NCBI RefSeq assembly: GCF_044704955.1
Contig: NW_027254618.1
Span: 186,001 to 244,790, forward strand
DNA length: 58,790 nucleotides
Reading direction: 5' to 3'
Origin: Pristiophorus japonicus
Lineage: Eukaryota
In this document: positions 1-58,790 of the stretch, piece by piece
Numbering within the stretch: position 1 is the first letter of the stretch
How the letters are laid out: each line of letters opens with the position of its first letter
Notes under the pieces: generated by a model
Seen by the model: the letters and a program-made list of their open reading frames with translations, nothing else
Told to the model about the DNA's origin: nothing
Databases searched by the model: none
Translations under genes and position numbers: made by a program

Positions 1-655
1 TGCAGGATGACTTGGACAGGTTAGGTGAGTGGGCAAATGTATGGAAGATGCAGTATAATATGGATAAATGTGAGGTTATCCACTTTGGGGGCAAAAACAC
101 GAAGGCAGAATATTATCTGAATGGCGGCAGATTAGGAAAAGGGGAGGTGCAATGAGACCTGGGTGTCATGGTACATAGAAAGTTGGTATGCAGGTACAGC
201 AGGCGGTGAAGAAGACAAATGGTATGTTAGCCTTCATAGCTAGGGGATTTGAGTATAGGAGCAGGGAGGTCTTACTGCAGTTGTACAGGGCCTGGAATAT
301 TGTGTTCAGTTTTGGTCTCCTAATCTGAGGAAGGACATTCTTGCTATTGAGAGAGTGCAGCGAATGTTCACCAGACTGATTCCCAGGATGGCAGGACTGA
401 CATATGAGGAGAGACTGGATCGACTATGCCTGTATTCACAGGAATTTAGAAGGATGAAAGGGGATCTCATAGAAACATATAAAATTCTGACGAACTGGAC
501 AGGTTAGATGCAGGAAGAATGTTCCCGATGTTGGGGAAGTCCAGAACCAGGGAACACAGTCTAAGGATAAGGGGTAAGCCATTTAGGACTGAGATGAGGA
601 GAAACCTTTTCACTGAGAGAGTTGTTAACCTGTGAAATTCCCTACCGCAGACAGT
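1..655 (+). mobile_element. CR1-type LINE fragment (3' part of ORF2/RT), decayed
   Basis: Translates to CR1 C-terminal motifs ([40 protein letters not shown]); near-identical to copies at 6192 and 30533. Confidence 0.9.
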
Positions 656-720
656 TGTTAGATACAGAGTAAAGCTCCCTCTACACTGTCCCATCAAACA
701 CTCCCAGGGCATGTACACGG
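655..720 (+). repeat. Single copy of the ~67-bp unit GTTAGATACAGAGTAAAGCTCCCTCTACACTGTCCC...
   Basis: Same unit is tandemly arrayed at 19295-19700 and 22205-22535. Confidence 0.8.
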
Positions 721-851
721 GCGTGTTACTAATGGCTTCCCTGGATCCCAAGGCTGGGAGCGGCGCTCTGGAAGGTATGGGGAGCTCGGACTTGTCCATG
801 ATAATAACCAACAGCAAGAGAACTGAAATAATCCAGAGTAATGAGGTGTTG

Positions 852-1270
852 GTCATGGCTCAGTGGTAGCATTCTTGTCTCTGAGTCAGTAGATTGTGGA
901 TTGAAGTCCACCTCCAGAGCCTTGAGCTTAAAATCTAGGCCGGCATTCCAATGCAATACAGAGGGAGCGCTGCACTGTCAGAGGTGCCGTCTTTCACATG
1001 AGGCGTTCAACCAAGGCCCCATCTGACCTCTCAAATGGGCGTAAATGATCCCATGACGTTATTCAAAGAAAAAGGGAGTTTACCCCAGTGTCCCTCAACC
1101 AACATCACTAAAACAGATTATCTGGCCATTATCACATTGCTGTTTGTGGGAGCCTGCTGTGTGCAAATTGGTTGCTGCATTTCCTCCATTACAACAGTGA
1201 CTGCACTTAAAAAGCACTTGCTTGTCAAGTGCTTTGGCATGAAAAGCACTTTATAAATACAAGTCTTCCT
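852..1270 (+). mobile_element. tRNA-derived SINE, probably Deu-domain (SacSINE1-like)
   Basis: A-box-like TGGCTCAGTGG head; core (CAGATTATCTGG..CATTGCTGTTTGTGGGA..TGCTGTGTGCAAATTGG) resembles Deu SINEs as recalled; partial second copy at 19705-19960. Confidence 0.7.
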
Positions 1271-1375
1271 TTAACAAAGGAGAAAAGGCTCAAAAATGGA
1301 ACAGGATATCAATTAGTCTCCTCTTGGAGAAATCAAGGAATCGACTGTATGTTGGAAACAAAGCTGATTTATTTG

Positions 1376-1820
1376 AGAGTTGTTTGACAGAGGGTGCAGA
1401 AAAGATATACAAGAATGGTTCCAAGGCTGAGGGACTTCAGTTATGTGGATATACTGCAGAAGCTGGGGTGTACTCCTTACAGCAGAGAAGATTGAGAGGA
1501 GATTTGATAGAGGTGTTCAAGATCATGAGGGGTATAGACAGAGTGGATCCAGAGGACAAAAGGTGATTGGCAAAAGAACCAAAGGCGACATTAGGAAAAA
1601 AATGTTTACGCAGCGAGTGGTTAGGATCTGGAATGCACTCCTGAAAGGGTTGGAGGCAGATTCAATTGTCGCTTTCAAAAGGGAATTGGATAAGTACCTG
1701 AAGGAAAAAATTCACAGGGTTACGGGGCAAGGGCGGGGGAGTGGGACTAGCTGAGGTGTTCTTGCAGAGAGCCTGCATGGGCTTGATGGGTCGAAAGCTG
1801 TAACCATTCTATGATTCTAA
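1376..1820 (+). mobile_element. CR1 3' fragment inserted in the ZNF 3' UTR
   Basis: RRLRGDLIEVFKIM, FTQRVVRIWNAL motifs and ATTCTATGATTCT tail; absent from the paralogous UTR at 20086-20100. Confidence 0.85.
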
Positions 1821-1906
1821 GCTTTCCAGAAAATTAAACTCCAGCCCAGTTATAGGGATTAATTACATCAGTGGCAACAAACCCCAACTGTCCAAGTGAA
1901 CACGGT

Positions 1907-3171
1907 TCAGTCCTGGATGTGATTAACAGCAGAATCCACACCTGCAGTGTGAACTTGCTGGTGTCTCAGTAGGTGGGACGACTGAATGAATCCCTTCCCA
2001 CACTCAGAGCAGGTGAACGGCATCTCCGCAGTGTGAGTGCGTTGGTGTGCCAGCAGGTTGAATGAACGAGTGAATCTCTTCCCACACTCAGAACAGGTGA
2101 ACGGCCTCTCCCCAGTGTGAGTGCGTTGGTGTGTCATCAGATCCTTTCTGCTTTTAAAGCTCTTCTCACAGTCAGAACATTTAAACGGTCTCTTATTGGT
2201 GTGAACAAGTTGGTGTTCAGTGAGCTGGGATGAACGAGTGCATGCCTTCCCACACACAGAACAGGTAAAATGTTTCTCCCCGTTGTGAACAGGTTGGTGT
2301 GCAGTGAGCTGGCATGAACGAGCGAATTCCATACCACACATGGAACACGTGAACGGCCTTTCCCCGGTGTGAACTCGCTGGTGTTCAGTGAGGATGGATG
2401 AACGAGCGAATCCCTTCCCACACACAGAGCAGATGAACGGCCTCTCCCCGCTGTGAACTCGCTGGTGTCTCAGCTGATGAGATGATTTAGCAAACCCTTT
2501 CCCACATATGGAGCAGATGAATGGTCTCTCCCCAGTATGAACTCACTGGTGTTCAGTGAGGCGTGAAGAACAAGTGAATCCCTTCCCACACACGGAGCAG
2601 ATGAATGGTTTCTTCCCAGTGTGAACTCGCTGGTGCTCAGTGAGGTTGGATGACTGCCTGAACCTCTTCTCGCAGTAAGAGCAACTGAATGGCCTCTCCC
2701 CAGTGTGAACTCGTTGGTGTTGATTTAGTTCACGAGAGGTTTTAAAGCTGTTCCCACAGTCAGAGCATTTAAAAGGTCTCTCATTCGTGTGAACTCGCTG
2801 GTGTGATAGAAGGTGAGCTGAATGAATGAATCCCTTCCCACACACAGGGCAGGTGAACGGCCTCTCCCCGGTGTGACGACGTCGATGAGTTTCCAGCTCA
2901 GAGGGGCAATTGAATCCCTTCCCACAATCTCCACATTCCCATGTTTTCTCCGTGATGTGGGTGTCCTTGTGTCTCTCCAGGTTGGACGATCAGTTGAAGC
3001 CTCGTCCACACACACACACGTGTACGGTTTCTCCCCGTTGTGAATGGTGCGATGTTTCTCCTTCCACTTTAAAAGGCCGATGATATCCAGCTCCTGATGA
3101 ATGGAGTGACTCTGTCAGATCTGACATATTTGGTTGGGTTTTCCGTCTGCAAATGCTCCCCTTCTAATATC
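1907..3171 (-). pseudogene. C2H2 zinc-finger gene exon (~13 fingers, TGERPF linkers), disrupted
   Basis: Tandem C-x2-C-x12-H-x3-H fingers in one frame; in-frame TGA at 2543-2545 and 2990-2992; the ATG found in the paralog (MEKPW) is ACG here (2953); TTTTACAG acceptor ends at 3172; AATAAA near 1367-1372. Confidence 0.9.
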
Positions 3172-3479
3172 CTGTAAAAGGATTTTACAAAAGTCAGCAC
3201 TGGAAGTGCAGGATAGAAATTGAAGACAGACAATTCTCATTTCTATGGCACAGTCTTTCCCCTCTATTGTTCCCCCAAAGCTGTAAATCCCTGTCCCGCA
3301 CATTCTCCCTCCTCGCTGTGCTGAAATCCAAACCCATCGCACCATCTCCAACATTTCTTTACCCTCCCCCCTCCACCGTTTGCTCCCTCCCTCTGCTCTG
3401 GTTGGGTTCAGTTCTACACCCGCTGTGGAAAGTGAGAATAAAATCAATGAGGCATTAATGTTTTTCTCCTGGGTACTGG

Positions 3480-4030
3480 GACCCTGAAGCCCCGCCCACT
3501 CTCTGCTCCTGTACCAAAATGGCCGCGCAGTCGCAATAATCCGGGCTTGTCACCGGGGAAAAGCCTTTGCGAATATGGCCGCACAGCCGCCCTGAACGTC
3601 CCTGTCCAAGATGGCGGCCAGTGAACCCGGGCAGTCGGGCCTATCTCCGCGGTGCAAACACGGGCCTACGGGCTCTTATTCGGAGCCTGTCCGCTCATAT
3701 TCGGTGCCTGAGGCTTTCGCGACCTGTTTAACTCTTTTTGGAGTTCACCTGCAAAAACATAAAACATGTATCCGTGCCACCCGACCTGGATGACACACAC
3801 AAGACATTTACAAGGCCCCTTTTTTTCGCGACCTGTTTATGAAGCTTCCCAGCGTATCCAGCTGTCCAATTCCTCCGCTCAGACCACAATCTCCCGGCGC
3901 CTCGCAGAACCGTATCTTCTGTCACAAACCATCTTCGCCACTGGCACTGCGCATGCCCAGAGCACAGACCGGCCGCGCGCCTGCGTACTGGGCTCCTGTA
4001 GTCATTGATAGGCCACTTTGAGCCTCGCGA
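3480..4030. promoter_or_regulatory. CpG-island promoter upstream of the ZNF gene
   Basis: CpG-rich; YY1-like AAAATGGCCGC and AAGATGGCGGC; NRF1-like TGCGCATGC; GC box. Confidence 0.65.
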
Positions 4031-4684
4031 GGGTTTCTGGGTAAACATCCTTCCATTCATTGAAAGCCCCAGGTGGTGAAGATAACATTTATTTTGTGTC
4101 AGCCGATTGAAATTGTTTTTTTCACTACCTGTAGGAGGTCACACTAAGTTGCTCCAGTGTTAGCAGATGGGAACAGAAATCTTTAAAGCAAGTGCCCTCG
4201 TATACCACAAATATGAAATAAATAGTAATAACTATTTACACACAAATCATAAAGTGATTGTGAGGATCAATTATCACCTCTTTAACCTGCGGTGCCCACC
4301 GGTCACGAAAGGTATCAAGCTTTCCACATGGACACCACATGGTCCCTCTCCATAGCCAGCCGGGCAAGACCGTGGAAGCGAGGTAGGCAGCCAGTGTGAC
4401 CTCCCAATGGGCCCGCTCATCTTGGACTTGCAAATTTTATGTTTTTGCCAGACCCAAGAGCAGGTCCAGGAGAAGATCCTCTGACTTACTCATCCGACAT
4501 CTCCACTCCATCACCCTCCACATCGGGCGATCGAAGAATAGGGGCATGGTGCTGAAGTGTAACCAAAACTTGAGGAGCAGCCGCTTCAGGTAACTATGCA
4601 GGGGCTGAAAAATCGATCATTGAATATATATATGGCCCATGGACTCCTCTCCCCACAAAAATCCACATCTGGCCTTGGAGCCCG

Positions 4685-5267
4685 GAAAAGGGAGTTATGC
4701 TGGAACTGTATACAACACTAGTTTGGCCACAGCTGGATTACTGTGTGCAGTTCTGGTCACCACATTACAGGAAGTATGTGATTGCACTAGAAAGGGTTCC
4801 GAGGAGAGGCTGTTTCCAGGATCGGAAAACTTTAGCTATGAGGAAGGATTGGGTAGGCTGGGGTTGTTTTCCTTGGAACAGAGGAGGCCGAGGAGAGATT
4901 TAATTGAGGTGTATAAAATTATGAGGGGCCTAGATACAGTGGATAGGAAGGACATTTCCCTTAGCTGAAGGGTCAATAACCAGGGCTATAGATTTAAAGT
5001 ATATGGTAAAAGGATTAGAGGGGAAATAAGTAAACATTTCTTTCCCTGGAGGGTGAGAGTCTGGAACTCACTGCCTGAAAGGGTGGTAGAGGCAGAAACC
5101 CTCATCACATTTAAATAGTTCTTGATGTGCACGTGAAGAGCCGCAACCTGCAGGGCTACGGGCCTAGTGCTGGAAGGTGGGCATAGGCTGTTTAGCTCTT
5201 TTTTGACTGGCATGGACATTATGGGCCGAATGGCCTCCTCTGTCATAATTTTTCTATGATTCTATGA
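4685..5267 (+). mobile_element. CR1 3' fragment
   Basis: [14 protein letters not shown] and RDLIEVYKIM motifs, TTCTATGATTCTATG tail. Confidence 0.85.
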
Positions 5268-6029
5268 AAAATGATTGCACATGACTGCTCCGTGTAACAG
5301 TCTCCGCCCTAGACCCCAGTGGTGCAGGGGAGGACTCGCGCGTAGAAAGCCCCCATTGGGGAACCCAGCCTCGGTCGGAAGATAACCCACCAGTCCGATT
5401 GGTCAATAAACAAACTTAATAAATAAATTATACAAAGACTGGAGTGCCAGGGTCCTCAGCCATGGTGCTGATACATTTCCGTTACTAACTCGCATCTCAG
5501 GACACACCGTGTCTGAGTTCATTGCTAAATATATTCTAACTGTTTTGTAACTTGAGTTCTGGCCTCATTCTGAGGGAAATTTACGAGGTCTCATTTTGTT
5601 TGTGTGTCCCACTGGAGAGGCTGTTAATGGCTTTAATAAACTGGCAACAAGCTTTTTTTAATTTTGGAGGTGAAAAACGCTATTAGTGATGCCTCAAAAC
5701 ACATGGGACAGAGAAATCCAGTTCACAGTGCCCCTGCCACAGCACTCAGTATCCACCCTCTCTACCATTGGTACTGTTTCTGCAGTAATTATGGTCTATA
5801 AGATGACGCAAGTCAGACCATGTGGAGTCAAGGGCCAGGTAGCAGAATGGATGGAAAGATGGCTACTAAACAGAAATCAGAGGGTATGAGCTAAGTGAAG
5901 TTTCTCAGACTGGCAGGAAGTGAGAAGTGATGTCCCGCAGGGATCCGTGCCAGGACCACTGTTGTTCACCATTATATAGACTCAGAAATTGTGGCATGTT
6001 TTCCAAATTTGCAGAGGATACCAAGTTGG

Positions 6030-7300
6030 CCCATGTGGAGACCAAGTTCTGCCTTCACACTGAGGACAACCACCATCGTATTGTGTGGCACTACCACTGT
6101 GCCATATGGAATAGACTAATAATTGACCTAGCAGCTCAAAACTAGGCAGCCATCAGATGCTCTGGGCTATCCACAGCTGCAGAATTGTATTAGAAAGCAA
6201 ATGGCATGTTGGCCTTCATAGCAAGGGGATTTGAGTACAGGGGCAGGGAGGTGTTGCTACAGTTGTACAGGGCATTGGTGAGGCCACACCTGGAGTATTG
6301 TGTACAGTTTTGGTCTCCTAACCTGAGGAAGGACATTCTTGCTATTGAGGGAGTGCAGCGAAGGTTCACCAGACTGATTCCCGGGATGGCGGGACTGACC
6401 TATCAAGAAAGACTGGATCAACTGGGCTTGTATTCACTGGAGTTCAGAAGAATGAGAGGGGACCTCATAGAAACATATAAAATTCTGACGGGGTTAGACA
6501 GGTTAGATGCAGGAAGAATGTTCCCAATGTTGGGGAAGTCCAGAACCAGGGGTCACAGTCTAAGGATAAGGGGTAAGCCATTTAGGACCGAGATGCGGAG
6601 GAACTTCTTCACCCAGAGAGTGGTGAACCTGTGGAATTCTCTACCACAGAAAGTTGTTGAGGCCAATTCACTAAATATATTCAAAAAGGAGTTAGATGAG
6701 GTCCTTACTGCTAGGGGGATCAAGGGGTATGGCGAGAAAGCAGGAATGGGGTACTGAAGTTGAATGTTCAGCCATGAACTCATTGAATGGCGGTGCAGGC
6801 TAGAAGGGCCGAATGGCCTACTCCTGCACCTATTTTCTATGTCTATGTTTCTATGTATTCCAACACAATCTGCAAGCTCATGGCCTGGCATATTCTTACT
6901 CCTTCATTACCATCAAGCAAGCTGACCAACCTCCGTTCAATGAGGAGTGTAGAAGAGCATGCTGGGAGCAGCACCAGGTGTACCTAAAAATGAGCTACCA
7001 AACTGGAGAAGCTACAACACAGGACTACCTGCCTGTTAACCAGCATAAGCAGCATGCTATGGTCAGAGCTAAGTGATCCCACAACCAATGGATCAGATCA
7101 CAGCTCTGCAGTCCTGCCACATCCAGTTATGAATGGTGGTGGACAATTAAACAACTAACAGAAGGAGGCGTCTCCATGAACATTTCCATCCTCAATGATG
7201 GCAGAGCCCAGCACCTAAGTGCAAAAGAAAGGCTGAAGCATTCATAATTATCTTCAGCCAGAAATGTTGAGTGTATGATCCTTCTCTACCTCCTCTGAAG
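6030..7300 (+). mobile_element. Older LINE fragment (CR1/Crack-like) split by a younger CR1
   Basis: Degenerate ORF2-like sequence (..WWWTIKQLT..) on both sides of 6192-6853; TGTATT duplicated at 6186-6191 and 6854-6859. Confidence 0.55.
6192..6853 (+). mobile_element. Young 5'-truncated CR1 with intact C-terminal ORF (6206-6757) and 3' tail
   Basis: Open 183-aa CR1 ORF2 C-terminus, 3' hairpin region and TTTCTATG tail, 6-bp target-site duplication. Confidence 0.92.
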
Positions 7301-7309
7301 TCAACAACA

Positions 7310-7600
7310 ACAACTTGCATTTATATAGCTCCTTTAACATAGTAAAGCATTCCCAGGCTCTTCACAAGAGTCTTATCAAAAAAGATTTGACACAGAGCCA
7401 CATAAAGAGATGTTAGGTCAGGTAGCCTAGAGCATGCTCAAAGTGTCTAAACTGAGACATTTAGGAAGGGTGGAAGTTGTGAGGCTGGCCAGGAGAACAC
7501 TGGAATAGTTAAGTCTGGAGGCAACAAAGGCATGGATGAGGGTTTCAGCAGCAGATGAGTTGAGGCAGGGGCGGAGCAGGGTGATATTACGGAGGTGAAA
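7310..7600 (-). mobile_element. L2-type LINE fragment / L2-tailed element
   Basis: AETLIHAFVASRLNY motif typical of L2 RT; CAACTTGCATTTATATAGC tail. Confidence 0.75.
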
Positions 7601-7619
7601 GGATGTCTCAGCTGATCTA

Positions 7620-9090
7620 CTGCTGAAACCCACAACCATTCCTTTGTTACATCCACACTTCAGTATTCCAATGTTCTCCTGCCACCTTCAAAGATTTGTA
7701 TACATACAACCCAGGTCTCTCTGTTCCTGCATCCCTTTCAAAATTGTACCATTTCATTCATATTGCCTTTCTTTATTTTTCCTACCAAAATATATCACTT
7801 CACACTTCTCTGCATTAAATTCCATCTGCCACGTGGCTGCCCATTTCATCAGTCTGTCTATTATCACCTGAAGTCTTTTACTACTCTCCTCCAAGTTTTG
7901 TGTCATCTGCAAACGATGAAATGATCCCCTGTATACCCAAATCCAGCCCAAAAAGAGCAGTGGTCCTAACGACCACTGGATACTTACCTCCAGTCTGAAA
8001 AACAACCATTCACCACTACTCTCTGCTTTCTGTCCCTTACCCAATTATGTACACATGCTGCCACTGTCCCATTAATCCCATAGGCTTTAATTTTGCTAAC
8101 AATTCTATTATGTGGTGCTTTGTCAAGCGCTTTTTGTAAGTCATCTGCACAACATCAACCGCACTACCCTCATCAACCCTCCCCATTACTTCATCAAAAA
8201 CCTCGGTCAAGTTACTCAAACATGATCTGCCTTTAACAAATCTGTGCTGACTTTCAGTTATTAGCCCATAGTTTCCCAAATGCCAATGAATTTTGTCCCG
8301 GATTATTGTTTCTAGAAGTTTCCCTATCACCGACGTTAGTCTCACTGATCTGTAGTTTCCGGGTTTATCTCTCGCCCCTTTTTTAAACAGGGGTGTAACA
8401 TTTGCAGTCCTGCAGTCCTCTGGCACCACGCCGATATCCAAGGAGGATTGGAAGATTGTGGCTAGAGCCTCCGCAATTTTCATCCTTACTTCCCTCAGTA
8501 ATGTAGGGTCATGTAACCTTTCTACTTTGAGGATTGCCAACCTTTTAAGTACTTCCTCTTCATCGATTTTTGTCCTATCCAATATCACTACTGCCTCCTT
8601 CTTTACTGCTACATTGGTAGCATCCTCTTCTCTAGTGAAGACAGCTGTAACAGACTCATTTAATACCTCAGCCATGCCCTCTGCCTGCACAAGATCTCCT
8701 TTTTGGTCCCTAATCAACCCAACCCTTCCTTCGACCACCCTTTTACTAGTTATGTGTTTATAAAAGACTTTTCGGTTCCCCTTTATGTTAGCTACTAATC
8801 TATTTTCATACTCTCTCTTTGACCCTCTTATTCCATATTTTAGATCTCCTCTGTACTTTCTATATTCAGCTTGATTCCCCACTGTATCTGAACCTTGCAT
8901 TTGTCAAATGGCTCCTTTTTTGTCATTTTAACCTCTATACGTTTAGTCATTCAGGGAGCTCTAGCTTTGGATGCCCGTCCTTTCCCCTAATAGAAATGTG
9001 TCTCCTCTGTCCCCGAACCATCTCCTCTTTGAAAGCCTCCCATTGTTCACTTGCTGTTTTGCCTCCCATCCACCTGGGCCAGATCCTTTT
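7620..9090 (-). mobile_element. Decayed CR1 ORF2 (tether and RT)
   Basis: ORF 8037-8900 with ANVTPLFKKG..PGNYR.V.LTSV.GK.LE and SQH.FVKGRSCL.NL motifs. Confidence 0.9.
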
Positions 9091-9119
9091 TCATTCTAGC
9101 TCACTGCATAATGGGAATG

Positions 9120-9415
9120 GGAACATAGTGGTAACATCACTGGGCTGGTAATCCTGAGGCCTAGACTAATAATCCAGAGATGTGAGTTCAAATCCCACCA
9201 TGGCAGCTGGGGAATATTAGTTAAATAAATCTAGAATAAAAAGCTACTATCAGTAATGGAACTACTGGATTGTTGTAAAAACCCATCTGGCTCACTGATG
9301 TTTTTGAGAGAAGGAAATCTGATGCCCTTATCTGGTCTGGCCTATATGTGACTCCAGATCCCACAGCAATGTGGTTGACTCTGAAATATCACTCAGTTGT
9401 AACACACTACGACAA
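9120..9415 (+). mobile_element. tRNA-derived SINE
   Basis: A-box-like AGTGGTAA and B-box GAGTTCAAATCCC followed by non-tRNA body. Confidence 0.6.
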
Positions 9416-10789
9416 AGTTGTTGGGGGGGGGGGGGGTTATTTCTCGGACTTGCTGGGTCGCCGCCGTTTCTTGCTACTCTCTGTTTTCCAGAGATTCCCG
9501 ACTTTATTTTATTATTTTAAATGTAATTTTTGTGCGACTATATCCGGGCCTCGGGCCCTGGGTCAGGGTGTGCGGGGGGCTAGTGCGGTTTTCGGGATGG
9601 TGTCTCGGGTCAATCGGTGGTTTGTGTGTTCGGGCCTAGTGCCGATGATGAGCCTCGGGCTGGATTTCTGTGTGGCACGGGAGGGAGGCGGGTTGGAGCG
9701 GAGGTCCCGGGGAAGGGAATCCGTCTCCGGGTTTTTTAGGTTGATTTTAAGTCGCTGTTACGTTCTTTGGGGAGACTGAGTTTTGTACTTTGGTGGTGTG
9801 ATTGTCTGATTTTTATTTTTGGATTTTTAATTTAATTGTTTAATAACAACAAATGACCTTGTTTTAACTGTTTGGGTGAGGGTTGTGTTTATGAATGATG
9901 GGGCGGGGGGTTTAGGACGCACTTTGCTCTTGTTTTTCGATGTATTTTTGTCTGTGTACACTCCGGTACCACGGCAATAATGACCTGTTGTGGGGCAAGG
10001 GGACAGAGACATCAGGCCCGGCGGCACACACTGACATTGATTGTAACTAATGGGACAGGAGCACCGTGGGTCCGAAATCTGATAGAGTGAGAGAGAAATC
10101 CACCAGGGAGGGGGAGGAAAGGTCCGGGGGGATTTATACTCACTCCATGATCCGTGTCTCGGTGGCTGATTGTAGTCTGTCGGCCTCACCTTTCACCCTG
10201 ACTGGGGCTTCACCACAGGCCGGGGAAAGCAGAGGGAGGGGGGGGGGGGCGTTCAAGGGTCAGAGGGTATTAGAATGAAAAACGTACAGTGAGAGGTTAT
10301 GGAGGGTTTAGAGCTCCTCACCTTCCGCTAGGTCAGTCAAAACGAGAAGGACTGTGAGCAGGGACAAGAACTATTTAAACCTACTGCTTCTCTCAGTGAT
10401 GTGGTGTTAATTGTTTGTTTTGTCTGGTCTTATGGTTCTTATTTCTCCCTCTGCTGTGCTCGAAGGGCCGAATGGCCTACTCCTGCACCTATTTTCTATG
10501 TTTTTGTAGTCTGTTGTCCTACCTGTTTGTTAGGTGAAAATGTAGAGGCCCGCCCTCTTTTTGTTCTGTTAGTATGTGATGCCACACCAAGTTGAATACC
10601 TGTGGTTTGGGGTGGGCATTTTTTGTGGGAGGGGTCTAATGTTTTATTTTCCTACTGGTTTGTTTGTTTCTTTTCTGCCGTATATCTCCTTTTCCCTTAC
10701 TTTCCATAAATTTTTGTTTTTTGATTTAAATAATAAAAAATATAAATTTTTTAAATTATTGTTTAGGGTTTGGTTCTGTTATATTCTTA

Positions 10790-11670
10790 TTACTGTCTTA
10801 GTTTTGCTATCTGTTTTTATATTTTGTGCTAGTTTACTTTCATAGTCTACCTTCCCTTAATCATTTTTTTGGTCATTCTTTGCTGGTTTTTAAAAGCTTC
10901 CCAATCTTCTGTCCTCCCACTAGTTTTGGCCACTTTGTATGCCCTTGTTTTTAATTAGGTACCATCCTTTATTTCTTTAGTTAGCCATGGATAGCTATTT
11001 TTTCTTTTACACCCTTTCCTCCTCACTTGAATGTATTTTTCTTGAGTTATGAACTAGCTCCTTAAATGTACGCCACTGTTCATCAACTGTCCTATACTTG
11101 AATCTATTTTCCCAGTCCACTTTATCAAACTCTGCCCTCATAACTTTTTCTCTCCTTTATTTAACCTTAGTACGCTGGTTTGAGATCCAACTTTCTCGCC
11201 CCCCCCCATCTGAATTTGAAATTTAACCATGCTATGGTCACTCATTCCAAATGGATCCTTTACTAGGAGATTGTTTATTAATCCTGTCTCATTACACAGG
11301 ACTAGATCTAAGATCGCCTTCCCCCTGGTTGGTTCCGTTACATATTGCTCAAGGAACCCGTCCCTTATGCACTCTATGAATTCTTCCTCAGGGCTATCCT
11401 GACCAATTTGATTTGTCCAATAAATACAGAGGTTAAAATCCCCCATTATTATTGCTGTTCCCTTTTTACAAGCCCCCACTATTTCTTGGTTTATACTCTG
11501 ACCAACAGAATTGCTACTGTTAGGGGGCCTATAGACTATGCCCACCAGTGACTTTTTCCCCTTTATTATTCCTTATCTCCACCCAAACTGTTTCATCATC
11601 CTGATCATTCGAGCCAATGTCATTTCTCACTATTGCAGTGATTCCATCCTTTATCAACACAGCTATTTTG
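10790..11670 (-). mobile_element. CR1 ORF2 endonuclease region, decayed
   Basis: YRPPN, IIMGDFN, ILDLVL, SDHSMV apurinic-endonuclease motifs. Confidence 0.88.
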
Positions 11671-12245
11671 TTTCCCTGGAGTTCCTATTATGAGTTTCAG
11701 AAACTTCGGTGCCAAGTGGACCAGGTGTTTAAAGATTTCCCTCTTTCCATGTTGCTGTTAGTTAAAGGTACAGAGACTGATTTCCCCCCCATTATGCATC
11801 TTTAGTAGTTAAACAAAAATCCTTCCTGTTCGTAATGAGTCACATTCTGCACTGGGGGAGATGGCTGGTGACTTCAGCCTTTAAAATACTCCTCCTCTTG
11901 TTCAAATCCCTCCAAGGCCTCGCCCCTCCCTATCTCTGTAACCTCCTCCAGCCCGCCAACCCTCTTAAGAAGGAGAAACAATTTTCAGTGTCAGAAGGGT
12001 CGGTAACCAGAGTGGAGTTGAGGTAAAAGATCAGCCATGATCTTACTGAATGGTGGAGCAGGCTCAAGGGGCCAATGGGCCTACTCCTGCTCCAATTTCT
12101 TATGTTCGTAAAGGGTTGTGGAAATGCAGAACTCGATGTTTTCCATATAACTGAGACTGGGGGCCAATTGAACAGGCTCAAGGGGCCGAATGGCCTATTC
12201 CTCTTTCTATGTTCCAGTGATGACTTTTGTAAACAGCTTTTACAG

Positions 12246-12483
12246 GGGTTTAGAAGGGGAGGATACGCCGAGGGGATTAAACCTGGGCCCCTCCTGTGAA
12301 TGTGACTCAGTCACACTGGTCAGTGCCTGTAGCCACTGAGCCATTGGGAGGATAGTCCAGTGACCCTGCTGGAAAATGCATGATGAGGCCTCAGGCGAGG
12401 GCAATGGAATAGCCTGTCGACACTCACTGTCGAGGTTCACACATGGACATTGGGCACATGAGTCACATATTGGAGAGAAACTG
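12246..12483 (+). other. Putative upstream exon of ZNF gene family
   Basis: TTTTACAG acceptor and GTGAGT donor; inverted paralog at 23020-23237 upstream of the third ZNF. Confidence 0.5.
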
Positions 12484-12738
12484 GTGAGTGTAGAACTGAA
12501 CCCAGCCAGAGTCAGCACCTTTAGGGGAGGAGAACCAGTGAGTGTAGAACTGAACCCAGCCAGAGTCAGACATTAGTGAACCAGTTGGGTTTTTACGACA
12601 ATCCGGCCGCTTTCAAGGTCACTTTGTTGTCATGCCGCCCCCACAAATTAGCAGATTCATTAAGTTTAAATTACTAACCTGCCTCTTTGTATGTTCTCTC
12701 TCACACTGCCTTTTTCCTGTTCTAAATTAATTTTACAG

Positions 12739-13212
12739 GGTATTCGAAGGGGAGGATTTGCCAACGGGAAACTCAAATCGCACACCGCATCAAGATCTGA
12801 CAGCGTCACTCGATTCATCGGGACCTGAATATCATCGGCCTCTCAATATAGAAGCAAAAAGCACCGTTGACAGTGGGGAGAAAGTGTACACGTGTTCTGT
12901 GTGTGGACGAGGCTTCAGCCAAATCTCTGGCCTATCGAGACACAAGCGCAGTCACACCGGGGAGAGGCCGTTCACCTGCTCCGAGTGTGGGAAGGGATTC
13001 GCTCGTTCATCCCACCTTCTGATACACCAGCGAGTTCACACTGACGAGAGACCTTTTAAATGTCCGGACTGTGGGAACTGCTATAAAAGCTCTGGGGAAC
13101 TGATGTACCATCAACATGTTCACACTGGGGAGAGACCGTTCACCTGCTCTGAGTGTGGGAAGGGATTCACTCGTTCATCCATCCGCTGACACACCAGCGA
13201 GTTCACAAGTGA
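12739..13212 (+). pseudogene. C2H2 zinc-finger exon (3 fingers plus a frameshifted 4th)
   Basis: Acceptor AG at 12737-12738; [19 protein letters not shown] linkers; 1-bp deletion near 13182 gives an early TGA; AATAAA at 13352. Confidence 0.8.
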
Positions 13213-13649
13213 CTGCAGGGGATGGATTCTGCTGTTGTTGCTGCTGTTAGTCACATCCAGGACTGAACCATGTTCATTCTGACAGTTGGGGTTTGTTTCT
13301 GCTTAATAACCCTATAACTGGGCTGGAGTTTAATATTCTGGATGAATGGGAAATAAATCAGCTTTGCTTTAAACACATTGCTGTGGATTTTTGTCTTTCC
13401 CACCTGAGTGTTTAGCATCACCTGGCTGGAGCTCAGAGAGGACAATCTGGGGGGAGGATTGTACGGGTGAAACAGAACTTCAGCCTGGACACAGTCCTTC
13501 AGGGAGAGAGGCAAACAGCACTTTGGTCTTTCTCGTCTCTCTGCACTGACAACAAAGTCGCCGTGCGGGTTAATCTTGAGCTGTGTAAGAAATGTTCCCA
13601 GCCGCTCTCTTCCATGGTTCAGACTCCTGGGCATGGAACAGAAGGCTCC

Positions 13650-14600
13650 TTTAGAAATGAACCCCGGTGCTTTGTTTGCTTTTTAAAATGGCCGTATTAA
13701 CCTGCGTCACTACTTTTAGTGATTTGTGTATCTGTACCGCTCGATCCCTTTGGTCCTCGGCCCCATTTAGACTCTTATTTCCCAAATAGAATGTGGCCTC
13801 CTTATTCTTCCTACCAAAACGCACCACCTCACACTGATCTATACTGAAATTCATTTCCCAATTACACACGCATTCTGCAAACTTATTAATGTCTTGCATT
13901 TTGTCACAGTCTTCCTCAGTATTAACTCTACCTCCCAATTTGTGTCATCTAAAAATTTGGAAATTTTACTTCTCATTCCCGAGTCCAAATCCTTTATTTA
14001 ATTAGTGAACAACAGTGGTCCCAGCACCAATCCCTGTGGAACATCACCTCCCACCTATTGCCAGAACAGTGGTCCCAGCACCGATCCCTGTGGAACCACC
14101 TCCCACCTATTGCCGGAACAGTGGTCCCAGCACCGATCCCTGTGGAACCACCTCCCACCTATTGCGTGAACAGCGGTCCCAGCACCGATCCCTGTGGAAC
14201 ACCACCTCCCACCTATTGCCAGAACAGTGGTCCCAGCACTGATCCCTGTGGAACACCACCTCCCACCTATTGCCAGAACAGTGGTCCCAGCACCGATCCC
14301 TGTGGAACAGCACCTCCCACCTATTGCCAGAACAGTGGTCCCAGCACTGATCCCTGTGGTACACCACTGCCCACCTATTGCCAGAACAGTGATCCCAGCA
14401 CCGATCCCTGTGGAACACCACCTCCCACCTATTACCAGAACAGCGGTCCCAGCACTGATCCTTGTGGAACACCACCTCCCACCTAATGCCAGAACAGTGG
14501 TCCCAGCACCGATCCCTGTGGAACACCACCTCCCACCTATTGCCAGTCTGAGTAGCTACTCTTAACCCTACTCTGTTTCCTGTTTTGTAACCAGCTTGCT
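13650..14600 (-). mobile_element. CR1 RT fragment containing a minisatellite
   Basis: CEVVRFG and SVLGPL motifs. Confidence 0.8.
14010..14545. repeat. 54/52-bp minisatellite, about 10 copies
   Basis: Unit AACAGTGGTCCCAGCACCGATCCCTGTGGAACACCACCTCCCACCTATTGCCAG. Confidence 0.95.
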
Positions 14601-15339
14601 ATCCACAACAATATGTAAGATCTACAAGATGATCAAAGTCAGGCCACGTGGAGTGAAGGGCCAGGCAGCAGAATGGATGGAAAGATGGCTGCAAAATAGG
14701 AATCATTTGTTGGAGTTGAGGGCAGTTTTTTGCCATATTTCCATTCATTCTGTTACCTGACCTTTGACTCCACACTACCTGACCGTGGTCATTTTGTAAG
14801 ACCGTACATACTGCAGACACAGTTCACCAGTGGTGGGAGGGGGTGGATATTGAGCCCTGTGGCACGGGCGCTGATGAAGTGGGTTTCTCTGAGTTTTGAG
14901 GCAGCCCAAGTGGCATTTTTCACCACTTTCCAATTTTTAAAATAAAAATCTTATTGCCAGTTTATTGAAGCCATTAAAAGCCTCTCGGGTCGCACAATAA
15001 AATGAGGCCTCATAGCTTTCCACCAGAGTTAGAATCACAGTTAGAAAGCATTTAGTGACTGAGCCAGACTGGGCCGGGCCTAAGGTGCGAGTTAGTGATG
15101 GAAAAGTGGCGGCCAGCGTACTTGGCTCCAGGACTGAGAACCCGGGCACTCAGGTCTGTGTATATTGATTGATGAATTTTGTTCATTGCCCAGTCTCAGT
15201 CGCAATGGTGGGACATCCTGCTGTCCAGCCGAGGCGGAGATCCCCAATGGAGGGCTCTCTACGCAGGGGTCCTTCCCTGCACCATTGGGGATCTGGGGTG
15301 GAGAGTGTTGCATGGAACAGTCGTGTGAAACGGTTTTTA

Positions 15340-15918
15340 TAATAACTTTTATTTATATAGCGCCTTTAACTTAGTAAATCGTCCCAAGGTGCTTCACAGC
15401 AGTGTTAACAAGACACAACATAAATTTGACACCGAGCCACAAAAGCAGATGACCGAAAGCTTGGTTAAAGAGGTAGGTTTTAAGGAGCGTCTTAAAGGAG
15501 GAAAGACAGGTAGAGACTGAGGTTTAGGGAGGGAGTTCCAGAGCTTGGGGCACAAACAGCTGAAGGCATAGCCACCGATGGTTGAGTAGAGATAATGAGG
15601 GTTGTTCAAGAGGGCAGAATTTGAGGAGCACAGACGTCTTGTGGGGCTGTGAGGCTGAAAAAGACAGGGAGGGGTGAGGCCATGGAGTGATTTGTAAACA
15701 AGGATGAGAATTTTGAAATCGAGGTGTTGTGTAACCGGGAGCCAGCGTAGGTCAGAAAGCACAGGGGTGATCGTGACTTGGTGCGAGTTAGGACACAGGC
15801 TGCTGAGTTTTGGATGACCTCAAGTTTATGTAGTATAGAATGTGGGAGGCCAGCCAGGAGTGAGTTGGAGTAGTCAAGTCTAGAGGTAACAAAGGCATGG
15901 ATGAGAGTTTCAGCAGCA
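15340..15918 (-). mobile_element. L2 LINE 3' part
   Basis: AETLIHAFVTSRLDYSNSLL and LRWLPV..FKIL.LVYKSLHG motifs. Confidence 0.88.
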
Positions 15919-15919
15919 A

Positions 15920-16058
15920 GAGAGTTCTTAACGCCCTTCCAGACTCGAAGGCTGGTTTGTGTTTTGCAGCCTAGAGGAGTCCATGGCCCATGTATATATT
16001 CAATGTGAGAGGTTGCAGTCCCTGTATAGTTACCTGAAGGGGTGCTCCTCAATTTTTG
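15920..16058 (+). mobile_element. Tx1/L1-clade LINE C-terminal zinc-knuckle fragment
   Basis: FC..EESMAHVYIQC..L resembles the CCHC motif at the end of L1/Tx1 ORF2. Confidence 0.5.
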
Positions 16059-16339
16059 GTTCCCCTCCGTCTCCTCCCCTGAAACTGCTGACTCTGGCTG
16101 GGTTCAGTTCTACACTCACTGGTTCCCTACTTTTTGTGAAGTGCTCTTGGCACTTTATTAAACACACACAGCAGACGCACATTAATGTGATGGGAGATCA
16201 CTGACATACAAGCAGCCAGTGGTGTGGAGCCTCCTGAGAGTCTGGTCCTTTTACAGCCAATATTTACAGGAGCTGGGGCACAGGAAGAGTCCCATTAAAA
16301 TCACTGATACATTTGTTAATTAAAAATAGTAATTTTGCC

Positions 16340-16782
16340 TTAATTTACAGATGCTTCCTGACCAGTCCTCATTTCTCCTCCATTTAGAGATGCTCCCTGA
16401 CCAGTCTCCATTTCTACATTTACAGACACTCCCTGACCAGTCCCCATTTCTCCTCCATTTACAGACGCTCCTTAACCAGTCGCCATTTCTCCTCCATTTA
16501 CAGACGCTCCCTGACCAGTCCCCATTTCTCCATTTACAGACACTACTTGACCAGTCCCCATTTCTCCTCCATTTACAGACGCTCCCTGACCAGTCCCCAT
16601 TTCTCCTCTATTTACAGATGCTCCCTGACCAGTACCCATTTCTCCTCCATTTACAGACACTCCCTGACCAGTCCCCATTTCTCCATTTACAGACGCCCCC
16701 TGACCAGTCCCCTATTCTCCTCCATTTATAGACACTCCCTGGCCAGTCCCCATTTCTCCTCCATTTACAGACGCTCCCTGAC
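16340..16782. repeat. 39/36-bp minisatellite, about 11-12 copies
   Basis: Unit CATTTACAGACGCTCCCTGACCAGTCCCCATTTCTC(CTC). Confidence 0.95.
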
Positions 16783-17060
16783 TCGCTGGGGATTTCCCGG
16801 CACTTCCTGGTTGTCCCGGAGTTTGTGTCTGAAACTGGCGGGTAGTTGTGGGGAGGTGGATAATGCGGAGTGTTGTCTCTCGGGCCTGGGCCCGCACTCG
16901 GTGTGTGTGAAGACCCCCCAGGGATTAGGAAGAGCGGGGCGGGGCCAGAGCAGCAGTCGGATGGTCCTCCAACCAATCAGTGTCCGAGGGGCGGGGCTTG
17001 CGGCACCCAGTGGGCGGGGATGAGCCCGGATGTCCCTGATTGGCTGAAACTCTGCCCCAT
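16783..17060. promoter_or_regulatory. CpG-rich promoter-like region
   Basis: ETS-like CACTTCCTGG, several GGGGCGGGG boxes, CCAATCA near 16973 and inverted CCAAT near 17039. Confidence 0.6.
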
Positions 17061-17149
17061 TGTTAAAGCTGATTTCTCTCAAACTCCAGGAGGAAACGGG
17101 ACCTTTCTGTTGTGGCTTTAAACAGATGGAACCCTGAAGGGTGGAGCAA

Positions 17150-17960
17150 ACATTGCAACATTTGTTTGTGAAATGGATTGATTCAGGACAGACAGCAGGG
17201 ATTCAGGAAATAACACAATGCAGTGAGAAAGGAAATGCAGTGGAGGTTGTGTAGATGGATTGTCAAAAGATGTTTGATAAGGTGCCGGACAGGAGGCTTG
17301 TTGATCAAATTAAGGCTCACGGTATTAAAGGGAATGGGGCAGTGTGGAGAGGAATTTGGGTAAAGGGCAGAAAACAGAGAGTAGTGGTTAATGGATGTTC
17401 TTCAGACTGGAGGGATGTAAACAGTGGTGTCCCCAGGGTCAGTGTTAGGACCATTGCTCTTCTCAATACAGAGAAATGATCTGGGCTTTGGTATATGGGG
17501 CACATGATCAAAATCTCCAGGGAACACCAAAAAGGGCCCATGGCCAACTGTGAAGAGGACTTTAAGTGCCTTCATTGTTTTTACATAGGTTAGTAATTGG
17601 GGCAGGTAGATGTGTAATGAAATTTAATGCAAAGAAATGTGCTGTGATAGATTTTGGGAGGAAATGTACATTAAATGGTAAAACTTTCAATGGAGTAGAG
17701 GAGCAGAGAGATTTAGGGTTGTAAGATTCTAGCTAATTCCTTGTCTTATTAGGGATTGAGAGTCCACTGTTAGAACAGAAGAACATAAGAAATAGGAGCA
17801 GGAATAGGCCATCTGGCTTCTCGAGCCTGCTCTGCCATTCAATAAGATCATGGCTGATCTGATCCTGGTCTCAACTCCACTTCCCTGCCTGCTCCCCATA
17901 ACCCTTGACTCCCTTATCTTTCAAAACTCTGTCTATCTCCACCTTAAATATATTCAATGA
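17150..17960. mobile_element. CR1 fragments (RT on +, 3' end on -)
   Basis: FDKVP..RL and RKQRVVVNG motifs; reverse CR1 tail at 17775-17960. Confidence 0.75.
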
Positions 17961-18689
17961 TTAATTATTAGCAATTTTAATATCTTAAGAAATATAATTT
18001 GACCAGATTCTCTGTGCTCTACCACATCAGAGTAAACATGCAAGTCCCACGTGTCCACAGTAACAGACACGAGGTCAACCCGCTGGATGGAACCTCAGGC
18101 ACCCTGAGCTTGATCTCCGGTGTCTCCAGTCCTGATTACCCCCTTACATCAGTCTCCCCTCACTGTTATACCCTGCAGTGATCCACCTCTGGCACCGGAC
18201 TCTTCTTTGTCTTCTCTGCTCGGTTTGGGCAAGAAGCTGGGAAAAGACAGCTGGAATTTCTCTAATTTACAAGGACACTTTCCCTGGTTCCCAGCAGTTA
18301 CTTTTCTTCAGTAATTTTGTCAGTATCGCTAAACTCCCCTGCCTGCTGTTAGTAGTTGTTTCTTATAGTTTCACAATTCTAGGTATAAACATCACACATT
18401 ATAATCTAATCTATTGTGTTACTCACTCTGGTTTGAGCTTACATTGTGGTTACTAACAGACAAACCCTGTTCTTTCCCCTGATCTGATTACAGATTCCAA
18501 CAGTGAGTTCAGTGAATGGAATGTCTCATCAGTGTTGCCATAGTGACCTGTCTGCAGTGAATCGATTGTTTGAGTTACCTCAGATTAAACTTCTCTTTCC
18601 CATGATGCACATTATATCAGCCACTTTATGTCAATGTGTTTTAGCCATGTTATGTTAATATCTCTAAAACCTACAAGGGCTTCAGATAC

Positions 18690-19095
18690 ATAAACCTTTA
18701 AAAGTAGGAGGGACAAGTGATAAAGTGGTTAAAAAGCACATGGGATCTGAGGTTTTATAAATAGGGATGTGGAGTACAATGGGGCAAAGGTCATGTAAAC
18801 CTGCACAAATCATTGGTTAGGCTGCAGTTCGAATATTGTGTCAGGTTTTGGGGATCTTATACCAGGAAGGATGTGGAGGCCATGGAGATTCACTGAGATG
18901 ATACCAGGGACAAGAGCCTTTAGTTATTGGGGAGATTGGAGAAACTGGGGTTCTTTTCATTAGAACAAAGGGTAATTGGAGATCTGAGGGAGGTGTTCAA
19001 AATTTGATCATGTAAATGAGGATAAACTATTTCCACCAGTCGATGAGTCAGTAACTCGAGGGCATCAAATTCAAATCATCACCAAAAGGCTCAGA
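18690..19095 (+). mobile_element. Old CR1 RT fragment
   Basis: Degenerate match to the CR1 C-terminal region. Confidence 0.55.
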
Positions 19096-19294
19096 CCCAG
19101 GGAGGAACTATTGAGCACACTGTACAACAATGTTCAGGACACTCACCCCTCCGGATCTGTGTCCAGGGGAGGAACTGATGGGTTTCTCTTATCTTTGGGT
19201 TAAATGATGTTCTCATCGAGGTGATGGATGTCAGTGCTGGGGAATGGGGTATTCTGAGATCATATTGTCTGCCTGAAGCACTCTGCAGTCAGGA

Positions 19295-19700
19295 ACAGCA
19301 CAGGTTAGATACAGAGTAAAGTTCCCTCTACACTGTCCCATCAAACACTTCCAGGGCAGGTACAGCACGGGTTAGATACATAAAGCTCAATCTACACTGT
19401 CCCATCAAACACTTCCAGGGCAGGTACAGCACGGGGTTAGATACAGAGTAAAGCTCCCTCTACACTGTCCCATCAAACACTTCCAGGGCAGGTACAGCAC
19501 GGGGTTAGATACAGAGTAAAGCTCCCTCTACACTGTCCCATCAAACACTTCCAGGGCAGGTACAGCACGGGTTAGATACATAAAGCTCAATCTACACTGT
19601 CCCATCAAACACTCCCAGGGCAGATACAGCACGGGTTAGATACAGAGTAAAGCTCCCTCTACACTGTCCCATCAAACACTCTCAGGGCAGATACAGCACA
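19295..19700. repeat. ~63-68-bp tandem repeat, about 6 copies
   Basis: Unit GGGTTAGATACAGAGTAAAGCTCCCTCTACACTGTCCCATCAAACACTCCCAGGGCAGGTACAGCAC. Confidence 0.95.
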
Positions 19701-19704
19701 GGAT

Positions 19705-19960
19705 TGCTGCATTGTCGGCGTTGCCATCTTTCAGATGAGTCGTTCAACGGAGGCCCCATCAGCCCTCAAACAATATCACTCAAACAGATTATCTGGCCAT
19801 TGCTGTTCATGGCAGCTTGCTGTGTGCAAATCATCTGCTGCATTTCCTATACTACAGCAGTGAATGCACTTCAAATGTACTTTGATATTGTTGTACTTCA
19901 TTGGCTGTAAAGCACTTTGGGACATCCTGAGGTCATGTGAGGTGCTGCATAAGGACAAGT
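19705..19960 (+). mobile_element. Partial Deu-type SINE
   Basis: Paralogous to 970-1270. Confidence 0.65.
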
Positions 19961-20201
19961 CTTTGTTAAATGGAGGAGAAAAGTTCCAAAAAAGGAACAG
20001 TTGGTAACAGGACAACAATTAGTCTCCTCTTATAATGGAGAAATCAAGGAATCGACACAGTGTGTTGGAACCAAAACTGATTTATTTGTCAGATAGCCAG
20101 AAAATTAAACTCCGGCCCAGTTACAGGAGAAACACAGCCCGACTATCAGAATGAACACGGTTCAGTCCCGATGTGGTTCACAGCAGAATCCAACCCTGCA
20201 A

Positions 20202-20725
20202 TCACTTGTGAACTCGCTGGTGTTTCAGCAGGTTGGATGAACAAGTGAATCCCTTCCCACACTCAGAGCAGGTGAACGGCCTCTCCCCAGTGTGACTGCG
20301 TCGATGAATTTCCAGCTCAGATGGGTAACCGAATCCCTTCCCACAGTCACTACATTTCCACGGTTTCTCCATGGTGTGGCTATCCTTGTGTCTCTCCAGG
20401 TTGGACGATCAGTTAAAGCCTCGCCCACGCACATAACACGTTTGCAGTTTCTCCCCGCTATACATGGTGCGATTTTTTTCAGACTGTGTAACTGGTTAAA
20501 GCTCTTTCCGCAGTCAGTGCACTGGAACACTCTCACTCGGGTGTGTGTGTCTGGTGCTTTTCCAGTCACACTGATGTTTGAAATCTTTTCCCACAGACAA
20601 ACATTTCTCCTTTCCCTTTCAAAGGCCGATGATATTCAGATCCTGATGCATCGAGTGACTCTGTCAGATCTTGACACAATGTTTGGTTCGAGTTCCCCGT
20701 CTGTAAATCCTCCCCTTATAATACC
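20202..20725 (-). pseudogene. C2H2 zinc-finger exon; residual 56-aa two-finger ORF MEKPWKC..HQRVHK (20372-20202)
   Basis: Acceptor at 20726-20727; upstream fingers broken by frameshift and TGA at 20409-20411; 3' UTR paralogous to the first ZNF. Confidence 0.8.
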
Positions 20726-20919
20726 CTGTGAAAGGAGTTTGCAAAACTCATCACTGTAAGGACAGGACAGAAATTCAGAACAGACAATTCTAGTTTCTAT
20801 GGAACATTCTTTTCTGTCTTGTTCCCCCCAAAGCTGTAAATCCCCATCCCTCCTCCCTGAGCGGAAATCCAAACCCATCGCACAATCTCCATCATTTCTT
20901 CCTTCTCGCTATTTTCTTC

Positions 20920-21085
20920 CTCCCCTGAAGGTGCTGACTCTGGCTGACTTCAGTTCCACACTCAATGGTTCCCCTCCCTCTCCTCCCCTGAAGGTGCTGA
21001 CTCTAGCTGGGTTCAGTTCCACACTCACTGGTTCCCCTCTCCTCCCCTGAAGGTGCTAACTCTATCTGGGTTCAGTTCTACACTG
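20920..21085. repeat. 63-bp ZNF-intron repeat, about 3 copies
   Basis: Unit CCCCTGAAGGTGCTGACTCTGGCTGGGTTCAGTTCTACACTCACTGGTT..; also near 12484-12570, 16060-16125, 22845-23020 and 25213-25395. Confidence 0.85.
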
Positions 21086-21234
21086 TATTCTACGGGTATG
21101 CTGAGCACCGAGTGTGTGCCTGAAATACGTTCTGGTCAGATACAGAGTAAAGCTCCCTCTATACTGTCCCATCAAACATGTAGAAAGTAAGTTTGAAGTC
21201 AGAGGAAACAAGGGGAAAAAAGGGGAAAAAAATA

Positions 21235-22203
21235 AATTGAAAAGCTTTGTCTAAATGCATGTAGCATTCGCAACAAAATAGATGAATTGACGGCACAAAT
21301 AGATACAAATGGGTATGATCTGATAGCCATTACAGAGACATGGTTGCAAGGTAACCAGGACTGGGAGCAAAATATTCAGGGGTATTTGACAATTCGGAAG
21401 GACAGACAGAAAGGAAAAGGAGGTGGGGTAGCATTGTTAATAAAGGATGGGATCAGTGCGTTAATGAGAAACGATATTGGCTCAGAGGATCAAGAGGTTG
21501 AATCAGTTTGGGTGGTGATAAGGAATAATAAAGGGAAAAAGTCACTGGTGGGCATAATCTGTAGGCCCCCTAATAGTAGCTACACAATTGGACGGAGCAT
21601 AAATCAAGAAATAATGGAAACTTGTAAAAAAGGAACGGCAATAATCATGGGCGATTTTAACCTTCATATATTTTGGTCTCCGTATTTAAGGAAGGATATA
21701 CTTGCATTGGAGGATATTCAGAGAAGGTTCACTAGGTTGATTCCAGAGATGAGGGGGTTGACTTATGAGGATAGGTTGAGTAGGTTGGGCCTAGACATAT
21801 TGGAGTTCAGAAGAATGAGAGGTGATCTTATTGAAACTTATAAGATAATGAGGGGGCTCGACAGGGTGGAAGCAGAAAGGATATTTCCACTCATAGTGGA
21901 AATTAAAACTAGGGGACATAGTTTTAGAATAAGGGTCCGCCCATTTAAAACTGAGACGAGGAGAAATTTATTTTCTGAGGGTTGTAAATCTGTGGAATTC
22001 TCTGCCCCAGAGGGCTATGGAGGCTGGGTCATTGAATATATTTAAGGCGGAGATGGACAGATTTTTGAGCGATAAGAGAGTAAAGGATTATGAGGAGCGG
22101 GCAGAGAAGTGGAGCTGAATCCATGATCAGATCAGCCATGATCTTATTGAATGGCGGAGCAGGCTAGAGGGTCCAAATGGCCTACTCCTGCTCCTATTTC
22201 TTA
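21235..22203 (+). mobile_element. Internally deleted CR1 (endonuclease fused to ORF2 C-terminus and 3' UTR)
   Basis: ORF 21287-22045 goes from ..IIMGDFNLHI directly to FWSPYLRKDIL.. near 21670. Confidence 0.85.
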
Positions 22204-22204
22204 T

Positions 22205-22535
22205 ACACTTCCAGGGCAGGTACACACGGGTTAGATACAGAGTAAAGCTCTCTCTACACTGTCCCATCAAACACTCCAGGGCAGGTACAGCACGGGTTAG
22301 ATACAGAGTAAAGCTCTCTCTACACTGTCCCATCAAACACTCCAGGGCAGGTACAGCACGGATTAGATACAGAGTAAAGCTCCCTCGACACTGTCCCATC
22401 AAACACTCCAGGGCAGGTACAGCACGGGTTAGATACAGAGTAAAGCTCACTCTACACTGTCCCATCAAACACTCCAGGGCAGGTACAGCACGGGTTAGAT
22501 ACAGAGTAAAGCTCACTCTACACTGTCCCATCAAA
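22205..22535. repeat. 66-bp tandem repeat, about 5 copies
   Basis: Same family as 19295-19700; gives a 22-aa periodic spurious ORF. Confidence 0.95.
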
Positions 22536-22844
22536 TGCTAAACCCAGACCATAATGAGCACGGCTCAGGGAGGTTAGTTGCTAGGCACTGCAGTGATGTT
22601 ATAAAGCAGGGCCAGTCAGCCCAGCGGGTCCTCTCCTTGTCCCGGGGAAGGATCAGGGCCTAGAGTGTGGAACACAATCAAGGGGGGGAAGGAGGTGTAA
22701 ATGAAGGAGTCGGGATGGAGGGACACCAAGCTTCAGTTTTAGAGCCTGTAGACTTCAGATGGGAAGAGTGAGTTCAGTAGTTTTAGGATCCAGGGAGAGA
22801 GCAAGGCACATTGCACATATTCCTATTATTTTATCCTTCTCTCC

Positions 22845-23020
22845 TCTCCTCCCCTGAAGACGCTGACTCTGACTGGGTTCAGTTCTACACTCACTGGTTC
22901 CCCTCCCTCTCCTCCCCTGAAGGTACTGACTCTGGCTGGGTTCAGTTCTACACTCACTGGTTCCCCTCCCTCTCCTCCCCTGAAGGTACTGACTCTGGCT
23001 GGGTTCAGTTCTACACTCAC
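22845..23020. repeat. 63-bp ZNF-intron repeat, 3 copies
   Basis: 21-aa periodic ORF VSVELNPARVSTFRGGEGGEP. Confidence 0.9.
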
Positions 23021-23237
23021 CAATGTATGACCTATGTGCCCAATCTCCATGTGTGATCCTCGACAGTGAGTGTCGACAGGCTATTCCACTGTCCTCACCT
23101 GCATTTTCCAACAGGGTCACTGGAGCCTCCTCCCAATGGCTCACTGGGTAAAGGTAACACCCAGTGTGACTGAGTCATAGCCACAGGAGGGGCCCAGGTT
23201 TAATCCTGTTTGAATATCCTCACCTTCTAATCCCCTG
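23020..23237 (-). other. Putative upstream exon of the third ZNF gene
   Basis: Acceptor TTTTACAG and donor GTGAGT on -; paralog of 12246-12483. Confidence 0.5.
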
Positions 23238-23269
23238 TAAAAGCTGTTTACAAAAGTCATCACTGTAAG

Positions 23270-24750
23270 TAGGAACATAGGAACAGGAAAAGGCCATTCA
23301 GCCCCTTGAGCCTGTCCCACCATTCAATTAATCGTGGCTGATCAGTATTTTAACTCCGTCTACCTGCCTTGGTTCCATTACCTTAATACCCCTGCCTAAG
23401 AAGAATTTATCAATCTCAGTTTTGGGATTTTCAATTGGCCCCCAGCCTCCGTTTTATGGGGAACAGAGTTCCGGATTTCCACTATGCTTTAAGAGCATAA
23501 GAAATAGGTACAGGAGTAGGCTAAACAACCCCTCGAGCCTGCCGCGCCATTCAACAAGATCATGGCTGATCTTCTACGTCAACTCCACTTTCCCGCACTA
23601 TCCCCATATCCCTGGATTTCTTTGCTGTCCAAACATCTATCGATCTCAGCCCTGAATACACTCAATGACTGAGCATCCACAGCTCTTTGGGGCAGAGAAT
23701 TCCAAAGATTCACAACGCTTTGAGTGAAGACATTTCTCCACATCTCAGTCCTAAATGGCCGTCCGTTATCCTGAGACTATGACCCCTAGTTCTAGACTCT
23801 CCAGACAAGAGAAACAGCCAATCAGCATTTGTGTGAGGAAGTGCTTCCTGACATTAGCCCTGAACGGCCGAGCTCTGATTTTAAGGTTGTGTCCCCTTGT
23901 TATGGACTCCCTCACCAGAGGAAATAGTTTCTCTCCATCCACCCCATCAACTCCTTTAATCATCTTAAACACCTCAATTACATCACCCCTTAATCTTCTA
24001 TATTTCTCATAATTTACAAACTTCATCACTGTAAGTACAGGATCATAGAATCACAGAAGTTTACAGCATTGAAGGAGGCCATTCAGCCCATCGTGTCCAT
24101 GCCAGCCAACAAAGAGCTATCCAGCCTAATCCCACTTTTCAGCTCTTGGTCCATGGCCTTGTAGGTCTCAACAATTCAAATGCATAATCCAAGTTCATTT
24201 TAAATGCTGCAAGGGTTTCTGTCTCTACTATCCTTTCAGGCAGTGGTTTCCAGACCCCCACCACCCTCTGGGTGAAGAGATTTCCCCTCTAAACATCCTA
24301 CCACTTTAAATCTACGCCCCCTGGTTGTTGACCCTCTGCTAAGGGAAATAGGTCCTTCCTATCCACTCTATCTCGGCCCCTCATAATTTTATACACCTCA
24401 ATTAGGTCTCCCCTCAGCCTCCTCTGTTACAAAGAAAAAAAACCCCAGCCTATCCAATCTTTCCTCATAACTAAAATTCTCCAGTCCTGATAACATCCTC
24501 CTAAATCTCCTCTGTACCCTCTCTAGTGCAATGACATCTTTCCTGAAATGTGGTAACCAGAACTGCACACAGTACTCTAGCTGTGGCCTAACTAGTGTTT
24601 TATACAGTTCAAGCATAACCTCGCTGCTCTTGTATTCTGCGCCTCGGATAATAAAGGCAAGTATTCTGTATGCCTTCTTAACCACCTTATCTACCTGTCC
24701 TGCTACCTTCAGGGATCTGTGAACATGCCTTCCAAGGCCCTCCGTTCCTT
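23270..24750 (-). mobile_element. Cluster of nested CR1 3' fragments
   Basis: Several reverse CR1 tails; [11 protein letters not shown] and RGDVIEVFKM motifs. Confidence 0.85.
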
Positions 24751-24934
24751 GACACGTCCGTGCAAGCACATACACCAAATGTTTGAACCTGCGGTTCCTC
24801 TTGTACTGAGCAGGATTACTATTGCAACAACACTACTATTTTCTAATTTATTTTTAAAATAAGGAAGATATCCCTAAAAATAGATGAGTGAAAGTTCTTG
24901 TTGAATTTTCCTCATGAGTGTCACTTAGTGGGAT

Positions 24935-25210
24935 CAAGTTTTGGCCTGAGTTGCTCCTATTTTCTTGGAGCAACTAGTTTAGAATGGAGTATCTTAGAAA
25001 TTGCAATTCTCGTCATTTAGTTTGCTCCAGTTCTAGTGAGTTAGAACAGTTTCATTTTAGAACAGATTTTTTTTCAAAAGAGAGCGTGTCTGGCCACTTA
25101 CGCCCGTTTTGCAAGTTTAGGCAGCGAAAACTTACTCCAAACTAACTTAGAATGGAGTAAGTGTAGATTTTTGCACGCTCAGAAAAACACTTGGAAATCA
25201 GGCGTAAGGT
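24935..25210 (+). repeat. Unclassified interspersed repeat
   Basis: Highly similar to 57838-58135 (TTTTGGCCTGAGTTGCTCCT..GAAATTGCAATTCTCG). Confidence 0.75.
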
Positions 25211-25479
25211 ACTGAAGGTACTGACTCTGGCTGGGTTCAATTCTACACTCACTGGTTCTCCTCGCCTGAAGGTGCTGACTCTGGCCGAATTGAGTTCTAA
25301 ACTCACTTGTTCCCTTCCCTTTCCCTCCCCTGATGGTGCTGACTCTGGCTGGGTTTAATTCTACAATCACTGGTTTCCTCTCCCTCTCTGAAGTGCTGGC
25401 TATCTTAGATCTGGTCCTGTGTAATGAGATAGGATTAATAAACAATCTCCTAGTGAAGGATCCCCTTGAAATGAGTGAT

Positions 25480-26610
25480 CGGTACCTCTCTGTTTCTGGT
25501 ATCAGAGTGTGTGTTTTATTCTGTACCTGTCAGTTTTTGTGAAGTGAGTGAGAGATTTATTCTGTACCTGTCAATCTCTGCTATGTGTGAGTTGGGATTT
25601 ATTGTGTACCCGTCAAGTTTTGATATGCGAGTATGGGTTTTATTCTGTACCTGCCAGTTTCTGGTATGTGAGTGTGGGTTTTATTCTGTACCTGTCAGTT
25701 TCTGGTATCTGAGTGTGTACTTTAACCTATATCATCAGCTTCTGGAAGGTAAGTGTGGATATTGACCAGTATCTGTCAGTTTTTCGGATTGGAATATGGA
25801 TTTTATTCTGTACCTATCAGATTCCGGTATGGGAGTATGGGGTTGAATCGGTACCTGTCAGTTTCTGATATGTGACTGTGGTTTTAATCTGTACCGGTCA
25901 CTTTCTGGTATCCAAGTGTGGATTGCATTCTGTACCTGACAGTTTCTGGAATCTGGGTGTTGATTATATTCTGTACCTGTCAGTTTTTGCTTTGTGAATG
26001 TGGATTTTATTCTGTTCTGGTCAGTTACTGCTGTGTGAGTGTAGGAATTAATATGTACCTCCAGTTTCTGGTATGTGATTGTGTTTTTTTTCTGCACCTG
26101 TCAGTTTGTGGTAGATGTGTAGGGTGTCAGTTTCTGGTATTCAAATGTGGATTTTTATCTTTATATGTCAGTTTGTGCAATGTGAATGTGGGATTCATTT
26201 TGTATCTCTCATTCTGGGGTAAGTGAGTGTGTGTTTCCTCTGTACCTGTTAGTTTCTGGTATGAGAGTGTGGGTTTTATTCTGTATCTCTCATTCTGGGG
26301 TAAGTGAGCGTGTGTTTCCTCTGTACCTGTCAGTTTCCGGTATGTGAGTGTGGGTTTTATTCTGAACCTGTCATTTTCTAGTATCTGAGTGGGATTTATT
26401 CTGTATCTGTCAGCTTCTGGTATGTTAGTGTGTTTTATCCTATATCTGTGAATTTTTTTTCCTCATTATATTGGATGAATGCGATTCAGAAATATTTCGA
26501 GTAGAGACGAGCTATTATGCGTCAGTGGTACAGTGAGTGAGTGTGGGATTCACTCTGTATCTGACAGTCAGGGGTACAGTGAGTGAGTGTGAGATTCATG
26601 CTGTATCTGT
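25480..26610. repeat. 41-bp satellite
   Basis: Consensus GTGAGTGTGGGTTTTATTCTGTACCTGTCAGTTTCTGGTAT. Confidence 0.9.
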
Positions 26611-26969
26611 CATAAATGCAAATGTTTGTTGTTGTTGTAGAAATGAAATTTTTCAGTTACTTACGGTGGTTAACATTTACGCAGAAGAAAATGTCATAAG
26701 CAGCCTCGTGGATAACCGTCAGGAAAGTACTGTTACTGGTGAGATCACGATGTGCTCGATGCAAACTTGGCTAATAACTCTAGAGGTGATGGAAAAGAAA
26801 GCAACATTTTGTGACGTTTGAGCGAGATGAGAAAACATAATCAGCGCGAGGAGCCCGATCAGAGAGCTGGCGGGCAAGAAGCATTGAGCTCCTGTTTACT
26901 GCCCGATGCTATTTCCAAAACAGCAGGAAAGAACGGTCCCTGGATCTGGGAACTTGCGGAGGCCTTACA

Positions 26970-28765
26970 GCACATGGATCCAGGAGGCCATTCAGTCCCT
27001 CGAGCCTGTTACATAAGGAACAGGGGGAGGCCATTCAGTCCCTCGAGCCTGTTACATAAGGTACAGGAGGAGGCCATTCAGGCCCTCGAGCCTGATACAT
27101 AAGGAACAGGAGGAGGCCATTCAGTCCCACAAGTCTGTTACATAAGGAACAGGGGGAGGCTATTCAGTCCCTCGAGCCTGTTACAGTGGAACAGGAGGAG
27201 GCCATGCAGTTCCTAGAGTCTGTTAAATTAGAATTGGAGGAGGCCATTCAGTCCCTCGACGTGTTACATAAGGAACAGGGGGAGGCCATTCAGTCCCTCG
27301 AACCTGTTACATAGGAACAGGAGGAGGCCATTCAGCCCACCGAGAATGTTATAGGAACTGGAAGAGGCCAATAAGCCAGTTGCACATGTTATAATGCAAT
27401 TGGAGGAGGCCACTCATCCCATCTAACTTATTACACAGGAACAGAAAGTGGCTGTTCAGCACCGAATGTTGTTAGACAGGAACAGGATGAGGCTATTCTT
27501 CCCCTCGAGCCTGTTTCATTGGATCAGGAGAATGCCATTCAGCCCTTCCATTCTGTTATGTGGGAAGAAGTGGAGACCATTCAGCCTCTCTAACATTAGA
27601 AACATGAGCAGACCACTCAGCCTTTGATTCTGTGACATGGGAACAGCAGGATGTTTTTCATCCCCTCGAGCTTCTTACATTAGGAACAGGAGAAGACCAC
27701 TCAGTCCCTCGGGTCTGTTACATAGGAACAGGAGTAGGCCAATTCCACCCCTCGGAACTGTTAACCAGGAACAGGAGGTGACCATTCATCCCCTCGAGCC
27801 TGTTAGAGGAATTGGAGGAGGCCATTCAGCCCCTCCTGCATGTTATATGGGAACTGGGGGAGGACATTCAGCCACTCGAGCATGTGGTATAGGAACAGGG
27901 GGAAGACATTCAGCCCCCAAGCATGTTTAATTAGGATCATGAGCAGGCCATTCAGCCCTTTGACCCTGTGACATGGGAGCAGGAGAAGGCCATAGAACCC
28001 GTCAAGAATGTTATATAGGAAGAGGAGGAGGCCATTCAGCTCCTCGAGCCTATTACATTAGGAACTGGAGAGGGCTTTTCAGTTCCTCGAGCCTATTACA
28101 TTAGGAACCGGAGGAGGCCATTCAGCTCCTCGAGCCTATTACATTAGGAACTGGAGAGGGCTTTTCAGCTCCTCGAGCCTATTACATTAGGAACTGGAGG
28201 AGGCCATTCAGCTCCTCAAGCCTATTACATTAGGAACTGGAGAAGGCCATTCAGTTCCTTGAGCCGATTACATTAGGAACTGGAGAAGGCCATTCAGCAA
28301 CTGGAGTTAAAAAGCAATAGGACAACACAATTCTGCCCCTCGGGTCTGTTACATTAGGAATAGGACAAGGGCAATCATCCCCATGGGATGGTTTCATGGG
28401 AACAGGAGGAAGGCATTCAGCCCCTCGAGCTTGTTCCATCGGGACTGGAGGAGGCTATTCAGCCCCTGGAACCTGTTACACAGGAATAGAAGTGGCTATT
28501 CATAAGAACTAAAGGAGGCTATTCAACCTATTCTAACCTGATACACAGGTACAGGGGAAGGTCATTCTGCCCCGAGAGCTTGTTACATATTAACAGGAGG
28601 AAGCCATTAAGCCCCTCGTGTTTATTACATTAGGAACAGGAGAAGGCCACTCAGTATCTCCAGTCTGTTAATTTAGGAACAGGAGGTGGCCATCAGCCCC
28701 CTCGGGCCTGTTACACAGGAATAGGAGGAGGCCATTCAGCACCACAAACATGTTTAATTTGGATA
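26970..28765. repeat. 43-bp satellite derived from the CR1 3' terminus, about 40 copies
   Basis: Unit AGGAACAGGAGGAGGCCATTCAGCCCCTCGAGCCTGTTACAT; period 43 (CTCGAG at 28043, 28086, 28129); matches reverse CR1 tail AGGAGTAGGCCATTCGGCCC..GAGCCTG. Confidence 0.9.
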
Positions 28766-28794
28766 ACCTGTCTATGTACCCGCACACTGTGATC

Positions 28795-29830
28795 GGTACC
28801 GAGAAGGAGCTGGTTGCACTGTTCCTTATGTCTCAGGTGGAGGAAACTTCACATTTGTTCCAGTTCCTTCAATTCCTTGCCTGCAGGAGGATAAGGTATC
28901 TCTGATCATTCAAGAACAGGAGAGGTAGAAAAGACTAAAGTGATTAATGTAATCGTTCAATTAATATTCATTATGAACATTCACAAAGGGAAGCCAGCGA
29001 TACAAACAGTGTCAGTGTCTGACTCCTCTGCAGCACTGAGCTTCTGCACACCAAGTGTGTTGGGCAGATTTACAGCAATTTACTGACATCCAGATACAAC
29101 CCAACCCCTGCCCTGCTTCAGGAATGGGACTACCCGATGGGGCACGGACTTTTACACAGCTCAGATTGCTACTCCCCTCTCCCAGGGCACTAACCGTTCA
29201 ACCAAAAACAAAGAGCCGCTGTTTAAAACATGTCCTTCACATTTCTCACCCGGTGCCTGCAATAGATGCTCCTTGTATAAATCCTCAGTGTCCGGCTCTG
29301 CTTCCACTGCTCGCTGTCCAATGACAACAAACACGATGAGACTGGAACTAAAGCAGGAACGTTCACTACTGATTTGCAGGGAGAAAGCAGCAATGATTGT
29401 CAACAGCAGATCCTTCCCATTCTGTCTCCCTTACCCGGGACACACGCTGTCCACACACAGCCCGAGAATGGCCTCTCCCTTCCCCCACTCACTCCACGCA
29501 CTGAGACCAGTTCTTGCTCCACTCCGCCTGTTACACACAGACTCCGACTCCCCCTGAACTTCCCCCGGACTCAGTGCCGATCTCTGAGCCCATCTGCGGA
29601 CACGCTCCTAAAGCGATGTGCTGCTGTAAGGAGGCTGCAGCTCGCTGCCTTACCCCGGGGCCGCGGTGACTCAATTCCCGGTTGTTTAAACCACCTTCTT
29701 CCGCTCACTGAGTGAATGGCGCTCACAGGCAGGGCTGGGGGAGGGGAGGGCGTATGCGCTCTTCTGCTCACTGGCAATCGACCCAAGGGGCGGGGCTTAT
29801 CCGCGCACGCGCAGCTCGCTGCAATAATTC
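28795..29830 (-). other. Repeated non-coding module, copy 1, with CpG/GC-box promoter-like end
   Basis: Similar to 47060-48260 and 54840-56680; NRF1-like GCGCACGCGC and GC box at 29788-29812. Confidence 0.55.
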
Positions 29831-30532
29831 AGCCTTTAAAAATCAAAGTGAACTTTTCCAAATTTACTTTTATCAGAATCTGAGCAAAGGAACTGGGCCT
29901 GGGGGGGCAAGGACAGAGAATGTTTAAAGCTGGGAACCTTGCCCCTTTGAGATGCTCAATTTGGGATCATTCCGTGCAGGGTGTTTTTCTCTTCGTGAGC
30001 CCGTCTTCACAAAACAATCCTGTCAAAACATCGGAGGGACGGCGGAGTAGGAGTGTTTGCTGGGACTGTGCAGGAGTTAATATCTGACAGAAACTGTCCC
30101 AGTTTAGTTGAATCAGAGTGAAACACTCGGTTACTGAGAGTAATACCGAACGGCCCTGAGCTGCAAGATTACAGGGAGTACAACAGGCAAGCGAGGGTTA
30201 AATGTGGGACCTTGTTTCTCTCACTCTCTGACACTGTCCCGCAGTGTGGGATTAATAATGTGTCTGTATGTGGTACAATATCAGTGAGAGAGGGGACTGT
30301 ATCTTCTGTCTCCCCAATGGGAACTTTCAGGATAAAACCGGACCTCACAGATCAATTGGGACAGATACTGTGTAAGTCTTTCTGTGTCTCACCGTCCTGC
30401 CTCGATCTCTCCGATCTCTCACTTAGCACTCTCCCCCATCTCTGACTCTGTTACAATCCTTTTCTCTTGTACTGTCTGTGAAGGGGGGATACTGTTATTT
30501 CGCGTGATGTGGAAACACTTGTGAGTACAACA

Positions 30533-31146
30533 CTATAGGAGCAGGGAGGTCTTACTGCAGTTGTACAGGGCCTTGGTGAGGTCACACCTTGAATATTGTG
30601 TACAGTTTTGGTCTCCTAATCTGAGGAAGGACATTCTTGCTATTGAGGGAGTGCAGCGAAGGTTCACCAGATTGATTCCAGGATGGCAGGACTGTCATAT
30701 GAAGAAAGACTGGATAGACTAGGTTTATATTCACTGGAATTTAGAAGAATGAGAGGGGATCTCATAGAAACATATAACATTCTGACGGGATTGCACAGGT
30801 TAGATGCAGGAAGAATGTTCCCGATGGTGGGGATGTCCAGAACCGGGGGTCACGGTTTAAGAATAAGGGGTAAGCCATTTAGGACCGAGATGAGAAGAAA
30901 CTTCTTCACTCAGAGAATTGTGAGCCTGTGGAATTTTCTACCACAGAAAGTTGTTGAGGCCAGTTCGTTAGATATATTCAAAAGGGAGTTAGATATGGCC
31001 CTTACGGTGAAAGGGATCAAGGGGTATGGAGAGAAAGCAGGAATGGGGTACTGAAGTTGCATGATCAGCCATGATCATATTGAATGGTGGTGCAAACTTG
31101 AAGGGCCGAATGGCCTACTCCTGCACCTATTTTCTATGTTTCTATG
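30533..31146 (+). mobile_element. 5'-truncated CR1
   Basis: ORF 30683-31054 CR1 C-terminus, TTTCTATG tail. Confidence 0.92.
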
Positions 31147-31797
31147 ATACTGTTTCTGTTTCTCTCTCTGGTGCTATACATGACGGTGTGGCACTGTTAC
31201 TGAGCGTAATATGGAAACACTGATACCAAGTGTAAGACTGATAATGTGTCTGTCTCTTTCTCTCTCTTTCGGTGGTGCTATACATGAATGTGTGATACTA
31301 TTATTCAGAGTAATATTGAGACACAGTTAGGGAGTTTAAGACTGATTCTGTGTCTGTCTCTCTGTCGCTCCCTCTGATAGCCATCTCTGGGTGGTGAGTA
31401 TGGGATGGATAGGATACCAGTTACTGTTATATGTCCCTCATTTTCGGAGGAGAGAGAGAGAGAGAGACAAAGAGAGGGTGGAGGGGCGGTGAACTCATAA
31501 TTTCTATTTTCACGTTAATCAAACATATTTCTGCGTGCGAACAATGTAATAACTTAACAGCATATATGGGTTAAGCCAGCCTCTGCTGTGATTGGCTCCT
31601 GCCCTTGAATCTGGGGAACAGACACTCTGAGGAACGCCGGCCTCAGAGTGTTTAACACTTACTGAGCTAGGAGACTACAACTAACCCCGAGAATCGGCAG
31701 CACAGGCCGAGCGGAGAGGTAACCCTGTGCTGGGAGCTGTAAATCTGGGACAGTTTGTGCTGTGAATGTGCAGATGTGAACATTGTGTGAGCGAGAG

Positions 31798-32227
31798 TGT
31801 GTTAAAGGGGCGGGCCGGTGAGACGAATGTCACTTTGTTTGTGTCATCGCCGGATTCCAGAGTCCCGCTTGTGTAAAATTCAAAGATTTTCCTGTCACAG
31901 GATCGCCCTGCTGCCCTGCTCAGGTCTAAAGTGGGAATTAAACGTCAAGTTTGATGTGATTTCAAATTTCAATCGAAAAACAGAGAAAATGTCCGCGATC
32001 GGGTGAGAGAGCGCGATCAGTGCAGCAATGCTGCCATTAATTCGGAGGAAGCTTTCTCGACAACAAACATCCCGGTCTTCGGGACAGAAAGAGGCCAGTC
32101 TGGGAATCTGGAGGGCCCGGGTTGAATTGGAATCGGACAGTTAATGAGGAGAGAGAAACACAGAGAGGCTGGAGGGGCGGGGAGCTGACAGCAGGATGTC
32201 TCGCCCCGTCCGCTCGCTGCCTTTAAG
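31798..32227 (+). promoter_or_regulatory. Histone H1 promoter
   Basis: TGTGTTA at 31798-31804, H1 AC-box AAACACA at 32156-32162, GC box near 32175, TTTAAG TATA-like near 32222. Confidence 0.7.
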
Positions 32228-32308
32228 TTGCTCTGTGCCGCCGCCTCCCGTCGTTTCATTTCTGACCGAGCTCTGACTGTCAGAGAGATTTTCCACAGAG
32301 TCGCCGAC

Positions 32309-33007
32309 ATGACTGACACTTCAGCCGCCGAAACAGCTCCTTCTGCCGCCGCCGCTCAAGCCAAGGCCCCCCGCAAGAAGAAGAAGGCAGCTCCCCGCTC
32401 CAAGCCAGCCGGCCCCACGTTGGGCGAACAGATCCTCAAGGTTGTGACCGATGGCAGCGATCGCAAGGGGATGTCTCTGGCCGCGATAAAGAAGGCTCTG
32501 GCGGCCAAAGGCGTGGATGTGGAGAAGCGCGGGTCCCAGATCAGGTTCAGTATCAAGAGGAATGTGACAAATGGCTTCCTGCTGCAGACCAAGGGCACGG
32601 GCGCCTCGGGCTCCTTCAAAGTCGCTAAGAAGGAAAACCAGGGGAAAGTGGGAAGGAAGGTGAAGAAACCAGCAGCCAAGAACTCTCCAGCCAAGAAACC
32701 AGCAGCCAAGAAATCTCCAGCCAAGAAACCAGCAGCCAAGAAATCTCCGGCCAAGAAACCAGCAGCCAAGAAATCTCCGGCCAAGAAACCAGCAGCCAAG
32801 AAATCTCCGGCCAAGAAAACGAGCACCAAGAAGGCGCTAACAGTAAAAAAGTCAGCGAAAGCGGCGGCTGGGAAGAAGGCGGCAGCGGCGAAGCCCAAGA
32901 GCCCCAAGAAGGCCTCGGGCGCAAAGGTGAAGGCGGCCAAAAAGGTGGGAAAACCGAGGGCCAAGGCCAAATCAACAAAACCCAAGAAACCAGCGCTCAA
33001 AAAGTAA
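32309..33007 (+). CDS. H1: Histone H1 (232 aa), replication-dependent
   Basis: Globular domain ([23 protein letters not shown]), Lys/Ala/Pro-rich tail, 3' stem-loop. Confidence 0.95.
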
Positions 33008-33042
33008 ATAAAAAGTGCAACTTGTAAACATCTGAACCCAAA

Positions 33043-33080
33043 GGCTCTTCTCAGAGCCACCCACGCCTCTCAGAAAAGAG
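33043..33080 (+). terminator. Histone 3' stem-loop and purine-rich downstream element
   Basis: GGCTCTTCTCAGAGCC-ACCCA followed by AGAAAAGAG. Confidence 0.93.
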
Positions 33081-33807
33081 TTGATCCCCGAATCAAATGA
33101 TCCCTGTCCCGGGGCCGGGCTCAGATTTCAGACAGAAATCATTGAACATGAAGCCAGGATCCCTGGTGACTCGCTGACATTGGCTGCACCCACCCCTCCC
33201 CCAGTGTCTGCAATAAAACACACAGAGAATGGGATGTCCGGCCCGGGCCTCACTGTAACTGGGGATGTGTTCAGCTCCAGTCTCAGTTCCTGGTCATTGT
33301 CATTTCACAGATTCAGGGGGAGAGTGTGTGAGACGGTGACACTGGCGGAGATACCCCGCCTCACAACTCAAACCCCAAACACCACATTCTCCAAATCAGC
33401 TGGAATAAGGTGTTTGAAAACTGCTGAACCCGTCTGTGAGAGGAAGTGTGGGGAGATGGAACAAGGTCTGAGATTGACAGGGAAGGGGCTGTATATAGGC
33501 GGGAATATTCGCGATTGTTAATTGTAGCGGGACTTTATTTAAAAGCTTCAGGTTCCTGGAAGCTTTGAATATAAATTCCGAGTCTGTTTCGGTTCTATTG
33601 TCGGAAAACGGTTTGAAATTAGCGGCTGCAGAAAGCTGGAGCGGAGCTGGAAGATCAGAGGCCGCTCTCTGCTCTGTCTGTCAATCTTGACTATGTCTCC
33701 TCCCCTTCCCGCCTCTCTCACTCTGCGCTTTCTCAGTCAGGTCGGCTCCGGCTCTATAAAAAGGAGCCGGCAGCAGTTCACTTCTCATTCAGCGGCAGTT
33801 TAAGTGA

Positions 33808-34130
<323 letters not shown>

Positions 34131-34264
34131 ATAACTCGACCCTTTTCCCCCAAACACAACACAAAGGCTCTTCTAAGAGCCACCCACCGGCACACAGAGA
34201 GAGCAGCGACCTGGGGATCGGAGCGCGGACAGTTTGGTTGGGAAATGGTTTCGGCTGTTTAATT

Positions 34265-34505
34265 AATGGAAAGAAAGGTTTGGATTTATATTGCGCCTTT
34301 CACGACCACCGAACGTCTCAAGACACAGAAAAATAGAAAATAGGTGCAGGAGTAGGCCATTCGGCCCTTCGAGCCTGCACCGCCATTCAACAAGATCACA
34401 GCTGATCACCTCCACACTCCCCAACCCCCGCCCCCCCCTCAGCCGCAAGGACCACATCCAATGAACAAGACCAATGAAGTACTTTTGGAGTGTAGTCTCT
34501 AGGAA
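34265..34505 (-). mobile_element. SINE/L2 tail with inserted CR1 3' end
   Basis: TTTATATTGCGCCTTTCACGACC tail plus reverse CR1 terminus at 34325-34405. Confidence 0.55.
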
Positions 34506-34959
34506 TATGGGAATTATTAAATATTTTACAACTATTGTAAATATGAGAGATCAGAAACTCCGGCTGACAGTCACAATTACCGGGCAGGATACACAGTCCT
34601 CTTTACACATTACAGTCTCCCCTCACAGATAATTCCTGTCATGTGAGGTTTCTGTGAGAATCGGTTAAGTGGGACGGCACTTGCGGGATCGATGCGGGAC
34701 TTTATGTTTACAGGAAGCAGTGACCGCGGATTTATTCCCGCCCGGTACAGACGGATCAGGGGAATGGAACATAATTCAAACCGGAATGTGACAGAATGGG
34801 ATTGGTGACTTATAATGGGGCACAATCGCCGTTATAAAGAGCGGGATTCTTAAATTGCTGGCGGGAAATTAGATTTTATTTAATCTCTGTTGGTTGATAT
34901 TCTGAAATTGGCGGGCTTTTTGAAATTGACCAAATGTCAGTTTCAGTTCAGCCAATTAG

Positions 34960-35547
<588 letters not shown>

Positions 35548-36252
35548 ACTCCCCCTGCCCCGGCTCCAAGCTTCAGCACCAAGTGCAACAACGGCTCTTT
35601 TCAGAGCCACCAAATCAGCAAAGGAAAGAGCTGCGATCTACTGTAACCAGAGCTTCGTGTTGTTCATTAACCCATTGTAGGGACGGGCAGAGGGTGTGAG
35701 ACTGATTACTGATCGTGTCTTCATATACCAACTCGGTTCACATGGGAATTATTGACGATTAACTGGTGAGTCTTTTAATATTTTCAGAAACTGACATCGG
35801 CTTTGCGTCGCTCTGACCTCGAGTTCCCCGGGGCAGAGCACAGATTTCCCCATTCGGTGTTGCCGGAGAATGGGGGCAGGTAGATCTGGGAAGCACTGCA
35901 ATGGACTCGGGTCCTGTATGTGTGCATCGCTCGCTGCTCCAGTGCGGTCTAAACTGACCGGCTTAGCAGAGAAATACAGAGCCCGGGAACGGCCAGAGCT
36001 CCCGAGAACAAAATCAGCATTCAAACTATCTCAAACCAGACCAGAATTAAACTAGGCCCTTTTATTACTACATTAATTCATCATTGCCGACTCTCTCGTT
36101 TTCAGACAGATTAAAGAATATTTAAAGAACCGGTGGCAGTATTTATACAATTGTTGAGTGACAACTGTAGTTCAATTATTCGCTGTTAACGGGAAGTGTA
36201 TGTGTGAGCAGAGAACCGTAATGCAGAGACCGGGAACTGAAAACTCCCGCGT

Positions 36253-36523
36253 ACGGATAAGGGGAAAGCCATTTAGGACTGAGATGAGGAGAAACGTATT
36301 CACTCAAGAGTTGTTAACCTGTGGAATTCCCTACCGCAGAGTTGTTGATGCCAGTTCGTTACATATATTCAAGAGGGAGTTAGATGTGGCCCTTATGGCT
36401 AAAGGGATATGGAGAGAAAGCAGGAAAGGGGTACTGAGGGAATAATCAGCCATGATCTTATTGAATGGTGGTGCAGGCTCGAAGGGCCGAATGGCCTACT
36501 CCTGCACCTATTTTCTATGTTTC
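36253..36523 (+). mobile_element. CR1 3' fragment
   Basis: CR1 tail; absent from the paralogous spacer near 39765. Confidence 0.85.
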
Positions 36524-36661
36524 CAGGTCTAAAACAGGCCCATCGATCGGTACATGAATTAAAGGGCTCTGACTCCATTAAGACAGTAAGCATCCCCTTC
36601 ACAGATACTGTGGGTGGCTCTGAAAAGAGCCTTTGGGTTATTAGATTAAATCTTGTCCGCT

Positions 36662-37057
<396 letters not shown>

Positions 37058-38006
37058 TCACAAGTTCAGACAAAGAATGAGAAACTCCTCCCACATCTGC
37101 CCTTCTTATACATTCTGGAGGGATGCAGGGAGCGAACTTGTGATTGGTCGCTCTGAAGTGGATTTCATTGGTCTTTTCCGCTGACCAATCACCGTCTGTT
37201 TAGCCCGCCAATGTAAACAGGGCGAAAATTACTGTTCGACTGCCAACGAATCTTCAATTTCAAAAACCCCGCCAATAATTTTTACAATGCGGATTATGTT
37301 AATAAATTCAACATTAGCCAAAGATTTCCAAACACTTTTTATTTCCTTTTGCCGTATTCTTTATTGCCTTCCAAATTCCAGGATGTTACAATCAGGATTA
37401 AATTCGGGTTCAGTTTCAAACGTTCTGTAACGGGACACATTCCAGCTCAATCTTTGTACAATTTGGGAATCACAGATCATGGATCGATCATCCGCACAGG
37501 CGGCAGTGAGACCAGAACTGGGAGTTCTTCTGTGAAAAGAGGGACAGAGGGTTCAAACTCCCTGTTCTGGTCTCTGTAAGAACTCCCAGTCTGGGCTGTT
37601 GCACTCGGAATCTCGGATTAATAAGCGGGTTGACCCGAACTAGAATTTTTTTTATATTGTAAAGGGTTTGAGAGAGAATGAGGTGACTAAAGTCTGAGTT
37701 TCACCTCCTAAAACAAGATCATAATTCATTGGCAGGCGACCAGGGACAGTGTGTGCAGTTTACTGGGAGGAAAATTCATCAGAGAAGCTAAGGTTGAACC
37801 GGACAGTAAAACCGCTTATCTGATAATTCAAATCTAAATCTACAGCTGGAATTTTAAATGCTGTCAAACACACTTGCTCAGGAAATAAATACAGTAAATT
37901 GAGTTTAAAGGGTGATGTGTTTGTGCAGCTCTTTCAGAGACGTTGTGGGTGGCTCTTAAAAGAGCCGTTGTGTTTAGGGATTGTTGTGTCAGGACAACGT
38001 GGAGTT

Positions 38007-38384
38007 TTACTTGGAGCTGGTGTACTTGGTCACCGCCTTTGTCCCTTCCGATACGGCGTGCTTGGCCAGCTCCCCGGGTAGCAGCAGACGCACGGCGGTC
38101 TGGATCTCCCGGGAGCTGATGGTGCGGCGCTTGTTGTAATGGGCCAGGCGGGAAGCCTCACCTGCGATGCGCTCGAAAATATCGTTCACAAAAGAGTTCA
38201 TGATGCCCATGGCCTTGGAGGAGATGCCGGTGTCGGGGTGAACCTGCTTCATCACTTTGTAGATGTAGATGGAGTAACTCTCCTTCCTCGACTTCCTGCG
38301 CTTCTTACCGCCCTTTGGTGGTGTTTTCTTGATCACTTTCTTGGCGCCTTTCTTGGCAGTAACTGATTTCTTCTCTTCAGGCAT
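38007..38384 (-). CDS. H2B: Histone H2B (125 aa)
   Basis: [28 protein letters not shown]; stem-loop at 37951-37966; TATA, octamer-like ATTAGCAT and CCAAT upstream. Confidence 0.96.
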
Positions 38385-38899
38385 CGTCTTGTTCAATCCA
38401 ACCCAGACATGACGTAAACTTAGCTCGGAGCTCGCATTATATAGGCAGCCCCACACTCCGCCCACAGCTCTATGCTAATGAGGGATGGGTGAAGGCAACA
38501 ATTGTGATTGGTTCACTCACTGCGTTGTCAATTTCTATTGTTCTGTAATTCTCTGATTGGATGTTTAAAGAGACCAATCAGATTTACTGCTCGCCACAAT
38601 CTCAAATTCTTCAATTAGGTCATCAGTTACATCCCCTCCCGACTTATACTCTGTTCTTTATCGATCTAGATTTCTACATGTTTGACAGACATTGACCGGT
38701 TTGTAACCGAGATTGCCTGAGGGCCACTTCTGGTCAGGACTTGGAAGTCTATGAGGTCAAAAGACCCTCAATGTCCTTCCTCCCTAATGCTGCCTTCCTC
38801 CCACCGTTTAATTCAACACCTTTCTTATCTTTCACTGCTGTAACTACATTAGTTGTTTCAGTGTTACCTTCACCTGGAATATGCCGTACCTTCTGTGCC

Positions 38900-39200
38900 G
38901 TAAAGGGCCTATTTCCCTTAGCACAGGAGGCATAAATTTAAAGTAATTGGTAGAAGATTTAGAGGGGAAATATCTTCACGCAGAGGGTGGCTGCGCTCTG
39001 GAACTCACTGCCTGAAAGGGTGGTAGAGGCAGAAACCCTCACCACATTTAAAACTACTTGGATGTGCACTTGAAGTGCCGTAACCTGCAGGGTTACGGAC
39101 CTAGAGCTGGAAAGTGGGATTCGGCTGGATAGCCTTTTGTTGGCCAGCACGGACACGATGGGCCGAAGTGGCCTCATTCCGTGTTGTAAGCTTCGATGAT
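38900..39200 (+). mobile_element. CR1 3' fragment
   Basis: Similar to 4950-5260. Confidence 0.75.
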
Positions 39201-39324
39201 AAATATCTATAATTCTGAAACTAAAAGGATATTCCGTCCATCGTGCATATGCTGATTTAAAATATCTATCGATACCGAACAAAATGTAAATGAACTATAT
39301 CTCCCTCCCTCCCCCCGTGAGGCG

Positions 39325-39468
39325 GTGGGTGGGACTTAGAAGAGCCTTTGCTTTGTGCTTGGGGGAAAGAGAGTCCCGTTGAATCCATAGAAAGTGCGGC
39401 CCTGCCGTTTCAGAGTGCACACCACATCCATGGCAGTGACCGTCTTGCGCTTGGCTGCTCAGTGTAGG
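39325..39468 (-). pseudogene. H4: Histone H4 3' fragment
   Basis: [25 protein letters not shown] plus degenerate stem-loop; 5' part deleted and joined to the H2A downstream spacer. Confidence 0.85.
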
Positions 39469-39897
39469 CCTAAACTGACCGGCTTAGGAGAAAAATACAC
39501 AGCCCGGAACGACTGGATCCCCGGGAACAGAACCAGCATTCAAACTCTCAAACCAGACCAGAATTAAACTAGGCCCTTTTAATAACCGCCGACTTTCTTC
39601 ATACAGCTTTCATTGATAAGATTAAATATTTAGGGAACCGGTTGCGGTATTTATACAAGTTTTGAGTCTCTGACAACTGTAGTTTAATTATTAGCTGCTA
39701 ACTAGAACAGTTTGCGTGAGCAGAAAACCATAATGGAAATACCAGGAACTGAAAACTCCCGCATACAGGTCTGAAATAGACCAATTTATCGGTACCTGAA
39801 CTCAAGGTCTCCATTAATACAGTAAGCAGCCCTTTCACAGATACTGTGAGTGGCTCTGAAAAGAGCCTTTGGGTTATTAGTTTAAATCTTGTCCGCT

Positions 39898-40341
<444 letters not shown>

Positions 40342-41672
40342 TTATCCCTTCTGGAGGGATGCAGGGAGCGAACTTGTGATTGGTCACTCTGTCGTGGATT
40401 TCATTGGCCGTTTCCGATGACCAATCACAGCCTGTCTAGTCCACCAATGAAAGGAGGGCGGAAATTACTGGTTTCCCAACAGCCAGAACCTAACGATTTT
40501 TTAAATTCAAAAATCCCGCCAATAATTGTGAAAATTGCGGATTGAGTTAGTAACTTCACCATTAGCCAAATACTTCAAAACACTTTTTGTTTCCTTTTGT
40601 CTTATTCCATATTTCCCTTGCAAATTCCAGCCTGTAACAATTAGGATTAAATTCGGCTTCAGCTTCAAACTGTCTGTAACGGGCGGGACTCAGTCCCCAC
40701 TGATTCTGTAACAGGACACATTCCAGCTCCATCTTCGTAAAAGTGAACTTGTTTTCACAGGAGCTGCTGTGGGAGTGAGACCAGAACTGAGAGTCCTTCT
40801 GTAAAAAGAGAAGAGGGACAGGGTGTTCAAACTGCCCCTGTTCCAATCTCTAAGAACTCCCATTCTGGGTTGTTACACTGCGGGGAGTCTCGAGTTAATA
40901 AACGGACTGAGCGCAACGGAATAAAAAAAACTCGTGAAAAGGACTTGATTGAGAACGTGACTGAAATCGGAGTTTCCCCGCCCCCCAAAATAAATTCGTC
41001 GGCATGCGCTGTGAATGAACGGGTCTGAGAACAAAGGGAAAGCGACCAGGGACCGTGTTTGTAGTTTACTCACTGCAGGAAATTCCAGCGACGCCAAGGT
41101 CAAGCCGGTCAGTGAAGCTACTTATGAGAATTCAAAACTAAATCTACAGCTGGAACTACAAAGGTTCTCACACACACTTGTTCAGGAAATAATTACAGTA
41201 AATTCAGTCTAAAGGGTGATGTTTGTGCAGCTCTTTCAATGATGTTGTGGGTGGCTCTTAAAAGAGCCGTTGTGTTTGGGGTTTGTTCTGTCAGGACAGC
41301 GTGGAGTTTTACTTGGAGCTGGTGTATTTGGTCACCGCCTTTGACCCTTCCGACACGGCGTGCTTGGTCAGCTCCCCGGGCAGCAGCAGGCGCACGGCGG
41401 TCTGGATCTCCCGGGAACTGATGGTGCGGCGTTTGTTGTAATGGGCCAGGCGGGAAGCCTCACCCGCAATGCGCTCGAAAATATTATTCACAAACGAGTT
41501 CATGATGCCCATGGCCTTGGAGGAGATGCCGGTGTCGGGGTGAACCTGCTTCATCACTTTGTAGATGTAGATAGCATAACTCTCCTTCCTCGAATTTCGG
41601 CGCTTCTTGCCGCCCTTTGGTGATGTTTTTTTGATGACTTTTTTGGCACCCTTTTTCGAAGCTGGTTTCTTT

Positions 41673-41984
41673 TTTTATTATTCGTTGCCAATCTTTCCAA
41701 TTCTTTGTGAGATCATAAACGCCAGAGGTCACCTTGCACCCATCAAGGATCACTCTGCGCCAATGCTCTTAGCCAAAAGGCCTCGAGCCCAAGCACCGTT
41801 CCTGGAAGTACTGCAATATCAGGTTCGTGCCATGGAGGTGGATGGGTCAAGCCCCACACCCACCTCCTATTTCCAAAAAGCATAGGAGAACCACCTTCCT
41901 GATCCAGGGAGAACCACTTTCTGGTCATGGTTATTCCCCTGTCAGGTCAGTTACGCATGATCTTGGCCAAAAAACCGAGAAGCT
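41673..41984 (-). mobile_element. U2/U1 snRNA-derived SINE-like element, copy C (full length)
   Basis: GCTTCTCGGtTTTTGGCcAAGATCA (U2 5'), ACTGACCTGACAGGGGAATAACCATGA..GTGGTTCTCCC (U1 5'), TATTGCAGTACTTCCAGGAACGGTGC (U2 3'), A-rich tail, target duplication. Confidence 0.85.
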
Positions 41985-41993
41985 GGTTTCTTT

Positions 41994-42345
41994 TTTTTTA
42001 AATTCGTAGCCAATCGTTCCAATTCTTTGTCAAATCACAAACGCCAGAGGTCACCTTGGGCCCATTCAAGGATCACTCTGCGCCAATGCTCTTAGCCAAA
42101 AGGCCTAGAGCCACTGCACCGTTCCTGGAAGTACTGCAATACCAGGTTCGTGCCATGGAGGTGGATAGGTCAGGTCCCCCACACACCTCCGTGGAGGTGG
42201 ATGGGTCAAACCACCCCACCCACCTCCTATTTCCAAAAAAGCAAGCATATACCTTCCTGATCCAGGGAGAACCACCTTGGGGTTATGGTGGTTACTCCCC
42301 TGTCAGGTCAGTTACGCATGATCTTAGCCAAAAGGCCGAGAAGCG
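41994..42345 (-). mobile_element. U2/U1 snRNA-derived SINE-like element, copy B (full length)
   Basis: 27 nt identical to vertebrate U2 nt 3-29; U1-like segment; 32/33 match to the U2 3' end; poly(A) followed by AAAAGAAACC. Confidence 0.88.
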
Positions 42346-42354
42346 GGTTTCTTT

Positions 42355-42588
42355 TTTTTTAAAATTCGTAGCCAATCGTTCCAACTCTCCGTCAAATCAC
42401 AAACGCCAGAGGCCACCCTGCACCTGCCAAGGACCACTCTGCGCCAATGCTCCTAGCCAAAAGGCCCAGAGCCACCGCACCGCCCCTGGAAGCACCGCAA
42501 CACCAGGCTCGTGCCATGGAGGTGGACGGGCCAGGTCCCCCACACACCCCCGTGGAGGCGGATGGGCCAACCCTCCCCACCCACCTCG
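42355..42588 (-). mobile_element. U2/U1 snRNA-derived SINE-like element, copy A (5'-truncated, A-to-G hypermutated)
   Basis: Aligns to the 3' ~225 nt of copy B with about 21 A-to-G differences; poly(A) and target duplication. Confidence 0.85.
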
Positions 42589-43177
42589 GGTTTCTTTTCC
42601 TCAGGCATCGTCTTGTTCAGTCGGGTAGATATGAAGGAAATTTTGCTCCGGGCTCGCATTATGTAGGTAGCCCCACACTCCGCCCACAACCTTATGCTAA
42701 TGAGGGATGGGTGAAGGCAATGACTGTGATTGGTTCATTGGCTGCGTTGTCAATTTCCATTGTTCTGTATCTCTCTGATTGGTATCTTTAAACATCCAAT
42801 CAGATTTATTGTTTGCCACAATCTCAAATTCTTAAATTAGGTCATCAATGACATCCCCTCCCGATTTATATTCCGTTTTTGTTTCTATTCTGCTCTCAGG
42901 CAAAAATGGTTAATGACGGCCGGACTTATGAGGAAGGTTCATTCACGTTTTTTTCTATATATACATTCAATAATCTGAACAGCTGTGTTTGTCGATCTAC
43001 ATTTCTACATGTTCGAGACATTGACCGGTTTGTAACCGAGATTTCCTGAGGGTCACTTCTGATCAGGACTTGGGAGTCCTTCTATGAGGGCAAGGGACCC
43101 TCACTGTCCTTCTGCCCTGATGCTGCCTTCCTCCCATCGTTTAATTCAACATCTTTCTTATCTGTCACTGCTGTAAC

Positions 43178-44446
43178 ATGGATGTAACAGTATGGATTTA
43201 TGAAGGGGAAGTCATGTTTGACAAATTTGCTGGAATTCTTTGAGGATGTCACGCACAGGGTGGATAATGGGGAAGTAGTGGATGTGGTGTATTTGGACTT
43301 CCAGAACGCATTTGACAAGGTGCCACATAAAAGGTTACTGACTGCACAAGATAAAAGTTCACGGGGTTGGGGGTAATATATTAGCATGGATAGAGGATTG
43401 GCTAACAAACAGAAACCAGAGAGTGGGGATAAATGGTTCATTCCCGGGTTGGCAATCAGTAACCAAGGGGATGCCACAGGAATCAGTGCTAGGACCCCAA
43501 CTATTTATGATCTATATTAATGACTTGGAAGAAGGGACCGAGAGTAACGCAGCCAAGTTTGCTGACGATACAAAGATAGGAGGAAAAGCAATGGGTGAGG
43601 AGGACACAAATTCTGCAAAAGGACATACAGGCTAAGTGAGTGAGCAAGGATTTGGCAGATGGAGTATAATATTGGAAAGTGTGAGGTCATGCTCTTTGAT
43701 TTGTGCAAGTGCAAGTTATTATTTCAATGGTGAAAGATTGCAAAGTGCTGCAGTTCAGCGGGACCTGGGGGTACTTGTGCATGAAACACAAAAGGTTAGT
43801 ATGCAGGTACAGCAAGTGATCAGGAAGGCCAATGGAATCTGGCTTTTATTGCAAAGGGGATGGAGTATAAAAGCAGGGAAGTCTTGCTACAGTTGTACAG
43901 GGTATTGGTGAGGCCACACCTGGAATACTTCATGCAGTTTTGGTTTCTATATTTACAAAAAGGATATACTTGCTTTGGAGGCAGTTCAGAGAAGTTTCAC
44001 AAGGTTGATTCCAGAATGAGGGGGTTGACTTGAGGAAAGGTAGAGTAGGTTGGGCTTCTACTCATTGGAATTCAGAAGAATGAGAGGTGATCTTATCGAA
44101 ACATATAAGATTATGAGGGGGCTTAACAAGGTGGATGCAGAGAGGATGTTTCCACTGCTAGGGGAAACTAGAACTAGAGGGCTTAATCTTAGAATAAGAG
44201 GTCGCCCATTTAAAACTGAGATGAGGAGAAATTTCTTCTCTGAGGATTGTGAATCTGTGGAATTCGCTGCCTCAGAGCTGGGACATTGAATAAAATTAAG
44301 ACAGAAACAGACAGTTTCTTAATAAGGGAATATGGGGCAGGGAAGTAGACCAGAGTCCATGATCGTATTAAATGGCGGAGCAGGCTCGAGGGGCCGTATG
44401 GCCTACATTTGCTCCTATTTCTTATGTTTTTATGTTCTTATGTTCT
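43178..44446 (+). mobile_element. CR1 (RT to 3' end) inserted in the H4-H2B spacer
   Basis: YLDFQ.AFDKVPH, SVLGPQLF, KFADDTK motifs; empty site GCTGTAACTACATTAG near 38838; TAAC repeated at both ends. Confidence 0.9.
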
Positions 44447-44719
44447 AACTACATTAGTTTTTTCAGTATTACCTTCATCTGGAATGTCCCGTAAATGTCT
44501 ATGATTTGAAGACTAAAAGGACATTCTGTCCATCGTTTATATGCTGATTTAAAACACCTAACACCACAATACAGATCTTGGCAAAAAACATATCTATACA
44601 GAACAAAATGTAAATCAACGATCTCGCCCCCGTTCCCCAGGTCACTGCTCTCTCTGTGAAGAGGTGGGTGGCTCTGAGAAGAGCCTTTGTGTTGTGTTTG
44701 GGAGAAAGGGTCACGTTAT

Positions 44720-45031
44720 TCAGCCGCCGAATCCATAGAGAGTGCGGCTCTGCTGTTTCAGAGCGTACACCACATCCATGGCAGTGACAGTCTTGCGCTT
44801 GGCGTACTCAGTGTCGGTGACCGCATCCCTGATCACATTCTCCAGAAAAACCCTCAGCACCCCGCGGGTTTCCTCGTAGATCAGGCCCGAGATCCGCTTG
44901 ACACGGCCACGGCGAGCCAGGCGGCGGATGGCTGGTTTGGTGATGCCCTGGATGTTATTACGGAGCACTTTATGGTGCCGTTTGGCTCTGCCTTTACCCA
45001 GTCCTTTGCCTCCTTTACCTCCTCCAGCCAT
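44720..45031 (-). pseudogene. H4: Divergent histone H4 (open ORF, 11 substitutions)
   Basis: S1A,R3G,G14R,R19H,D24N,G42R,K59R,Y72D,H75Y,R92Q,G94S; stem-loop near 44670-44685; upstream sequence is H2A-promoter-like. Confidence 0.8.
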
Positions 45032-45965
45032 GATGATTCTTTACTGAAATTGCCGCTGAATGTTAATCTCTCGCCTTACCCATTGTCTGCTGAGACCACC
45101 AATGAAACGACGGCGGAAATTCCTGTCCTCAACAGTCACACCTCGAACGATTTTTAATTTCAAAAACACCGCCAATAATTTTTTAAAGTGCGGATTATGT
45201 TAATAAATGCACCATTAGCCAAAGGTTTACAAACAGGTTTTACTTCCTTTTATTTTATTCCATATTTCCCTTACTAATTCCAGGCTGTTACAATCAAAAT
45301 TAAATTCGCGTTCACTGTCAATCTGTCTGTAACGGACGGCAATCAATCCCCACTGATTCTGTAACAGGACACATTCCAGCTCAAACTGTGTAAAAGTTGG
45401 GAATCACAAATCATGGATTGATCTTCCGCACAGGCGGGAGTGAGACCAGAACTGGGAGCCCTTATGTGAAAAGGGAAGAGGGATAGAGTGTTCACACTGC
45501 TCCCGTTCTGGTCTCTGTACGAACTCCCATTCTGGGTTTTTACATTGCAGGGAGTCCCGAGTTAATAAACAGATTGACCGTAACAGGAATTGAAAAATAA
45601 ATTTGTAAAGGGCTTGCGAGAGAATGAGGTGACTGAAATCTGAGCCTCATTTCCTAAACAAGCTCTTAATTCCTCGGCAGGCGCTGTAAATGGGAACGAG
45701 CGACAAGGAATCGTGTTTGTAGCTTGAATGGCGGGAAATTCAACAGCAGTCCTAACGTCGAACCAGACAGTGAAGCTGCTTATGAGAATTCAAAACTAAC
45801 TCCACAGCTGGAACTGCAAAGGTTCCCAAACACACTTGTTCAGGAAATAATTACAGTAAATTGAGTCTAAAGGGTGATGCGCTTTAGGTCTTTCAGAGAG
45901 GTTGTGGGTGGTTCTTAAAAGAGCCGTTGTGTTTTTGGTTTGTTCTCTCAGGACAGCATGGAGTT

Positions 45966-46910
<945 letters not shown>

Positions 46911-46964
46911 GATATGTTTCAATAGTGAAACAGCATTTGATCCTACCGCTCTGTGTGGCTGTAA

Positions 46965-48270
46965 GATTCACAATGTAACTCAGCCACTTCGGATCACTGT
47001 TGGACTGACAGCTTCTGCTGCCTGCGATAACAGGATTGAGGTCAGTTCTGTGTCTCTGCGCTCTGAGTGATAATGTACTTACTGTATGCGAGAAGGAGCT
47101 GCCTGCACTTTGTCTTGTGTTCTGGATGGAAGAAATATCATTTTATACTGGCTCAATGAAGTATTTTGCTTTGAGAATAATAATACCAGAAAAATATTAG
47201 TTATGATATGGACAACTGATGGGGAAAATATAAAATAAAGTTGCAATGAATGTATATGTTTATAATAAAGTAAAATATCTGGAGAGAGGAAACCGTGATA
47301 CAAACAGTGTCCTTGTCTGACCTCACTGCAGTACAGCGGCACTCAGATTTTCCACACCAGGTGTGTAGGACGGTTCTATAGAAAGTTATCAGCAACCAGA
47401 CACAACCCAAACCCAGCACTGGTCCATGAATGGGATCACCCGATTAATACAATCAAGGTTTATATCCTCCACTCCCATAGGACTACCTGTAAAATTCTGA
47501 ATCGCTTTCTGGATTATAACCACAGGTACATGGGCTGTACAACAATTGTTCTCAGTCTATTGGAACCGAGTTAAGTGCCTGTGCAGTCAACAGAATGTCA
47601 CAGAGCCCGGATCATGATGTATCGGAGGGAGCAACAATGTATCTCTCGATCACCTTCAACACGGTTCTGGAGAACTCAACGCACCAAAACAAAATGACCA
47701 AATTTGAAATGTCTACTTTCTGTCCTGGTGCCTGCAATAGATACACTTTGTGACACTCCTCACATCCTCACTGTCAGGCTGTGTTTCCACTGTTCAATGT
47801 CCAAGAAGGGCAGACACGGTGAGATTGGGACTGAATCAGGAACATTCACTACTGGTTTGGTGACAGAAACCAGCAATGATTTGAAAGAGTGTGGTGATTA
47901 ACTTTCTCTGTTACCTTACACTGTACACACACAGCCCGGGATATCTCCGCTCCCTTCCCCCACTCACTCCACGTTCCCGAACTACTTTCTGCTCCATTCT
48001 GCCTCTTACAAACAGCCCCCGATTCCCTGACACAAAGCCCATTTGCGGACACAGTCCCAACGCGATGAGCTGCTGTAAGGTGGCTGCTGTTTGCTCCCTT
48101 ACACTGGCCCGGGATATCTCCGCTCCCTGATGTGTTCAATGATTATCAGCCCAGCACAGAGGAAATGGCAGCCACAGGCAGAGTTGGGGGAGGGGAGGTC
48201 GCATAGGCCCTTCCCGTCGGTTTAAACACTGGGCGGGGAGACGAGTGGCCGGGGGCGGGGGGGCAGCAGG
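46965..48270 (-). other. Repeated non-coding module, copy 2
   Basis: Colinear with 54745-56680; GTAAGT donor on - at 47077-47082. Confidence 0.65.
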
Positions 48271-48351
48271 CAAGTATTTCAATGCTCGAGTGTGAAGTTT
48301 GGAGGTGGATCTGGAAGCTCAGAGGCCGCTGTCTCTGTTCAATCTGTCACC

Positions 48352-48672
48352 CTGTATTGTTCAGACTATGGGATGTGAGTCTGTGTTTTACATTGTATAG
48401 TTCAGACTATGGGATGTGAGTGTGTGTTTTACACTGTATAGTTCAGACTATGGGATGTGAGTGTGTGTTTCACACTGTATTGTTCAGACTATGGGATGAG
48501 AGTGTGTGTTTTACACTGTATAGTTCAGACTATGGGATGTGAGTGTGTGTTTTACACTGTATATTTCAGACTATGGGATGTGAGTGTGTGTTTCACACTG
48601 TATTGTTCAGACTATGGGATGTGAGTGTGGGTTTTACACTGTATTGATCAGACTATGGGATGTGAGTGTGTT
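48352..48672. repeat. Homogeneous 41-bp tandem repeat, about 8 copies
   Basis: Unit TTCAGACTATGGGATGTGAGTGTGTGTTTTACACTGTATAG. Confidence 0.93.
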
Positions 48673-48689
48673 GTTAAATTTTATATGAA

Positions 48690-49683
48690 TGGAAAAGCCG
48701 AATGTTTAAAAGAAGAGAGACTAGTAAATGTAGTTATTCAGGGGGATTTGAGTATCATTGTACACGAATCACATAGTTAACTTGCAGCTACTGCAAGCAA
48801 TTAGGAAGGTAAAGGATATGTTGGCCTTTATTACAAGGGGTTTGGAGTATAAGAGTAAAGAAGTGTGGCTGCAATTATGTCGGGCTTTGGTGAGACCACA
48901 CCTGGATTACTGGGCACAGTTTTGGTCTCAGTGCCTAAGGAAGGATATTAGAGGGGGTGCAACATTGAATCCTGGGATAGAGAGATTGAGTGAAATGCAC
49001 CTATACACTCTGGAGTTTAGAAGAATGAGAGCTGAGCTCATTGAAACCTAAAAAAAAAATCTTAGAAGGCTTGACAGGGTAGGTGCTGTGAGGATGTTTC
49101 CCTTTGCTGGATAGTCTCGATCTAGGGGGTCATAGAAACATAGAAAATAGGTGCAGGAGTAGGCCATTCGGCCCTTCTAGCCTGCACCGCCATTCAATGA
49201 GTTCATGGCTGAACATGCAACTTCAGTACCCCATTCCTGCTTTCTCACCATACCCCTTGATCCCCCTAGTAATAAGGACTTCATCTAACTCGTTTTTGAA
49301 TATATTTAGTGAATTAGCCTCAACAACTTTCTGTGGTAGAGAATTCCACAGGTTCACCACTCTCTGGGTGAAGAAGTTCCTCCTCATCTCGGTCCTAAAT
49401 GGCTTACCCCTTATCCTTAGACTGTGTCATAGTCTCAGGATAAGGGATCAGGCACTTAGGACTGAGATGAGGAGAAATATATTCACTCAGAGGGATGTGA
49501 ATCCTTGGAATTCTATACACATAGGTCTGAGACACTCATTGAGTATATTCAAGACAGAGAACAAAGGGAATCAAGGGAAATGGGTATCAGGCAGGAGTTC
49601 AGGGTGAAGTTCAGCCATGAATGTAATGAATTGCGGAGCAGGCTCGAGCGGCCTTACTGCCTGCTATTTCTTATTTTCTTATA
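48690..49683 (+). mobile_element. Old CR1 with a young inverted CR1 3' end nested at 49136-49425
   Basis: RPHLDYWAQFWS motif; GTCATAG duplicated at 49129-49135 and 49426-49432. Confidence 0.85.
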
Positions 49684-51603
49684 GCTGTCAGTATCTGGTA
49701 TGTGAGTGTTGTTCTTTCTTCAGTTTTTGGTGGGCAAAAGTGGGTTTTATTATACACCATGTCAGCTTCTGGAATATGACTGCGAGTTCCACTCTGTTTT
49801 TGCCTGTCTCCAGGATGCGAGTGTGGATTTTCCTATGTACCTGTCGGTCTCTGGTATGTCAATGCAGGTATTACCCTGCACCTGTCAGTTTCTCGTATGT
49901 GATTGGGGATTTATTCTGTACTTGTCATTTTCTGAATTTGTAACATGGGTTTTCCTCTGTACCTGCCAGTTTCTGGGATGTGAGTGTTAATTCTTTCTGA
50001 TTCTGTCTGTTTCCGGTATAGGAATGTAGGTAAAACTCTGTAGTTCTCAGTCTCTGGGATGTGAGTGTGCGTTTTACTCTATCAGTCAGTCTTCGGTATG
50101 TGAGTGTGGGTTTTATTCTATAGCTGTCCTTCTCTGCTGTGCGAGTGTGATTTTACACTTTATCATTCAGACTCTGGTATGTGAGTGGGGTTTTATTCTG
50201 TACCTGTCATTTTCTGATATGTTAACGTGGGCTTTAATCAGAACCTGCCAGTTTCTGATATGCGAGTGTGGATTTTAGCCTGTATCTGTCAGTTTATGAT
50301 ATGTGAGAGTGGGTATCTCTCATTGTCTTTTATGTAAGTGTAAGTTTTACTCTGTATTGCTTAGTCTTGGATATGGGAGTACAGAATTTGCTCTATGGTT
50401 GTCTGTCTGTGTGATGCAAGTGTAGATTTTACTCTGTATCTGTTAGTCTCTGATGTGAGAGTGAGAGTTTTACTCTGTCAGTTTCTGGTATGCAAGTGTG
50501 ATTTTCTTCTATCATTCAGGCTCTGGGATGAAAGTGAGAGTTTTACTCTCTGTTAATATCTGCGACGTGAGTCTGGGTTGTCCTCTGTAACTTTCATTTT
50601 CTCAAATCTGAGTTGGGTTTTATTTTGTACCTGTTAGTTTCTAGTATATGAATAGGGGTTTTAATCTGTACCTGTCAGTATCTGCTGTGATAGTGCTGCT
50701 TTTGTGCTGTATCTGTCAGTTTCTGATATGTGAGTCTGTTTTAATCTGTACCTGTTAGGTTGTGGTACGTGAGCGTGTGTTTGTTTGACTCTGCATCGAT
50801 CAGTATCTTTTATGTGGCTGTTGATTTTGCTCTGTAGTTGTCACTCTCTGGGATGTGAATGTGGGTTTGACTCTGTAGCTGTCATTTTCTTATGTGTGAG
50901 TGTGTCATAGACTGTATGTGTCACTCTATGGTGTGAGTGTGGGCTTTACTCTGTATCTGTCAGTTTTTGGAATGTGAGTTTGGTTTTAATCTTTACCTGT
51001 CAATTTCTGGTATTTGTCTGTTGTTGTTACACTCCAACCGTTAGTTTCCAGGATGTGATTGTGTATTTTAATCAGTACCTGCCAGTTTCTTGTACCGGAG
51101 TGTGGATATTAGTCATATCTTCCAGTCTCTGGTATGTGAGTGTGTGTTTTACTTTATAGCTGTCTGACTCTGGGATGCAAGTGTACATTTTATTCTGTAT
51201 CTATTGGTTTACAGAATGTGTTAACAAAAGCTGAAGGGTACAGAATAAAAGTTATGTGAATATCCATTTTACTCTGCACCAGTCACTTTCCAATAGGTGT
51301 GTGTGGATTTTAACCTAGATCTGCCAGTCAGTCAGTCTGTTACCATATGTGATTGTGATTCAATCGCAATCTGTCATTCACTGTACCCGAGTGTATGTAT
51401 CATTATGTGTGTCTCAGTCTCTAGCACTGTTTGTGGGTGTGGGGTCCATTCTGTGTCTCTCAGTCCCTGGCACTGTTTGTGGGTATGGGGTTCATTCTGT
51501 AACTGTCAGTTTCTGTTACTGTTTGAGAGTGTGAGATTGATTATGTATCTGTTAGACTGGTGATGTGTGTGAGTGTGAGATTCATTATGTAATTGACAGT
51601 CTC
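49684..51603. repeat. Degenerate 41-bp satellite
   Basis: Recurrent TCTGTACCTGTCAGTTTCTGGTATGTGAGTGTG variants. Confidence 0.85.
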
Positions 51604-51604
51604 T

Positions 51605-54440
51605 TAGAAACATAGAAAATAGGTGCAGGAGTAGGCCATTCGGCCCTTCTAGCCTGCACCGCCATTCAATGAGTTCATGGCTGAACATGCAACTTCAGTA
51701 CCCCATTCCTTCTTTCTCACCATACCTCTTGATTCCCCTAGTAGTAAGGACTTCATCTAACTCCTTTTTGAATATATTTAGTGAATTGGCCTCAACAACT
51801 TTCTGTGGTAGAGAATTCCACAGGTTCACCACTCTCTGGGTGAAGAAATTCCTCCTCATCTCGGTCCTAAATGGCTTACCCCTTATCCTTAGACTGTGTC
51901 CCCTGGTTCTGGACTTCCCCAACATTGGGAACATTCTTCCTGCATCTAACCTGTCTAACCCCGTCAGAATTTTAAACGTTTCTATGAAGTCCCCTCTCAT
52001 TCTTCTGAACTCCAGTGAATACAAGCCCAGTTGATCCAGTCTTTCTTGATGGGTCAGTCCCGCCATCCCGGGAATCAGTCTGGTGAACCTTCGCTGCACT
52101 CCCTCAATAGCAAGAATGTCCTTCCTCAGGTTAGGAGACCAAAACTGTACACAATACTCCAGGTGTGGCCCCACCAAGGCCCTGTACAACTGTAGCAACA
52201 CCTCCCTGCCCCTGTACTCAAATCCCCTCGCTATGAAGGCCAACATGCTATTTGCTTTCTTAACCGCCTGCTGTACCTGCATGCCAACCTTCAATGACTG
52301 ATGTACCATGACACCCAGGTCTCGTTGCACCTCCCCTTTTCCTAATCTGTCACCATTCAGATAATAGTCTGTCTCTCTGTTTTTACCACCAAAGTGGATA
52401 ACCTCACAGTTATCCACATTATACTTCATCTGCCATGCATTTGCCCACTCACCTAACCTATCCAAGTCGCTCTGCAGCCTCATAGCATCCTCCTCGCAGC
52501 TCACACTGCCACCCAACTTAGTGTCATCCGCAAATTTGGAGATACTACATTTAATCCCATCGTCTAAATCATTAATGTACAGTGTAACAGCTGGGGCCCC
52601 AGCACAGAACCTTGCGGTACCCCATTAGTCACTGCCTGCCATTCTGAAAAGTCCCCATTTACTCGTACTCTTTGCTTCCTGTCTGACAACCAGTTCTCAA
52701 TCCATGTCAGCACACTACCCCCAATCCCATGCTTTAACTTTGCACATTAATCTCTTGTGTGGGACCTTGTCGAAAGCCTTCTGAAAGTCCAAATATACCA
52801 CATCAACTGGTTCTCCCTTGTCCACTCTACTGGAAACATCCTCAAAAAATTCCAGAAGATTTGTCAAGCATGATTTCCCTTTCACAAATCCATGCTGACT
52901 TGGACCTATCATAGCACCTCTTTCCAAATGCACTGCTATGACATCCTTAATAATTGATTCCATCATTTTACCCACTACCGATGTCAGGCTGACTGGTCTA
53001 TAATTCCGTGTTATCTCTCTCCCTCCTTTTTTTAAAAAGTGGGGTTACATTGGCTACCCTCCACTCCATAGGAACTGATCCAGTCAATGGAATGTTGGAA
53101 AATGACTGTCAATGCATCCACTATTTCCAAGGCCACCTCCTTAAGTACTCTGGGATGCAGGCCATCAGACCCTGGGGATTTATCGGTCTTCAATCCCATC
53201 AATTTCCCCAAACAATTTCCTGACTAATAAGGATTTCCCTCAGTTCCTCCTCCTTTCTAGACCCTCCGACCCCTTTTATATCCGGAAGGTTGTTTGTGTC
53301 CTCCTCAGTGAATACCGAACCAAAGTACTTGTTCAATTGGTCCGCCATTTCTTTGTTCCCCGTTATGACTTCCCCTGATTCTGACTGCAGGGGACCTACG
53401 TTTGTCTTTACTAACCTTTTTCTCTTTACATATCTATAGAAACTTTTGTAATCCGTCTTAATGTTCCCTGCAAGCTTCTTCTCGTACTCCATTTTCCCTG
53501 CCCTAATCAAACCCTTTGTCCTCCTCTGCTGAGTTCTAAATTTCTCCCAGTCCCCGGGTTCGCTGCTATTTCTGGCCAATTTGTATGCCACTTCCTTGGC
53601 TTTAATACTATCCCTGATTTCCCTTGATAGCCACGGTTGAGCCACCTTCCCTTTTTTATTTTTACGCCAGACAGGAATGTACAATTGTTGTAGTTCATCC
53701 ATGCGGTCTCTAAATGTCTGCCATTGCCCATCCACAGTCAACCCCTTCAGTATCATTCGCCAATCTATCCTAGCCAATTCACGCCTCATACCTTCAAAGT
53801 TACCCTTCTTTAAGTTCTGGACCATGGTCTCTGAATTAACTGTTTCATTCTCCATCCTAATGCAGAATTCCACCATATTATGGTCACTCTTCCCCAAGGG
53901 GCCTTGCACAACGAGATTGCTAATTAATCCTCTCTCATTACACAACACCCAGTCTAAGATGGCCTCCCCCCTAGTTGGTTCCTCGACATATTGGTCTAAA
54001 AAACCATCCCTTATGCACTCCAGGAAATCCTCCTCCACCGTATTGCTTCCAGTTTGGTTAACCCAATCTATGTGCATATTAAAGTCACCCATTATAACTG
54101 CTGCACCTTTATTGCACGCACCCCTAATTTCATGTTTGATGCCCTCCCAAACATCACTACTACTGTTTGGAGGTCTGTACACAACTCCCACTAACGTTTT
54201 TTGCCCTTTGGTATTCTGCAGCTCTACCCATATAGATTCCACATCATCCAAGCTAATCTCCTTCTGAACTATTGCCTTAATTTCCTCCTTAGCCAGCAAT
54301 GCTACCCCACCTCCTTTTCCTTTTATTCTATCTTTCCTGAATGTTGACTACCCCTGGATGTTGAGTTCCCAGCCCTGATAATCCTGGAGCCACGTCTCCG
54401 TAATCCCAATCACATCATATTTGTTAACATCTATTTGCAC
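51605..54440 (-). mobile_element. Long CR1 LINE (most of ORF2: endonuclease and RT, frameshifted)
   Basis: ORFs 53199-54299 (YRPPN, MGDFN, SDH), 52715-52975 (YLDFQKAFDKVPH) and 51695-52516; intact 3' tail. Confidence 0.95.
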
Positions 54441-54744
54441 TGTACTGTGCTATTCTTGCTCTGTGTGACTGTTGGATTCTGTTCCTTCTTTAGGCCTATG
54501 TTAGTTTGAGATTATCCGCGATTGTCTCAGGAGGAGGTTTGGTTCAGTCCATTACCTCCGTTTCTCTGCTCTTGTATGTTAGTTGCTGCGTTTGAGAGTC
54601 AGTGTACAGACATCAGTGTGGATTGACACCGTGTCAGTCAGTCCTTGTGTGTGAGTAAGGGAGTGAAAATGGATCTGCCTCTCAGAGCGATATGTTTGGA
54701 CTTTGAAACATCATCTTATTGTACTGTTCCAAGTGACAGTGGGA

Positions 54745-56680
54745 GTCATAATGTAACTCTGGGATTCGGATCACTGTGGGACTGACAGCTTCTGCTACCT
54801 GTGACAATATGATTGAGATCAGTTCTGTGCCTCTGTGAGTGATAATGTACTTACTGTGTGTGAGAAGGAGCTGCCTGCACTGTTCCTTGTGTTCCAGGTG
54901 GCGGAAGGATCACATTTATTCTGGGGGTGAAGTATTTTGCTCTGAGAATAATAATGAGAAAAATATTAGGTACAAGTCATGGACAGGTGCCCATAGACTA
55001 TAACAATAGTTATAATTACTGTGTATTTTTATCACAAAGTAAAGTATCTGGAGAGAGGAATGCGCGATACAAACAGTGACATTGTCTGACCTCACTGCAG
55101 TACAGCGGCACTCAGATTCTCTCATCATCATCATCATCATCATAGGCGGTCCCTCGAACCAGGATGACTTGCTTCCACGTGAGTTCAGATGTTTCAATGA
55201 AGGACCTGATATTCCAGTCCTGAACTCCAATTGAAAGGGTGGAAGATGCCTGTGCGTGGATTTTTTAAACGTGTGGTGACCATTACACATCAGCCACCAC
55301 ACGGGCTTGACAGAGCTCGGCCTTTATCCAGTAGCAAGGGTTGACCAGGACTGGAGACCTGCTCGGCTGCACAGACCTAGTGCGCACAGACCCAGTGTGG
55401 GCTGGCCTGTGCTGCCCCTGGGCCCTGTACCCTCATTCGCCGCACCTCCGTCACAATCTCTCGCCGCTCCTCCGCCACAAACATTCGCCGCACCTCCGCC
55501 ATGATCTCCCACCGCACATCCATTACAAACATTTGCCGAACCTCCGCCACGATCTCTCGCCGCTCCTCCGCCATAAAACACTTGCCGCACCTCCGTCATG
55601 ATCGCCCACCGCACATCCACACCAAACATTCGCCGAACCTCCGCCACGATCACCCACCGAATCTCAGCCACGATCCCTCAATGCCCCTCCGCCTCGATCA
55701 CTCACCACACCTCCGCCACGACCATGAGCAGAGGAGCGGGACGGTCGTGGTGGAGGTGTGGCGAGTGATCAGATTCCCCACACCAGCTGTGTCAGACGGT
55801 TCTATAGTAAGTTATCAGCATCCAGACACAACCCAAACCCAGCACTGGTCCATGAATGGGAACACCCGATTGGCAGAGTCCAGGTTTATATCTCCCACTT
55901 CCATGGGACAATCTGTAAAGTTCTGAATCGCTTCCTGGAATATAACCACAGGTATCTGGGCTGTACAACAATTGTTTTCAGTCTAATGAAACAGAGCTGA
56001 GAGCCTGTACAGTTAACAGAATGTCACAGATGTATCTGAGGGAGCGACAATGTATCTCTCGATCACCAGCAACACGGTTCTAGAGAATTCAACGCACCGA
56101 AACAAAATAACCGATTATTGAAATGTCTCCTGTCACACTCCTCTCCTGGTGCCTGCAATAGATGCACTTTGTGACACTCCTCCCATCCTCACTCTCAGGC
56201 TGTGTTTCCACTGTTCAATGTCCCAGAACAACAGACACTGTGAGATTGGAACTGAATCAGGAACATTCATTACTGATTTGGGGAAAGAAAGCAGCACTGA
56301 TTTGAAAGTGCGAGGTGGTTTACTTTCTCTGTTACCTTACACCGTACACACACAGCCCGAGAATGGCCTCTCCCTTCCCCCACTCACTCCATGTTCCGGA
56401 ACTAGTTCCTGCTCCACTCCACCTATTACAGACAGCCCCCGACTGCCGCTGCACTTACCCCGACTCAAAGGCCATCTGTGGACACAGTCCCAATGTGCTG
56501 TAAGGAGGCTGCTGTTTGCTCCCTTACTTGGGCCCGGGATATCTCCGCTCTCTGATGTGTTCAACGATCATCAGCCCAGCACAGAGTAAACGGCAGCCGC
56601 TGACAGAGCTGGAGGAGGGGAGCTTGCCTGGGCCCTGCTTGTCGGTTTAAACACTGTGTGGGGAGGGGAGGAGCAGCATG
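54745..56680 (-). other. Repeated non-coding module, copy 3
   Basis: Colinear with copy 2 except for the insertion at 55120-55768; GTAAGT donor at 54849-54854. Confidence 0.65.
55120..55768 (-). mobile_element. Non-LTR insertion with (ATG)n tail (RTE-like) containing a GC-rich ~37-bp minisatellite
   Basis: (CAT)n at 55123-55143; TCAGATTC duplicated at 55112-55119 and 55769-55776; absent from copy 2. Confidence 0.7.
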
Positions 56681-56874
56681 TATTTAGCGCATGCTCAGAC
56701 CATCTTTTTGTCACAAATTAAATTCACAAAAATGGATTGTTTCATAAGTTGATTTTATCTCTAATTAAATAGGTCACATTGAGAGGATTTTAATTATAAT
56801 CCGAATTACCAACAAAATGATTCGGTGTGCCGGACACTGGAGTGGGATTTCCTCGAGAGTTTTACTCTTTCCGT

Positions 56875-57145
56875 CAGTCTCTGGTGTGTGTGAGTGTGCC
56901 CCTGTCATTTCTGATAGGGGACTATGGGTTTTATTTGCTGCATATTATTGTTCTGATAACTGGGTGTGGGTTTTATTCTGTACCTGTCAGTCTCTGCTAT
57001 GGGAATGTGGGTTTTATTCTGTACCTGTCAGTCTATGTTGTGAAAGTGTGCATTTTACTCTGTACCTGTCAGTTTCTAATATGAGTGTGTAGATTTTTTT
57101 CTGTACCTGTCAATCTCTGGAATGTGAGTTTGGGTTTATTCTATT
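56875..57145. repeat. 41-bp satellite remnant
   Basis: Same consensus. Confidence 0.8.
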
Positions 57146-57489
57146 TTAACCTGGCTATGAACCCTGCTCCCTCACGGCATAGGTGTCCTCTGGAAATACA
57201 CTCAGCAGATCAGTACGAATCTCTTGCCAGTTATTCAAAAGTTTCAGATAAATGCACAAAATAACCAAACTGCTTCAAAAACAGACACAGGCTGTCAAAA
57301 ATAATGAAAAACAAGGCCCAGTAGATTTAGAGAGAGAGCTCGGGCTGGTGGGAATCCATCACTGGATCGTTCACATAAGCCGAGTGGATTCATTTGGTGA
57401 TAGTACGAATTCACTGGTAGGTATTCGGTGAATAAGGTAAATAATCACCAGATTGGAATTTAGCTTTTTCTTGGAACATCACAGATAAG

Positions 57490-57830
57490 TGGATCGCAAG
57501 CAGGGTGGGAGAATTTGGTGATAGTAGGAATTCATTGCAAATTATTGACCTGGTTAGGAAATTGACTGAGCTGTAGGAGACAGAGGGTAGGGACAAAGGT
57601 TGGTTCTCAAGTTGGCAGGATGTGGTGTCCCACAGGGATCTATTTTGGGGCTTCAACTATCCTCAGTATTTATTAATGACTTAGTTGATGGCATAGAAAG
57701 ACATATCGAAATTTGCCACTGACACAAAAGATAGCCGGCATTGCAGGCAGTGTAGTTGAAATTACAAAGGGATAGCGATAGATTAAGTTAATGGGCAAAA
57801 CTGCGTCAAATCGATTTCAATGTAGACACT
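57490..57830 (+). mobile_element. Old CR1 RT fragment
   Basis: Degenerate GVPQGS.LG and KFA.DTK region. Confidence 0.6.
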
Positions 57831-57837
57831 TTGAGGC

Positions 57838-58370
57838 CAAGTTTTGGCCTGAGTTGCTCCTGTTTTTTTGCAGAACTGGTTTAGAATGGGGTATCTTAGA
57901 AATTGCAATTCTCGGCATTTAGTTTGCTCCAGTTCTAGTCAGTTAGAACAGTTTCAGTTTGGAACAGATTTTTTTTTTCAAAAGGGGGCGTGTCCGGCCA
58001 CTTACGCCCGTTTTGAAAGTTTAGGCAGTGAAAACTTACTCCATTCTAAGTTAGTTTGGAGTAAGTGTAGATTTTGGTACGCTCAGAAAAACCTTGTCTA
58101 CACTTAGAAAATCAGGCGTAGGTTACAAATCAGGCGTAGGGAATGGGAGGGGGGGTTTAAAGGGAAGTTTACAAACATTAAACACTTCAGTTTTACAAAT
58201 AAAGAGCCATCATCAATAATAAATGATAAATACATCAATAAATCAACCAATAAATCAATTAAAAAAAAAAAAAATAAACAAAATTTAAAAATCAATAAAA
58301 AAAAACATTTTCTACTTACCGACTGCAGCACTGGGAGCCCTCCAACAGCGTGCTGCGACGGGGCTCCCCC
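57838..58370 (+). repeat. Unclassified interspersed repeat (longer copy)
   Basis: First ~300 bp similar to 24935-25210. Confidence 0.7.
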
Positions 58371-58394
58371 AGTGTGTCTCTATCTCTCTGTCTG

Positions 58395-58790
58395 TTTCTG
58401 TGTTTCTGACAGCGAGGAAGGGGGGGGGGGGGGAGAGAAAGGATGGGGGGGAGAGAAAGGGGGGGGGAAGAGAGAAAGGGGGTGGGGAAGGAGAGAAAGG
58501 GGGGGGAGAGAGAGAGAGAAAGGGGGGGGAGAGAGAGAGAGAAGGGGGGGAGAGAAAGGGGGGGGGAGAGAGAGAAAGGGGAGGGGGGAGAAGGAGGGAG
58601 GGAGGGGGAGAAGAGAGAGAGAGGGAGGGAGGGGGAGAAGAGAGAGAGAGGGAGGGAGGGGGAGAAGAGAGAGAGAGGGAGGGAGGGGGAGAAGAGAGAG
58701 GGAGGGGGAGAAGAGAGAGGGAGGGGGAGAAGAGAGAGAGAGGGGGAGAAGAGAGAGAGAGGGGGAGAAGAGAGAGAGAGGGGGAGAAGA
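58395..58790. repeat. GA-rich low-complexity tract
   Basis: Nearly pure purine (GGGA/GAGA) repeats. Confidence 0.95.

Follow-up and report, generated by a model that had tools for sequence, protein, structure and literature searches.

We analyzed a 58,790-nt stretch of the Pristiophorus japonicus genome (the window). It contains a histone cluster at 32309–45031, extending to about 46200, with H1, H3, two H2A, two H2B and H4 genes, a degenerate H2B-like copy and nine histone stem-loop matches. Several 41–43-bp tandem satellite arrays lie beside the cluster (25482–28740 and 46082–57142), and 84-bp zinc-finger-like repeats occupy 1947–2876. A 651-bp repeat is present as two inverted copies, 97% identical and 45 kb apart (6192–6842 and 51610–52260), which are probably LINE 3′ fragments. 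On the minus strand, to which the coordinates of the interrupted gene and its insert refer, a histone H2B gene is interrupted. Its 5′ end (42591–42608; intact paralog at 38007–38384) encodes MPEEKK, after which the reading frame is broken by an insert; the remainder of the coding sequence (41309–41665) stays open to the stop codon in translation, and an Rfam scan placed the histone 3′ stem-loop of the gene at 41228–41273.

Sequence inspection and repeat analysis of the window resolved the insert into three head-to-tail units, denoted A, B and C (42587–41674), with a period of 361. Each unit is followed by poly(A) and by an identical 10-bp target-site duplication, AAAAGAAACC, and the three represent different subfamilies. 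The upstream copy of the duplication (42589–42598) is followed by base 42588, a repeat of the first base of the copy B head, and then by copy A (42356–42587), the newest unit, which is 5′-truncated at about nt 119. The next duplication (42346–42355) separates A from copy B (41995–42345), a full-length member of the young subfamily that departs at two positions from the majority base in an alignment of 69 copies. Another (41985–41994) separates B from copy C (41674–41983), a full-length member of an older subfamily that lacks an internal duplication, differs from the young majority by 28 substitutions and was the first insertion at the site; the last duplication (41664–41673) lies downstream. 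Four paralogous loci, with flanks 97%–99.7% identical, carry B and C and no A. Because of these four loci, and because the junction of A includes the first base of B, the order of events is C, B, segmental duplication and A, with each later unit inserted in front of the previous one. We rejected H2B as a specific target, since a single event, multiplied by segmental duplication, accounts for all five H2B loci. A master role for the B copies in H2B was also rejected; alignment revealed two changes in them that are absent from most copies.

We aligned the units directly to the U1 and U2 genes of the host genome. Copy B opens with U2 nt 3–35 (42313–42345; 31/33, with nt 3–29 identical), followed by the 5′ end and stem-loop I of U1, nt 3–57, within a long predicted hairpin (42256–42312; 45/57). 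The Sm-site region and 3′ stem-loops of U2 come next (nt 96–186, 42114–42244, found by alignment and Rfam); they include a 36-nt internal duplication and match host U2 at 39/55 over nt 96–147 and at 59/80 over nt 109–186. A second U2 5′ hairpin (nt 7–29, 42087–42109; 21/23) leads into a family-specific tail of 84 nt (42003–42086) and poly(A). Alignment found a shorter form of this tail in a simpler family, described below as the U2-U2-tail family, and none in the partner LINE. A preliminary description of this DNA, made from the letters alone, had named these parts apart from the internal duplication (a head matching vertebrate U2 nt 3–29, the U1 5′ end and stem-loop I, the U2 Sm site and 3′ stem-loops, a second U2 5′ hairpin, and a distinct tail with poly(A)), and alignment to the host genes bears out the snRNA-derived ones. 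It had missed three features: the position of the stack in the first codons of an H2B gene, the membership of the three units in different subfamilies and the heavy A>G change of unit A. Copy C follows the same plan minus the internal duplication and plus a second copy of U1 28–47; its U1 piece matches the host U1 gene at 46/55. Rfam agreed on U2, with scores of 56.3 bits for B and 56.4 bits for C (gathering score 46, E about 1.6e-8). It did not recover the claimed U1 component, for which the whole-window scan returned no hit and an 86-nt slice gave 18.5 bits (gathering 69.5, E 0.0027). B folds better than shuffled sequences (z −5.3), as expected because snRNA stems are included.

Against the closest relative retrieved, copy A shows G at 21 of 48 adenine positions and otherwise differs at one junction base and almost nowhere else, and it was the sole A>G-rich copy flagged in the alignment of 69 copies. 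Editing of a template RNA from A to I by ADAR leaves A>G changes on the sense strand. The changed sites favor a 5′ A or U (9/13 vs. 12/34, p 0.05), and 15 of the 21 are unpaired in a single-strand fold, so that editing would require an antisense RNA to pair with. Copy A is a probable genomic fossil of ADAR-like A-to-I hyper-editing.

Size, age and insertion sites of the family

A search of the 5.9-Gb genome of the same species with copy B returned 2,222 candidates, the best 40 of which are about 99% identical and spread across many contigs, so that copies do occur elsewhere in the source genome as had been anticipated. Exact motifs, whose counts are lower bounds for family size, were found at least 2,081 times for the head junction of B and C, at least 2,434 times for the tail, at least 462 times for the head of a variant subfamily (V) and at least 369 times for the U2-U2-tail family. 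Units are 260–345 bp long plus poly(A), and the window's open reading frame list has no sense-strand frame of ≥80 aa over units A–C. Among 132 loci we resolved target duplications, mostly 7–17 bp, for 67 distinct sites; at 58 of the loci none was resolved automatically. Copy B therefore belongs to a young, dispersed, poly(A)-tailed, target-duplication-flanked family of non-coding retroposons composed of U2 and U1 pieces, whose thousands of copies with common junctions uphold the initial reading as a SINE-like retroelement.

The local consensus at the 67 insertion sites amounts to about 3.5 bits over 45 positions, and the idea of a strong sequence consensus was dropped. Among 38 copies selected by their tails, 21 begin at nt 1–17, 10 at nt 116–124 and seven elsewhere. 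The truncation hot spot at nt 116–124 lies immediately 3′ of the U-tract, where the U2 3′ stem-loop has its base; a reverse transcriptase stop and a processed RNA end are candidate causes. An Sm ring is a doubtful cause, since the U-tract of B is preceded by C and not by the A of the Sm consensus. In a separate observation, three young copies share one position of another short repeat, and a 5′-truncated young copy sits about 1.3 kb from the U1 genes in two U1 clusters.

Runs of T4–T6 are present in all four forms (B, C, V and U2-U2-tail). Searching these with simple A-box and B-box consensus patterns, we found no A-box match in any form and a B-box-like match in the U2-U2-tail form only. The T runs and the lack of box matches in B, C and V argue against polymerase III.

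A partner LINE at U2 nt 38/39 and the stacking of copies

The first lead to a partner was a V copy within a tandem U2 array, in which the poly(A) is followed by U2 nt 39. In the accessible text of two papers, this junction is the target of the LINE Keno (PMC6136364; PMC4640811), and Keno and Utopia use the same U2 junction (PMC4640811). A pattern of poly(A) joined to U2 39–63 had 42 matches in the genome; among 30 examined, 24 were LINE 3′ ends and six were SINE-family ends. One hundred kilobases of the U2 array proved to be crowded with full-length two-ORF LINEs. ORF1 (581 aa) has ZCCHC3-type RNA-binding domains and a zinc knuckle; ORF2 (1,145 aa) has an APE endonuclease, a reverse transcriptase and a zf-RVT domain, and it varies by only 0–4 residues among 12 array copies, each of which has a U2 head. 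The closest pieces of the protein are 81% identical over 70 aa, in a Heterodontus francisci record, and homologs at 39%–49% occur in newt, pufferfish (BAD04856.1) and others. Judged by its ORFs and its U2 38/39 junction, the element works like a Keno-type Tx1 LINE, with a specificity for U2 that appears relaxed. Its exact 3′ UTR motif occurs 182 times, and the first 30 of these 182 were all dispersed, with none in a U2 gene.

SINE and LINE meet repeatedly at the same sites. Ten of the 30 dispersed LINE ends adjoin a SINE-family copy in the same orientation, and five of seven recurrent non-U2 sites tested hold insertions of both. The insertion hot spots of the SINE are U2, a Gypsy RNase H region and further repeats without assignment. 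At one nucleotide near the end of the Gypsy RNase H coding region we observed independent antisense insertions of all SINE forms and the LINE (L204, L216, L224, L246, L306 and others), with eight SINE loci inserted there. The link to Tx1-clade LINEs drawn in the preliminary description gains substance from these shared targets (U2 38/39 and five other sites), used by an intact Tx1-type LINE of the same genome. Its companion idea, that the SINE tail might match a LINE 3′ UTR, failed: alignment revealed no 3′ similarity between SINE and LINE beyond the U2 head, and we rejected a shared-tail partnership. We consider it very likely that this LINE mobilizes the SINE and recognizes its poly(A) tail rather than a common 3′ sequence; another poly(A)-using LINE could contribute, because no 3′ similarity joins the two.

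The main tandem U2 array (G000:C19:69.62–69.73 Mb, L149–L158, and contigs C1003, C4309, C1832 and C1868) consists of units of about 760 bp with GTT microsatellite spacers and is full of intact LINEs. Some of these LINEs are stacked at nt 38/39 of the U2-like head of another LINE or of a SINE, and in L149 a 3′-truncated, poly(A)-tailed U2 fragment occupies nt 38/39 of a LINE head. Second-type U2 genes and truncated LINE ends form repeating units of about 18–21 kb at G000:C9:113.4–113.8 Mb (L122–L135). In L149 a V copy has a LINE at its nt 38/39, which weakened the notion that the partner is kept out of the element by the U1 piece.

Stacking extends well beyond the H2B locus. Same-orientation neighbors were present in 10/30 loci sampled for B/C, 10/30 for V and 9/30 for the simple U2-U2-tail form. 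On C1, 13 of 117 heads had an exact tail 63–95 bp upstream, vs. 0.002 expected, and none of the 117 had a neighbor on the opposite strand. The weak local consensus is too little to account for stacking, of which site-intrinsic hot spots explain a part. Among tail-selected copies, an upstream neighbor was found for 6/22 with a head and 0/16 without (Fisher p 0.03); by coordinates the figures were 4/33 and 3/67, with several headless residents stacked, and a requirement for a resident head was not established. Re-use of the same nucleotide thousands of times over chance suggests that a resident U2 head may help to attract the next insertion.

In the U2-U2-tail family, a full U2 copy that is 86% identical to host U2 and carries a small deletion precedes U2 2–30 and a shorter tail. 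The family sits on the downstream, older side of stacks and is itself inserted into at its nt 33–38 in 4/30 loci. At L030 a single duplication is associated with, in order, a LINE end, a young B, an intermediate, a C-like copy and the simple U2-U2-tail form. This family looks ancestral. Where the simple form has the Keno site, B, C and V have their U1 piece, which suggests that the U1 fragment was placed by the same machinery. The history may thus have begun with a U2 5′ piece and a tail, in front of which a full U2 was gained to give the U2-U2-tail family; a U1 5′ piece would then have taken the place of U2 36–95 at the Keno site, and internal duplications would have led from C to B and V. 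Stacks such as A-B-C in H2B would arise when, time after time, a new copy takes over the 5′ duplication of its predecessor.

V copies in U2 genes and the question of transcription

How SINEs with snRNA heads (SINEU) are transcribed without an internal promoter is a question left open in the available text of PMC4494074. We searched for the 5′ flank of U2 joined to the SINE head and obtained 20 matches, 18 of which are V copies within U2 genes. Seventeen of the 18 have flanks identical to the uninterrupted gene at 249–250 of 250 positions, and one lies in the second U2 gene type. In all 18 the A tract, often very long, gives way to U2 sequence from nt 39 on. The remaining two matches were B-type copies with chance flanks, and no copy of the B/C type, which is the most numerous and is represented in the window, was found behind either type of U2 flank. 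We also compared 30 dispersed V copies, out of 462 motifs, with the array copy. Seven are 99.3%–99.7% identical to it; the other 23 are 83%–97% identical, and most have a B-like tail. None of the 30 has the U2 5′ flank.

These V copies suggest an answer to the transcription question. We propose a SINEU-like, non-autonomous retroposon: a Keno-type Tx1 LINE with relaxed specificity for U2 nt 38/39 would supply the proteins that copy it by target-primed reverse transcription. Because the element begins with U2 nt 1–28/35, insertion at nt 38/39 would rebuild a seamless U2 5′ end behind the external polymerase II promoter of the gene; because that promoter is retained, RNA could start at U2 +1 with no need for an internal one. 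For the proposal as a whole (a SINEU-like element, a Keno-type LINE partner, sources in U2 genes and stepwise build-up) we estimate a probability of roughly 70%. Its parts differ in strength. That the source copies of V are those landing in U2 genes is somewhat favored, and the same claim for B is rather doubtful. The fullest version is a promoterless SINE lineage, still active, that homes to tandem U2 genes and is transcribed from +1 by the U2 promoter, with an intact Keno-type LINE re-seeding the array and scattering copies genome-wide; we regard it as conceivable at slightly less than even odds. If true, snRNA-headed SINEs would have source loci defined for the first time, and there would be a reason why such heads are selected.

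Two considerations temper the role of the array. The V copies in it may be recent sinks, multiplied along with the array, instead of sources, as sequence identity cannot separate source from sink. Near −60, the second U2 type and the host U1 genes have an element with no counterpart in the 5′ flank of the main array, which also has no octamer in 600 bp; in view of these two gaps, this flank is to be taken as a putative promoter. The genome has two U2 gene types with unrelated flanks (that of L041 vs. those of L122 and L031–L040), and the tandem-array type, which has no obvious PSE-like element, is possibly a separately regulated set, for example germline.

The alternative that survives best keeps the same SINE and LINE partner but has the sources driven from other places, by promoters of the host or of repeats, a scheme that Kojima put forward for SINEU-2 in the accessible text of PMC4494074; the U2-array copies would then be by-products of LINE targeting. 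It would fit the lack of a B-type copy behind a U2 flank and of a clear PSE in the array flank, and recurrent insertion into other repeats and multicopy H2B genes supplies alternative promoters. Against it, the dispersed copies have no common 5′ extension (21/38 tail-selected copies begin at nt 1–17, and flanks differ among copies), the H2B copies of B carry the two changes missing from most copies, and young V copies share >99% identity with the array copy. We consider it unlikely, while still giving it appreciable weight.

That a different LINE (L1, RTE or another Tx1) is the main mobilizer, and that SINE and Keno-type LINE coincide merely because some sites are accessible to insertions in general, is improbable. 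This reading draws on the lack of a common tail and on the weak target consensus given above, but the two elements use U2 38/39 and five further sites to the nucleotide and form mixed stacks on one duplication. We give slightly less credence to homology with the crocodilian SINEU, ancient or horizontally moved, in place of an independent origin. As described in part of PMC4494074, SINEU-3 has a similar plan (U2 5′ 32 nt, an internal gap, the middle of U2 and a unique tail), and Tx1-Mar clusters with Keno; the U1 and U2 pieces here are nonetheless similar to the snRNA genes of the host, the same genome contains a simpler relative, and of 34 sampled words a substantial share was found in one organism only, with 0.21 in a second. 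Finally, a mere sum of independent chimeric snRNA retrocopies, although U1/U2 pieces and template switching are known (discussed in PMC4494074, in its available text), is refuted by thousands of copies with identical junctions, internal duplication and tail, many with zero differences from the majority base, and has a negligible probability.

Comparison with known systems

The partner LINE resembles Keno, as the available text of PMC4640811 and PMC6136364 describes it, in its APE endonuclease, two ORFs and 3′ junction at U2 nt 39. It differs in that most of its 3′ ends lie outside U2 genes, so strict U2 specificity does not apply. Utopia inserts at the same U2 site, yet the accessible part of PMC4640811 assigns it a restriction-like endonuclease, whereas the LINE here has an APE domain. 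In the literature searched we found no non-autonomous partner of Keno within U2 genes. The nearest likeness to such an arrangement is offered by the Drosophila R2 SIDE and R2/R1 SIDE, which are short non-autonomous elements in a tandem RNA gene targeted by a partner LINE. According to the portion of PMC3414825 available, SIDEs are confined to rDNA and derive from LINEs by deletion, keeping a ribozyme and the LINE 3′ end; the SINE described here has neither body nor tail of the LINE, is built of snRNA pieces and is mostly dispersed.

The closest parallel is the crocodilian SINEU, reported in the accessible text of Kojima 2015 (PMC4494074) from crocodilians only and mostly as old copies. The families SINEU-1, -2 and -3 are likewise assembled stepwise from U1/U2 pieces, are <500 bp long and have poly(A) and internal oligo-T. 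As far as that text describes them, they too have no LINE-shared tail, have a partner that was inferred from targets, and form tandem insertions around one target-site duplication. Likened to this published description, the copy B family appears to have the class features tested, namely an snRNA head, a short poly(A) retroposon body, target-site duplications and no polymerase III promoter; judged by shared targets, mobilization by a Tx1-clade LINE appears to be present as well. The literature searched, outside which lie Repbase Reports, Dfam and most subscription papers, yielded no report of an snRNA-headed SINE family in cartilaginous fishes. The present family differs from the crocodilian ones in belonging to another vertebrate lineage, in being very young and in having an intact partner LINE. 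That partner still enters U2 itself, whereas the crocodilian target given in the available text of PMC4494074 is Mariner-N4, and copies in U2 genes behind the native flank are not reported in that text.

We conclude that this is a real, young snRNA-derived SINE family with a probable partner LINE identified in the same genome. Its intermediates form a nearly complete series, it has entered multicopy histone genes, and one genomic copy appears to record A-to-I editing of the template RNA. Since the family is young, intact LINE copies are many and candidate sources lie behind native U2 flanks, the transcription start, the polymerase and trans-mobilization are each directly testable. Set beside the crocodilian SINEU, it would mean that snRNA-headed SINEs had arisen a second time among vertebrates, and it would link the head to the target site of the partner.

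What the first reader, a model, noticed from the sequence alone, without database searches (positions are those of the whole stretch)
42355..42588. A-to-G hypermutated copy: possible ADAR-edited RNA fixed in the genome
Seen: aligning copy A to copies B and C over ~225 nt gives about 21 A-to-G changes on the element sense strand and about 5 other differences. Example: ACCTGGTATTGCAGTACTTCCAGGAACGGTGCA becomes GCCTGGTGTTGCGGTGCTTCCAGGGGCGGTGCG. B and C match the U2 consensus in this segment, so the direction is A to G. Known: clustered strand-specific A-to-G is the signature of ADAR A-to-I hyper-editing read by reverse transcriptase. Inference: the RNA was edited in the germline before insertion, which also supports independent insertion. 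Caveat: about a third of the sites have a 5' G, which ADAR disfavours.
Basis: partly seen in the sequence, partly recalled or inferred. Interest (0 to 1): 0.8.

Follow-up and report, generated by a model that had tools for sequence, protein, structure and literature searches.

The report
RNA-edited retroposon copies in genomic DNA
A recently inserted copy of a small jumping element in this large vertebrate genome, like at least 24 other copies of its family and six copies of an unrelated LINE, carries many A-to-G changes on its RNA strand only, likely because the RNA-editing enzyme ADAR edited the RNA before it was copied into DNA, which would make RNA editing a source of heritable mutation.

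Summary
Confirmed and extended. Copy A (42356-42586, minus strand) is a 5'-truncated copy of a young U2-snRNA-derived SINE (5,418 places genome-wide). Against its nearest family copy it has 21 A>G changes among 45 adenosines and no other substitution. It has a 12-nt target-site duplication, and four paralogous loci lack it. Contigs from two runs of one sample carry 10 of the 21 G alleles exactly. It is not unique: 25 copies (about 0.5%) carry 5-33 A>G, in total 381 A>G against 7 T>C. No two share a G set, and they sit on six subfamily backgrounds. The edited fraction follows the 5' neighbour U 0.45, A 0.42, C 0.21, G 0.11, which is ADAR's order. Six copies of an unrelated LINE show the same one-strand burst. 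Best reading (0.85): ADAR hyper-edited RNA was reverse-transcribed into the genome, repeatedly and independently. ADAR action, the dsRNA partner and population fixation are not shown directly. Ten literature searches found no report for genomic SINE or LINE copies; the effect is known for avian retroviral sequences. This scan noted similar mammalian L1 copies before (unchecked AI notes).

The parts
42356..42586 (-). Copy A: 5'-truncated U2-derived SINE with A tail; 21 A>G of 45 A on the sense strand, no other substitution versus nearest copy
   Evidence: absent from paralogous loci L002-L005, 243-nt gap including one duplication
42587..42598 (-). 5' copy of A's 12-nt target-site duplication (10 nt of H2B plus the first 2 nt of copy B, so A inserted after B); adenosines unedited
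42344..42355 (-). 3' copy of A's 12-nt target-site duplication, identical to the 5' copy
41995..42345 (-). Copy B: full-length, unedited, about 99% identical to many dispersed copies; U2 5' hairpin, weak U1-like stretch, U2 Sm site and stem-loops III/IV, second U2-like hairpin, unique tail, A tail
   Evidence: Rfam U2 56.3 bits; U1 20.6 bits, E 0.003, far below gathering 69.5
41674..41984 (-). Copy C: older subfamily, unedited, 80% identical to B with indels
41983..41994 (-). Target-site duplication between B and C
41662..41673 (-). Target-site duplication 3' of C, continuing into the H2B coding sequence
42588..42608 (-). First seven codons of the interrupted histone H2B gene
   Evidence: compare intact H2B ORF 38007-38384
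41228..41673 (-). Remainder of the interrupted H2B gene and its histone 3' stem-loop (41228-41273)
   Evidence: 93% repeat of 37918-38217

Best explanation
Copy A is an independent retrotransposition of a U2-derived SINE carrying 21 sense-strand A-to-G changes, likely because its RNA was hyper-edited (A to inosine) by ADAR while paired with a complementary RNA and reverse transcriptase then read inosine as G. Shown: one-strand A>G burst, duplication and A tail, empty paralogous sites, 25 such copies with different G sets, ADAR-order 5' neighbour preference, and the same burst in an unrelated LINE. Inferred: ADAR as the enzyme; a long antisense duplex rather than the element's own hairpins; editing before reverse transcription; a germline or early-embryo event. 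About 0.5% of insertions of this family took this route.
For: 25 of 195 distinct copies examined (enriched by G-anchored searches) have 5 or more A>G; pooled 381/1508 A>G, 7/1820 T>C, 11/2226 G>A, 5/1658 C>T. Genome-wide anchored counts: G at one site in 28 places, 14 with a second G in the 28-mer; mirror T>C anchor 9 places, 0 with a second change; Fisher p 0.007. 5' neighbour U 93/205, A 140/337, C 91/440, G 57/523; site-level Spearman 0.59, p 9e-8, 69 sites; 0.52, p 4e-5, 56 sites after dropping both anchor stretches. Human ADAR1 and ADAR2 order is U>A>C>G (PMC3113232 Table 3). Independence: 0 of 300 pairs share a G set, 87 of 120 site pairs violate the four-gamete test, six subfamily backgrounds; duplications found for 13 of the first 19 edited copies. 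Editing ignores the predicted own fold (paired 0.22, unpaired 0.21); loop sites of U2 stem-loop IV are edited in 16-17 of 23-24 copies; one copy (L064) has Gs in its A tail. All 6 LINE places with three anchored Gs are hypermutated: 38-206 A>G against 1-8 T>C, one over 2.9 kb with 212 against 12. Three deaminase loci carry the HAE motif.
Against: No RNA, inosine or enzyme evidence. The dsRNA partner was not found: no opposite-strand copy within about 1.5 kb in 149 loci, though these are insertion sites, not source loci. The 3' neighbour effect is not significant at site level (p 0.40). With anchors and A removed, 5' A (0.36) exceeds 5' U (0.29). A alone has 7 of 21 edits after G. Pooling both A>G anchors (17 of 45 with a second G) weakens the mirror test to p 0.044. 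Human L1 RNA was reported unedited by ADAR1 in a cell assay (PMC5224506). Read support is one sample and 10 of 21 sites.
Confidence: 0.85

Rival explanations
1. Episodic reverse-transcriptase error: C is misincorporated opposite template A, for example under a nucleotide-pool imbalance, with no RNA editing.
For: It would also give sense-strand A>G confined to single insertions with clean flanks, and it needs no dsRNA partner, which was not found.
Against: The 5' neighbour order equals ADAR's. The spectrum is almost pure A>G at up to 51% of adenosines. In 5 of 6 LINE copies the 3'-most 200-400 columns carry few changes before a dense edited block, as a bounded duplex would give. From own knowledge, pool-bias hypermutation favours G>A and U>C through G:U/T wobble, not A>G.
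Confidence: 0.07
2. A deaminase acts on DNA during insertion (an ADAR on an RNA:DNA hybrid, or an unknown adenine deaminase) rather than on the RNA template.
For: A hybrid exists by necessity during target-primed reverse transcription, and an ADAR would leave the same neighbour order (own knowledge).
Against: Deaminating first-strand cDNA would appear as sense T>C, seen 7 times in 1,820 T and never clustered. Only the nascent sense DNA strand fits, and it pairs with cDNA, not RNA. The duplicated target DNA next to A is unedited.
Confidence: 0.04
3. One hyper-edited or G-rich master element gave rise to a subfamily, so the copies are not independent events.
For: G sets overlap more than random (for example 16 shared against 9.5 expected for A and L032); a few small sets are subsets of larger ones. 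Copies were found with G-anchored searches.
Against: No identical G sets in 300 pairs, 87 of 120 four-gamete violations, six backgrounds; median Jaccard 0.25. Shared site preference explains the overlap.
Confidence: 0.02
4. Sequencing or assembly artefact.
For: The window lies on a small unplaced contig in a repeated histone cluster; read support is partial and from one sample.
Against: Exact G haplotype in contigs of two runs. The bias follows element strand on both genome strands and on many contigs, stops at the duplication, and spares B and C next door.
Confidence: 0.02

Closest known systems
ADAR hyper-edited RNA (Porath 2014, PMC4365171; neighbour rules Eggington 2011, PMC3113232)
   Same: Dense A>G clusters on the transcript strand of repeats, G depleted one base upstream.
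   Different: There the changes are in RNA and absent from DNA; here they are in genomic DNA, inside insertions with target-site duplications.
A-to-G hyperedited avian retrovirus sequences (RAV-1, avian leukosis virus; seen only as cited in PMC8586724)
   Same: ADAR-type editing of a reverse-transcribing element's RNA.
   Different: Infectious retroviruses; here endogenous non-LTR elements, many independent genomic insertions.
APOBEC-edited endogenous retroelements (Knisbacher and Levanon, PMC4866542; Zaranek 2010, PMC2873906)
   Same: Host deaminase scar written into single genomic retroelement copies at insertion.
   Different: Those are G>A from C-to-U on cDNA, mainly LTR elements, and A>G served as a filter or comparison class; here A>G on the RNA strand of a SINE and a LINE.
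SINEU of crocodilians (Kojima 2015, PMC4494074)
   Same: U2- and possibly U1-derived pieces, A tail, duplications, 5' truncation, tandem insertions flanking a duplication, preference for a site in another transposon.
   Different: Kojima found none outside crocodilians; this host looks like a cartilaginous fish (recalled repeat motifs and genome size, not tested). The preferred target is an LTR-retrotransposon RNase H stretch, not Mariner-N4. Homology beyond the snRNA parts was not tested.

Membership tests
ADAR hyper-editing signature | A>G only, on the transcript strand | tested here: met
   381 A>G against 7 T>C in 25 copies; mirror control 0 of 9
ADAR hyper-editing signature | Dense clusters within single molecules | tested here: met
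   5-33 per copy, 21 of 45 in A
ADAR hyper-editing signature | 5' neighbour U>A>C>G | tested here: met
   0.45, 0.42, 0.21, 0.11; site-level p 9e-8; U and A swap rank when anchors are dropped; LINE 0.27, 0.22, 0.21, 0.11
ADAR hyper-editing signature | Weak 3' G preference | tested here: inconclusive
   SINE G 0.29, C 0.29, A 0.22, U 0.20, site-level p 0.40; LINE G highest at 0.24
ADAR hyper-editing signature | Long double-stranded RNA substrate | tested here: inconclusive
   Own fold is stable (z -6.0) but does not predict edited sites; no inverted neighbour in 149 loci; source loci unknown
ADAR hyper-editing signature | Catalytically competent ADAR genes in the host | tested here: met
   Six PF02137 loci; of six fetched, three show HAE in the deaminase motif, two lack the E, one gave no convincing motif; expression untested
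ADAR hyper-editing signature | Inosine in the RNA, dependent on ADAR | not testable with these tools
   Needs stranded RNA reads with matched DNA, or a knockout
Target-primed retrotransposition product | Target-site duplication, A tail, 5' truncation, empty site | tested here: met
   12-nt duplication, four empty paralogous loci
APOBEC-edited retroelement | G>A excess on the sense strand | tested here: not met
   11 of 2,226 G
SINEU | Head derived from U1 or U2 snRNA | tested here: met
   Rfam U2 above gathering in B and C; U1 only weak
SINEU | Amplified family with A tail, subfamilies and tandem insertions | tested here: met
   5,418 places, 18 of the first 100 in same-strand tandem groups; subfamilies
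SINEU | Target preference shared with a Tx1 partner LINE | tested here: inconclusive
   A hotspot exists; a zf-RVT-bearing LINE end sits beside SINE copies at L029, and a similar end at the hotspot in L230; clade not determined
SINEU | Homology to crocodilian SINEU beyond the snRNA parts | not tested
   No SINEU reference sequence was available from a tool

The most novel reading that the evidence does not exclude
ADAR editing is a recurring heritable mutational route for non-LTR retrotransposons, and in this genome it is steered. An active U2-derived SINE, of a kind so far reported only in crocodilians, inserts antisense at one site of an LTR retrotransposon. Transcripts of that host element would supply the antisense strand, the duplex would be hyper-edited, and edited RNAs would return preferentially to that same site (5 of 25 edited copies against about 2.4% of the family). 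This would explain a roughly 17-fold higher triple-G rate than in the LINE.
Probability: 0.2. Interest if true: 0.88.

Novelty: new variant of a known kind. Interest (0 to 1): 0.72.

Why it matters
A 2016 review states that roles for ADAR editing in SINE subfamily evolution and in suppressing retrotransposition by mutation had not been determined (PMC4982230). A very young family with thousands of near-identical copies gives a clean census: about 0.5% of insertions come from hyper-mutated templates, none of those found has daughter copies, and site preferences can be read from DNA alone. If ADAR is the cause, RNA editing feeds sequence into the inherited genome, hyper-edited RNA remains competent for retrotransposition, and genomes keep a record of germline ADAR activity, as they do for APOBEC. 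The same anchored-pattern test can be run on any assembly.

Tried and rejected
GC-biased gene conversion or local hypermutability: rejected, because T>C, A>C and T>G are not raised and flanks are unbiased. G as ancestral state: rejected. Editing on the element's own hairpins: not supported. Co-inserted inverted partner: none at SINE loci; two of six LINE loci have an inverted neighbour (69% and 87% identity) that is not similarly hypermutated. Expression: no RNA holder listed. Run X5 (kind not on record) has far more depth on the element than on the flank, which cannot be used as evidence. Rfam 'Prion pseudoknot' hits are below gathering and taken as chance. Pfam gave no family for two window LINE fragments, so 'CR1-like' is a recalled label; Pfam and PDB gave nothing for a 99-aa hotspot stretch, while longer stretches did match. 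No T>C mirror search was run for the LINE or for the second SINE anchor; per-copy T>C counts stand in. Earlier scan notes: none by sequence or in this genome. Carmi 2011 (doi 10.1038/ncomms1525) is not held and could bear on novelty. PMC4598827 passages held nothing relevant.

Full report
Setting. The window lies on contig C4006 of a 5.9-Gb genome and holds a histone cluster. The host looks like a cartilaginous fish from recalled repeat motifs and genome size; this was not tested. Three head-to-tail copies of one short element interrupt an H2B gene after codon 7 on the minus strand: A (42356-42586), B (41995-42345) and C (41674-41984). B and C score as U2 snRNA above Rfam's gathering threshold, and a stretch after the U2 head resembles the U1 5' end weakly (E 0.003). 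An exhaustive 28-letter pattern with R at six adenosines finds 5,418 places; the best relatives of B are 99-100% identical. This is a young U2-derived SINE.

The observation. A differs from B by 21 A>G, 3 T>C and 7 other substitutions. Against its nearest fetched family copy it differs by 21 A>G among 45 adenosines and nothing else. A is the ancestral letter: 98 of the first 100 listed places have A at all six pattern sites. Four paralogous loci, 97-99.7% identical in the flanks, hold B and C but lack exactly 243 nt, which is A plus one copy of a 12-nt duplication. The duplication includes the first two bases of B, so A came last. Some of these loci may be alleles rather than paralogues. Flank differences show no A>G excess. 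Contigs of runs X1 and X3, one sample, match 42455-42542 and 42455-42547 without a difference, which covers 10 of the 21 G alleles. Only 42340-42900 was laid, and no listed contig bridges a junction.

Other copies. A search with A and four G-anchored patterns brought more. From 180 loci, 195 distinct copies were compared with their nearest copy; exact duplicates were merged and copies within 45 nt of a locus end dropped. Of these, 25 have 5 or more A>G and 20 have 8 or more; the maxima for T>C, G>A and C>T are 5, 5 and 4. The 195 are enriched by design, so the rate comes from the genome count: about 25 in 5,418, or 0.5%. Capture-recapture from two anchors (19 and 18 copies, 12 shared) gives about 28, a lower bound because heavily edited copies are caught more easily. 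Pooled spectrum: 381 of 1,508 A>G, 7 of 1,820 T>C, 11 of 2,226 G>A, 5 of 1,658 C>T. Of 28 places with G at the first anchor, 14 have a second G in the 28-mer; of 17 with G at the second, 3 do; of 9 with the mirror T>C change, none has a second. Fisher p is 0.007 for the first anchor and 0.044 pooled.

Independence. No two of the 25 share a G set (0 of 300 pairs), 87 of 120 site pairs fail the four-gamete test in 23 long copies, and the nearest references fall into six backgrounds at one diagnostic stretch. Duplications were found for 13 of the first 19 edited copies and 18 of 28 position-ordered copies. Seventeen of 25 start within 12 nt of the element's 5' end, so whole element-length RNAs were templates. 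Non-A>G divergence is 0.5% in edited and 0.7% in position-ordered copies: the same young age.

Which enzyme. The edited fraction by 5' neighbour is U 0.45, A 0.42, C 0.21, G 0.11, and by 3' neighbour G 0.29, C 0.29, A 0.22, U 0.20. Human ADAR1 and ADAR2 prefer 5' U>A>C>G, with weaker 3' G (PMC3113232, passages and Table 3). To limit pseudo-replication I tested sites, not observations: Spearman 0.59 over 69 sites, and 0.52 over 56 sites without the anchor stretches. The low rate after C and G also holds in the 5' part that A lacks (U 0.26, A 0.31, C 0.12, G 0.07). Against: U and A swap rank in those subsets, the 3' effect is not significant (p 0.40), and A alone has 7 of 18 post-G adenosines edited. 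The genome has three deaminase loci with the HAE motif and two without the E.

Which duplex. The element folds well (z -6.0), but predicted pairing does not predict editing (0.22 paired, 0.21 unpaired, p 0.93). Loop adenosines of U2 stem-loop IV are among the most edited, and one copy has Gs in its A tail. I infer a long duplex with an antisense copy. No opposite-strand copy lay within about 1.5 kb in 149 loci, but insertion sites say nothing about source loci. Kojima argues SINEU is transcribed from flanking polymerase II promoters (PMC4494074, parts 1-4 of 5 read), which would readily give both strands.

Generality. For a LINE family of this window (CR1-like by recalled motif; no Pfam hit on two fragments), 6 of 81,047 places have three anchored Gs. 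All 6 are sense-strand hypermutated, 38-206 A>G against 1-8 T>C; one shows 212 against 12 over 2.9 kb. Their 5' neighbour fractions are U 0.27, A 0.22, C 0.21, G 0.11. The comparable triple-G count in the SINE is 7 of 5,418, about 17 times higher (p 5e-6); contexts and family ages differ, so this ratio is rough.

A lead. Several SINE insertions share one site. A pattern for it gives 175 matches, most forward places counted twice, so about 118 loci by my estimate. Of 22 distinct loci examined, 21 hold SINE-like sequence. The target is the RT-RNase H frame of an LTR retrotransposon and the SINE lies antisense to it. Five of 25 edited copies sit there, four matching the pattern, against about 2.4% of the family, itself a lower bound (P 0.003 for 4 or more). 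This was noticed after the fact and rests on small numbers; copy A is not at this site.

Mechanism. Shown: strand, density, boundaries, independence, neighbour order, two families. Inferred: sense RNA pairs with antisense RNA, ADAR deaminates 7-50% of adenosines, the RNA is still used for target-primed reverse transcription, inosine templates C, and the second strand carries G. Deamination of first-strand cDNA would give T>C and is excluded by the spectrum. Reverse-transcriptase error is not fully excluded. I give 0.85 to the ADAR-edited template.

What is known. A>G hyperediting is reported for two avian retroviruses (seen only as citations in PMC8586724 passages). APOBEC G>A scars in genomic LTR elements are established (PMC4866542 passages; PMC2873906 passages, which also counts 129 A-to-G/T-to-C clusters in human retrotransposon traces as its comparison class). 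Hyper-edited RNA clusters are described in PMC4365171 (passages). A review calls ADAR's role in Alu subfamily evolution undetermined (PMC4982230 passages), and one study found L1 RNA unedited (PMC5224506 passages). Searches (listings and abstract starts) found no report of genomic SINE or LINE copies with this scar; searches found no SINEU outside crocodilians. The library lacks most subscription papers, Carmi 2011 was not held, and no supplements were read; repeat databases were not available. Two earlier notes of this scan describe similar mammalian L1 copies; they are unchecked, came after my reading was fixed, and are not counted as support.

Verdict. It is a new variant of a known kind (deaminase scars in retroelement copies). 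Interest 0.72.

Noticed in passing
window 41674-42586 and about 5,418 places genome-wide: An active U2-derived (possibly U2/U1 chimeric) SINE family in a host that appears not to be a crocodilian; Kojima 2015 found SINEU only in crocodilians. One subfamily keeps a longer U2 head.
   Followed up: partly
L206-L235, L014, L032, L050, L103, L120, L131, L140, L143, L154: Insertion hotspot: roughly 118 loci at one site in the RNase H frame of an LTR retrotransposon, SINE antisense to it; edited copies look enriched there.
   Followed up: partly
L029:3-1052, also similar 3' ends in L053-L055, L127, L230: 3' end of a LINE with a zf-RVT domain and A tail directly beside SINE copies, once at the hotspot: candidate mobilising partner.
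   Followed up: partly
L187-L192, L205: Six A>G hypermutated LINE copies; in five the 3'-most 200-400 columns are nearly spared. L192 also has two short G-rich insertions.
   Followed up: partly
L222, L224, L232, L233: A related short element with a different 3' tail uses the same hotspot.
   Followed up: no
G000 C1, first 100 places; L032 (six copies): 18 of 100 copies lie in eight same-strand tandem groups; new copies land at the 5' duplication of an older copy.
   Followed up: partly
window 41228-42608; L002-L005: The SINE-interrupted H2B pseudogene is present at five loci, so the histone cluster unit was duplicated after B and C inserted, or some loci are alleles.
   Followed up: partly
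L064: Edited copy whose A tail begins with a G-rich run, as if the tail itself was edited.
   Followed up: no
L107-L112 (G000 C7): One SINE insertion with a single G allele is repeated with identical flanks at six or more places: segmental amplification that inflates single-G counts.
   Followed up: partly
window 44720-45031 (minus): Histone H4-like ORF with several substitutions at normally invariant residues (recalled); likely a decaying copy.
   Followed up: no
window 1890-2890 (minus): 84-nt tandem repeats encoding C2H2 zinc fingers.
   Followed up: no
window 25466-26470 and 46061-57180: Arrays of a 41-nt satellite-like unit, 63 copies in several blocks.
   Followed up: no
run X5 on window 42340-42900: Depth up to 5.5e5 on the element against under 40 on the flank, unlike the DNA-like runs; library kind not on record, so only a pointer to a possible RNA data set.
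   Followed up: no
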